The notes beneath the pieces are model-generated. The model was given only the letters and a program-made list of their open reading frames with translations, searched no databases and had not been told where the DNA came from. A program made the position numbers and the translations under genes. Shown one piece after another: positions 1-64,000 of a DNA stretch of 64,000 bases; position 1 is the first letter of the stretch; each line of letters begins with the position of its first letter. Origin of the DNA: Takakia lepidozioides (Eukaryota; Plantae; Bryophyta); NCBI GenBank assembly GCA_030704615.1, contig CM060732.1, positions 47,306,001 through 47,370,000 of the forward strand. Reading direction: 5' to 3'.

Positions 1-2181
1 TGCCACTTGGTGTGGTAGCTTCCGTGACAGATTCTCTTGGCATGGCAGATTCTCTAAGTGATTTAATTGATGGGGGAGTGTATATCAATGGGCAAGTCCA
101 GTGCCCACAGCCCAAGAAACGGGAAGTGTTAGAGGAGTTCAGGGACGAACTGTCAGAGAGTGACGAGAAGGGTCCTGACAGCAAGAGTAGGGGCCTAGTC
201 GACCTCCTAGATAGCAAGGAGGAAGAAGCGTGTTTGAAAGTGAAGTCATTGGTCCTGTCTACGACTTGTCAAGTGGAGGAGATGGCTGAAGGTGGCAAGG
301 TTGTGAGACGACCTACTTCGCTGCCTCCTTCAGCAGCAGGGGTAGCGGCAGAGTATGTAACACAAGTTACCGAGTTCAGAAAGAAGGGTTCTTGGTTGGG
401 GGATGTGCTGGAGCTGATTCGAAAGATTGCAATTTTGCTAGGGTTTTTGAGTATCATTCTTGCATTGTTATGGCGACAACAAAATTCACTGGACACTGGC
501 CTTACCTAGTTGCATACTTTATTTTCTGTATCAATAGTCTTCATCCTCAAAAGCCAGTTGCATTTCAGACATGGGCCATTCATTTGTAAGAGTTTGTAAG
601 GGCAAACATGTGGCAAGTGCTCGCAGATAAGCAAGCGGTCTTAGGAGAGGCTCTTTTGTACACTAGGTTTTCATGATAGTGTAACTCAAGAATGTAGCTG
701 CATCATGATTTTGAGCATGCAGTTTGGAGATTTAAGTGCAGCACAAAGATGGCTGTGGTAGCACAGGTGAAGGCATGGTGGGGGACAGCAACGTCACAAG
801 TCACAACAGTCCATTGGGTGGAGAGGTCCAAAGTGTACGACAAGAACCATGCATGTGCTGAAGGCCTCTGCTTGCTGTTCGAAAGGGCAGCAGGCATGTT
901 GAATACTTGTCAGTGATGTGCTGCCTGATTCTCCAGAGAATACCAGTCACATTACGACCCCAGCTTTCGAGATTTGTGGCCCCTTGGGATTGCCCCTTTC
1001 ACTAGCAGTAGTGTAGAGTTTCTGCTGCTAGCTTTGTTCAAAATGGGTTGCTTTGGAAACTTCCGTGCGGGTGAGGGATCTAAGTCTTCTTGCTGTAAAT
1101 CTTCTTGATGAAGTGCATATGACGCTTAAGACAGTGCAAGTATTTTCCCCGATGCTATTTTCACGATTGTTCACATTGTGTACTGGAGGGGGTTGTTCAT
1201 CAAGTGCTATGTTCCTCTCGGAGTCCCTCATTGCAATTCTTGTTTGAAGGCCACTGCTGCATCGTAAAAAGAATTGTGTCCATCCATCAGTTTACAAGAG
1301 GTTGCCTGCGAATGTGCACACTGATTCAGATGGTGCACACCTATTATGTGAGGGCTGGTGAGGCATTGGCTGTCCCGGGAGCACTGATCAATCCCAGATC
1401 TCATGATAAGAAGGAAAGTGCAAGAAAAGATGTTCTTCAGTTCCAATCTCCCATCTGTCATTGCTAACTGTCAGCTGCTGAATCTTGAAGGTGGCGTTGG
1501 GGAACAGTAGCACATGGGCACCGAAGTAGTAGCTAAATTTTTCAGACAAATTGCACAGACATCCACACTCTGCAACTAAGGTGCACTCCAATGTTCAGTG
1601 TCCTACCATCCCAAACGAACATTACTGTTAGGCACATCTGGATGAAATCACGCTAAGCGAAATCTGAGCTTGGGGATAGTTTCGACTGAAGAACCTGGAA
1701 ACTCCGGACTCTGTCTGGTTCAGTCGTCACAGCTCACCTCTAATCCAGACACTCGAGCCACAATGACCGCCATCTGTCGTTTGAATGGCTGTTGATGTGT
1801 CTGAGGCCACTTTCAGCATGGCCACCTGTATGCAGACACGAGGAAGCTTGCAGTGATGTATGGTGGCATTGTTTTGTCTCTTCTGTCTCCCGCGCCACTG
1901 GGGTGTAACAATCTATATGGATTCAGGCTCTATACATACTGTCTGCACAGAGGGTAGATAGTAAGGCATCTCTGACAATCCGCCAAGTGTTATGAAACGT
2001 GGCAGAAGCCATCATGGGATCTCCCTCGGAGTTGTATGTACAAGAGGGCAGCCTCCGAGTTTCCCTCACCAACATCACATTTCTAGCCATATTTTTAAGC
2101 TCGAGCTCCATTTCTTTCGATCTTTCTCCTTCTCAGGTACGTCAATTTATCGTATTCTGTGTATCTCATCCACGATTCAGT

Positions 2182-2980
2182 ATGGAGGTCGTTAAGAACA
2201 TGACTGTCAGCACCAAGGAGAAGATGGGAAAGGCAGCTGCTAGGACTGAAGAGATGTGGGACAAGTCCAAGATCTCTGCTGGTGAAAAGGTAACAAACTT
2301 CTATGCCGCTCCTTACGTACTCACCTCAATGCTCATTTGTGGGTTTATCCCAAATGATTCGGTTTGGGTTTCGAGAGCTGCAACCTTCGTAGCTTGCATT
2401 CTTGTGCCAGGTGCAGAATGTCGATGGAAGGCTGCATGCTGTCCACTGGGGCAACGATCCTCATTGCCTGGAAATTAATACAGACAGAACCATAGAGGAA
2501 TCTTGAGGACGAAGATGATCTAAATTATATTCCCATCCTTAGACTAGTGTACATCAAAGGTTTCTCTGTACTGGCGATCAGCTAGGCTCCAAGACAAGTA
2601 TGGTCCTTGTGACTCCGTACAATCTTACGTCTGGTTCTATATTCCAAATCGCTACTTAATATTTGGTAAGCTGACAGATGACTTGTAACTGATATCAGGT
2701 GGACAAATTGACGGCACACGACAAGGAGGGAAAGGTAGAGGCTACCAAGGAGGGAGAGGCTGAGCAAATCAGAGAGGGGAAGGAGAAAGAGAATGCAGAG
2801 GAAGTGGGTGGCATCAAGCAGGATATCGCAGCGCGCCGTGAGGCCCCCCATACCACCGACCGCAATGGTGCCCCTGAGACTCCAGTTGGCACAGAGACTA
2901 AGACTACCAGCTGGAAAAACTTTCTGCCATCAACAAATGCTCCAACTACAAACGAGGGCTTGGCCCAGGAGGCTACTTGA
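2182..2980 (+). CDS. LEA_1 (group 4 late embryogenesis abundant)-like protein, 2 exons (2182-2289, 2699-2980), about 129 aa
   Basis: Exon 1 is MEVVKNMTVSTKEKMGKAAARTEEMWDKSKISAGEK followed by AG|GTAACA. A phase-0 intron ends in ATCAG and exon 2 continues VDKLTAHDKEGKVEATKEGEAEQ... This charged, Ala/Lys/Glu-rich helical N-terminus resembles LEA_1. The paralog at 13415 has the same exon length and intron position. Confidence 0.7.
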
Positions 2981-4045
2981 AATGCTGCAGCAACTGTACC
3001 ATCGACTGTTTAAGACTGCGATCTCTTTTCTTGCTTGCTAGTGGGAGATCTGTGGCATGGAACGAGCATTGAAGTGCATGGAGGTGTTAGTGGGTTAGTG
3101 GGAATTCATATGAGAGATCTGTAAATTTTAGGAAAATGGGAAGTATCACTCTCTGCCACTCGCTTGCAGATTGGAAGCTGTTAGCTGTACTGGACAGTGT
3201 AGCTAGCATCTCTGTATAGTAGCTGAATTTTTATTTAATCATGCACACACAGTTTGAAATTCAACTGTACCATGATTTTATTCTTGCAGATGCTGCCTGC
3301 CACCATCTGGGGGCACCCCTCCCTCACCCCTCATACCTTGCAACATGAAATTTGATGTGACCACCAGTGTTGTCTGATTCCTCGATAATTATTCTTGAAA
3401 GTTGTGCCAGACCTCAGTAGCACAAGTGGTTTGATGTGTATGGGTGATGTCAATACTTTGTAGTCTTCTTGGTGTGTGTTATGTGGCCTTGAGCATTTGT
3501 AACTTTTGTAAGCATCTTTCTGACCTTGCCTGCTTCCATATTGGCAAACTGTGAACTAGAGGTCTGAGGAACATTTTGTCTATTGATCAATAGAGTTGTT
3601 GGCTTCACACAGGCTGAACACCTGTACTGGCATCTGCTCAACTTTCTACTTGTGGAATTCCTTAGATGCATAGGAGAAGTATGTCCTTGTGGTCAATTAG
3701 GTTCCTGAGGTGAAGAAGCCTTGTAGAAACCTGATGCTAAATAGTAGTTTGCCACTGCCTGGTGCAAAAGCAAGCATACAACCACCCCCACCCTTGTCCT
3801 CTACACCATTATTCTGTATGATACATGATCCTCAGGAAGGCAATATCCCTCATTTAGATCAGGACTCTACACCTGGTTCACCCTTTCTCTACTCCCTTCC
3901 TATATTCACCCAGCTGCACAGTGAACTTCACATAAGTCTCGAACTAATGCATGGGGTTTCTCGAAAACTGTGTATCAGGTAAAAACATTTGCCTCATTTG
4001 CCACTGACAAGCATGGCCCTTCAAATTTTGATCAAAAGGAAAAAC

Positions 4046-4361
4046 TGTTGATCTATTACAAATATGAGAGTAAAACCAGACACACAATCATTGTACTCAC
4101 AATGTCACGTTCTCTTCATTGAGTCTGAAACAAAATGAGCAACAACAGAAAGAGAAACCCCGCCGCTAGATAAAACTAGTTCGAAAGGAGGGAAGAACTA
4201 GAACACGTGGCAATCGTCAAACTACCTAGCGCAAATCACAATTCCAGCAAAAAAGAAAGAACTATCTAGACGAACAAAACTAGTTGCCAGTATGTTCAAG
4301 GATGTAAAAACAACGATCCAATAGTGGAACAAACAAGATCAGCAATGAAATTTGAATCAAA
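4046..4361 (-). repeat. 3' LTR of the copia element
   Basis: Begins TGTTGA on + (TCAACA terminus on -). A purine-rich GCAGTGGGAG tract (PPT-like, - strand) lies near 4362-4372. Its internal part 4134-4323 is repeated at 8801-8989. Confidence 0.6.
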
Positions 4362-7300
4362 CTCCCACTGCTTGGTGCCATTCAATCTTAAGCTAAAACG
4401 TGCTTCCACTGCATCTGCTCCCACTGTTTTGGTGTCAATCGCTTCCACTGCATTCTGCGTCAGTTTCACTTCACTCTGCTGCAGATAGTGGAGACGTCAC
4501 TCCCATCAGCCGCCTAAACTTGCAAAATTTCTCTCTTGCAATGGCCTTTGTCATCAAGTCTGCAATCTGATCGTTGGTGTGCACATATGAGATAGTGATC
4601 TCTTGCATCCGATACTTTTCTTTGATGAAATGGTATTGGACATCCACATGTTTTGTCCGTCTCCCCAAATCAGGGTTCTTCATGAGCTTGATGGCGCTTT
4701 GATTATCTCCCTTAAGCACTATAGGCTTGAATTGGGGAATTCCAATGTTTCCCAAGAGTCTCCTCAACCATATTGCTTCCTTTGTTGCGGAGCATGCGGC
4801 GATGTACTCTGCCTCTGCAGTACTAACGGCTGTACATTTCTGGCTTTGACTACTCCAGGCAACAGCACCATTTCCCATAACGAAAACGTAGCCAATTCTT
4901 GATAGCCGATAATCAAGATCCCCTGCATAGTCGGCATCACAGTATCCTTCCAGAGTAATGCTCGAACTCTTTCCTCCATACTGAAGTCCATAATTCGTTG
5001 TGCGGTTTAGGTAACGAAGCACACGTTTAACGGCTGTCCAATGTGACTTCTAAGGATGCTCACAAAACTTAGCTGCATTGTTCACAACATAAGTTATGTC
5101 TGGTCGTGTCAACATTGATGCAAACATCAAGCAACCGATTGCTTGCCTGTAGGGTACATCAATATCCTCTTTTGTTTCATCAGAGTACAAACTCAGATGG
5201 ACATTGGTATCTACTGGGGTGCTTACTGGGTTGGATTCCTCAATATGAAATCTCCGTATGATTGAGCCAATGTATCTCTTTTGTGACAGATAAATAGTTC
5301 TCCTTGCTCGATCGTGGGTGACCTCCAATCCCACGTAATCACCCATGTCTCCCTTCACGATCTGGAAGAATTGGCTCAGGTAATCGACGATGTCATGCAA
5401 TTTCCCCCCATCGGTGGAGCATGAAATTCCATCGTCAACAAAGATTCCCACAATACTCTCGATCGCATTCTCACAGCTTCTTGCAAAATAGACGCATGGG
5501 TCCGCATCGCTTGGAATCAGATTGTATCGCTGTCAAATTTCTTATTCTGCCTGCTTCAAGCCGTATAAACTCTTCTTCAATGAGCAGACTAGTGATTCCT
5601 TTCCTTGATGAGTAAAATCCTCCGGCTGGTCCATGAAAATCTCTTCTAGCAAATCCCCATTTAGGAACGCTGTTTTCACATCAAATTGTGAAAACTCCAT
5701 GTCATGTGCTGCTGCCAGTGCGAAAATGACCCTGATAGAATCATGACCGGGGAATAGGTCTCATCATAGTCTAATCCTGCCTTTTGCGTGTATCCCTTTG
5801 CAACCAGACGAACTTTGAATCTTTCCACAGAACCATCTGACTTATACTTCACTTTGTATATCCACTTACATTTCACGGTTTTTCTCCCCTTTGGCAGATT
5901 CTGCAACTCCCACGTCTTGTTGAAAATAAGAGAATCATATTCTTCCTTCATTGCACTTATCCACGCTTTCGCTTGCTCTGATGTTACAGCTTCTTTGTAA
6001 GACAAAGGCTCAAAGATGTCCTCATGATCGGTGGCCAAGCAGGCCTTGGATGAAACATACTTCCTCTTGATCAACATATCCCATTCTCCATACCGTATTG
6101 GTTGTTGTCTAACCCTAGGAATCACTTCAGTGTGGTTCCCCCCAATGTGTTCCTCTGAAATAATTTGTTCAGTTGATCCATGTTGAGCATTGATAGGACC
6201 TAATGCTTCATAGCACTCACATGTTCATGTGCTTCTTGAGGAGGTATCATTACTGCTCTCAGGGTGTGATCCTCCAGACACTTCAACTCGATCGGTCCTT
6301 TGAAGGACAATCTCAGGAACTGTAAACATTACAGTCTCAGGGTTTGCTGCAGCCGTGCTTGTAGAACCAAATAGATCATTCTCGTCGAATATCACATCAA
6401 TACTTGTGTGAATCCTCTTACTGCTACGATCCCAGAGACGGTATGCTTTGCTATCATCACTGTATCCAATGAAAATTAGCTTCTCACTCTTTGAGTCTAA
6501 TTTGTTCCTCAGCTACTTGGGGATATGTTTGTATGCTGGGCATCCAAACACTCTAAGGTGAGATACATTAGGTTTTCTCTTCTGAACAACCTCATAAGGT
6601 GTTTTGTTTCCCAACCTTTTGTTGAGTGATCTATTGAGGACATATAGTACTGTGTTTACTGCCTCTGCCCACAGACTTCGTGGCAAATCTCTAGAGTAGA
6701 GCGTACTCTTCGCTGCTTCCATCACCGTCTTGTTTTCCCTCTTGATATAGCCATTTTGTTCTGGCGTATATGGTGAGGACATCTTATGCTTGACACCTTT
6801 CTCAACAAGATACTCTTGAAATTCTCTACCAATGAACTCTCCTCCTCGATCTGTTCTGAATCTCTCAATCTTTTTGCTCATGTCCCTATGCACTTCCTGC
6901 TCTAGTCGTCTGTAGGACTCGAACACTTCTGATTTGTTCTGAAGGAAGTAAACATAAAGATATCCACTGGAATCGTCCTTGAATAGGATGTAGTACCTGG
7001 CACCTCCCGCAGATTTTTCACTCATTGGTCCACAGATATTTGCGTGGGAAAAATGTCCCGCTTCTGGTGCTCTCTTCTTATTCTTCTGTGTGGGGAAGCT
7101 TGTGTGGGGAAGCTTGAGCGATGTTGTTTCCCTACACGCATCCCTCGCAAACTCGTTGTCATAGTCAACGCCAGCTGTTAGTGTGAGACCTTCCACAATA
7201 TTCGCAGTCCTTTTAATCGACTTGTTGTTATGATGGCACAACCTATGATGCCATAACTTCTGGTTTCCAATCTTTGGAGCAGGCACAACCTCTGTACTTG

Positions 7301-8800
7301 GATCATCTCTAGATCTGTTTTCTCCAATGACAGCCTTGATATTTAGCTTGTACAATTTCCCCTCTCTTGTACCAGTAATTACTAACTTTCCCTCTCCTTC
7401 TGCATCAATGAGCTTGCAGTCTTTCTTCTTGTACAATGTAGCAACATCATTATCGGCAGCCTGTCCTATAGAAAACAAGTTTGCTCTCAACTTTGGCACA
7501 TAGAGAACTCCCTTCATGATTCCATCGAGCCATTGACCATTGATGAATCTTTTTATACTTATATCTCCTCTTCCCTCTACCCACAGATATTTGGCTGTTT
7601 GCTATCACAACTGGCCCTGTCTTCTTAATCATAGGTCTCAAGTTCTCGAAGAGCTCAAGTCGATCAGTCATGTGCTCCGAAGCTCCAGCATCAACGTACC
7701 AGGTATCTTTATCGTTACTCTCCACAAAAAATGCCTGTGACTGTATTGCAAAATTTTCAAGGGATATGTTGGAAGCCATCAATGCTTCATCCTCACGATC
7801 ATGCTTAAGATCCATCGACTACTCTTGGTCGAGTTTCTTTGATTGTGAGCATTCACCCTTGCAATGTTCTTTGCTCTTACAGTCTTTGCTTGTCACCGTG
7901 TCCTGTGATGGCTTAGACTTCCTTGCCTGTGGAGTACGCTCGCTTGTCCAATAGCCTCTCACGTGACAATCTTTGCAATCAGTTTTCCTCCGCTCCTATG
8001 TAACTTGAACTTCTGGATGTGCTCCTCCATTTTGCTCATCATGAATGTTCTTTTTCCAGTCCTTAGGAGGTATAGTGTATGGCATTAAGGCTACCACTCC
8101 TCCAAAGTCTACTTCAATCGTCTCTACAATTTTTGCTTCACTCTTCTCACCGAGTTCTCACCACCTTTTTCTTTCCTCTTCTTAGGCTGTGTGCACTCCC
8201 TTGCCCAATGCCTTGGCTCTCCACAATTATTGCAGGTGGTCTTCTTCTTCAAGTTCTTGATGTAGTTCCTATCCTCTGACTTTTCTTTTCCCCTTCTTGT
8301 CATTTAGTCTTGTTGGTCCAAACTAGTAAAGAAAACCTTATCTGTGTCACTCTCCACTATTCCCTGCAGTTTATTCATACTTTCTTGGACTCCATCAGCC
8401 TGATAGTGAGGTTCTTCATCGTCTTGGCATTTTCAGGTACATTTCTCCATGCAGATAGAACATGTCTGTAGGTTGGTGGTAGACTGCATAGTGTCTTATG
8501 ATCGCTTTATCAGAAAATTCTTCTCCAAGATCACTAAGCTGTCGTGCCATATGCTCAATTCTTGAAATGTGTTTAGCAATACTGTCTCCTCTTTGATACT
8601 TATACTCATAGAATTGGTGCTGCAACATATACACGTTTTCTGCAGAATGTTGCTCGTGTGTAGTGGTAAGCTTCATCCACATATCCTTTGCAGTCTTACA
8701 TTGCACCATCATTTGTAAATGATCCATGTCAACAGCCGTACTTAGTATCATTCTTGCAGTATTGTGCTTCTTGTTCCATGCAACTTTATCTATTGCACAG

Positions 8801-8989
8801 AATGAGCAACAACAGAAAGAAAAACCCCGCCGCCAGATAAAACTAGTTCGAAAGGAGGGAAGAACTAGAACACGTGGCAATTGTCAAACCACCTGGCGCA
8901 GTTCACAATTCCAGCAAAAAGGAAAGAATTATCTAGACGAACAAAACTAGTTGCCAGTATGTGGATGTAAAATGTTCAACGATCCAATA
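8801..8989 (-). repeat. Partial 5' LTR remnant of the copia element
   Basis: Direct repeat of 4134-4323 (AATGAGCAACAACAGAAAGA...ACGATCCAATA), fused directly to truncated gag. Confidence 0.75.
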
Positions 8990-9403
8990 AAAACCTCCCA
9001 GCACTGCAAGCTAGCAATCTATAAATGCCAGGGGTTGCTAGATGATTGAATGCAGATCTTCTTTCACAGACCTTTCAGACCTGACAACAAAATCTAATCA
9101 TGAGGTACATAACAGGCAGAGCCTGTTAAATTCTGGTCGCAGATCATGCTCCCACCACCAGCCCAGTTCTAGGGAGTTGGCTGCAGCCTTCAGCTTTCTA
9201 ACCCGAATCCATTTAGATCAGCAAAAAAGCATACATCATGTGAGGCAACTCCTATATAGAGCATAGTAAGAAGGAAGCACATGATGGTAGAAGTGGATAT
9301 TGAGAACATTTGGCAAGACGCAAGTTCTTCAATTGGAAAGTCTGAGTGTGCACACTTAATCAGTCATGTGATGCTTCCTAGCTGGGAACCACCCATGGAA
9401 AAA

Positions 9404-9979
9404 CTACCTGGGACTCTTGAATGGATCAGACAAAGAGAACTCCGGACTCTGCCCAGGTACCTCCCCCAGATTCTTTCCCCAACTGAAGCTTGCTTCTTTG
9501 ATGTTGCCTGAGTCATCGAATTTCAAACATAAACTGTCCCCTCCAGGATTTCTGCCAACTGTTATCCTCACCGGGTCCTCATCCCGGGGCTGCGAGGATA
9601 CAGTATCTGCTTCAGATGATTCAAGTTTCCCCTCTGCATTCTCTGCCTCGATTGGCGAGGGGGCTGCTGTCAGTTCTTCCACTTCATTTAGGTCCTGAAT
9701 TGGACCAGACACCGGAATCTGATCTTGCGGAAGCTGTAGACCGTCGAGAGGCGGCGGCGCCACTGCTCCTCTCCAGTAAGTTTGCATTCCGACTCCAGGT
9801 CCCAGATTTGTGGTAGCTTCCAATTTTGCCAGCACTCTTTGAAGGTCGAGTGAAGATCTTTGTGCTACGTTAATACCATTTGAGACAACGTCTTGTACTG
9901 AGCCATACGGACTCGGATCACGTATAGATCCCCGCATTCGTGTCGGTGTGCCCATTTGAGAACCTAGGACAAGAACCAC
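9404..9979 (-). CDS. Uncharacterised ORF or exon (191 aa), acidic and Pro/Ser-rich
   Basis: Open frame with protein-like composition and no recognisable domain; may be an exon of a larger gene. Confidence 0.3.
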   Translation of the reverse strand: MVLVLGSQMGTPTRMRGSIRDPSPYGSVQDVVSNGINVAQRSSLDLQRVLAKLEATTNLGPGVGMQTYWRGAVAPPPLDGLQLPQDQIPVSGPIQDLNEVEELTAAPSPIEAENAEGKLESSEADTVSSQPRDEDPVRITVGRNPGGDSLCLKFDDSGNIKEASFSWGKNLGEVPGQSPEFSLSDPFKSPR

Positions 9980-11117
9980 GTTAGTCTGACCAGCTTACAT
10001 CATCTTGAGTGCACGCATGGATATCATCGAGACTGTAACATGCATGAGATGTTCGCCGTCACCTTCTTGAGGATCAATTGATGTACATACATAACCTTCG
10101 ATGGTCTTGAAATTTGTGAACTTGCAGAGATTCTCTTTGATAAATCTTCCTTGAGCTTTCAATTTGCACACTCCACCACATCGACAACTCTCTCTCTTGG
10201 TTCTTTATTCTACGTGTCCCGTGCATCCTTTGTCCCTCCATCGGAACATGTAATTGAGTTACAAATTCTCTCTCTCTCACACACACACACACCCCCATCA
10301 TAAGTTCCGAAACCTTCGGAGATCAATGATGCTACGAATTCGCCTTCGCAATTATGAAGTGGGCACCAAGGTTTTGGATTTTTTTCTCACTCTCTCCCTC
10401 CCTCACGAATCCCTCGCAAACAAACACGTTACCTGCCATCACTGCATGCAGACTTGCGTTGAACGTTGTGACTTGTGACCACGAATTCAGCCCCAACACG
10501 CTTGAAGCTCTTTCTGTACCGCCGCCTCACTCTATGGCATCTTCGTGACCCACGTACGTGAAAAAATGCATCATTCTATCAACCAGGTTATCACCGGTGA
10601 AAACAACTTACAATCCTGCGAAGAGAACAGCAACATGTGCAAGAAATACTGTAACCAAGGCAGACAAAGCGACGCACTAAGGTTTACAGTAATTTGGAGT
10701 GTCTGGAGGAAGGAAGGTGAAAGGACGGAGATTCGGGTAACGCAAAAGGTTTAGGGTTTAGTGGTTCGCAAAAGGTGGCGACAAACGTCGTCTGAGCTCC
10801 ATCGTGGAAGTGGGACGAACACAGTGAACCCCCTGCTCATGTGCGACAACATCGTTTCAGGTCTGAAGGAAAACATCCGTTGCAAGCAACAACGCCATAA
10901 CCACTACATGTACAACTGAACAGAACTGAACACTGCAGCAATAACTGCAGTGTGCTTGACAGCTGACTTCAATTGTTAAAGTTCAGTTATGGGTGGCATC
11001 TGAGCAGTTAGAAATCTGGTACTGCGCTATATAAATGACGGGCATTGGACATCTGAGATTTTCCAATTCCGATAAGTCATGAGCAGCCCCAAACATGGAG
11101 AATCTAACCTTGATCAG

Positions 11118-12626
11118 CTAAGGCTTAGCTGCAAAATTAGGAGTCCAGTCACATCGGGCCAGGGCATGGCGAATTCGTTGCCCTCGCTCAATGGGGCGAT
11201 TTGACATGAACCACTCTGACTTTGCAAAGTCATAGACTGCCACTGCTTGTTGGTCTGGATGCTCGACAACAAAGGCCACATGATGAAGGCCTGCTGTGCA
11301 ATCATAAGGTTTGTGTGACATAAAGTGGTCGAAGAGGGAATGGAAAATGTCCCCGGGCATGCAAGTTACAAACCTAATAGCACCTGTGGGGATTCGGCTT
11401 ACGATCTCCACCTCAAATACTTCAATTGTGAAGGGCTGGTCGATGGGGCGAGTCACTGCGTACACTGGGCCATGGGATCTGTATTGCACTATCCTTGGAG
11501 CCTGCACGCATAGGAGTCGACCACCACGGCCTTCCACATTAAACTTGAATGCAACCCATCTGCCCAGTGGAGTCTGCACCCAAAATATCTTGTTTTCCCA
11601 CACATGCTCTACGTCGCCTCCGGTTCGTCTGATACTATGGCCTGTTGTCGCTTGGCCTCCAACTAAAAATCCGTCTCCAACTATGGCTAGATCGGTTCTT
11701 CCATGAGGAGGAAGACGGGCATCACCAAGAGTGGTGCATGCTATCCAAGTATCTGCCATAGAATCGTATGTCAGTATCACAATGTCACTGATACCCTCGC
11801 TAGTTATGTTTGTTTCTGCATTTTCTTGATGACTACCAAGAACATACAAACGAAAATGGAGGCGTGGCATGAGCGTCACTTGTGCGTTTGCACTTGTTTC
11901 AACCAAAACCATGCGTGCCGTCTTGTGCTTCACATAAAATCTGGGGTGTCTTGGCATGATCTTAGTCTCCCTTGTGAGGGGATTACAGACTAGCAAGACA
12001 GACTGCTCCGGATATAGACCAAGGTTATCGTCTTCATCTGACACGATCTCCTCAGGGATGGGTGGCATTGGACTTCCTGGGATGGGTAGTGAAAGTTTCT
12101 CTGTTGGAACAGATGGTGTGAGTTTTTCCGAGACTGGCGGTGTGGGATTCGAGGGGACGGATGGTAGGGGATTTCCAGCGATGAGCGCTGGAGGGGTGCT
12201 TTCAGGGAGGGGTTGTGAGGATCTGGGTTCTAATCCTCCATTCACACACAGAAGTCCCCCAGCTCCCGCAATCACATCATTCACAGCTGCTGGCAGAAAA
12301 TCCAGCGGTGGCAAGATCAGCCACTCCGTTGGAGCTGTCTGTCCTCGGTTGGAATTGTAGGTTACGAACCTTCGGCTGGCCGTTGCCTGGTTGATAATGG
12401 CTGGAAAGTAGGTTGCATACTCGCAAAACTCTCTCTCTCTTACATACAGGCCTGGATGCCAATCGGGTGTGTCACCCGTGGGTTTGCCTCGCCAGCTTTC
12501 CCATGCAGTCTGCAGTTGCGATCTGCTTTGCAGACATTTTTCAAAAATCTCACAAATCTGGTCAGGTGTTTGTGAGTCCCACATGAAATCGGGACGCAAC
12601 ACCTCGATACTCCGGTTGTAACTCAT
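11118..12626 (-). CDS. F-box/kelch-type (F-box-associated beta-propeller) protein, intronless, 502 aa
   Basis: Longest ORF in the window. It has motifs typical of plant F-box/kelch proteins (W..LPPL.FLP, AGAGGLLC, LLVCNPLTRE, YDSMADTW, VAVYDFAKSEW) and a divergent F-box-like segment (WDSQTPDQICEIFEKCL...WESW) near the N-terminus. Confidence 0.75.
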   Translation of the reverse strand: MSYNRSIEVLRPDFMWDSQTPDQICEIFEKCLQSRSQLQTAWESWRGKPTGDTPDWHPGLYVREREFCEYATYFPAIINQATASRRFVTYNSNRGQTAPTEWLILPPLDFLPAAVNDVIAGAGGLLCVNGGLEPRSSQPLPESTPPALIAGNPLPSVPSNPTPPVSEKLTPSVPTEKLSLPIPGSPMPPIPEEIVSDEDDNLGLYPEQSVLLVCNPLTRETKIMPRHPRFYVKHKTARMVLVETSANAQVTLMPRLHFRLYVLGSHQENAETNITSEGISDIVILTYDSMADTWIACTTLGDARLPPHGRTDLAIVGDGFLVGGQATTGHSIRRTGGDVEHVWENKIFWVQTPLGRWVAFKFNVEGRGGRLLCVQAPRIVQYRSHGPVYAVTRPIDQPFTIEVFEVEIVSRIPTGAIRFVTCMPGDIFHSLFDHFMSHKPYDCTAGLHHVAFVVEHPDQQAVAVYDFAKSEWFMSNRPIERGQRIRHALARCDWTPNFAAKP

Positions 12627-13414
12627 GATTTATATCGCTTTAACACGAAAGGGGAGGTGTAGCTCCTTCTCCAAACTGCCTGAGTATCAGCTCTCAGGAA
12701 TTATCAGCCAATGACCGAAGCCTGCAGTCATCGACAGGGCAAAGCTTGGGCAAGAGAATCTCATTTCAATGCTTACCACCCAGCTCGCTGCTGACTGATC
12801 CAATTCAAAAGAATTATACGCTACAGGGCATACAAATCCTTGAGCTTTTTCTCATCTCTCTCTTGGACTGATCTGAATCCCCACCCTTAGATCCTTTCAG
12901 AGCTCTGAGTTTCTAGTCACCCAGCCATTCCTTTGCTGTAGTCATCACCGTTATCAAATGAAAAGAAAGAGAGGTGCAATGGAGGTAACCCCTGAGTCCA
13001 AAGGGTACAGTTTTAGGGGTCCTAAAGGTTCATCCATCCACATCCGACATTGAATCAAGTGATGACGTGTGAGGACGAACGTATGGATGAAGGCAGCAGA
13101 TAGGGGCATGAAGCGTGCAAGAGTCGTCTCTTCCAAGTCGTCGATGTGTCTCGACACTTCATCGCTTTGGTAGGCCAGGCTGAAGCCCAAAGCTTGTCGG
13201 GCGCCGGGTTGGACCTCGCAACAAATGCTGCCACGATTGAGGCACCTGGCAATTTTCACTAGGACGAGACCTGCGATTTAAGCCTAAATGATGTCGGATT
13301 CAGTTCAATCTCTTCTTGCACGAAGTCGCAATCATAGCTGCACTTGATTCAACAGCTGTTTCTCAAGGGACTGCACAGCGCTGCACACAGAGATTTGCTC
13401 GCGGAGATAGAGAT

Positions 13415-14858
13415 ATGCAGGTTCCCAAGAATGTCGCTGCCTACAGCAAGGAGAAGGTGAGCAACATGGCCGCCTCGGCGGAGGAAAAGTGGGAGAAGGT
13501 GAAGGCCTCGACTGCTGAAAAGGTAAATGCTTTCCCTGCTCTGGGACGTAGAAAACTTGGAACTATCGGACACTGTCGACAGGTCCGAGGGTGGGAAGTC
13601 GAAATCAGTTACTCTAATATTGGTGGATTGGATCCGCACCAACAATGGCCAACATATTTGAGCTGTGAAGTCTGTCAGTTGGGTCCGCTCTACTAAATCG
13701 TATGAACAACTTGAGTTCAGTACCTTTGTTGGCTAGGAGCTGCTGCCCTCTCTAGAAGAAAGATCTTAACGTATTGCGAGCATCAATTGATACTATTATT
13801 ACGCGCTTTGATTTCTAGAAAAATAGTTTGCCGAGTCTCACAAAATGCTTTTTAGTTTTCACTGTTCAAGCTTCTGCTACATGAGATTTGTGGCTAGCCA
13901 CCCTTGAACGACTGCAATTGCTAGACAGATTTAAACCCGAGTGACTAAATGATACGTGTGCATTAATCAGGCGGACAAACAATATAAATGGGCTGGGAAG
14001 GACGGAGATGATAGCTAAAGGAACGAGGCGAAGACGAAACAAAACGAAGGAGGGGGAACGCAGGCCGACGCTTGCAAGGCAACAGAAGATCATTGACAAC
14101 CGCAACGAAAGAATCCAGAAAAAGCAGGACATCAAGGATCGTAAAACTGCCGCTAAATCTGCTGCGAAGGGGGCACACATCAATGGTCACCAAAGCTGGG
14201 AGTAAGGATTCGATGGAGATCGATTCCCACCTGATCTTATTTTCTTCCCATATATACCTGTAGTCGGCAGGGATTATTATAGGTGAATCCAAAGTGAGAA
14301 AAATTGTGCCTTATCATCCATTCTTGCACACCGAATTTTCCTACAGCTTTTCACATTCAGCGTTGCTGACGAGCACTATGACGGATAATAGACGTGATAT
14401 GTGCCTTTTGCACACTGAACGAGAGCATCTGACATTCACCATCTAATTGCGCTTTTGGATCAGGTCAAACCGCAGGCGCTCCAGGTATGGGAGTTAACGA
14501 TCAAGCCCCTGAAGCTCCAGGACGTAGAGTTGGTGAAGTTCCCAACGCTCCGACAGGCCCAGATACTCAAGCCCCTGAAGCTCCAGGAAGTGGAGTTGGT
14601 GGGGTTCCCAACGCTTCAACAGGCCAATATACTCAAGCTCCTGAAGCTCCAGGTGTGGGAGTTAATGCACAAGCTCCCAATGCTCCAGCAGGTACACCCC
14701 AAAATACTGGTGCAGCAAACGGGTTCAACCAAAACAACAGTGGGTATGACAGAGCTGGAATGAACAGTGGTGTGCAAGCTCCAAACTCCCAAGCTGATAC
14801 TGGAATGAATGGCCAAGCTCAGGCTGGCCCTCCAGAAACTCTGCAAACAGCAGCATAA
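13415..14858 (+). pseudogene. Second LEA_1-like gene, probably 3 exons (13415-13522, about 13971-14201, 14464-14858); exon 2 frame appears disrupted
   Basis: Exon 1 MQVPKNVAAYSKEKVSNMAASAEEKWEKVKASTAEK|GTAAAT is 108 nt like the paralog. The acceptor AATCAG|GCGGACAAA matches ATATCAG|GTGGACAAA of the paralog but hits a stop after 15 codons, while the homologous KEGE...KQDI residues lie in another frame. Exon 3 encodes QAPEAPG repeats. Confidence 0.55.
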
Positions 14859-15479
14859 ACATGACTGGCAATGTTGGAGCTGGATATTACAGATCAACTT
14901 CCCAGAGTAGTGTTTGCAAAGAATATATAATGTACAATAGAAGCCCAGGCTGTGCTGAGTTAGATAGTTGAACCCTGATTCTTGATGCTTGTATAATATC
15001 TTATGTAGTGAGGCTGGATTGTGGTATTTGGTTGTCTCTGGGTAAGTTACTCTTTTGTGAGGGACTGGGTCCCCTTTGTAAACCTTCATGGCTCTTTTGC
15101 AAGGTTGTTTTTTCCTTGCGGATTTAATTCATTCAAGAGCTTCTATCCCTTTTCTAAAAATAAGAAAAAGACAAACTTGTCTATATTGCTGCTATGTATG
15201 TCACATGTCCATCGATATGGAAGTAAAGCATTCCACCGGGAGGCCGTCCAACCCAGGCGATTTAGGGAGGCTAGAGCTTCAGTAAAGCAATCTATCCAAG
15301 TGCAAACCTGTATAGCTTTATAAAAAGACCCAAGTTGGTGACTGTACAAAATGGGTAAAACTATCCCAAAGGGAAGAAGCAAAATCTCATAGAGCTAGAT
15401 GTAACGATAAAGAGAAGTCAAACTGTTGTAGTATCACCTACTGCCTGAAGAAGGTTAGACAACAGGAAGGAGGGTGGGT

Positions 15480-16885
15480 CAGAAAGTGTCGGGAGGCGAG
15501 ATGAAGCTGCCCTGCCCGATGCAAAATGGATAAAGCTGGAGCCTTTTGTAAAGCAATAGAGACTGGCTGTCTAAAAAAAGTTGTAAGAATAGAGACATAT
15601 GGGCTTTCAAGGCTAGGGATTTGCTTTCAGTTGTGTGATGGGCACATGTACAAAGGAAGTCGTTGAACTGATGATGCAAGCAACTGAAGATCTCGACCGC
15701 CAAAGGGAGGAACGTGTCTCTGGGGTGACGTTCCCGATAGTCGCGCTCCTTCTCCTATGCGGCTACTAAAGCAGCAACTTCCTGTGATGAGGCTGTGCAT
15801 GGAAGGAGATCTGCCCTAGTAGGATCAGTGATGACCACGTCCGCCAATGTACGCAGCCCGTCTTGAGAGATAACAAGGTCAACGCGCCGTCGTGTGGAAC
15901 GATGCTCGTGGGCTGGAAGTATGTGCATCTGCTTTCGAAGGACATGAATCCCTGCATCACGAGCAACCGCAGTACTGCATCGCGGACGACATCATGAGTT
16001 GCAGTGCGTTCTCCGCCGCAAGGGCGACAAAGAAGATGGATGCCAAGTGGGTCGATAGGATGGCGACAAACACACCGCTGTATTGTTCGAATGGTGGCAG
16101 ACAAGCATGTGCTGGTATCGGGAGGAGGTCCCGTGCTGCATGAAGATGTTGCTAGAAGGGGAAAGAGCCATCGTCGATGTGGGCAACCACATCCACGAGG
16201 ATAGGGCGTTGCTGACACAAAAACCAAGATGCCAAGGTTGGAGCAACTAGAGCCCAACTACCCAAGAAGGCAGCACTGGGCAGTTGCGATTGTGGATAAT
16301 AAGCCCACTCCCCCATAAGAGATGGGGAGGGTAGCTTGACGATATGCCAAGGGACCCTCCTCACTATCAAATGCACCCGGGCCTAATAGACAACCAAAAA
16401 TGCCCATAACAGTCGTATCAAAAGAAGACAGAAGCTCTAAAAACTGAGGACTTGGGGGGAAACCACTTAAGAAATAAGAAGGTTGGTGTAGAAAACATCT
16501 GGTGAGAATGCCATGGGCTAATTGCATATCCCTTAGTTTGGGAAGAAGCTCTATATGGCTGGTATCCTGTAGCAAGGCGTCTTGAAGGAAAGATGTTGTG
16601 TAAGAGATAGTGCCAAGAGGAACACCTAACACTAGAACACTTTCAGATGGTGCTAGAAAGTCGATGGGGGCACAAAATCTGAAGGCAGACCAGAGGGTGA
16701 CCAAATTGTGGACTTGCGGGGTTGAAGAGTGAGCCCTAGAGAGTGGAGTTGATTAGCAAAGTGATGGAAAGCCAAGAGGATATCACTAGGAGGGCCAGTG
16801 ATGTGTGTATCATCAGCAATAGAAATATACAGAATAAGAAGGCTTGGGCAGAAGAGCGAAGAGCTCGGAAGTGTGCAAAGGCACT
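15480..16885 (-). mobile_element. 5'-truncated non-LTR retrotransposon with C-terminal restriction-like endonuclease (CRE-like)
   Basis: Fragments in order: RT ...SIADDTHITGP (about 16790-16830), LVLGVPLG, ATLPISYGGVGL, the zinc-knuckle region C.C...D.LG.HLL..CGGERTATHDVVRDAV, the RLE core RRVDLVI...LADVVITDP, and EKERDY...FLPLAVE. Frameshifted. Confidence 0.75.
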
Positions 16886-17214
16886 ATATGTTTGTTAACT
16901 GAAGTTGAGTGTATTAAGATATTGATAAGTATGATCAAAACCATTTGCAAGCTCTATATATTCGCTGGACGTTAAGCAAACTTTACTTTATTCCCCTTTG
17001 TTTATGATGTCTTACCGTCTTTCCATGTAGTGTTAGTCACCTCATAGATTAGGTCTTCATAGCTTTCTTTATACTATATTTAGCTGACAAATAACCTTCT
17101 CATGAACAATAGATAATCTTGCCAAAAACATGAATTTGGCGAAGGGGCAGTACCCCAACTAGCGACGACCAAAGGTCGGAAGCTAGTTTAGCGTAGAGTA
17201 GATATACGATGCCA

Positions 17215-17390
17215 TAGTGCCTCGTCATCATCGCCACATCATCACTGCCACATCATCACCGCCACATCATTGTCACCACGTTTTGTAGCCACGTCATCGT
17301 CATGCGTCATCTCGCCACATCATCACTGCCACATCATCACCGCCACCTCATTGTCACCACGTTTTGTAGCCACGTCATCGTCATCGTCAA
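17215..17390. repeat. Short duplicated CATCAT/GCCACAT-rich repeat (about 2 copies of about 80 bp)
   Basis: CGCCACATCATCACTGCCACATCATCACCGCCAC...CACCACGTTTTGTAGCCACGTCATCGTCAT occurs twice. Confidence 0.7.
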
Positions 17391-17529
17391 ATTTTTTTAT
17401 CTGCCCGGACTGCCCAAAAGTAACTGTCTTGCAGCGTGGGAAATGATGCCCCGCGTGCTCGAGCGCAGAGGGTTTTACACACCGATCGCATCGCATATGG
17501 AGATAATGTACTCGTAAGGCATTCTCTGT

Positions 17530-17933
17530 TCGGTGCTCTAGGGCAGCTGGAAGGACCCATGGTGGAGAAGTTGCAGAAGCTGCTCATGATGTCAACGGGT
17601 AGGCGCATTCTGGTGGAGAATATTGGTTCCATACGGAGGGATTTGGGCCTGCCCGAGGACTTCAAGCTAAATCTGGTGAATCAGTATCCCCAGTACTTTC
17701 GTGTAGTCGACACTGAAGAAGGTGTTGCCCTAGAGATCACTGTGTGGGATCCAAAATTGGCTATTTGTGCTTTTCCAACTAAAGCTCTCATGGAGGTTCT
17801 TAGAAAACATTCAGATGGATTGGAAGAGTTTCGGGCGGTAGCTTACTTATCGCCGTATACCAGCAGCCAACGAAGGTGGGTAGCTGTTCAAGCCAAGAAG
17901 TATGCAGTGGTTGTGATCAACAAACACAGATAG
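17530..17933 (+). pseudogene. PORR (plant organelle RNA recognition) domain gene fragment
   Basis: VEKLQKLLMMSTGRRILVENIGSIRRDLGLPEDFKLNLVNQYPQYFRVV...LEITVWDPKLAI...FP...LEEF....YLSPY matches the central PORR motif set (WTF1/RPD1 family). The N-terminal part is absent and the C-terminal part is broken. Confidence 0.8.
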
Positions 17934-19412
17934 GGGTAAACAAGTTCACGGTGGACCTCAACAAGCCAAGTGTTTTCTAGGTTAGACTTCAAACCTTAAA
18001 TTGCAGGCCCGTTCACTTCTCGCCGCCAGTGTCAGTTGATAGTAGCAAGGCTGAGGATGTATTCATGATTTATACACAGGCACGGATAGCTGAAGGACTA
18101 GGGATAGAGGTCTAGATTCATCCAAGAGGGCCGGATTTCGAACACAAGATTACTTCTGATTCCATGTGGATCAATAGCTACAAGAAATCTGAGTCACTAC
18201 AGCAAATGGGGGGGGTTTGCGACGCTAGCCGCGCCCCCACGCCGAGCGTGGCACCGAGCGTGCGACGCCAACCCCGCGGAGCGTGTTTGCGACGCCGGCC
18301 GTCGCAGCCAAATCCCGCGGGACGCCACCTCGCGCCGGGCCAGACGGCGACGCCTGGCCGTCGCACGGGCAGATGAAGGGCAAAAGGCAGCCCTTCCGTG
18401 CGACGCCCAAGCGTCGCCCCCCAGCGAAGGCAAAAGGCAGCCCTTTCTGGCGACGGCCGGTCGTCGCACGCCAAAAAAAAAAACCCTTTCTTGCCATTTT
18501 TTCATCGCAGCCTTTTCTTGCGACGCTAGGCCGTCGCATGGTGGCATGAAGGGCAAAAGGCCCTTGCGACGGCCGGGCGTCGCAAACTGCCCGGCTGCCC
18601 TATTCTTGCAAAACAAAAAAACAGGTCACAGTTTGCGACGGCTGGCCATCGCCGTTTCATTACAGCAAATGGGGGGGGTTTTACGACGCCAGCCGCGCCC
18701 CCACGCCCCACGCAGCGCCAAGCGTGCGACGCCAACCCCGCGGAGCGTAGTTGCGACGTCGGGCCGTTGTAGTCAAACCCCGCGGGAGTGAAACCTGTCG
18801 CCGGGGCCAAGCGGCGACGCCTGGCCGTCACACGGAGTGATGAAGGGAAAATGGCAGCCCTTCTGTGCGACGCCCAAGCGTCGCCCCCCAGCGAAGGGCA
18901 GAAGGCAGCCCTTTCTGGCAACAGCCCGTCGTCGCATGCCAGAAAAAAAAAAAAAAAAAAACCATTTCTTGTCTTTTCTTTGATTGCAGCCTTTTCTTGC
19001 GACGCCCGGCCGTCGCATGGTGGCATGAAGGGCAAAAGGCCCCTGCGACGGCCGGGCGTCGCAAACTGCCCGGCTGCCCTATTCTTTCAAAACAAAAACA
19101 CATGTCACATTTTGCGACGGCTGGCCATCGCCGTTTGCGACCCCCGGCCTCATAAATCCATTCAAAAAACAGGTCGCAGTTGGTGACGGTTGGCCGTCGC
19201 CGTTTGCGACCCCCGGCTCATAAATCCAAGAAAACGCGTCGTAGTTTGCGACGCGTGGGGGTCGCAGGCGGCGACGGGGTTAGGGCCATTGAGGGTTCTT
19301 AGTTTTTGTTTTTTCATATGGTACTGGGGTAGGGTGTTTGTTTTTCTTTATGGTTTAGCTTGTTGTTGTGGACCTTCTTGTAGATTGTGACATTCATTTT
19401 GACAATTCTCTT

Positions 19413-21505
19413 CATCGATGGCTCATAGGAAGAAATTTGCGGTAGTTGGGATACACCATCTTGTGAAGATGGCGGGAGCTATGTGCATCAAGATCATCGC
19501 CACAATGCAAGCATGCATGGTACCCTTTGGTGCTTAGCCCCGAGCAAACAGTTAGTCCTGTACTACACATCCCGCCACATTAGCAAAAACAAAAAGTTGT
19601 CATGTGCATGGCCCATAATGTCATCTACCCCACTACGGTGCACAAGACTGTCGCCACTACTTCAATCAATCCCAATCCTCATCCTCATCCAGCATTGACA
19701 AGTGAATGTACGCGGGTTGTTCATAGGGAACATAATATACCTAGATAATCATGCATTGTCCAAAGCAAGATGTCTCTCATCTGAAAAGATTATCTGGCCA
19801 TAGGGTCAAGTGAAGCATCCAATGCCGGGACCCCCTCCATAGCTCTTTAAGTTCAATAAGAGGCCGCAAGTATGTGTCCATGTTTGCCACATGTTTTTTC
19901 CCTTTGAGACATTCACATCATTGTTTCAATGCTCCACCAATATGCCATACGAGAGCGGATGTTGAGTCCCTCGGAGAGAATTTTTTGTGATGGCAACCCC
20001 GATGTCTTTGGCAATGTTGCAGGGCTCATCAATAGTTCCATTGGTGACTCCAGACGAACCAATGTAGTATGGGATGAGCGACATGATGGGGATAGGAGAC
20101 TAGTGCCGGCAATATCCATTATACTACAAAATGAATTACACGTCTTATTCCATGATTATGTCACTCATCAATCTTGCATCCGAATTGCGTCAAAGATCAG
20201 AAGTTTAATGTAAAGTCGAAGGCAATAATAAACATGAAATGAGTACACTCACCTAGCACAATGGCAGCCAACATGATATGGCATTTTTTAATTGAAAGAT
20301 ACGGAGGGATGTTGTAATTCACCATAGTCACCGGCCAAATGGAATGACTACATGACTGGACAGAGAATGGGTTGACCCCATCCGAGGAGAAGACGAGGTG
20401 GACATGTCGTGGGTCCTCCAAGAGAAAATGCCACATCTCTTCAATATGCCTCCATGCTTGTGAATCTTGTGGCCCGCACACCTTTCTCGGGGGGCTCCGA
20501 TGTGAGGCGTGTCATCTCATGAGTCTGGCCAATTCGGGGCTTTGGTACTTTGCCCTCAATCGCGGGATGATCGGAAAGTAATGCATTTTCTAGGATGAAA
20601 TACCCTACGCCCCCCACATGTAATCATCCCATTAGCACACATAATACAACACCCTTATGTCTTTCCATTTATGCAGCCTCTCCCTCATTTGGGTGTGAAT
20701 GGTCAAAACCAAACGTCGCTCTTTCCACTCCTCACTCACTCCTTCCAAAACCACAATCAGATCTTGCATGAGTACTACTCTCTAATAATCTCCATGTGAG
20801 GGGGAATGATGCTTATACCTTGCGTGGTACTTTTTTCCCTTGGACGTCATCCTGATATCGGTCTTTCTTGCACTTTGGGTACTTGGTGAGATGCAAATCC
20901 TGTCCGTAGTATAAGATTTTATCACATGGATATGCATGAAAAATCTTATAGCCCGTCCCCATAGAGTCCAAGACTTCGCGCGCCTCTTTCCGCAACCGTG
21001 GCATCTTGGGTTTCAAGTGTGGAGCAAGGATATAGTCTGCAATAGTTCGCATTATGACAGACATCCCAACATTACTTATGCCAAATCGAATTTGAAGATT
21101 GAGCAAAAGTAAGATTGTTGAAAGTCGACTCGCTTTCTCCCTTTCGTACAAGGGAGTTCTCGCCTCCCTCTCCATGTCATTTGAGGGGGCCATTTCAGGA
21201 TCATCGATTGGCCGGGTTCCCTCTTCATGGGATGCATCAACGCCCACATGATGCATTAAGAGATCCTCCATGGCTTGCACATCCTCCTAGTTAATTCCAT
21301 GCTCATTGTTGTTGTCACTGTCACTATCACTGTCGTCGTCGTCATCGTCCGGTACTATGGGGGCGGCGTCTCGCCCACGGCTCCCGCCTGATGTACTTGG
21401 GTTGTTTTGAGATGGGGTGCCAAGAGAAAAGACCGGGAAGGGGTGGACAAAGTCCTGATACGAACAAATGAAAATAGGGACATATATTATAATGTGTCCT
21501 TGCAA
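19413..21505 (-). pseudogene. Partial duplicate of CACTA TnpD (N-terminal half) in the nested element
   Basis: Near-identical to 30688-32607 (DSQAWRHIEEMW...SSDGVNPF...WPV). A deletion junction near 19410 removes the C-terminal half. Confidence 0.85.
19946..20117 (+). pseudogene. SET-domain fragment inserted in opposite orientation into the TnpD copy
   Basis: Encodes RIFCDGNPDVFGNVAGLINSSIGDSRRTNVVWDERHDG, homologous to 33760-33900. It is absent at the equivalent site of the other TnpD copy (about 31220). Confidence 0.75.
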
Positions 21506-23990
21506 CCATACACTTCATTATAAGCGAAATGCAAACAACAACCTTCAATGTGTGTGTGCATCAAATATGTCATTCAATAATTACATGTATGTGCGCAACC
21601 AACGTACACGCATGCAAAGTTTCAAACCCAAACAAAATCATTTGCCCCCCCAATGACGCATTCACCCTATCAACCAATTTTTGTTTATTAATGAGAAAGA
21701 AAATCCTCTCATGCCATTGCACCCAACAAACGGATGTGGCTCAAGCTTCATTTTTCCTACATGTGCTTAAATATGTGTGCAACACCTGTACAAAGATCCA
21801 GCAGAAAAATAAAAAAATTTACCTCCCCAACGACGCACTCACCCTTGCACCAATTATGAATTATATCGAATTTAAATGAATTTAAAATAAATATTTGCAT
21901 TTACCACTGTGCAAAGCAAGGAAGCCAGTCTTCAGATTGTTGAATTTCATCACCCATGGTTACATTGTATATCTGCAGATCTTACTAAATGATATGTAAA
22001 CATGGAATACAATCAGAAGATATTGATTATGTTCCATAATCTGGCTTCAGCCAAGTATAGCGAGTGTATATTCTAGCAAAATGTTTACCATATCACCAAG
22101 CATTTATGGAGGTATAGAGAGATATACAGGGCCTATACTAGCTTAAGCCCTGATGTCTTAAAATCCCTCTAAACATATTGTCTGAGTTCAAAAAGATCTT
22201 TCGGGTTACTGTGCTGCTTGGTACATGCCATAGCAGTAAAGCCAGTCTACCCTAGAGCCCGTTTTAGGTTTTGGGGTAATCTGTATCTGCTTCAGCAGGG
22301 TACTTGCAAGGTCACAAACAAGTAAAGAAGGACTGGAAATCAAATGGCCTGCATCAGTCATCATACATGGCCTAAAAACAAGAGATTGGTGTTCCCTATG
22401 TCATCTTACTTGGCTGCCCGATACCCTTCCCAGCATCTTACCAGTACTATAAACCGAAAATAAAAGCTCAGGCTGGGCTGTAAACAGCAAATCCAGCACC
22501 ATCATGTAATGTAGCAGAAATCAAAGGCAAGAGTCATTAATAGAACGTAAGTGTTCTAATAAAGCTCATCTAATGCATTGATGCTCAACAGAAAGAGCTG
22601 GAAGCATAGCCAGAAAAGATCAAGATAAGGGGGTAGATTTGAATCAGCTCCATGAAGAAACAGCTTGAGTCGACTTCACTTCATCTTGCTAGGTTTCAAT
22701 CAATTGCAAGCTTCATGAATCATATTAAGTGAGGGCCCTCATCCGGTCCCATCACATGCAATCAAAAAACAATGAAGTTAGTGAAGATGTGGAACCCCAG
22801 GTGAATATCAGGCCTCGCGCTTGTTATCGCTATACAACATGCGTTCAAAAGCAAGAAGAGATAAAGATTATCCACAACCTTAAGGGTTTGTGGAAGAGGA
22901 TTCAACATAGCTCCAAGAACTCGGCAATCGACAGCACAAACAAGCAACGGTTTGCTGATTTCTACGAGCATTTTATCAGGTGAAGAGACTTCCTGAAAGT
23001 TTGAGAGCGGCGCTGGATCTTAATGACCATTGAACGGATCGACAAACAATCACTGCTTAGGGTAGATTGTCCGCCAAGGGAAGAGACAACCTCATTGAGG
23101 GAATTGAAGCTCTGCCGCCATTGCATACCCCAAGGGGAATCGAAAAGTACTGGAATCTTGCCAGAGCACTTGCAGGCTGCCATAAAGCTTCTCCATAGCC
23201 ATCAAATTCACAAGCTTCGTGTTTAAATGAATTCACTAACACCATCGCTCAGCTCCAGCAGAATCAAAACGCACGCGTATCGTGCAGAGTTTTAGGGCGG
23301 AGGAAGAGATAGGGCAAACCTTCGCGATTTCATCCAAATTAGATGAAAAACAGGTAATGAGATGTAAAAAACTTCCCTGATTTCATCATGATGTCATCTA
23401 GTAGGGATGACATCCAAAATAGGGTCTGGCTTTCATTAGGGTTAGTTCTCATGACCAAAATCATCCAAAGAACCCGGCTATCAGAGAATATTCTTTAATG
23501 GAATTCATCCATTTTCATGATTACATCCAGTATGGATGAGATTTAAAATATGGTTTAGACAGAAATAGTCCAAGCCTTCCTGGGTTTTGGAAAAAATACA
23601 AGCAAGTTCCTTGTATAGAGGGAGAGGGAGAGAGGGAGAGAGAGGGATCCCACCAGCCAGCCCCTGGTATGGCATTCCCTTATGGGATGAGTGTGGTATG
23701 CACTCACCCTGTAAGGGAGTGCATACCAGACCCAATCTCATAAAAGCTCTCCCTCTTCTTTGTAGTTTGTATCACTGGTTAAACAACCGAAGAGATAAAA
23801 AAACTACAATCCCATCTCCCTAGGTCAAGAAAAAAGTATGCTACATATGAAGAAGGTATACAGTCATATATATATATATATGAGTGTAGAACATACCTTT
23901 CAATTTATCAATGAGCTCTTGTAAAGGGAAGAATAGGCCAGGGAAGGAACCCTGCTCAAGGAAGCATGTCAAAATACGGGTTAGTTTCCT

Positions 23991-24275
23991 TGGTGGATCT
24001 ATCTACTTAATGTGGTGGAAAACAAGCCAGAGTTACTAAGAACTAAGAATGGATCCCCGTACGAGGGTTTGGAAGCGTGCTTCATGAATGTCCAGATTTC
24101 TGTACTAAACCCTGAATCCGGGGAATTTCAATTTCAGAAGTATGATAAGAGAAGACTCTTACCTTTCTCTTACACCCAATACATCCAGTTCCTCTCTAAT
24201 AGACCCGTGAATCAATCCTACAATGTAGTGATTTCACAAGTTTTCCAATTCTGTACATTTCCAGCAGTGTTAATC
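23991..24275 (+). mobile_element. Penelope-like element RT thumb / C-terminal fragment
   Basis: WWIY...FMNVQI...FQFQKYDKRRLLPFSYTQY...SNRP...YNVVISQV resembles the post-catalytic region of PLE RTs (YDKR, SN.P, ISQ). Confidence 0.65.
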
Positions 24276-24279
24276 TGAC

Positions 24280-25098
24280 TTGGAAGGAATGTTGTTTGCT
24301 CATACACACCCTTGGGAAGAATGGCCACCAACTTGTCCCATATGCTCTTTCGAGTGAAGGATGTCGGGAAGTAGGGGGTGCAAGAGTTTGCCAATTCGCT
24401 CAGTGCCAACCTCCTGCGCAAGTCGGAGGCAAAGGCAGACAGAACCTGGTATAGGCTGAGCATGGACGCCATGGTGGACTACATATTTCGGGTAAAGCTC
24501 CTCACTGTTTTGTTGAGCTAATGTGTCTCTCCTCCCCCAATAGAAGAAAAAGTGTTGAGCATGATCTCTAATCTTATGTGCGCATTCTTGACAGACGAAA
24601 ATTCAGTAGGATTTGGCACATGCGCGGAGGTTCTACATGGAGTCAGAGGAGAAGAATCTAACCCTCCCGGCACTCGAATCGTATCTCAAAACTGCGGAGG
24701 CCAGGGCCCGCATAAAGTACAAGTCGCGGATGGTAAAGTACGTGGCCATAGCTAATCCCGCCCTTGGTGCCGACTTTCTGGTGGAGGTGGGGAAGCACTA
24801 CTCCTGCGCTCTGAAGCCCACGATGACATTGGAGAAGCTCCATCGTCTAGCCACATCCTGTGTGGATGCAACAGAAAATGTGATACATTCTTAACCAAAT
24901 TGTGGTGGCAACAACTCGTTTTTGTGGTGTTTGGCGCTTACGAATATGCTGGGTGGTTGGACAGACCCGGTGGCTCCAAATCTGGAATGGTTCCCAAAGT
25001 ACAAGGGACATGTGGAGCTTCCCCAAACCGAACAAACTGTCTGACCCTACATTCGACATGTGGATGAACCGCATGACATGGTGGTTTCACGTACTTCC
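24280..25098 (+). other. Unidentified spliced gene fragment (cargo)
   Basis: Exon-like blocks separated by a GTAAAG...TTGACAG intron (about 24492-24594). ORF 24613-24894 reads ARRFYMESEEKNLTLPALESYLKTAEARARIKYK. Confidence 0.3.
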
Positions 25099-26096
25099 CC
25101 ACGCTTCGTTACTGCTGCACCTGTCTGCATTAGGATTGAGAAATAGCATTGCATTTCCAATGTTAAGCCAGCATATGTCATCGATATAACGGAAAGCATG
25201 CTGAAATTTTGGCATCAATTGAAATTGACCAAGGGCAGCCAGTCTTAAGATGAACTTTAAGTTCGTATGAAAGGAAATAAGTGTTACACCATAAAGGTGA
25301 ACACGAGAACCCCATGGGGATACCTGAGACTTGACGCCAAACACGGTCACCCAATGCTACGAAACAATGACACATCAGCCATTTGTGGAGCTGAAGCAAC
25401 CTGGCTTCATGAAGCTCGATCCAAGTACCTGTTTTGGGGGAAGAAGTGCTCCACTTGCACTTCCCGAAGGTCCCATTCTTTGTTTGGACCCAAAGGGCAT
25501 GGCGTGACCGGGGGTGATCCGTATGATGTTGCTGGAAGGCCAATTTAATCACATGCTCAATGGCATCATCTAAGTTATCTTCACCTGTTAAGGGAATATT
25601 TTCATAGCATTGTGTGATGTTCGCCACAAAAACATCATGGATTTTTGTAGGAAGATTTAAAGTGAAATCTGTAATGTTGTCAATAATCCAGTACATGGCA
25701 GTAGACACTTTGAATAATTGTTTGTAAGTGTTTAACCGTGCTCCGGCCCATTCCTTGATTAAAGGTAATAGGAACATGGTGGCACATGTAAGGAGGCTGG
25801 CGATTTCACTGAATACGCAATTGTGGGCATTTGTAATCCACCTATACTTTTTTTTGTGTAGTTTGTATATTCCCATCATGTAGGGAAGACTACAAAAAGT
25901 AACGGGGATTTCAGGTATCAAATCATGCACTTCACTAAAGAGGCTTTCCAAAACAGAGTCTAGTGATGACCATACCTCATCTTGAAGACATGGTCTAAAA
26001 TCCTTACCCATTAAGCGGTGATAGGCTTGGGTTCTGATGTGCTTCACACATAGAAAACAAACATTGTTGTTAGCCTTATCAAGACCAAACAAGAGG
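25099..26096 (-). mobile_element. Penelope-like element reverse transcriptase fragment
   Basis: Motifs DKANNN, LPYMMGIYKLHK, R.I, RQVSGIPMGFSCSPLWCN.Y..YE and, after a frameshift, FRYIDDI are characteristic of PLE RTs. Confidence 0.8.
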
Positions 26097-26988
26097 CTAT
26101 GAAGAAGCCAGCCTTCGAACTCGCATTGAGGTGGTTCCCTTTGCACATCAAGTGGGCTGATCAACATTTTGGCGCGAAGCGAGCGTATGCCCGTGAGTTA
26201 GACCGCCGGTTTCCGGGCAATTGGGACACAAGGGTGATGGAGATGGTGGGGCGAAACTTGAAGGACAGGAGATACCGTGCCAGACAGATCATTCAGAGGG
26301 CAATGGAAAAGGGGGCCATACCCAAACCACCTTATGGAATTACACAGGTTGGCAAATCCTGAATCATGTCACCTTCCATTTGTCGCATGTGCATTAATGA
26401 GGTGGATTTGATGCAACGTATGTGTGTAATTCACTAATTGTTTGGGGGGGGGGGAGGGTACATAGGTATCGTGGGATGCACTCATTGCGGGAGAGACTGA
26501 TGCCGCAAACAAGGCCAAATTTGACCGGGCACGCGAAGCAACAACAGTCTGCCTTGACAAGCACGAATCCACACACAAGTGGAGCGCCGGCGGATCCAAG
26601 GGTTTTATCTTGCGATTTGTAAGTTGTACTTCCCTAAGGATTTTGTTATGTCTTCTTTCTGGCTCAATCATCGCGAAGAACTAACTTTAATTTGTGGCAT
26701 GTGTAGCAACGCGCGTTTGAGAGGAAGCCATCTCCGGTAGAGTACAACTACGCCAAGGAGCATGGTTGGCAATCCCTCATGAAGAACATGACCAACACAA
26801 CGGGGATGAGTGCACTACAGGGCAGTAGTATGGATGAGGTCGAGGGTCATGCCCAAGGATTGGATGAGAGCTCCGTGGGACTTAGAGGAACGCCGCCTCA
26901 TTTAGGTGCTCTGGCAAAGGGCGCGGAGTCATCAGGCTCATCGGATAGCTCTGAGTCCTCCACTGAGGATGAGGATGAGGATGAGTAG
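26097..26988 (+). pseudogene. 3' exons of a CACTA TnpA/ORF2-like gene in the nested element
   Basis: Spliced exons (...ELDRRFPG...VGRNLKDRRYRAR...PPYGITQ|VSWDALIA...KAKFDRAREA...HKWSAGG) with an acidic tail, adjacent to the right subterminal region. An inverted homolog lies at 56895-57725. Confidence 0.55.
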
Positions 26989-28452
26989 TCCTAGTCCATG
27001 TAGGTCCCAGGGTCAGTCTACTGAACCCTTGTGAGCTTCTCAGCTCATGTCTTGTAAATATATTTCCATCTTTCCATCTTCCATCTTATTCATGTGTCGC
27101 ACCGTCCTCACCCTCAATTCATGTTTGCTCAATTGTGTACCTGCTAACTCATAGAAATGGAACTGTAAGTTCTCCCATCCCCAAATACAAAACCAGGAAA
27201 GAAACAACCCAATTCACCCCCAAAATGAACCCCCAAACCCCCCCCCCCCTCCCCACCAGGCTGCCCTCACGACTGCAACACGTCGCCAACGGCGACGTGT
27301 TTTTTGGGCGGGGGTCGCAAGAAGCGACGGTCAGGCGTCGCAAACCCCATTTGCGGGCAGCAACGCCCGACACCCCCTGCGACGTGCTTTTTTGGTCCGG
27401 GGGTCGCAACCCGTGACGCCCTAGTGTCGCGGAGACAGCCACCCTGCCTGCGCCACTTTTTTATAAAAGAAATTAAACCTAAAATGCAACGCCGGAGTGT
27501 CGCAACAACCCACGCCCAGGCGTGGCGGAGACCGACTCCAGCTGTTTTGTGCCACGCCCAATAGTCGCTGGCAGCGACGCACGGGCGTCGCTTGGCATAC
27601 CACCCGGCTGACTCCCGGGCAGGTTAGAAAAAAAAAGGGGATGCGACGCCACGCCGGCGCCCCACCAACGACGTCGGCTGGAGAGCAGCGACGACAAGAC
27701 GTCGCTGGAAGAGGCTCCTGCCATCGGCGCGGACGGCCTGAAAAACCGACGTCCGGCAGTTGCGGGAGTTGGGGCGGGGGTTCGCGACCCCCATACGTCG
27801 TATTTTTGCGACGTCATTTTGGCGACGCCCTTGCGACTGCAGGGCGATGGCCGGGTGTCGCAAATTCTGCGCCTCCCGCGTGCCCGAAAAGGGCATTTTC
27901 CCGACGCTGCGGCGTGGCCGCGGTGTGGCGCGGGCGTCACAAAGCCCCATTTTCCTGTAGTGTTTGTGACCCCAGGCCTCATAAATCCATTCAAAAAAAA
28001 CATGTCGCAGTTGGCGACGGTTGGCCGTCGCCGTTTGCGACCCCCGGCCTCATAAATCCTAAAAACCGCGTCGCAGGTGGCGACGCGTGGGGGTCGCAGG
28101 CAGCAACGGCAGGGCTTTCTAGGTTTAGGTTTAGGGCCTTTGGGGGTTCTTAGTTTTTTTTTTTTTTCATATTGTACTTGGGTAGGGTGTTTGTTTTTCT
28201 TTATGGTTTAGCTTGTTGTTGTGGACCTTCTTGTAGATTGTGACATTCATTTTGATAATTCTCTTGATACCACATCTATATGTGTTGCTCCAACATACTC
28301 ATTGTCTCTGCCTTCTTTCTTGAAAGACTATCAGCCACATCCATATTTGATCAATCATAGAAATAAAGTACAATATGCATGTATATGTACAATCAATCGA
28401 AGGGATAGGTCCAGTTCGGTGCGAGAATTGTTATGTAGCTTTGATTTTGTGT

Positions 28453-31400
28453 CTAATCAACTTGAACATCATCATCCGGAGCTTCTTCATCCTCATCAAG
28501 CTGCAAGTCTTCTTCGTCATCGGAGTCATCGTCATAAATGGCCCGGCCCTCAAAAGGCACCTCCGAATCATCCTCCACCTCGTTGTCAACGGCCGTGTCT
28601 TCGTCTCCTTCTCCAACATCCGTATCTTTTAGAGCTTCATCATATAGGGTCCAGGATACATTGTCTGGGGCGTCATCATCCTCTTCTACCCCCTCTACCC
28701 AACCTCCATCATCAACATCATTATAACCAGTCTCTCCATCCACCGCAATTGCCTCACCCCATGGAGATCCGACCATGATATATACGTCTTCCTCTTGGTT
28801 GAGCATGCACAAGCACCTTCCAATTCCCCCCTCTTGTTTTAGTAATCGGAGAAGAAAACTTGCTCCATGTCTGAAGGCCGTGAAAAAGGCTCATCGGAGG
28901 GACGATCAGTAGGGTTGAGCCTATCTGCATTGATGCGCATGAAACCACAATCATCTTGCACTAGTGTTGCGGAGGGCCCTACAAGATGTGGCTGGAACCA
29001 CTTTCCATTGAAGAGAAGAGGCCGGTACCTTGTATACTAAAGTTGGAGTATGCTCTCAAGCTCTCCAATGTACTCAAGTTTGCTCATAGCAGGTCGTGTA
29101 TCTCCCTTGCCCCACACGGAGTCTTGCCAATATGTGGCACACAAGCCAGAATCAAAGGTTGTTCTGCGCTTCATGTCAAGAGCACGAATGCGGAAATGAC
29201 GATTGTGAACCCAAACCGCCGTGTATGAGGTCGCGAATTGAGAGGGGCCCCTTGCAATGTCTTGCACCAAATCTGAAACCACCTCTCCTTGAGTAACAAC
29301 GTCATAAACTGAAGTCCGAAGCCACTGTTGGAATGAACTTAGAGGTTGCAATTCCATGGGCAAATTTTGTGAAGGAACATTCCGACGCCTCGCTCCTCGT
29401 CGTGGGCATCTAGTAACCGGCCTTGGATGGTTCCACCTCCATGCAAATGTCTCATCCTCTCGTTGCTGAACAAGATTATTATATCTTGTCTCCCACTCAT
29501 GTATGGATGGGGTGTTCTTCAGTATGAAGTCATGCGCTTGCTCAATCACCAAGGTCGGCAATTTTACCCTCTTCGATTTTTTGGGCAAAATGATGTCCTT
29601 CGTTCATACATCCTCCTCTTCCTTCCACATCCGAGGGCTTCCTCATCCACCCTTGTCATGTACTCCGTGCAATAGAACATAGCTTCTTGCAACATATACC
29701 CCTCCGCCATGCTACCCTTCAAGTGCGCCATTTGTCTTACAAATCCTTTCAAAGTCTTCATATAACGCTCAAGGAAGAATGAACGGGGCCGGCAATCGAA
29801 GCCTCTTCCACTAAATGCACTACCAAGTGCACTTGGATGTCAAAGAAGGAGGGAAGAAGGTACATCTCCAACATACACATTACCTCCGCCGCTTCCTTCT
29901 TCATGCGTGGAAAATCTGCTTCTTCCAACTCTTTGTAGCAAATCCACCAGAACAAACCTCCCAATCTATAGATTGTCTCACGAACCTCGGGAGTCAATGT
30001 CCCACGTACTGCAATGGGCAAGATGTCTTGCAATAGATTGTGGTAGTCATGAGACTTCAAACCATGGACCCCGTCTTCTTCGCTGAACTTCGTACGGAGG
30101 GATGACCCATAACCAGTTGGTGTTCGGACAACACTTATGGTGGCTATCACTTTCTTGTATTCCTCTTTTATCCATTGCCAAGGTGCGCGCCTATACTTCC
30201 ACCGTACAACACCCTTTGGGTCCACACCATTTTGTTCGGCCCATAGATGGCGCATGCGACCCTGCTCCTCAAGCTCCTTTCTAACACCGATTGCCGGTAT
30301 GCCATGAAGAACCCGAAAAACGGACGAGCAGACATTCTTCTCAATATGCATGGGATCTAGAAGATGACGAATCTTCAGGTCCTACATATATCCCCACTCA
30401 CAAAGACTTACACAAAAAATTTTACGTGAAAGTAACAATGCAACGCTACCAAATGTGCAATATCACATGCATGCATAGGGATATTGACGGTGTTTTTGTG
30501 GAATATGTACCGCCCAATATGACAACTCGTAGAAGATTGAAAGTCGTTTCATGCCGGGCACGTCCACTTCACCGTCTGTGCCCGCATGGGCCTCCTTCCA
30601 TCGGTCCTCCCAAAACTGCCCGAACGGTGTCATAGGGGGGGGACGCACTACCTTGCCATCAAATAAGTGTTTCTCTCTTCTTCTCCATCGATGGCTCATA
30701 TGAAGAAATTTGCGGTAGTTGGGATACACTATCTTGTGAAGATGACGGGAGCTATGTGCATCAAGATCATCGCCACAATGCAAGCATGCATGGTACCCTT
30801 TGGTGCTTAGCCCCGAGCAAACAGTTAGTCATGTACTACACATCCCGTCACATTAGCAAAAACAAAAAGTTGTCATGTCCATGGCCCATAATGCCATCTA
30901 CCCCACTACGGTGCACAAGACTGTCGCCACTACTTCAATCAATCCCAATCCTCATCCTCATCCGGCATTGACAAATGAATGTACGCGGGTTGTTCGTGGG
31001 GAACATAATATACCTAGATAATCATGCATTTTCCAAAGCAAGATGCCTCTCATCTGAAAAGATTGTCCGGCCATAGGGTCAAGTGAAGCATCCAATGCCG
31101 GGACCCCCCTCCATAGCTCTTTAAGTTCAATAAGAGGTCGCAAGTATGTGTCCATGTTTGCCACTTGTTTTTTCCCTTTGAGACATTCACATCATTGTTT
31201 CAATGCTCCACCAATATGCAGATTATACTACAAAATGAATTACACGTCTTACTCCATGATTATGTCACTCATCAATCTTGCATCCGAATTGCGTCAAAGA
31301 TCAGAAGTTTAATGTAAAGTCGAAGGCAATAATAAACATGAAATGAGTACACTCACCTAGCACAATGGCAGCCAACATGATATGGCATTTTTTAATTGAA

Positions 31401-32607
31401 AGATACGGAGGGATGTTGTAATTCACCATAGTCACCGGCCAAATGGAATGACTACATGACTGGACAGAGAATGGGTTGACCCCATCCGAGGAGAAGCCGA
31501 GGTGGACATGTCGTGGGTCCTCCAAGAGAAAATGCCACATCTCTTCAATATGCCTCCATGCTTGTGAATCTTGTGGCCCGCACACCTTTCTCGAGGGGCT
31601 CTGATGTGAGGCGTGTCATCTCATGAGTCTGGCCAATTCGGGGCTTCGGTACTGTGCCCTCAATCGCGGGATGATCGGAAAGTAATGCATTTTCTAAGAT
31701 GAAATACCCCACGCCCCCCACATGTAATCATCCCATTAGCACACATAATACAAACACCCTTATGCCTTTCCATTTATGCAGCCTCTCCCTCATTTGGGTG
31801 TGAATGGTCAAAACCAAACGTCGCTCTTTCCACTCCTCACTCACTCCTTCCAAAACCACAATCAGATCTTGCATGAGTACTACTCTCTAATAATCTCCAT
31901 GCGAGGGGGAATGATGCTTATACCTTGCGTGGTACTTTTTTCCCTTGGACGTCATCCTGATATCGGTCTTTCTTGCACTTTGGGTACTTGGTGAGATGCG
32001 AATCATGTCCGTAGTATAGGGTTTTATCACATGGACATGCATGAAAAATCTTATAGCCCATCCCCACAGAGTTCAAGACGCGCGTCTCTTTCCGCGACCG
32101 TGGCATCTTGGGTTTCAAGTGTGGAGCAAGGATATAGTCTGCAATAGTTCGCATTATGACAGACATCCCAACATTACTTATGCCAAATCGAATTTGAAGA
32201 TTGAGCAAAAGTAAGATTGTTGAAAGTCGACTCGCTTTCTCCCTTTCGTACAAGGGAGTTCTCGCCTCCCTCTCCATGTCATTTGAGGGGGCCATTTCAG
32301 GATCATCGATTGGCCGGGTTCCCTCTTCATGGGATGCATCAACGCCCACATGATGCATTAAGAGATCATCCATGGCTTGCACATCCTCCTAGTTAATTCC
32401 ATGCTCATTGTTGTTGTCACTGCCACTATCACTGTCGTCGTTGTCATCGTCCGGTACTGTGGGGGCGGCGTCTCGCCCACGGCTCCCGTCTGATGTACTT
32501 GGGTTGTTTTGAGATGGGGTGCCAAGAGAAAAGACCGGGAAGGGATGGACAAAGTCCTGATACGAACAAATGAACATAGGGACATATATTATAATGTGTC
32601 CTTGCAA
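28453..32607 (-). pseudogene. CACTA TnpD transposase (Transposase_21 / DUF4218 / DUF4216 type), multi-exon, decayed
   Basis: Motifs HACPCD..LY, DSQAW, SSDGVNPF, S.WPV..VNYNIPP, DTYLRPLI.EL..LW, MHIEKNVC, GLKSHDYH, FFDIQVHLVVHL, KGSMAEGY and a long acidic C-terminus. Contains frameshifts and stops. Confidence 0.92.
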
Positions 32608-33586
32608 CCATACACTTCATTATAAGCGAAATGCAAACAACAACCTTCAATGTGTGTGTGCATCAAATATGTCATTCAATAATTACATGTATGTGCGCAA
32701 CGTACACGCATGCAAAGTTTCAAACCCAAACAAAATCATTTGCCCCCCCAATGACGCATTCACCCTATTAACCAATTTTTGTTTATTAATATGAAAGAAA
32801 ATCCTCTCATGCCATTGCACCCAACAAACGGATGTGGCTCAAGCTTCATTTTTCCTACATGTGCTTAAATATGTGTGCAACACCTGTACAAAGATCCAGC
32901 AGAAAAATAAAAAATTTTGCCTCCCCAACGACGCACTCACCCTTGCACCAATTATGAATTATATCGAATTAAAATGAATTTAAAATAAATATTTGCATTT
33001 AGAAAATATATGATTACGGTTTTGAGAGGCGTAATGATTTTTTTTTTGCTCTATTTTGTTCTGTGACATCGGGCTTTGCACCACTACATCCATGCAAAAA
33101 ATGGGACAAAAAAAAAATGGAAAAAAAATAAGTGTGTTTCTAGGGTCACTTTTGCAGAACTCTCTATCAAGAGTCCTTAATATTGAAGATAATTAAACTT
33201 TGGAGTACAAATGAGAGAACAAAATCTGGTTATGGGTCCAAATGACTTTTGCTTACTCCCAAATTTTGCACGCACATTGCATATGCTATCATTAAGCATA
33301 TGGCTAGAAAATGGAATAAAAAATAATAATCTGCAGGCGAAACACAATTTTCCGTCTCTATGACACGTAGCTGTGTTCAACACTAGAATGACCCATTGAA
33401 TCAACTTGGTTCAAGCTCATATTTGGTCCACATGTGCACAAATATGTTTAGATCACATATACAAAGTTGCAACCCACACGAGCAACAAGAATTTTTTTTA
33501 CATCAATCGATTAATCGGATGTATACAAAGTACATCATGAGAATATCTGCAATGCCCCTCCACGCAATCCCTGTCTCAAAAGAACC

Positions 33587-35255
33587 CTATTTTCTATCAT
33601 ACACATCCCACTCACGCTGTAATCGGAGGTCCCAATCATCCCGAGAGAACTCGTATGATGCAAATAGTTCGTTGCCAGCCCTAATAGTCCTACTAGCACA
33701 TGTCATCACAAACATGTGTATCCCTTCACAGTATACTGACGTATGACCACATAAGCTCTCATGCCCATCACTTCGCTCGTCCTATACTACATTGGTTCTC
33801 CTAGGATGACCAAAAGAACTATTGACCAGCCCAGCAACATTGCCGAAGATGTCGGGGTCACTATCACGAAATCTTATCTCAATGGGAGATAAGCCCCGTC
33901 TACGTACATCCTGTCCGTTGACACACAAAATGTAGGGTAGGATGTATGGGGCTTCGAGGCGTAATATACGGAACTCCGCGGAGGTGTAGTATGGACCGTA
34001 GTAGGGAAACAAGTCCACCATGCTGTTTCTCCGAGGAGGAACCACAATATCATTGACCGTGAATAAACCCCGACCCATAGCAGGGTCTGTAGTGGCTCTC
34101 ACAACATACCGTCTCCCCCAATACTCGAACTCCACATTTTCTCGGATGGGGGTGGGAGGGTCGAGATGATTCCCCCAACAACGAGGCTAGACGGTCCTCA
34201 GTAACATAGTCCTATGCACTTCCCATCGGGGGCGAGGATCCGGCTCAGGCCGCCCAAACCGAAGGGGAGAAAACCTACGGCGAAGCCGACCCCTCCTAGG
34301 GGTTCGGGGGGCACATGCACGTGGAGGTGGAGGTGGAGGTGGAGGTGAAACTGCTGGCGGAGGAGATGAAAGTGGAGGTGGTTGAGGATGTAATGTCGGA
34401 GGTGCAGCCGGGGGTACAACGTCCGGATCAGGTACTACCGGAGGTGGATCAGGCAAAGAAACAGACGGGGGGGGGGGAGGCCACAATCAGGGGGACCGCC
34501 TGAGGAAACTGGAGGGGGGGGGGGTAGGCCTGCTCGTCGCCGGCCATAACGCCTACGACACCTACGATACCCCTCGACCCTACGCATCTCATCTACGTGC
34601 TGCTGGGGGAACCAACTGGTCATATCAGGCACATGCTCTGGCACAAATTCTACAAGTAGACCGGCGCGAAATGCCTCATGTGCAATGTGATTGCGAGCTT
34701 GGGCATCAAGTCGTGGCTGCAATGTGCGTAGTGAACGACGCATCAATACTTATGTCGTAATTTTGATTCATGTATGCTTACCAATCATACTATATTATTA
34801 GATAAACTTAATGTACCTTAAATGAATGTTAATGAGAGGGGTGAGAAAAACACTCATCTTTGCCGCATCCGCAATCTTGTTCTTCTTGTAATGTTTTTCG
34901 ACAACATGTGGTCGCCGCCTCGGTGGTCTGGTGCCGCCCGGCGGTATCCGTTCCCAACACTTAGTGCACCAACACTCAATCCTGTCGGGGGGGGGTCAAA
35001 GGTGGACGTGGTTGGACGGGGTGGCCCGCGAGGGGGCAACCCGCGGCGCGCCCGACTCGATCCCGGAGTGTCAACATCCTCCGCATCACCTGAAATTTGG
35101 CCCCGGTCCCTTCTACGATTGTGCCCGACATCCTGTATTGGATCAGATGCAATGGGTGGCTCCTCGCCACGAAAAATGGTCGCTCTAGGGCCACAATCGA
35201 TATGTGGTACTACCTCCCCATCCTCGAGGGAGACGGGTCGATGTTTCCTCACCAT
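33587..35255 (-). pseudogene. CACTA-borne gene with Arg/Pro-rich N-terminus and C-terminal SET-like domain
   Basis: ORF pieces 34854-35255, 34435-34746, 34187-34486 (poly-Pro) and 33587-34135. The last has MGRGLFTVNDI (SET motif I), GNVAGLVNSS...P..TNV (RxxNHSxxPN-like) and, past an in-frame TAG at 33782-33784, ASRTIRAGNELFASY (GEELxxDY-like). Confidence 0.75.
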
Positions 35256-35569
35256 CGCATCCTAATTAACACACACCACCAACACTGTCATTTCTCAAAA
35301 ACGGTTGGCAAAAAAACCCTATCCCTCAGCTTCGGGGCTTTCAAAATTGGTAACCGAAGGCGGAGCATCCCTATGGTGCTAGAGCCCAAGACAATAAATC
35401 CTTCCTCTCGTTCTATCTTTAGGATGCCCACACCATGGAAAAATTTGTTGAGACCCAGCGCTTTGCGATTATCAGATTGAACCACATTTTGGGTATGTGA
35501 ATCCTAATTACACCGTTTATCCTTTTAACCAGACCCACAACCAAAACCGCCAATCCAACACCCAGCACC

Positions 35570-35706
35570 ATAAAGAAAAACAAACACCCTAACCCAGTAC
35601 CATATGAAAAAATAAGTAAAATAAATAAAAACTAAGAAACCCAAAAGGCCCTAAACCCTAAACCCAGAAAGGCCGGCCGTCGCCTCCTGCGACACCCTCG
35701 CGTCGC
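35570..35706. repeat. Internal inverted copy of the subterminal segment 28080-28210, containing a telobox-like AAACCCTAA
   Basis: Approximate reverse complement of GCGACGCGTGGGGGTCGCAGG...TTTAGGGCCTTTGGGGGTTCTTAG...GGGTAGGGTGTTTGTTTTTCTTTATGGT. Confidence 0.7.
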
Positions 35707-36228
35707 ATTTGACGACGTGTTTTTTTCAATTTTTTATCTGGGGGTTGCACCCCGCGACGGAAAGCCGTCGGGGGGGGGGGGGGGGTGTTTTTATTTATTT
35801 ATGGGGCCGAGGGTCGCAAGCAACGACGGCCGGCCGTCGTAAATATCATTTTTACATTTCAAAAAAAAGGCGGGGCGCAGGCGTGCGACGGCCGGGCGTC
35901 GCACGTAGGCGCCGCGCCTTTTTTTTTTCCCTAAGTGCTTGAATAATCTCTTTCCCCTCCCGTTTTCGTTTGTTCTTTGGGAGAGAGGTAGTTCAGAGAG
36001 TGGGGTTTAGGGTGGAGGAGAAACGCACCTGCTGCTGAGCCCGAGGTGGTCGCAAGCCCCAAGGAGTTTGTCCCAATGCCACTCCAACGCCCAAGGTAAG
36101 CACCGCCTCCTCCCTCACTTTCTCTCTTGCTTTCTTGCCCTAAGCACGGGCTAATGTCTCTCTCCCCTGTGTGGTAGGAACGCCGCGCAGAGGCGCAACC
36201 TAAACGAGCTGAAGAGAGAGAGAGAGCC

Positions 36229-36346
36229 GTGGTGAGCGGGGGAGAGACGCCCTGCAGCGGCGGGGACCCGCGCCGTTGGCAGCCGCGACAGCACCACAGA
36301 AGCTCGCCGCGCCAGCTCGCTTCAAGCACCAGCAGCAGCAGCAGAG
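36229..36346 (+). other. Probable 5' exon of the TnpA-like gene of the outer CACTA
   Basis: Reads LAAATAPQKLAAPARFKHQQQQQ(R) and ends at a canonical AG|GTACGT donor (36347) that is phase-compatible with the acceptor at 58312-58313. The start is not defined. Confidence 0.45.
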
Positions 36347-36354
36347 GTACGTCA

Positions 36355-36800
36355 GGGAAATTGCACTCTCCATTTCCTCTCTGCTTCTGTTTACTGTTCA
36401 AAGGTTGTCTTCTTTCCCTGAGTTTAAATTTAGGTCTGGTGCCAAGAGTGGGATAGACCCTTGAGCGCATCCATGATGTCCTCCCCCATGTCACAGACTG
36501 GAAACAGGTTCAGGGAAGTTTTCTTCCTAACTTCATTTTCACCGGACAATTTTCTGGTAACAGACATGGCTTTGGACATTACACTCTCTAAATCAGGTTT
36601 ATCCAGCAAGGTCAAGACTTGCGGGTCCAGATTCAGATCCTTGAGAATCTCTTCTACTCTCTTCTCCCAGGGCTCACCCTGTTTGGCAGGGCGGTCCTGT
36701 TTCCAAGATATAGAGTCGATTAACTTAGGATATCTGATGTTGGACATATGTTGCCGCTGAACCCACCATCTGACCTTGAATTTATCTCGTCGGGAGCTTA
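36355..36800 (-). mobile_element. LINE ORF2 3' fragment (copy 1)
   Basis: ...KKTSLNLFP...TLGTRPKFKLRERRQPLN...ECN; homologous to the copies at 39.5-41.0 kb and 60.9-61.6 kb. Confidence 0.6.
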
Positions 36801-36819
36801 AAAGAGAGCAACACAGAAG

Positions 36820-39492
36820 AGAGGGAAGATACTTTTGTCATGTCAAGACAAGGACGAGACCCCTACGGTCGTTGTCAGGAAAAATAAGAATAATAAGACA
36901 TATCAGCCACTTTTCAGTGGCACCATCCATCAATCATCAAGCTGTAAAATCCAAAATTACCTCCATGCACAATAATAATCTTCATGACCCAAAGAGTAAG
37001 TAAAAATACTGATTGAACACCAATCATAATCAGGATTCAAAGGTCTGGGTGGGATGGTGGGCACTTGGCCACTTGGCCATATTGATGTGTGTGTCCCACA
37101 CAAACCACCATAATCTTTGCCGTCATTGCCAGGTTTATTATCAAGATGAAAGCCAAGTAAACCACGGCCAAAAAACTGATGTGTGTGTCCCACAAACCAT
37201 CATAATCTTTGCCATCATTGTAAGGTTAACCAGGGCCTAAAAACTGATGTGTGTGTCCCACACAAGCCATCATATTCAGCACCTGTATGTTTAACCTAAC
37301 AGGTTGGAGACAAAGCAAAACATGACCCACGAAGTGATGTGTGTGTCCCACATGAACCATCATAATCTTTGCCATTATTGCCATGTATATTAACAAGCTG
37401 AAAGCCAAGTAGACCAGGGCCTAAAAACTGATGTGTGTCCCACACAAGCCACCATAATCTTTGCCATCATTGCCATGTTTAATAACAAGTTGAAAGCCAG
37501 TTAGACCATGGCCTAAGAATTAATGTGTGTGTCCCACACAAGTCACCATCTTCTCAGCCATCATTGAAAGGTTTAAACAAGGCCTAAGAACTGATGTGTG
37601 TGTCCCACACAAGCCATCACATTCAGCACCTGTATGTTAAACCTCAGAGGCTGGAGACAAAGCCAAAAAAGGCTACAAGCTGATGTGTGTATCCCACACG
37701 AACCACCATGGTCTTTGCCATCATTGCCAGGTTTATTAACAAGCTGAAGCCAAGTAAGCGAGGGCCTAAAAACTGATGTGTGTGTCCCTCACAAGCCACC
37801 ATATTCTCAGCCATCATTGCAGGGTTAAACACTGTCCGGGAAGGTACCCAAAGGGCTGCAGCGGACTATAACTTGCAGCACCTATATGTTTACCCTAACA
37901 GACCGGAGGCAAAGTACAGGGCCTAAAAACTGATGTATGTGTCCCACACAAACCACCATAACTCAACCACCATTGCAGGGTTTAAACAATGCACGGGAAG
38001 GTACCCAAAGGGCTGCCGCAAACAATACATTGTAGCGCCTATATGCTTAACCTGACAGGTTGGGGGCAAGGCAAGGCATGGCAAGGCAAGGCGAAGCAAG
38101 GCAAGGCAGTCTTAGCCATCCTTGCAAAACAGGGGCCCTCCACCAATCTGGAAAGGATTACCCACCACAAGTAGCACTATATTGTCCTTCACAGATGAAA
38201 CATAGAGGTAGGATCATGAAAAACATAGAGTAGATTAGTTTTTCAGATTTCAAGATGAATCCACAGCCAGCCACCATCTTCACTCCTCTGTAATCCTCAT
38301 GGCACCCTGCAGCACTTAGCAATCAGCATATTAAGTGGAAGCCCTCACCTGTGCCCGTCCCAAAAACAACCACAACGCATTGTGAGTTAGTGAGGATGCA
38401 CGAGGTGAGTAGCAGGCTTCCACACTTGCTATCGAGGTCAAATACACTTGAATCTAAGCACAGAGAATGCCAAAGAAAGCAGGGAAGCAAGACAAACAGA
38501 AAAAAAAACCTTTTTTTACTGTTTGGGTGATGGTCGCCATCTCTCCACAAGCCCAACCGTGCAGGGAGGTCTCCGCCAACACCACAACACTGCTACCTTA
38601 ACCAAAGCAAAGTCTTGCCAAGCACAAGAAAAAAGAGCTTTGTGTCATAAGGTAGGGTTTATAAAGAGAGGGAGAGAGAGACTTCCTTGTTTTACCAAGA
38701 CGCCGCCATTCATCAAAGATCCAGAGGAGGGCTCCTAGGGAAACTTCACAAGCAGGCAGGTGGTACCTCCGCCATCACTGCCTTTGTTCCCTTGTGCAGC
38801 AAAAAAACAGACAGATGAGACAGTGCCTTCATTCACCTCAAAAGAATTGCCGTCTCCTTAATGAATCCATAGGGGCGGCATTCATAGAGTCTTTAAACAA
38901 CCCGAGGAGCGGCAACTCAACGTAACTGCAGCTCGAGCACCTTCTCCTCCTCCATGCCGCCATTGCGCGATCCTTCAACGCAAGAGGCAGAAATAGGGTT
39001 GCGCAGGGACCTTACCTTGTCTTGCCACAACAGTCATCCACTGTCCGGATGAATTTCATCCAGAATAGCCTTGAACCCGGCGGACAGATTCCAATTTCCA
39101 TCAAGGTAGGATGAGAAAAATCGGGAAATTACACCAAGGTTCAACACATCACAGCTATGGTATAGGCTGGATGAAATCAAGGTAGGCTATACTGAAAAAT
39201 CGTAGGCAGTAATGAAAAATCAGATACGTGCCAAGGTAAAACGGATGAAACCAGGATGAAATTCATCCGGTTTTCCCTGCAACCCATATTTTAAGCACAA
39301 AAAATATGGAAGTCGGGATAACAATTCCATAGACCCAGGTAAGAAAGGGAGAGAGAGGGAGAGAGTGAGAGGGAGACATCAGGGGGCCACAAAGAAAAGA
39401 AGAGAAGGTTGGGGGGGGGGGATTGATTGAGCAGCTGCTGCTGCTCAGTCACTTCCCCCCCCACATTCTTTTTATTTCTTTGTTGCCCCCTC
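36820..39492 (+). repeat. About 2.5-kb repeat, copy A (inverted copy B at 58415-60736)
   Basis: Long near-identical reverse-complement match including the tandem array, the (GGCAA)n tract and the GGATGAA-rich block. Most of 38350-38850 is deleted in copy B. Confidence 0.9.
37084..37965. repeat. Tandem array of about 10 units (67-94 bp period) with core TGATGTGTGTGTCCCACACAA
   Basis: The core recurs at about 37085, 37178, 37245, 37335, 37429, 37523, 37592, 37681, 37774 and 37931. Confidence 0.9.
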
Positions 39493-39499
39493 GCTTGGG

Positions 39500-41000
39500 G
39501 AAACAAAAGGGACAGATCCTACCTCTGTCAGGGGCTGACGTTGGTAGTAAGACTTACCTTCATATATAGAATTAATCCGGGTTTTCTAGATATCCTCTAC
39601 AAATCCCTTCACACAAACATCAATCTGTTGTGTGTTAGTTGCCCAAAAACTAGGCCTCAGAAGGGGCTGGGCTTTTGGCTCAGCCTCGACTTTTTCAAAG
39701 TTAGTAAACAGAGGAAAATTCACAATCCCCTTGATAGATTTGAAGAGAGTGTCTCTTTGGTGAGAGAACCCCGGACAGTGTATCAGAAAATGAATAATGT
39801 CTTCAGGTTTCCCACAGACATGGTTGGACACTACAGCCTCTAAGTCAGATTTATCCAGCAGGATGAAGACTTGCAGTTCCAGGTCCAGGTCCTTGAGAAT
39901 CTCTTCTACTGTCTTCTACCAGGACTTAGCCTATTTGACAGGTCGGTGGGCGGTCCTGTTTCCAAGATATAGAGTCGATTAACTTAGGATATCAGGTGTT
40001 GGACATATGCTGCAACTGAACCCACCATCTGACCTTGAATTTATCTCGTCGGGAGCTTAAAAGAGAGCAGCACAGAAGAGAGGGACAGAGGGACAGAGAG
40101 GGACAGAGAGAGGGAGTGAGAGGAAGACAACAGGGGGCAACAAAGAAAAGAAAAGAAGGTGGGGGAGGGAGCGACTGAGCAGCTGCTGCTGCTCAGTCAC
40201 TCCCGCCCCCCCCACATTTTATTTATTTTTGCTTTGTTGCCCCCTCTCTTGGGGAAACAAAATGGACAGATCCTACCTCTGTCAGGGGCTGACGTTGGTA
40301 GTAAGATTTACCTTCATATATAGAATTAATCCGGGTTTTCCAGATATCCTCTACAAATCCCTTCACACAAGCATCAATTTGCTGTGTGTGAGATGCCCAA
40401 AAATTAGGCCTCAGAAGGGGCTGGGCTTTTGGCTCAGCCTCGATTTTTTCAAAGTTAGTAAACAGAGGTACATGCACAATTCCCTTGATAGATTTGAAGA
40501 GAGCGTCTCTTTGGTGTGAGAACCCCGGACAGTGTATCAGAAAATGAGTACTGTCTTTAGATTGCCCACACAACGGGCAATTACACTCTCCCTTTCTTCT
40601 CTGCTTCTGTTTGCTGTTCAAAGGTAGGCTTCTTGCCTTGAGTTTAAATTTCAGTCTAGTGCCGAGAGTGGGTAGACCCTTGAGGTCATCCAAGATGTCC
40701 TCCCCCATGTCACTGACTGGAAACAAGTTCAGGGAAGTTTTTTGCCTAACTTCATCTTCATCAGACAATCTCATGGCAACAGACATGGTTGGACACTACA
40801 ACCTCTAAGTCAGATTTATCCAGCAGGGTGAAGACTTGCGGTTCCAGGTCCAGGTCCTTGAGAATCTCTTTTAGTATCTTCTACCAGGACTTAGCCTATT
40901 TGACAGATCGGTGGGCGGTCCTATTTCCAAGATATGAGTCGATTAACTTAGGATATCTGGTGTTGGACATATGCTGTAGCTGACCCCACCATCTGACCTC
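39500..41000 (-). mobile_element. Two tandem LINE ORF2 3' fragments with CCHC zinc knuckle
   Basis: FKLKARSLPLN...CNCPLCGQSKDSTHFLIHCPGFSHQR is the C-terminal CCHC knuckle of APE-type LINE ORF2. The copies lie at about 39500-40080 (internally deleted) and 40250-41000. Confidence 0.7.
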
Positions 41001-44000
41001 TCTTATTAATTTTTTCTACCCCCTCTTTCCCTCTGTGGTTTTTTTTTTTTGTGAGCAGCACGAAAGAGAGGGAAGATATACATGTCATGTCAAGACATGG
41101 ACAAGACCGCTAAGGTCATTGTCATTGAAAGACAAAACAGCCATTTACAGGGCACCATCTAACATTCTCTTTCATGTTTACAATCTCATTTGAATACCCC
41201 ATTACATTTCAGGGTCTCTGAAAAAACAGGGCGAGAGGGTGGGATTCCAGGTCATTCATATCATGAAAGCACCATAGTACACATCATCATCTCAAGAATC
41301 CATTTTAAACTCATTTCAAAAACCAGATTGCAGGTTTGTTTTGAAGATGATGTTTTAGAACCAGGATATAAGCAAGATTCTTAAAAATGAAGAAGAAACA
41401 ACAGTGTAGAGCCCCCTTAAGCAGGTATAGGCCTAGAATGGTATTTTAAGGCCATATAAAGTAGTTCTGCCAAGGTGAAAGAGCAGCTCAGAAACCCCAG
41501 TTTGTTATCAAGCCATGAAACCAAAATGATATGAGGGCCTTGAAGAATGTGTGTTATCTATCAAAGCCTATCCTTTTGATCCATCAGAGTCATACCAAGA
41601 GTTCTCATTTCAGAGCCAAGTATCAAGGCAGTCAAAGTAATAACTGCTATTTTGTATCCTTGTATCCTTCATAGCTAAACTCCTACACATGCAAATGTGG
41701 TTGTAAAAAACCATAAACAGGGGTAAGGAGAGAAGCAGATCCTCATTGTAGCAATCTTGGAGCAGGTCTGAAGCGGCATGGTGGCAGTTTGAAACAGCAG
41801 ATGGCATCAGCAGCTTAGGCAGCAGCAGTATCCACACTTGCAAGAACAGGAACTGCAAGCTTCAAGAAATCAAGACAAGTGAAGACCCTCACATGTGCCC
41901 GTCCCAAAAACCACCACATAGCGATGTGTGTTAGTGAGGATGCAGCAGGTAAGTGACAGGTCTTCACAATTGCTATCCATGTCAGTGTTGAATTCTAAAG
42001 CAAGTACAGATCACAATTCAAGCAATGGTAAACTCAAAAAACCTTGAGTGTTTGTGGTATGCCCTGCGCCATGGCGTCCAACAGATTGTCTCCAACAGAA
42101 CGCAATCAGAGTAGAAGCGTTCACAGCTAGAGAGTGGCTCATACACGAAGAGAGAGCAACAAGTAATCTGTAGATAAATAGGGATAGAGTACTTCCCAAC
42201 AAGGAGTAAAAGCGCCGCTGCAAAATAAAGAACCATGAGTTCCTGATCAGAGCAATCACGGCTTTGTCGTCTGCCATAGAAGAATCTGTTTAACCACCAC
42301 TGCGCATCCCAAGAGCCAGCAATCACGAGTACCATGTAGCAGCAGGGGAGCAGGTTTATACGGCGCATCATCAAGGTTCACTGAAGCACGAGTTCAGTGC
42401 TTGAAGTGTGTCGGCCTGCTTAGGGCAAAACTTCCCGATTTTTCATCCAGGATGGATGAAATATCACATTGTACCAAGATAGGCATTTTGTCACTGGATG
42501 ACATCCCATAGAAATGTATCTTTTAGGGTTATGGTATAGGTTTAGGTTTAATAACTGCCATCATTTATGATGGTAGTTTTATTATTCTCTTGGATTTTAT
42601 AATAGGTAACCATTATTTATGTAGATCATCCAGTTTAGATGAAAAAAATAGATGGTAACTCTAGCTTTCTGTATATTAAGTTTCATCATCCAATAAAATA
42701 AAATCATCCAGATTTGGATGAAAAAGGCAGGGATGAAAAACTAAATAACCTCAAAAGGTTAAGGCCAGATGAAATCCAAAGATTTATAGAGGGAGAGGGA
42801 GAGAGGGAGAGAGGGAGAGAGAGAGGGAGTGAGAGGGAGAGATCGGGAAACAAAAAGAAAAAGAGGAAGGTGGGGGGGAGGGAGTGACTGAGTAGCAGCT
42901 GCTCAGTCACTCCCCCCTCCCCCCCTCCCACCTTTTTGTTTTTTCTTTGTTGCCCCCTCTCTCCCTCTGTCTCCCTCTCTACTGGGAATTGGCAGTTTGC
43001 TATCAGTGTTGACTTCTTGTTTTCTCATCCTCTATCAAGTTTTTTCATCCATATCGGATGAGCCACCAGGATGGACACTGAATTACCTCTAGGATGGTTA
43101 TTTTGGCCTTTTCATTCCTCCTTTATTGACTCTCATCCATACCGGATGAGTCACCATGGAAAAAAAGAATTACCTCTATGGAGGTTGCCAACAGCATCCT
43201 GTTTTTCCATCCGTACCGGTTGAAAAACTACCAGGATGATAATTTTTCATTCCTCTTTTATTGACTCTTCCATACCGGATGGTCTGGTGAGGAATGATAG
43301 AATTATCTAGATGGAGGTAAGACGCTGCCACGGATGATGTTCCCTACTTTTCATCCTGACACAAATAATCTGTCTATGGATGATATGATTATGGCCTGGA
43401 ATTGATCTTTACTACCCCTAATTATGATTAATTACGGTGGAAACCCTAACCCCTACCCCAAAACCTATTTTTAACCTTGTTGCAAATGAAATCCGTCAGG
43501 GTATACGGATGCGTCCTACTGTTTTTCATCCACGGATGAATAATCGGGGGACAAAAAACCCTATGTCGTCTCTCCCGCTGTCAGAAGCACGCGATGTGCT
43601 TCTGACTCCTGAGCTCGCGAGGAGAGTGTTATGGCGGACGTGCTTCGGTGGCTGCCCCGTTTGTGGTGTCGTACCCATGTTGGACGAGCGCCTGGGGGGG
43701 CGCGAAGGCGGCACCTTGTCTCTCTTACAGTGGGAAACACCGCTATGAATGCAGTGGCATCTTCCCTCCTCTGGCTTTTTTTGTGCTTAGCAAGGGTGCT
43801 TATGATGGGAAGTTCTCTCCCTCCTTTCTAGTGCCCTTGCGATTGTGCCTGCTTTGCTTCATTGCTTATGTGCTTTGTGGAGGCGGCTTGCTGTGGGTGG
43901 TGATGGCGCATAACCATCTTCCCCAATTGCTTAAGGTGCCTTTGGAGTTTAGGGATTCTCATGTTCTTATTTCTTTCTCTTGCTTTTGAGTTTCTTAGTT

Positions 44001-45099
44001 GACATCGATGACAAGTGTGAGGGTCTGTGATTCACCTGGGGTTCCACAATCCTCACTAACCTGTTGGTTTTTGTGGGGGCTTGTGATGGGACCAGGTGAG
44101 GATCCTCACCTACTTTGAAGTTTCTTGAGCATGCAGATTGGGATATGGGCTGAGGAGACCTATGGGTTTGTGCGCTGTGAGGTGGCTGCTGCCTGCAGCC
44201 CCGATTTCAACCCGACTGCCCCTGGCTTGACATGCTACAGCCTGCGTACTGGCCTTTGTCGTTCTGCCGCCGATGTGCAGCTTGGCTTGACTGGCCTGTT
44301 TCCTGAGGCTTGCATACAAACCATACCCTACCTTTTGATCTTTGACAGCAAAACCTGTGGATTATTAAGCTAGGTTGTAAGTTCTTTTGGCCAAAGAGGA
44401 TCGATCTGGTTTTTGGTGGTATGTTTTTGGCGGTTTTGGGTATCTATGGACCTGGTGGCCTTGAAGTTTAAGGCGGCAGCCTGGTAGGGACTGCCCTGCT
44501 CCTTTTCAGGCCCGCTTCTGATGTGTATTAGATCATAGTAAGGTGTTCTTTGCATGTCTTAGCATGGAACTCTTGAAGGATGAGGATGGTAAGCTGCAAT
44601 GGGATCCTACCTATAGTTTTGGATCTGTCATGACATCGGGCCTATGACCTGCAATCTGGTTTTTTATATACAAAAGAGGCTGGATCTCGGCTGTTCATGC
44701 TGCTTGTCGGTACAAGTCTTGAACCTGCAATTCGACAGACTGCATTCACATTCCCTTGATACCTTGTATGATCACATGTCTCGGGGTGAATACAAATGAT
44801 ATGGAATCTATTTCATCTTGCTCAAGATGGACTGCTTGGTGGCATACTGAGATTCTGACAAACTGCAGGCTGGTCCTTATGCCTTGGCTGATGCATGACC
44901 TGCCATAATTAATGGCTGAAATGGTAAGCTGCTGGTATATGTACAAGCTGAACCAAGAGGCCTTGCAGCCTACACAAGGACAACAATATCTTATCTTGTC
45001 CCACACAAGAACAAACCCCGCCCTCCCACCCTGTTTTGTCTTGGATGATTGGGTGGTGTCTTTTGGGATGATTTGACATGTGATAGAGAGAATTTTTTT

Positions 45100-46440
45100 G
45101 GCCCTACATCTGGGCCTCTTTTGGGCAACATGAGAGAGACATGTCCTGCTGTGCTTTTTTTTTCAAGTTATTCTGGTCCACTGCAACGTTGCTTCGAACC
45201 TGGATTAGCGTGTGTTTGTTTATGGGGATAAAGAGGCTGCCGAACAACCGCTGCTATTGGCAGCAGAGTGAGGTATTCTGTGCATGCCCTGTGATTAGAA
45301 AGGTTATGACAAGAGATCGTTATGAAGAAATTTTGCGTTGCTTGCATTTGGTGGATAACTCAACGCTGGTGATCGATCTTAGCAGTGAGCTGCATTCAAC
45401 AAGATTGGCAAAGTTAGGTGGGCTTGTGCAGAAATTGCTAGTGCCTGCAAATGTCATTGGAACTTGCACAAACTACTGACTGTTGATAAGATCATGATAA
45501 GGTACAAGGGAAAATATTGTGACATACGACAATATATAATGCCTAAGAAGCCAGTGAAGTGGGGCATAAAAGTGTGGGCCCTTGCAGATACTGTCAGTAG
45601 CTATGTGTACGATTCCGGTGTATATTGTGGCAAGAACGGGGGCCTTAATGAGGGCATGAGGGAGAAGTCTGGCAAAGGTGAGGGATACGATGTGGTCACT
45701 CGGCTAGTCTCCATTGCATGGGCTCGGCCATGTGGTGGTAACTGACAATTACTTCATATCACCAGTACAGTTGCTGTATGATATGGCTTTGCTTGGGACA
45801 TGGGCCACTGGCACTGTCAGGCTCAATAGAAAGGGGTTGCCCCCTTCCTTGACTTGCTTGTGCAAATCCAAGACTGCCAAGCAAGGGGACACTTGGTGGC
45901 AAATGCAAGTTGCTGCTTGTTTGTGGTAGGATAAGAAAGGCGTGTTCATGGTGTCATCCGCATCTCAGCTAGCATTAGGCCCCAATTCACCTGTGACGGT
46001 CAGAAGGTTTGTGGGGAATGCCAGGGTGCAAGTGCCTTCTATTCCAATGCATGTTCAGTACCAAACTTACATGCGTGGTGTAGATGTCCAGGACCAGTTG
46101 CGAGGTGCATATAGCATGTAGCTGAAGACTCACAAATGGTGGCATAGAGTGTTGTTTTTCTTTTGGGACACCACGATTGTCAATTCTTATCTCTTGCATG
46201 TCTCTCACATGCGTTGGATGGGGTTGTGTGGGATGACCCATCTTGAGTTTTTGTTGGCCTTGGCACACAGTCTCACGTCAACTACCCAGATTTGTTGTGC
46301 GTCCGATTCATGCAACAGTGTTGACGACCTCGCCAAGTTCCCGCTGGCGTTCCTCTTTGCACAGTCCACTTCGTCGTGTGTGCACTTAATGTGGGCTGCG
46401 TACCCATTACTTTTGTCCCCAGTGTGATAATGCATTCCTG
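45100..46440 (+). pseudogene. piggyBac transposase (DDE_Tnp_1_7 type), decayed
   Basis: Motifs FFKLF, MGIKRLP...YW, MTRDRYEEILRCLH, VDKIMIRYKG, MPKKPVKWGIKVWALAD, VTDNYF.S, ATGTVRLNRKGLP, W.DKK.V, YMRGVDVQDQ, KWWHRVLFF..D..IVNSY and a C-terminal Cys-rich C..C...T.YFC..C. Several frameshifts and stops. Confidence 0.92.
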
Positions 46441-47928
46441 ATAGCTGAAGGAGCAGGGATAGAGTGTGGGTCCAGATTCATCTAAGAGGGCCGGATTTCC
46501 GACGGAGTTAGCACTTGTGGGTTATGTTGGTATCTCCCAGAAGTGCATTCTGGGTTTTAACAAGGTATAATTTTGCTTGTTCATATTACACGTCTGTGCC
46601 TACTTTTGTCAAGAGGTTGTAGAGGACACTTTGTTGCCTCTTAATCGTAGCTCATTGTACTGCAGAATCGCGGTGGTGAGATCTCTCGATGCCTGCGAAC
46701 CAATGATTTGCAGGGGTTCCGAAAGTATGAAAGTATTAAGAAGACATTGTTGCATGAGTTGGTAATTTGATTCTCCCGGGCTTGGATACTTGCTAGTTGT
46801 TTGATGAGTGCCATTGACAATATTATAGTTTTGGCGATAATTAGATCAAATCCTTGAGGGATTGAATCTACATTTTTGCATGTAGTGCTTAGCAATATCG
46901 CGCTTGGAACAATGAAGTATATTTTGGGAATATATTTAGGCAGACTTGTTTGAACACCATGTCACTGTCTGATGTATGAACATCTTTCGAAGGTGAAATG
47001 TCTTCTGAGGTTGTGTTGTGGTGTTTCTATGGATGGCATGTCTGATTGTAGGACCGTGTCTTTCATATTGTATCATATTGTTGCTTATGCTAGTCTATGC
47101 AACAGGGTTGGTGGTAGAATCTTTCTTTGCAACTACGGGATGGGGGGTCGATTTTTTGGTCATTGGAAGATTAATGCATGCTCTATTTCCCTAAAAAGGG
47201 GGGGGGGTGTCTCTTTGTATAGAGGGCCTGTCCTCTTTGCCAATCGATGTGCTTATGAGAGCTCCACATGGTTTGTTTAATTTAAATTAAATATTATTTA
47301 ATAAATTATATGACCTATACTTGTCAGTCACACCTGCTCCAACAAGACCACGTGTAGTGTTGTAGTGATATAGTCATACCCATAGTTGTGTACTACTCCA
47401 CTGCACCATCAGGCAACCATCAGGCAATGATCTCACATGTCACGCAGATGCCTCTCCATGTAGATGCTACATGTCACATCCGGGGGATCACACGTGTCAT
47501 GGAGATGCCTGCATCTCCATGTAGGCGCTCTGCTGTAGTGATGTAGTTGTAACTGCAGTCATAACATTGAGTCGTGTACCAAACCCTACATCAGTATGCG
47601 TCGATGGGCAAGTGCCACGTCCTCAGCGACGACCATGACTTCGCATTTATCACTCTGTAGTGATGGTAGAACTGACATAGTTTTTTTCACTGCAAAGTGA
47701 TGTAATCATAAAAGCACTTATCATTGCAAATGCAGTGATATCCGTAGTCATAAAAATGTTAATGTGTACTAGTGACCATAAATTACGCATGCTTAGTCAA
47801 GAGTCTTCCTTCTATATAAACAAATTCACTAATCGTAAGTAGAAATATGGTTTTTGAAATCACATCAACGAGTATAGAGGAGGAAGAAGATTTTTGCTGA
47901 AGCAAGGGTAATTTATAATGCTACTTAA

Positions 47929-48022
47929 CCCTTAAGGGCCCGCCATTGGACAAATTTCAGCCCCCAGAAAATTAGTAACCTATGGTGAGTAAATTGAGGC
48001 TACACACCGAAACGGCCCTTAA
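47929..48022. mobile_element. piggyBac-type MITE (about 97 bp; last 3 bp and TTAA displaced to 62513-62519)
   Basis: TTAA|CCCTTAAGGGCC ... GGCCCTTAA, completed by GGG|TTAA at 62513-62519, gives a perfect 12-bp TIR pair. Confidence 0.75.
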
Positions 48023-48365
48023 CCCCTAAACGACGAGAGCTATTTTTGGACAAAAGCTGGGTTCACCCTGACAGGAAAGGCTGTATCTGCCTACCCCCAT
48101 CCATGTATGGATGAACCGTTGAAACTTGTCTTTATCTAGTACATGCACAAGCATCCCAAATCCCAGCAAATTTGACCGTTCCATTTGGGATATTACAGCA
48201 AAAAGTGAGGGCCATTTTGTACAAAAATCCAAAAAGTGTCCCAAAACTGCACTTTGACCAAGCTTGTAGGCAATGTTGCAAAATTTTCCAGGGCAAATGC
48301 CCTCCATATTCATTTACCTCCTCACATCCCCAGGCACTGTCAAAATTTCAGGACAATCCGACAAG

Positions 48366-48397
<32 letters not shown>

Positions 48398-51219
48398 TTT
48401 TGCTTTGTATATGAATGGGGGTAGGCCTACAATTGAGAGTTTCCAAAGTATATCATGGAGGTCCCATGCTCACTAGAAATTGTGGGTCAAATCTAAATTG
48501 CAACGGTCAATCTATGCAGTGGCATCTTTCAAAGCACCCTGCCCAAAAACTAGCATGTGGATCAAAATTGCCCCTCAAATGGAGCTTTCAATGACTTTTC
48601 CGGCTGAAGTCCAAGTCAGGATTATGGCAGCCGGAATTGCATGTGATTCAGGCAACGTTTTCCAGGCCCATGTCGTTCTCTCCCACATTTTCACAGGGCC
48701 ATCTCATTCCAACCTTGCCGATGGACGGCCCCCTGGAATTTTGGCCTGGCCGCTCATGCACCTGAGTGCAACTGCCACTCAACTACATGCTTCATTGTCT
48801 TGGGACTGCTTCAACTACCACCTCCCCATGAACTACACATGCGCAAGAAGACCGCCAATACACCCACGCGACCCTTACTATGAACTGAGGGGGAATTGAA
48901 CCCCCTAATTTGCCCTCATCTGCAGACAGTCCCCCCCAAAGCAACACACACACACACCCACACACTCTCGTGAGCCTGGGTGAAAGCAAGCTACGGTGGC
49001 TAGAAAAAGTCCACTGTGTGGCATACACAAGAAGTCCCAAGGTTTTTTAGAGTTTTGATTTGATGATTATGGAAAAAATGTAGTCGCTAGATTCATCCAT
49101 GTTGAAAGATATGAACCATCTAAAATTGACAGTAGCAGACACTATGACATTATTTCTATTTTTCCTAGTACAAGCTATTATTTTTATTTTCTTATTTTAT
49201 TTCCTATATTTAATATTTTTGTTATATCGCATAGTGGGACTCGGCTACTCTTCATCTACATGAAATGTATCTTTTAGTGAAGCAAGTCCATTGTTTTACT
49301 TGTTTCCGTGCATTCATGTACTTTGGCAAAAATCAGTTTTTCGAACTCACAATGATATATAGAAATAAGATATTTTATTATTATTATTATTATTTAGGAC
49401 TTTAGTATCTTAAAGAGTAGAGCAATACTAATATGAGTTCCTTTTATCATATTTATTTTCTATAGTGAGTGCAAAAAATCCATAAGAAGTCTTTTTATGG
49501 ATTGTGACACTGCGTATGCAATTTTCTAAAGTCCATTACTTCGATTATAGTTTGTAGTAGTTGGAAACATAAGAGTAAGTCCCATTTCATCATTGTAATA
49601 AAACTTTGTCTCTAAGGTACAATTGAATCATTGTTGTGACACAAAATGTAGACACCGTAGTTTGCTTTCACCCGCCTATCCACCATGTCTGAAGACCAGC
49701 GTAGCAGCAAATACCTGCAGATGCGATTCTTTCGGACTACACACACACGCACACACGAGTTTGAGTACCATCCACAAGCATGTCCAAAACCGACAGAGCA
49801 ATTAACAGGCCCAGTTCACCGACCTCGGACGAGATGTGCTTCACGGCAACAAGAACCTATCCATGCTTATGCACGAATCATGCATACACCATTGCCTTGT
49901 TGCTAGTAGCTAACAATGGTCCAACCTAGATTTTTTCTAAGAAACGCCCTACTCAACTTATCACAATGGTTCCTATGCTCAATGACATATGCTACTCCTT
50001 GTAATCCAACAAGCATTCACGTTTTTGCCTCCATTGCCCCACCATTGACTGGGGTCAGAAAAGTATTCATTCCATAGCTTCTCCTCGTCTCTGTTTACTT
50101 GTTTATGGATACTTTCCTGTGTCACATGGGCAGTATCATGTCAAAGTCACTCCAAACTATCAAAGATTCAGTCAACCAGCTGTAGTGTGAATGCAGTGGG
50201 GGCAATTTAGAACTTTAATGTTGATCATTGAGTTGTTTGTATTCAAGAGAGGGACCCAGTACCAGTGTGAAAAGGATTAAGTCGTGCCCAGTGGGTTTTT
50301 CATTCATTGGATAAACGAATTTCTCTCGATGGATGGATGTGTTTTCATTGTCATCGCGGATGCAATATCGGGGAAGCCCTGAGAGTGCTGCGGGCAAGGG
50401 AGTGAGCAGGGGCAGTGTGTAGAAGGTGACTTAAGCACATTATGCTTGTCTTGATTTGCCATGAAGCATGATTAGAAGTAATGAAGGGTGAGGGGAGACA
50501 CATGGGAGGTAGCATTGTAACCTGTGCAGTTGCCAGAAGAGGAGAAGCGGTGCCGTCGTTACTATAATGAGTGATAATTTAGGGCTCGCTGGAAGATAAT
50601 CTTGCGAAGAGGCAGCTTGGTAATGTGTGCTCAGGGTAGGGTAGATGAAGGGAGGCGGTGCAGTGATTGCTCTGGTGCTTTGAGAAATGGGAATTGTTGC
50701 AGGATAGTTCAGCAGGGGGGCATGCTGGAGGATACAACTTGATAATATGTGTTCAATCCAGAAGAGGAGAGGCGTTGCAGTCATTGCTTTGATGTCCAGA
50801 AGTGTGGGAATTGCGGGGAAGCAGCAGCCTGATACCATGTACTGCAGACGGAGAGTATGAAACTTAGGCCTACGGAGAGATGAAGGGAGCAGTAGGGAAG
50901 ACGATTGTAGCTAGGAAGAGGGCGGTGTGCCACAGAAACTTGTGTGGTCAAATTGTGAATATTATCCTAGGGTAAGAGGGCAGTAATGAAGGGAAGGAAG
51001 GAGCTGTTAGCAATGACAGAGTGTCACTGCCAGTAGAAGGGGCAGGTCTTGATGAGCTCTTGAGTTTAGTTTTAATGTAGGATGGGAAACTACGGCAATA
51101 GAACGATCTGTAAGTAAGATCTTTGTTTCAAAGAGCGTCGGTGCATGCAAGTGATAGCAGACACTAGGGCAGCAGCTTCCAAGAAGGGTGCCAATTCGGG
51201 CAGCAGGCCCACCTGTGCT

Positions 51220-51816
51220 GAAAAATGAAAAATGGTGGCGGACATTGCCCTACAGACATGTGTTAAAAAATGAACAATAATGGCGGGCCCTACAGACGTG
51301 CTAAAAAATGAAAAAGAGTGGCGGGAGATTGCCCTACAGACGTGCTAAAAAATGAACAATAATGGCGGGAGATTGCCCTACACACGTGCTAAAAAATGAA
51401 GAATGGTGGCCGGACATTGCCCTACACACGAGCTAAAAAATGATCAATAATGGCGGGACATTGCCCTACAGACATGTGCTAAAAAATGAAAAAGCGTGGC
51501 GGGACATTGCCCTACAGACATGTGCTAAAAAATGAAAAAGAGTGGTGGGACATTGCCCTACAGACGTGCTAAAAAATGAAAAATAATGACGGGACATTGC
51601 CCTACAGACGTGCTAAAAAATGAAAAAGAGTGGCGGGACATTGCCCTACAGACATGTGCTAAAAAATGATAAATATTGGCGAGACATTGCCCTACATACA
51701 TGTGCTAAAAATTGAAGAATGGTAGCCGGACATTGCCCTACATGTGCTAAAAAATAAAGAATGGTGGCAGGAGATTTCCCTACAGACATGTGCTAAAAAA
51801 TGAAAAAGAGTGGCGG
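51220..51816. repeat. Minisatellite, about 13 copies of a 44-46 bp unit
   Basis: Unit GACATTGCCCTACAGAC(AT)GTGCTAAAAAATGAAAAAGAGTGGCGG, followed by a duplicated CCGCGGTCATAGGGGTTA(A) at 51878-51925. Confidence 0.95.
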
Positions 51817-53363
51817 GCCCTTTGGGCTGGACATGCCTTGAACCTTGAAGTGTACGTGAGCACGGCTTGAGCACAACCCGCGGTCATAGGGGTTAAATGA
51901 TTTCAAACCGCGGTCATAGGGGTTACATGTTAACAGGCACGGTGCATATGAGTACCTTCAGATTTATTTTCTCAGTGCGAAATAACTTTTCAAGGGCTTA
52001 AACTGCTAATACCGGACTGAAAACCACGATTTTTGTTTTTCTGGGGTTGACCTGCAATGAATAGTCTTTATAACATCGTAATTGTTCGCATAATGTGAGG
52101 AACCCCACGCCCATAGGGTAACATGTTTATCGTGTATAGGTGTTACTTGTTTCTTAAGTGATGTTGTGAGGGCCTATCTGAGCAGTTAAAAAAAGTTTCG
52201 CAAAGTTTTTAGTTTCTCAATTTTAGTTTCGCTGGAGAATATTCGAATGGCATCTATAGAATATACTGATTATTCCCTTGTGCTCACGTGAGAATGCTCA
52301 CACGCTACCCAACCTCGAAGAAGTGTGCACCAACCCAACTTCATACCTATACCATATGTATAGTCATTGTTTTTGCCCATAATGCGGGTATTGCATGGGT
52401 ATTGCCTCTGTCAATACCAGCCTCTGTAGGGTATTGACCTAGGTATTGGAATTGTCAATACCAAGCGATTCGGTTATTAACCCTAGTATTAGAGCCGATA
52501 CTGCCCCACACGAGGGGCATTACCCTATGTAAAGAACTGCCACAATTTTTTTTATAAAAATTAATGTCCAGTGCATTCTGCATTTCGGAATGCACTCGAG
52601 GGAGCTGATGGGGTGCATTCCGAAATACAGAATGCACCGCGATGAATTCTGCTTTTTAACGGCACAATAAATACAAAGAAATTTTTGGGGCAATGCTTTA
52701 CGCTTAGAAAGGGGTGTCAGAAAATTGTATGACGTATGGGGGGTAACCTCACACGAAGTGTGCGCAAGGAATTCTAGAGAGCTTGACAATGTCATGGAGG
52801 TCCACACATTTGGGCAGTAGATGGCCCATGGTCCGCAAGGGAACTTAATTTTACGAAAAAGTCTGTTGATTGGGAATTGAAACATTTTTATTCTACAAAA
52901 ACATAACGTCGATCAGGGATGGAACCCAGAGTTAATTTTATTGTCTTGATAAAATATAATCTTCTGCTTTGGGATTCATTTGCTTTGGATTGTGCCTACA
53001 AGACTGCACAGTTGGCCAGGAGATGCGTGGAACTTGCCCCTGAGTTAAGCCCCACGATGAGCAGCATAGCAATGACCCTCCAACAATTTTTTGCGAAGTC
53101 TCGGGAATGGGAGGACAAAATGTCAGCATTGAAGGGCTTCATAACCAGTTCAATCCAGGCACGCTGAGATTTCTCCGGTAATTTTTGGAGAGGGAGGGCC
53201 AAACCCGTTCAGCCGTGGTGCCGAACATAGTGCAGTATTGTTGTTCTGACAAGAGAGGGGGGTCTCATTCCTAAATTTCATGCTGCAGAAGCAGCATGGC
53301 ACAACCATCACCGGTATGAGCACAGTATTTGGCTAAAACTGAAACTGAAGGGCAGCTCGTCTA

Positions 53364-54077
53364 TTGACCAAACACCAACAGGGGTATGGGGCAGGAAACA
53401 TTGGGACAATGAGTAGTGATAGGGCTGAAATAGGCATGAAATCCAATCAACAAAACATATTAGTGGGGCTGGTGGATTCAGCAGCTTTGTCTCATGGGTT
53501 GTCCTCTCCTCAGACAACTCTTGCTTTGGACAAAAAGTTTCCGTCAGTTGGTCATGGTGTAGAAAACAATGCAGCGATGAGTATAAGCTACAGGGCTAAA
53601 CAACTCATCAAATCCAATCAACTGTCTCAATCAGGGAGACTGGTAGATGTAGCAGATTTGTCTCGTGGATTGCCTTCTCTTCAGACAACTCTACATTTCA
53701 ACAAAGACTTTCCATCATCTATGCTTGGCGCAAATGGAAATGCAACAATCAAATCAAATCAATTTTTGCAATTAGCAAGACTGATGGATGCAGCAGCTTC
53801 ATCTTGCGGGTTGCCCTCTCTTCAGACAGCTCTACACTTGAACAAAAAAAATCCGTCAACTGTGAACGGGACAGGTGGGAATAATCGCACCCAAAATGAA
53901 AAGATAATCAATTACAATGAACCATCACAATCGATGAGGTTGGTGGACACAGCAGCTTCATCCCGTGTGTGGCCCTCTCTTCAGGCAGCTCTACATGTGA
54001 ACAGAAACTTTCAATCAGAGTTTAAACTCAGGGTGGGGAAGCCTACCTTTCAACAATACACAGATGCAGGCACCTGA
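53364..54077 (+). CDS. Uncharacterised ORF with four internal 47-57 aa repeats
   Basis: Four copies of KSNQ....RLVD.A..S.GLPSLQT.L..NK.FPS; the 3' end runs into a LINE fragment. Confidence 0.4.
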   Translation: MTKHQQGYGAGNIGTMSSDRAEIGMKSNQQNILVGLVDSAALSHGLSSPQTTLALDKKFPSVGHGVENNAAMSISYRAKQLIKSNQLSQSGRLVDVADLSRGLPSLQTTLHFNKDFPSSMLGANGNATIKSNQFLQLARLMDAAASSCGLPSLQTALHLNKKNPSTVNGTGGNNRTQNEKIINYNEPSQSMRLVDTAASSRVWPSLQAALHVNRNFQSEFKLRVGKPTFQQYTDAGT

Positions 54078-54360
54078 TGACAGTATTTATTTTCTGTTAC
54101 ACTGTCCAAGATATTCTCACCAGAGAGTGACTCTTAAATCAAGAACATCAAGAACATTGTCCCTGCACCTCTGCTCGGCGACTTTGAACTTTTTGAGGCT
54201 GAGCCTAAAGCCGTGGCCCTGTTGGGATCTAATTGTCGGGCAGATCATTGTCGGGCAGGCCACACACATCAGGTTGATGCAACGTGAAGGGCTCTCTAGA
54301 GCTAATTGTCTATACCATGGTAAATCTCACTATCAAAGTGAGCCCCTCACAAATGAACTA
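54020..54360 (+). mobile_element. Diverged LINE ORF2 3' fragment
   Basis: FKLRVGKP...DDSIYFLLHCPRYSHQR...YHGKSHYQSEPLT is homologous to the 40.2-40.8 kb copy. Confidence 0.6.
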
Positions 54361-54893
54361 TCAGGTCCCTTTAGTTCTGCCCAAAGTCGGTGTGGGGTCT
54401 ATGACCACAAGTCTGCAGCAAACAACATCTTATGAGTAAATTCTCTACATATGGTTATGAGGGCAGTGCACTAGCTTGCCTACCAGCTGGGTGTTTTGAG
54501 CATCCACACCTCTGAGCCTGCATGAGTGGAATACTCCTATTCATTTGCTATGATAGTGGGCAGTGTTGGTTGGTCATTCACCAAAAGATGGGAGTTGGTC
54601 ATGGTTGAGGTGCCTGATTTTATCAATTGTGCCGTTGCAGCTACGGCCTTTAGTTGACCATCTATCCATGGAGGTTTCTGGTAGCTATTGATCCACTAGT
54701 TCATATGCTCAATTGCATCTGCTACTCTCTCTAATCCAACAGGCATTCACCTTTTTGCCTCGATTGTCCCACCATTGACTGGGGTCAGAAAAATATCCAT
54801 CCCATATACTCCTACTGGAATACTCCTATATAGCTTCTCCTCGTCTCAGTTACCTGTTTCTAGATACTTTCATGTTGTCAAATTCCACAATGC

Positions 54894-55300
54894 TCAATCA
54901 ATGCTCCCACATTTGGCATACATGTCCACGAGGGTATTGTTCAAAATCACATCTGGTACAATTCCAGCTTTGGTGATGCAACCATACACCTCTTTGCCCT
55001 TTTCCAGGGCTGCCAGGCTTGCACATGCACTGCAAACGCACACAAACGTGTGGTTGGGCTTCACCCCTTCCCCCATCATCTGCTCATGTAGGTCTCCAAA
55101 GCCTCCATCCCACGCCCCTGATGTGCATACCCTGCAAGCATCGTGTTCCACTGCACCACATCTCGTTCAGCCATAGTGTGTTGAACACTCCTTCGCAACC
55201 TCAATGCTCCCACATTTGGCATACATGTCCACCAGAGTCAATGTTCCCTACTCCTTCAGCTATCCATGCCTCTGCACAAAATCATGCATACATCCTTGCC
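54894..55300 (-). pseudogene. PLS-class pentatricopeptide repeat (PPR) gene fragment
   Basis: EQMMGEGVKPNHTFVCVCSACASLAALEKGKEVYGCITKAGIVPDVILNNTLVDMYAKCGSID, plus a second LVDMYAKCGSIE upstream. Contains stops and frameshifts. Confidence 0.85.
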
Positions 55301-55908
55301 TTGCTGCTAGCAGCTGACAGTGACAGCCTAGATTTTTTCTAAGAAACACCCAACTCAACTTATCACACTAGTTACTATGCTCAATTGCATCTGCTACTCT
55401 CTGTAATCCAACAGGCATTCACCTTTTTGCCTCGATTGTCCCACCATTGACTAGGGTCAGAAAAGTATTCATTCCACAGCTTCTCCTCGTCTCTATTACT
55501 TGTTTCTGGATACTTTAATGTTGTCACATTGGCAGTATCATGTCAAAGTCACTCCAAACTATCAAAGACTCACTCAACCAGCTAACTTGCAGAATTCAAC
55601 ATGAAAATTTAGGGCCGATTCTGATAAGAGGGAAACGTATTCATTCCAGAGCTTCTGCTTGTCTCTGTTATCTGCTTTTTGACACTTTTTTGTTGCCACA
55701 TTGGCAGTAACATATCAAAATCACTCCAAAACCACTATAGAACCACCAATGAGCTAACTTGCAGAATTCAACATGAAAATTTAGGGACGACTCTGATAAC
55801 AGGGAAAACCAGGCTGACATGTGTTGAAGAAGGTACCTTCATTAGCAACGTCTTGTTCTATCAATTGTGCTGCTGCCGCTGCTGTTTCCAGTTGACCATC
55901 TACCCACT

Positions 55909-58400
55909 CACTACAAGAAAAGGGGGCCCTTTGTGACGCCTGAGCCACGCCGCAGCGTCGGAAAAACGCCCTTTTCGGGCAGGGGGCAGGCGCAGAATTT
56001 GCGACGCCCGGCCGTCGCCCAACAGTCGCATGGGCGTCGCCAAAATGACGTTGCAAAAATGCGACGTATGGGGGTCGCGAGCCCCCGCCCCAACTCCCGC
56101 GACTGCCGGACGTCGCTTTTCAGGCCGTCCGATCCGATGGCAAGGGCCTCCGTCGAGCGACGTCTCGCCGTCGCAGCCCTCCAGCCGACGGCGTTGGTGG
56201 GGGCGCCGGCGCGGCGTCGCATCCCTTTTTTTTTCTAACATGCCCGGGAGTCCCATCATAAAACCCAAAAACACGTGGCGTAAGCCGGGTGGTACGCCAG
56301 TGCGTCGCTGCAAGCGACTATTGGGCGTGGCAAAAAAAACAGCAGGAGCAGGAGTCGAGCTCCGCCACGCCCGGGCGTGGGTTTTGGCGACGCTTTGTCG
56401 TCGTTTTTGTTTATATATATATATAATTAAAAATGGCGTAGGCAGGGTGGCGGGCTACGCGACGCCAGGGCGTCGCGGCTTGCGACCCCCGGACCAAAAA
56501 AACACGTCGCAGGGGGTGTCGGGGGTTGCCGCCCACAAATAGGATTGGCGACGCCCGACCGTCGCGACATGCGACCCCTGCCCAAACACGTCGCCATTAG
56601 CGACGTCCTGCAGTCGCGAGGGCAGCCTGGTGGGGGGTTGGGGGTTGATTTTGGGGGTGAATTGGGGGTGGTTTTTTGTTTTTTGTCTGGTTTTGTTTTT
56701 GGGGATGGGAGACCTTACAGTTCCATTTCACTGATTTAGCAGGTACACAATTGAGCAAGCATGAATCGAGGGTGAGGACGGTACGACACATGCATAAGAT
56801 GGAAGATGGAAAGATGGAAATATATTTACAGGAAATGAGCTGAAAAGCTCACAAGGGTTCAGTAGGCTGACCCTGGGACCTACATGGACTAGGACTAGTC
56901 ATCTTCATCCTCATCCTCAGTGGAGGACTCAGAGCTATCCGATGAGCCCGATGACTCTGCGCCCTTTGCCAGAGCATCTAAATGAGGCGGCGTTCCCCTA
57001 AGTCCCACGGAGCTCTCATCCAATCCCTGGGCATGACCCTCGACCTCATCCATACTAGTGCCCTGTAGTGCACTCATCCCCTCCGTGTTGGCCATGTTTT
57101 TCATGAGCAATTGCCAACCATGCTCCTTGGCGTAGTTGTACTCTACCGGAGATGGCTTCCTCTCAAATGCGCATTGCTACACATGCCACAAATTAAAGTC
57201 AGTTCTTCGCGATGATGGAGCCAGAAAGAAGACATAACAAAATCCTTAAGGAAGTACGACTTATAAATCGCAAGATAAAACCTTTGGATCCGCCGGCGCC
57301 CCACTTGTGTGTGGATTCGTGCTTGTCAAGGCGGACTGTTGTTGCTTCGCGTGCCCGGTCAAATTTGGCCTTGTTTTTGGCATCAGTCTCTCCCGCAATG
57401 AGTGCATCCCACGATACCTATGCACCACCCCCCCCCCCCCAACAATTAGTGAATTATACACATACGTTGCATCGAATCCACCTCATTAATGCACATGTGA
57501 CAAATGGAAGGTGACATGATTCAGGATTTGCCAACCTGTGTAATTCCATAAGGTGGTTTGGGTATGGCCCCCTTTTCCATTGCCCTCCGAATGATCTGTC
57601 TGGCACGGTACCTCCTGTCCTTCAAGTTTCGCCCCACCATCTCCATCACCCTTGTGTCATTCCAATTGCCCGGAAACCGGCGGTCTAACTCACGGGCATA
57701 CGCCCGCTTCGCGCCAAAGTGTTGATCTCCTCCTCCCCCCCCCCCCCCCCCCCAAATGCGTATCAGGGTAGAAGCCCTCACCCGGCTTGACTTTTTCGAG
57801 GCGCTTCGCTATCTTGGCCACTTCATTGGCCCTCCTCGTCTCCTCCTCCCTCATCGACAACAATGGGCTGGCAATGGAGGCTTTCAAAGGCCCTTGAACC
57901 TGACGTTGGGCCTGGGCAAGTGCAGCCTTTGCTGCGGAGGAAGGGGTCGCTATGGGGGTGACATCCAAAAGGTGCCCATACCGGGCCCCCGAGCGGGTGA
58001 TGTGCTTGCCAAGGTACATTTCACCCGTCTTGGTGGCCGGGGGTGTGCTCAACTGAGCATTCGGCTCAGCAACAACCTCCCGAATAGGTGAGCTGGATGA
58101 GCCGGCTGAGCCGGCCCCTCGCGCATCCAAGATATGGACAAGAGGGGGGGTACTGGCCTCGGGGGGCAGACGAGCCCTCCGGCTGCGGCTGTCAATGGGG
58201 CTGGTTAGCCGTGAGACGCCCTGGCGCGTCACACGTGCTGGCAGAGCAAACGGATTGTCCGCCGCTTTCTTTGGGGCAGGGGACTTCTTCTCTTTCCCCA
58301 AAAGCTGGCACCTGTCATGCAAACCCACAAGTTGGCCTCATTAGGAACATTCCAGATCAAAAACAAAAAAAACCAAGCATGTCGGGGGCTGAGAGCAGCA
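55909..58400 (-). mobile_element. Right end of the outer CACTA element, inverted, with TnpA-like exons
   Basis: TIR CACTACAAGAAAAGGGGG at 55909, preceded by ACT (AGT on the - strand). 55909-57725 is an inverted homolog of 26160-27962. Confidence 0.85.
56895..58311 (-). pseudogene. CACTA TnpA/ORF2-like gene, downstream exons
   Basis: Acceptor GACAG|G at 58312, then CQLLGKEKKSPAPKKAADNPFALPARVTR... An internal deletion with poly-G filler lies near 57730, followed by exons homologous to 26160-26988. Confidence 0.55.
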
Positions 58401-58414
58401 AGTGCTCGGGGTCT

Positions 58415-60736
58415 CGAGAGGGGGCAACAAAGAGAAAAGAAAAAGGTGGGGGGGGGGGGGAAGTGACTGAGCACCACCACCAGCTGCTGAGCACCGCGGG
58501 CTCAGTCACTCCCACACACCACCGCCCCCCCCCCCCCCCCCCATTTTCTTTTTTTTTGGTTTCCTGATCTCTCCCTCTCTCTCCCTCTGTTACCTGGGTC
58601 TATGGAATTGTTATCCCGACTTCCATATTTTTTGTGCTTAAAATATGGGTTGCAGGGAAAACCGGATGAATTTCATCCTGGTTTCATCCATTTTACCTTG
58701 GCACGTATCTGATTTTTCATTACTGCCTACGATTTTTCAGTATAGCCTAACTTGATTTCATCCAGCCTATACCATAGCTGTGATGTGTTGAACCTTGGTG
58801 TAATTTCCCGATTTTTCTCATCCTACCTTGATGGAAATTGGAATCTGTCCGCCGGGTTCAAGGCTATGCTGGATGAAATTCATCCGGACAGTGGATGACT
58901 GTTGTGGCAAGACAAGGTAGGGTCCCTGCGCAACCCTATTTCTGCCTCTTGCGTTGAAGGATCGCGCTATGGCGGCATGGAGGAGGAGAAGGTGCTCGAG
59001 CTGCAGTTACGTTGAGTTGCCGCTCCTCGAGTTGTTTAAAGCCTCTATGAATGCCGCCCCTATTCATTAAGGAGACGGCAATTCAAGTGCTTAGATTCAA
59101 GTGTATTTGACCTCGGTGAGGGCTTCCACTTAATATGCTGATTGCTAAGTGCTGCAGGGTACCATGAGGATTACAGAGGAGTGAAGATGGTGGCTGGCTG
59201 TGGATTCATCTTGAAATCTAAAAAACTAATCTACTCTATGTTTTTCATGATCCTACCTCTATGTTTGATCTGTGAAGGACAATATAGTGCTACTTGTGGT
59301 GGGTAATCCTTTCCAGATTGGTGGAGGGCCCCTGTTTTGCAAGGATGGCTAAGACTGCCTTGCCTTGCTTTGCCTTGCCTTGCCGTGCCGTGCCTTGCCT
59401 TGCCCCCAACCTGTCAGGTTAAGCATAAAGGCGCTACAATGTATTGTTTGCGGCAGCCCTTTGGGTACCTTCCCATGCATTGTTTAACCCCTGCGTATAG
59501 AGGCGCCTGCGGTCGAGGTTGATGCTCCAGGGTGTTCATACAATCCCACCTTTGACGACCGTGGCTGAGTTATGGTGGTTTGTGTGGGACACATACATCA
59601 GTTTTTAGGCCCTGATTTGCTTTGCCTCCGGTCTGTTAGGGTAAACATATAGGTGCTGCAAATTATAGTTTGTTGCAGCCCTTTGGGTACCTTCCCGGAC
59701 AGTGTTTAACCCTGCAATGATGGCGGAGAATATGGTGGCTTGTGAGGGACACACACATCAGTTTTTAGGCCCTCGCTTACTTGGCTTCAGCTTGTTAATA
59801 AACCTGGCAATGATGGCAAAGACCATGGTGGTTCGTGTGGGACACACACATCAGCTTGTAGCCTTTTTTGGCTTTGTCTCCAGCCTCTGAGGTTTAACAT
59901 ACAGGTGCTGAATGTGATGGCTTGTGTGGGACACACACATCAGTTCTTAGGCCTTGTTTAAACCTTTCAATGATGGCTGAGAAGATGGTGACTTGTGTGG
60001 GACACACACATTAATTCTTAGGCCATGGTCTAACTGGCTTTCAACTTGTTATTAAACATGGCAATGATGGCAAAGATTATGGTGGCTTGTGTGGGACACA
60101 CACATCAGTTTTTAGGCCCTGGTCTACTTGGCTTTCAGCTTGTTAATAAACCTGGCAATAATGGCAAAGATTATGATGGTTCGTGTGGGACACACACGTC
60201 ACTTTGTGGGTCCTGTTTTGCTTTGTCTCCAACCTGTTAGGTTAAACATACAGGTGTTGAATATGATGGCTTGTGTGGGACACACACATCAGTTTTTAGG
60301 CCCTGCTTAACCTTACAATGATGGCAAAGATTATGATGGTTTGTGGGACACACACATCAGTTTTTTGGCCGTGGTTTACTTGGCTTTCATCTTGATAATA
60401 AACCTGGCAATGACGACAAAGATTATGGTGGTTTGTGTGGGACACACACATCAATATGGCCAAGTGGCCAAGTGCCCACCATCCCACCCAGACCTTTGAA
60501 TGTATATCCTGATTATGACTGGTGTTCAATCAGTATTTTTACTTACTCTTTGGGTTATGAAGATTACTGACATGAACACATTATTGTGCATGGAGGCAAT
60601 TCTGGATTTTCCAGCTTGATGATTGATGGATGGTGCCAGTGAAAAGTGGCTGATATGTCTGATTATTCTTATTTTTCCTGACAACGACCCTAGGGGTCTT
60701 GTCCTTGTCTTGACATGACAAAAGTATCTTCCCTCT
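58415..60736 (-). repeat. About 2.3-kb repeat, copy B (inverted relative to 36820-39492), including the tandem array at about 59570-60460
   Basis: Reverse-complement identity with copy A. Confidence 0.9.
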
Positions 60737-60864
60737 TTTTTTTGCTGCTCACAAAAATAAACAAACCACAAAGGAGAGAGGGTGCAGAAAAAGTTAAAAA
60801 GATTGTACTCATAAGACGTTGTTTGTTGTAGCCTTGTGGCCATTGACTCCGCGCCCAGTTTGAG

Positions 60865-61630
60865 CGGAAACAAAAGGGACAGAACCTGCTCTCTGTCAGG
60901 GGCTGACGTTGGTAGTAAGACTTACCTTCATATATAGAATTAATCTGGGTTTTCCAGATATCCTCTACAAATCCCTTCACACAAGCATCAATCTGCTGTG
61001 TGTGATTTGCCCAATAACTAGGCCTCAGGAAGGCCTAGGCTTTTGGCTCAATGTTGAGACTTTCAAAGTTGGTAAACAGATGTACAGGCACAATTCCCTT
61101 GATAGATTTGAAGAGAACGTCTCTTTGGTGAGAGAACCCCGGACAGTGTATCAGAAAATGAGTATTGTCTTTAGATTGCCCACACAACGGGCAATTGCAC
61201 TCTCCCTGTCCTCTCTGTTTCTGTTTGTTGTTCAAAGGTAGGCTTCCTGCCCTGAGTTTAAATTTCAGTCTAGTGCCGAGAGTGGGTAGACCCTTGAGGT
61301 CATCCAAGATGTCCTCCCCCATGTCACTGACTGGAAACAAGTTCAGGGAAGTTTTCTGCTCCAGGGCTGTTTATGTCTTTAATTGACAATGGGTCCTTAT
61401 GGGTCCTGTCCATGTCTTGACATGACGTGAATATCTTCCCTCTCCCTCTCTCTTTTTAACTTTTTCTGTAGAGGGGTCAACTCTGAGGTTAAGAAAACCA
61501 TGCTTTGTCGCATTATTAGACCTGCCTTGGAGTACGGATCTGCCATATGGGTTGATAAATCTGAATTAGAGGATGTAGTGTCCAAAGCCATGTCTGTTGC
61601 CATGAGATTGTCTGATGAAAATGAAGTGAT
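60865..61630. mobile_element. LINE fragments: CCHC 3' piece on - (60865-61360) and RT-thumb piece on + (61490-61630)
   Basis: CNCPLCGQSKDNTHFLIHCPG on the - strand; CRIIRPALEYGSAIW fused to DKSELEDVVSKAMSVAMRLS on the + strand. Confidence 0.65.
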
Positions 61631-63257
61631 ACATTCTTATTCTTATATATATCCTTGTCAGTGGAGGTGTTGGTGGCTCCAAGGCATCACACGCCTTGCG
61701 CTTGGGACCCATTTGAACCTACGCCCAAACCCTATCACCCCCCCTATGTAAGACTAATGCAAATGAAGACACAAGGGACACAGCGGAAATGAAGACGACC
61801 GTCAAGGCATAGATGAGAAGCAGCACATGAAAGGAATGCGCTGAAGGTTATTTGAACAGAGGCAGCCAGACATATCCCAAGATAGAGAGAAGCAACAAGC
61901 TTAGGGGACACAACATATATGAAAGAGCCTACGGAACCCGGCCCCCGCTTCTGCGAATTCATTTCTGCACATCTACGCAACCCGCCTGGCACCTGCGCAA
62001 TTCTAGGTTGGGTACCCAGGCATCCAAAGCGCCAAGGCCTTGTGCCAACGAAAAATGAAGGAGGGGGTGGCCATTGCACACACAAAACACAAACAAACGA
62101 GGCTGCTCAATGGAGGTGGCAGGTAGCGCAGGAAGGAGAAGGTGGAGTTTGCAGAACGAGCGCGAAACCCAGCCCTCGGGCAGTGCCATCTTGGCAGCCC
62201 GTGCCTCATCACCCCTGTATGGCCTCCCGCCGCAAAACCCCACCGGCTTCGTCATACGGGCCTGCCACGTCGCCCGTCAACCTGCCGGCGTGCCCCCCTC
62301 CACCAAAAATCCTGCACCCCCCATGCTTCCAAAACTTACTGACGACGGAGAAATTATCTGTTGGGGGCGCCATGAAGTGCTGCGTGTGCAGGACATTGGG
62401 GGCTACAATTTTCATTCAGGCGGTGTCTTCATCGGAGTTCATTCGGCGAAGTTGCGGCTGGATGAAAAACTGAGGCGACACGTTTCGGGTCGCCTCGTCA
62501 TTTAGGGGTTAAGGGTTAATCCCCAATGGCTGCATTAATCAGTTTAGAAAGTGGACTTCTATTAAAGGCTATAATTGTGGTTGCCCAACTCTCCCCCAAA
62601 GATTCCAAATCCCTCATATATTCACATTTAAGTTTGATCCAGATACCCCCTTTATATAGCTTATAGGTTGGTTATAATGGATGACATCCAATATACACCT
62701 ACATATGTCTCATCCTTCTTTCTCCAAAAAGACGCAAGGAAACTCAGTTCTATCCATTGATAATCTCTTCATGATTAGAGCAACAGGTGGTTGCATTGAG
62801 GGATTTACCAGCTCTCGTCCAGTAGTGTGACTGTCAAATATCTGCAGAGGACCTCACCAATAACGCAGGTTTCAACACAATTATCTATGACCTGCAAAGA
62901 GCAATTTGTTGATTGTTGACGGGGACAAGCCTGAAGATAGTCCAGTTCTATCATTCTATACGACCGTTTACTACGTGAGACTGACTTTGACTTCTATACT
63001 GTCTATACCAAGAAATTATTTTACCAAATAGCTCATTATCTATATATGCGGATATTCTAACTTTTGGTGACAATTTTAGTAGACCCATTTATACTATTTT
63101 GATGTATTTTATGATTTTTTTAGGTGAAATTTTGTGTTAACTTATATATATCTAGTTTTAGATTTAAATTTTAGTATGTTAGCTAAAAATTATACATTTG
63201 GTTAAGAACATTTAACTGTATTTCAAAATATAGATATACAATAATTTTCCATTTTAA

Positions 63258-64000
63258 CCCTTAAGTTCCCAAGCGACCTGAATCGGGTCACTTTGAATTT
63301 GCAGTTCGACCTAATTTTTGCAGATCTAATCTGATGGGGCCCACTCCTGAAGCGTTAATGACAAAGGATTTGTCTCGAGTATGATGCAAAAAACAAAATT
63401 TAAAAAAAAACAAAAGCTACGACCTACAAAAAATATCTTAGATCTCTCATTTACGTTTTGGGGCCTGAAAAGGGCTTGTTGACCGCTGACGTGGCAGGTA
63501 AACAAGCCCAAAACAGATTGCACTCCAAAGGCCATTTTTGGCATAAAATTAGCAATTTTGGAAAAAGTGCTTCACCTTGTGGTGTGTGAGCATTACATAC
63601 ACACATCCACCATTGGCTTTTAAAAATTTTGTAGAAAAAAAGTACTTCATTTGGAGGCACATTTTCTCTTGTCAATTTTGAGATTTCAACCCCCATGTAA
63701 TTGCATGCATAGCAAGCATAGGTGAAAAAATCAGTTGGACCTGCAATTTAGTGGGGTCATAGCCACTCCACTATTGATTTGGAAATGGTGGGTCTTGGGG
63801 CAAGCAAAATTGGATAAAGCTAGGTTTTGATTTGGTCAAACCAATTTCTTTCTCACTTTTTCTTTGGGACCTGATATTTGAGGTCCGGGCCAACGCTATA
63901 ATCTCACAATTTCAACGGTGGACTTGGCTCATTTTTTGGTATGTCATGCATAAATGAGCTGGGCCCAATTTTTGCTATAAGGCTGGAATCTCTGGATGAT
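63258..64000. mobile_element. Left end of another piggyBac-like element (runs out of the window)
   Basis: TTAA|CCCTTAAG, followed by GCGACCTGAATCGGGTCAC, which resembles GCGACCCGAAACGTGTCGC inside the 62508 end. No partner TIR is visible. Confidence 0.4.

Follow-up and report, generated by a model that had tools for sequence, protein, structure and literature searches.

A 14.5-kb unit with piggyBac-type ends that may carry chromosome-derived DNA into a MITE of the bryophyte Takakia lepidozioides

Within the 64,000 nucleotides analysed here (the window, to which all positions refer), a unit of about 14.5 kb with piggyBac-type ends occupies the terminal repeat of a 97-bp MITE. On balance we lean towards the view, as the best explanation overall, that the 14.5 kb are not merely the product of later nested insertions and include DNA derived from the chromosome. 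The clearest piece of this kind is non-coding, a junction between a repeat, S, and a CACTA end. Relative to the first-pass annotation, the new point is that the CACTA end at 55909, with its flank, most likely represents one half of an insertion site whose other half lies outside the unit at 18166-18195.

Elements of the piggyBac superfamily insert at TTAA and have CCC...GGG termini as their hallmark. The left end of the unit reads TTAA (48019-48022) followed by CCCCTAAACGACGAG (48023-48037), and the right end CTCGTCATTTAGGGG (62494-62508) followed by TTAA (62509-62512). These 15-bp TIRs, the inverted pair noticed at first pass, match at 14 of 15 positions and form the sole pair of short 5'-CCC...GGG-3' repeats in the window; a search for the 19-mer end, TTAA included and with up to 3 mismatches allowed, returned exactly two copies in the 64 kb, inverted, against a chance expectation of 0.01. 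Beyond the TIRs, an arm-versus-arm comparison revealed no common sequence. Since the target CCCTTAAGGG is palindromic, the inverted repeat appears to extend to 21 of 22 positions; ahead of the left end stands ACGG rather than TTAA, and the outer CCCTTAA is therefore no terminus of the unit itself. A family terminus at TTAA|CCCC is indicated by a single-copy read contig from elsewhere in the genome, in which the match resumes exactly at 48019 and the upstream flank reads ...CTAGTG, as opposed to ...GGCCC here. Neither a complete second copy nor an empty or donor site was seen. A domain search of the unit's 265 stop-to-stop ORFs of at least 33 aa found no transposase domain, DDE_Tnp_1_7 included, in agreement with the first reading of the interior, and the unit is thus non-autonomous. 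From its TTAA duplication and 15-bp CCCC...GGGG TIRs, it is most likely a non-autonomous element with piggyBac-type ends.

When 47925-48022 is joined to 62513-62519, the product is a 97-bp core whose 12-bp TIR (CCCTTAAGGGCC) is perfect, bordered by TTAA on either side. The first-pass annotation had held that removal of the unit restores the MITE and that both ends belong to one insertion site, and the reconstruction bears this out. The last four bases of the left MITE segment, TTAA at 48019-48022, served as the unit's target. The arrangement supports the conclusion that both ends stem from one integration at one TTAA in the terminal repeat of the MITE. Entry of the unit into this TTAA as one event is apparent from the sequence itself, and would have been carried out by a transposase supplied in trans, acting at the right terminal repeat.

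Table 1. Features of the unit, its host MITE and the related CACTA sequences outside it.
Feature	Position	Strand	Basis
Outside unit: right half of S, reverse complement (18166-18191), AGT (18192-18194) and CACTA end E1p (18195)	18166..18657	+	
Outside unit: complete 9.3-kb CACTA C-n, nested in C-p, reference for E2	18658..27962	+	
Left TTAA duplication and first 94 bp of 97-bp piggyBac-type MITE, TIR CCCTTAAGGGCC	47925..48022	+	
Left TIR of unit, CCCCTAAACGACGAG	48023..48037	+	Direct reading, end search
Left arm, low-copy sequence with G28 run at 48370-48397	48023..48977	+	Read depth, arm comparison
Nested 696-bp MITE, 25-bp TIR (GGGTGAAAGCAAGCTACGGTGGCTA), 4-bp duplication GCCT (48974-48977, 49674-49677)	48978..49673	.	
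Copy of very high-copy repeat R, shorter than other copies, ends 50181	49853..50181	+	
44-bp minisatellite, 13.6 copies	51214..51817	.	
237-aa ORF on degenerate in-frame tandem repeats of about 141-171 bp	53364..54077	+	
LINE-like ORF-tail fragment, inverted relative to 60800-61247, 77-85% identity	54037..54444	+	
Unoccupied copy of S, reference for CACTA target site	54621..54700	+	
Broken PLS-type PPR fragment, ~130 aa, stops and frameshifts	54860..55260	-	
Left half of S, ending with 3-bp CACTA duplication ACT (55906-55908)	55856..55908	+	
CACTA end fragment E2, 1.8 kb, cut off at 57727	55909..57727	+	
Fragment W: C run at start; GA-rich/poly-G tail and hairpin at end	57728..58465	+	
LINE-like 3' part: ORF tail with zinc knuckle (60866-61633), long 3' region, tail	58527..61633	-	
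Right arm	61634..62493	+	No other copy in window
Right TIR of unit, CCCCTAAATGACGAG on minus strand	62494..62508	-	Direct reading, end search
Right TTAA duplication of unit, GGG (final 3 bases of MITE) and right TTAA duplication of MITE	62509..62519	+	

The interior of 14,486 bp consists mostly of repeat debris (Table 1). The left arm has 2-6 times single-copy read depth, and read contigs indicate that 48-52 kb is nearly all repeated elsewhere in the genome. The 696-bp MITE, moderately repeated by read depth, has a TSD of its own and is evidently a nested insertion of the ordinary kind. Repeat R reaches up to about 10^4 times single-copy depth, with loose ends at 50181 in the read contigs. The LINE-like pieces are ordinary nested repeats; that at 58527-61633 has a long 3' region (58568-60750) containing a 94-bp minisatellite and follows the reverse complement of 36530-40248 collinearly, at 85-97.5% identity, and the tail and hairpin of fragment W resemble the 3' ends of a LINE-like family. 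A similarity between 58416-61633 and 36355-42961 was considered as a local block and rejected, the two stretches being separate members of one LINE-like repeat family.

The initial inventory of this interior stands in part. Its minisatellite is present, and so are LINE-like parts, although their identity as LINEs is tentative (zf-RVT, E 0.069). The several PPR fragments that it listed reduce to a single broken piece of 0.4 kb, which is embedded between pieces of R (54691-54806, 55260-55807) and scores below the Pfam threshold for PPR_2 (E 8.8e-5). The repeat-protein ORF does lie on tandem repeats, but these are degenerate, and the ORF has no family match and no codon-position bias (17/19/26 differences by position). 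No relatives were found for a 184-aa ORF in the right arm.

The argument for chromosomal cargo centres on two CACTA ends. E2 lies inside the unit and E1p, a 463-bp left end of the element C-p, outside it, as the partner of the junction at 55856-55909; each is 87-89% identical to the corresponding end of the complete element C-n (89% for E2 against its right end). C-n has CACTA... termini and is flanked by the duplication TTT (18655-18657, 27963-27965); the duplication is AGT at the 18195 end and ACT at the 55909 end. The flank of E2 reads ...AGTTGACCATCTACCC-ACT|CACTACAAG and that of E1p, reverse-complemented, CTGTAGTG|ACT-CAGATTTCTTGTAGCTATTGATCCAC; the unoccupied copy of S reads AGTTGACCATCTATCC-ATG-GAGGTTTCTGGTAGCTATTGATCCAC. 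The two ends thereby show reverse-complementary 3-bp duplications and lie beside adjoining halves of S, with both ends pointing the same way. The window contains only two occurrences of each half-motif, one in the unoccupied S and the other beside a CACTA end, where about none is expected by chance. The half-sites are 37.7 kb apart.

The first-pass annotation had seen in the unit the right end of the CACTA that begins at 18195. The duplications and flanks do link 55909 to 18195, but E2 points the same way as the 18195 end, so that the two are not ends of a contiguous element. The body of C-p runs to a degenerate CACTA-like end near 35938, where the flank does not match. As a partner for 18195, the end at 27962 was also considered and rejected, because it belongs to the nested C-n with its own matching TTT.

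Half-sites of S with CACTA ends, split across the border of the unit in the same orientation, are not explicable by nested insertion. Had the halves been parted by an inversion or by recombination between CACTAs, the left end of the unit and the left part of the MITE would have been flipped too, and both are intact; the junction at 55856-57727 was therefore most likely either held by the unit at integration or copied into it. It would then be chromosome-derived DNA, present from the start or acquired later. That the unit was loaded before it moved, travelling as a block from a donor site nearby by macro-transposition, is a tentative possibility to which we give less than even weight; the inner boundary of the CACTA fragment, 57727, is not at a TTAA, so this version needs extra deletions. 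Copying of local DNA into the unit during repair, in the Pack-type manner, seems to us distinctly unlikely. Taken together, piggyBac-type ends may have moved or copy-captured some 14 kb of neighbouring chromosome, including the breakpoint of a CACTA rearrangement, and then landed in the terminal TTAA of a related MITE, a scenario whose chances we place a little short of even.

A Pack-type or composite origin had been proposed at first pass, and it gains from the tie between an interior junction and the neighbouring chromosome, 55856-57727 completing the target at 18195. The two-element composite is not supported: the 19-mer search of the window, with up to 3 mismatches, found no inner ends of two flanking elements in the unit, and other internal TTAA|CCC sites are without partners. 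This also counts against the cargo explanation, in that a classic two-element composite has left no trace. A further point against it is that the S family is linked to the very high-copy repeat R, and a CACTA preference for the exact site would explain the halves with no connection between them.

That preference belongs to the strongest competing account, which we consider rather unlikely: a small non-autonomous piggyBac-type element entered the MITE and grew to 14.5 kb in place by nesting and deletions, the CACTA half-sites resulting from separate insertions into two S copies that happened to hit the same base. Nesting is by far the commonest origin of such large units. The entire window is repeat-dense, 48-52 kb is almost wholly repetitive as noted above, and the interior contains a nested MITE cleanly flanked by a duplication of its own, LINE-like 3' parts and a truncated CACTA. 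Growth in place nevertheless requires that two CACTAs struck the same nucleotide of S, made the same 3-bp duplication and each lost the complementary end. For the one other CACTA insertion that can be dated in the window, the target was a TTT inside a CACTA, so the family is not strictly site-specific. Growth in place also gives no reason why the CACTA that starts at 18195 has mismatched flanks.

It is very unlikely that the ends come from another cut-and-paste superfamily that makes 4-bp duplications. Sola-type elements also make duplications of this length, and, as is usual for non-autonomous elements, a unit lacking a transposase is assigned by its ends and duplication. Sola has been reported active in plants (PMC12973397). 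Here, however, TTAA stands at all four junctions, the two of the unit and the two of the host MITE (47925, 62516), the termini are of the CCC...GGG form, and piggyBac transposases have been reported in land plants (PMC13461360).

The least credible alternative is that the ends arose separately, either through two insertions into the terminal TTAAs of two CCCTTAA-ended MITEs with loss of the internal ends or through misassembly: CCCTTAA-type termini beside TTAA are frequent (three in the window), the MITE is visible on the right only as 3 bp and TTAA, and long G/C runs at 48370, 57729 and 58440-58542 are assembly risk points, but it would take two insertions at equivalent sites and two deletions, the unit lacks both a second MITE body and any internal end, the 12-bp TIR of the MITE is made complete by the GG at 48014-48015, and the perfect TIR, TSD and restored MITE are not expected from chance or a misassembled join. 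Reads also oppose it. The first-pass annotation had proposed confirming the junctions with long reads; in assembled read contigs, the left junction lies inside error-free contigs of 529-549 bp (47714/47733/47734-48262) in four of four runs of one sample, at single-copy depth.

The unit resembles piggyBac non-autonomous elements and MITEs, of which the type is the piggyBac of Trichoplusia ni, in its TTAA duplication, its short CCC/GGG TIRs, the lack of shared sequence past the TIRs and its dependence on a transposase in trans. It differs from the usual non-autonomous copies in being far larger (14.5 kb), in having no transposase remnant, in its bryophyte host and in an interior that includes a junction belonging to the neighbouring chromosome. 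A screen of 1007 plant genomes covered piggyBac, but the recently active clusters that it described fell into seven other superfamilies (PMC12973397). In maize macro- and alternative transposition by Ac/Ds and CACTA ends, the ends of different or broken elements jointly move or invert large blocks, leaving the target duplication as its reverse complement at two distant junctions. The ACT and AGT duplications at 55906 and 18192 are of this kind. The maize cases involve hAT or CACTA and were shown genetically, whereas at this locus the CACTA signature comes only from reading the sequence, and piggyBac-type ends would account for the second step.

Size is no barrier, as Teratorn of medaka, a fusion of piggyBac and a herpesvirus of about 180 kb, likewise has a very large foreign interior between piggyBac ends (PMC10175614). 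Teratorn has its own transposase, a viral genome and many copies, whereas the present unit encodes nothing recognisable. Pack-TYPE elements in plants have been described for MULE, CACTA, hAT, PIF and Mariner, not for piggyBac, and the route proposed for their acquisition of DNA is through nearby insertions and later re-mobilisation, which fits the composite idea of the first-pass annotation (PMC8903248). The unit is like them in combining TIRs and a target duplication with no transposase, as a non-autonomous element with apparently chromosome-derived DNA between its ends. Pack-TYPE elements, however, capture coding DNA and form families (PMC8903248), whereas the only gene piece here is the 0.4-kb broken PPR, the cargo is mostly transposon debris and there are no internal ends. 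Singletons were discarded in that work as possible false positives (PMC8903248), and our analysis of the cargo is based on one copy of the unit.

If the cargo explanation is true, the locus would be a naturally occurring example of Pack-type or macro-transposition within the piggyBac superfamily. In engineering, piggyBac is used for the precise movement of large cargo; to our knowledge, natural cases in which piggyBac ends carry DNA of the host chromosome are few. Should the link between 55909 and 18195 reflect a target hot spot, the locus would be an ordinary swollen non-autonomous element. If the link is real, the locus dates an order of CACTA insertion, rearrangement and piggyBac-type integration, and piggyBac-type elements would be able to rearrange segments of chromosomes in a plant lineage that diverged early.

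The unit, a 14.5-kb piggyBac-type stretch between 15-bp terminal inverted repeats at 48023 and 62508, opens on direct reading with TTAA (48019-48022) followed by CCCCTAAACGACGAG, and closes with CTCGTCATTTAGGGG followed by TTAA (62509-62512). Allowing up to 3 mismatches, the 64-kb window contains exactly two copies of the 19-mer end that includes the TTAA, inverted relative to each other, against 0.01 expected from shuffled sequences. Past the 15-bp ends the left and right arms show no similarity to each other, and the apparent inverted repeat of 21/22 arises because CCCTTAAGGG is a palindrome. Joined directly, 47925-48022 and 62513-62519 yield a 97-bp core that is bounded by TTAA on each side and has a perfect 12-bp terminal repeat (CCCTTAAGGGCC / GGCCCTTAAGGG); the unit therefore occupies a TTAA within the right terminal repeat of a MITE. 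The sole inverted end pair and the restoration of the MITE on excision confirm the observation, made in the first-pass annotation, of a unit with two ends at one MITE site.

The outer CCCTTAA was considered as the unit's own terminus and rejected, since ACGG, not TTAA, precedes it on the left side and a paralogous end carries another flank. Within the window there is no further copy of either arm (48023-48977 and 61634-62508), and a protein word search found no relatives of the 184-aa ORF in the right arm. A scan of JGI metagenome contigs with the 19-mer found two matches, both marine and with unrelated flanks, which we regard as chance. A third piggyBac-type end, TTAA|CCCTTAAGTTCCCAAGCG, lies at 63254, 735 bp to the right of the MITE site (63254-64000); it has no partner within the window, and the element to which it belongs probably runs past the window edge. 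With the unit removed, this element and the MITE would be less than 1 kb apart.

Logan contigs from four read runs (one sample, one study), which may be the assembly's own data, were placed on 46001-52000. In all four runs the left junction is spanned at single-copy depth by an error-free contig, running from 47714-47734 to 48262 (549 bp long in one run and 529-530 bp in the other three), that includes flank, MITE, TTAA and left end. One single-copy contig, derived from another locus, has 33 letters of unrelated sequence ending ...CTAGTG before its match is taken up again at precisely 48019. There is therefore a paralogous left end with a different flank, and the flanking sequence is not a constant part of the family terminus, a possibility that the first-pass annotation had raised. 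Relative to single copy, contig depth is 2-6x over 48001-48800, 27-62x over 49001-49600 and up to ~10^4x over 50001-200. Long homopolymers are seen at or near element boundaries (G28 at 48370-48397, ~C19 at 57729-57753 and ~G16 at 35770-35786), and assembly or replication may be vulnerable at such G/C runs.

Features inside the unit, with their positions in the window
Feature	Position	Strand	Remarks
MITE, 696 bp	48978-49673		25-bp terminal repeats; duplication GCCT
Repeat R (very high copy)	49853-50181; 54691-55807
44-bp minisatellite
237-aa ORF			Open frame over degenerate in-frame tandem repeats; codon-position differences 17/19/26
PLS-type PPR fragment, broken	~54860-55260	minus
Two LINE-like ORF tails			Weak zf-RVT match alone
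CACTA end, 1.8 kb	55909-57727
LINE-like 3' part, 3.1 kb	58527-61633	minus

A Pfam scan of the 265 stop-to-stop ORFs of at least 33 aa in 47900-62600 found no transposase, reverse transcriptase or integrase domain, so that the statement that no piggyBac transposase lies inside holds, and no tRNA or Rfam family was found in 47000-63500. The minisatellite reported earlier is present. Other contents were recovered in reduced form: the repeat-protein ORF is only an open frame, the PPR material is a broken piece, and the LINE pieces comprise a 3' part and ORF tails whose domain match is weak. The LINE-like 3' part aligns collinearly, at 85-97.5% identity, with 36530-40248 in reverse complement. A local segmental duplication (58416-61633 / 36355-42961) was rejected; the two stretches are separate copies of one LINE-like 3' part, and the ORF-tail piece differs. 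At 58416-58571 two LINE-like 3' tails, GA-rich and with runs of G13 and C18, are oriented towards each other and share a palindrome (GTGACTGAGC...GCTCAGTCAC) that gives a hairpin of ~150 bp; this tail and hairpin also terminate the copies at 40170-40250 and 42880-42960. Repeat R, a possible satellite-like or SINE-like family, has a summed contig depth of ~10^3 to 10^4 times single copy, as does, comparably, a 60-bp piece at 46440-46499, and it recurs adjoining a second repeat, S.

Three related CACTA ends are present in the window. The element at 18658-27962 is complete (9.3 kb) and is nested in a second CACTA, 463 bp from the start of the latter at 18195, and is flanked on either side by a TTT duplication; the sequence GCCATCGCCG-TTT-GYGACCCC of the host can be followed across it. 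Pairing of 18195 with 27962 was rejected, because 27962 closes the TTT-flanked nested element that begins at 18658. The body of the host CACTA resumes at 27963, where it is 96-97.5% identical to 19406-21903, and is interrupted by a 2.4-kb insertion at 28266-30677. Farther on, near 35938, it reaches a degenerate CACTA-like end with a flank that fails to match. On the minus strand of the nested element, a 329-aa ORF (25178-26167) without a Pfam match ends in the motif GIPMGFSCSPLW, which by eye resembles reverse-transcriptase-like proteins. Elsewhere in the window, a minus-strand Ty1/copia integrase ORF (6513-7517; rve, E 1e-9) has relatives in plants only, at no more than 47% identity, in a protein collection search.

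To the left of 18195 lie AGT, the reverse complement of the right half of S, a piece of R and an ORF with a partial PORR domain (17436-17930; profile positions 95-172 of 326, Pfam E 7e-27). This ORF adjoins the repeat/CACTA junction and may be a gene fragment, not an intact gene. The PORR domain, the PPR fragment and the plant relatives of the copia integrase mark the genome as that of a plant. Of the CACTA ends, only that at 55909, within the unit, has a flank that completes the target at 18195. There the flank reads ...AGTTGACCATCTACCC-ACT|CACTACAAG, that at 18195 reads in reverse complement CTGTAGTG|ACT-CAGATTTCTTGTAGCTATTGATCCAC, and the unoccupied copy of S at 54621-54700 reads AGTTGACCATCTATCC-ATG-GAGGTTTCTGGTAGCTATTGATCCAC. 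Each half-motif of S has only two copies in the window, one in the unoccupied copy and one beside a CACTA end, with approximately none expected by chance. The ends at 18195 and 55909 share 87-89% identity with their counterparts in the nested CACTA. Because the 55909 end points in the same direction as 18195, it had been considered an unrelated truncated copy, an assignment dropped after flank alignment. The first-pass annotation had taken it as the right end of the CACTA that starts at 18195; the flank does complete that target, although the two ends point the same way. Within the unit the CACTA match ends abruptly at 57727; beyond that point nothing matches the CACTA reference in either DNA or protein, and the fragment at 57728-58465 was rejected as a continuation on this ground.

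The two half-sites point in the same direction, and their duplications are reverse complements of each other, which, as judged from the sequence, is the signature of an inversion. Inversions of this kind arise when CACTA copies in inverted orientation recombine, or through alternative transposition that uses CACTA ends. The positions interleave (18195 < 48023 < 55909 < 62508), and an inversion of this kind would have turned over the left end of the unit together with the left part of the MITE. A perfect insertion configuration is nevertheless seen at the unit ends, at the two TTAA duplications and in the MITE halves; the piggyBac-type event is therefore most likely later than the inversion, with the S/CACTA junction already in the unit. 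The proposed order would be separation of the CACTA half-sites by inversion, followed by piggyBac-type integration of a unit that already contained the junction; alternatively, a copy of the junction may have been written into the unit.

In its TTAA and CCC...GGG termini the unit resembles the non-autonomous piggyBac elements, which are classified by these features. A 2025 report describes piggyBac transposases from land plants (PMC13461360), and a screen of 1007 plant genomes that included piggyBac reported active clusters from seven other superfamilies (PMC12973397). Pack-TYPE capture has been described for five superfamilies other than piggyBac, with a model of tandem insertion and then re-mobilisation (PMC8903248); of its defining feature, captured coding DNA, the unit has a weak version alone.

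That the unit grew purely in place is unlikely, the only escape from the half-site evidence being that two CACTAs independently struck the same base of two S copies. Because S is linked with a very high-copy repeat, a CACTA hot spot is conceivable; the only other datable CACTA insertion in the window has a different target. The first-pass annotation had proposed a cargo-laden piggyBac moved by pack-type or composite (macro-)transposition; this is supported in part, and the junction may have come either with a moved block or in a segment that was copied in. A fusion of two small elements would be without trace, because no internal ends remain: the 19-mer has no internal copies at up to 3 mismatches. 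The inner CACTA boundary at 57727 is not at a TTAA. The case for cargo rests on one locus and on the assumption that S holds no CACTA hot spot; with the S/CACTA half-site as its evidence, a chromosomal origin of what the unit carries is, on balance, likely.
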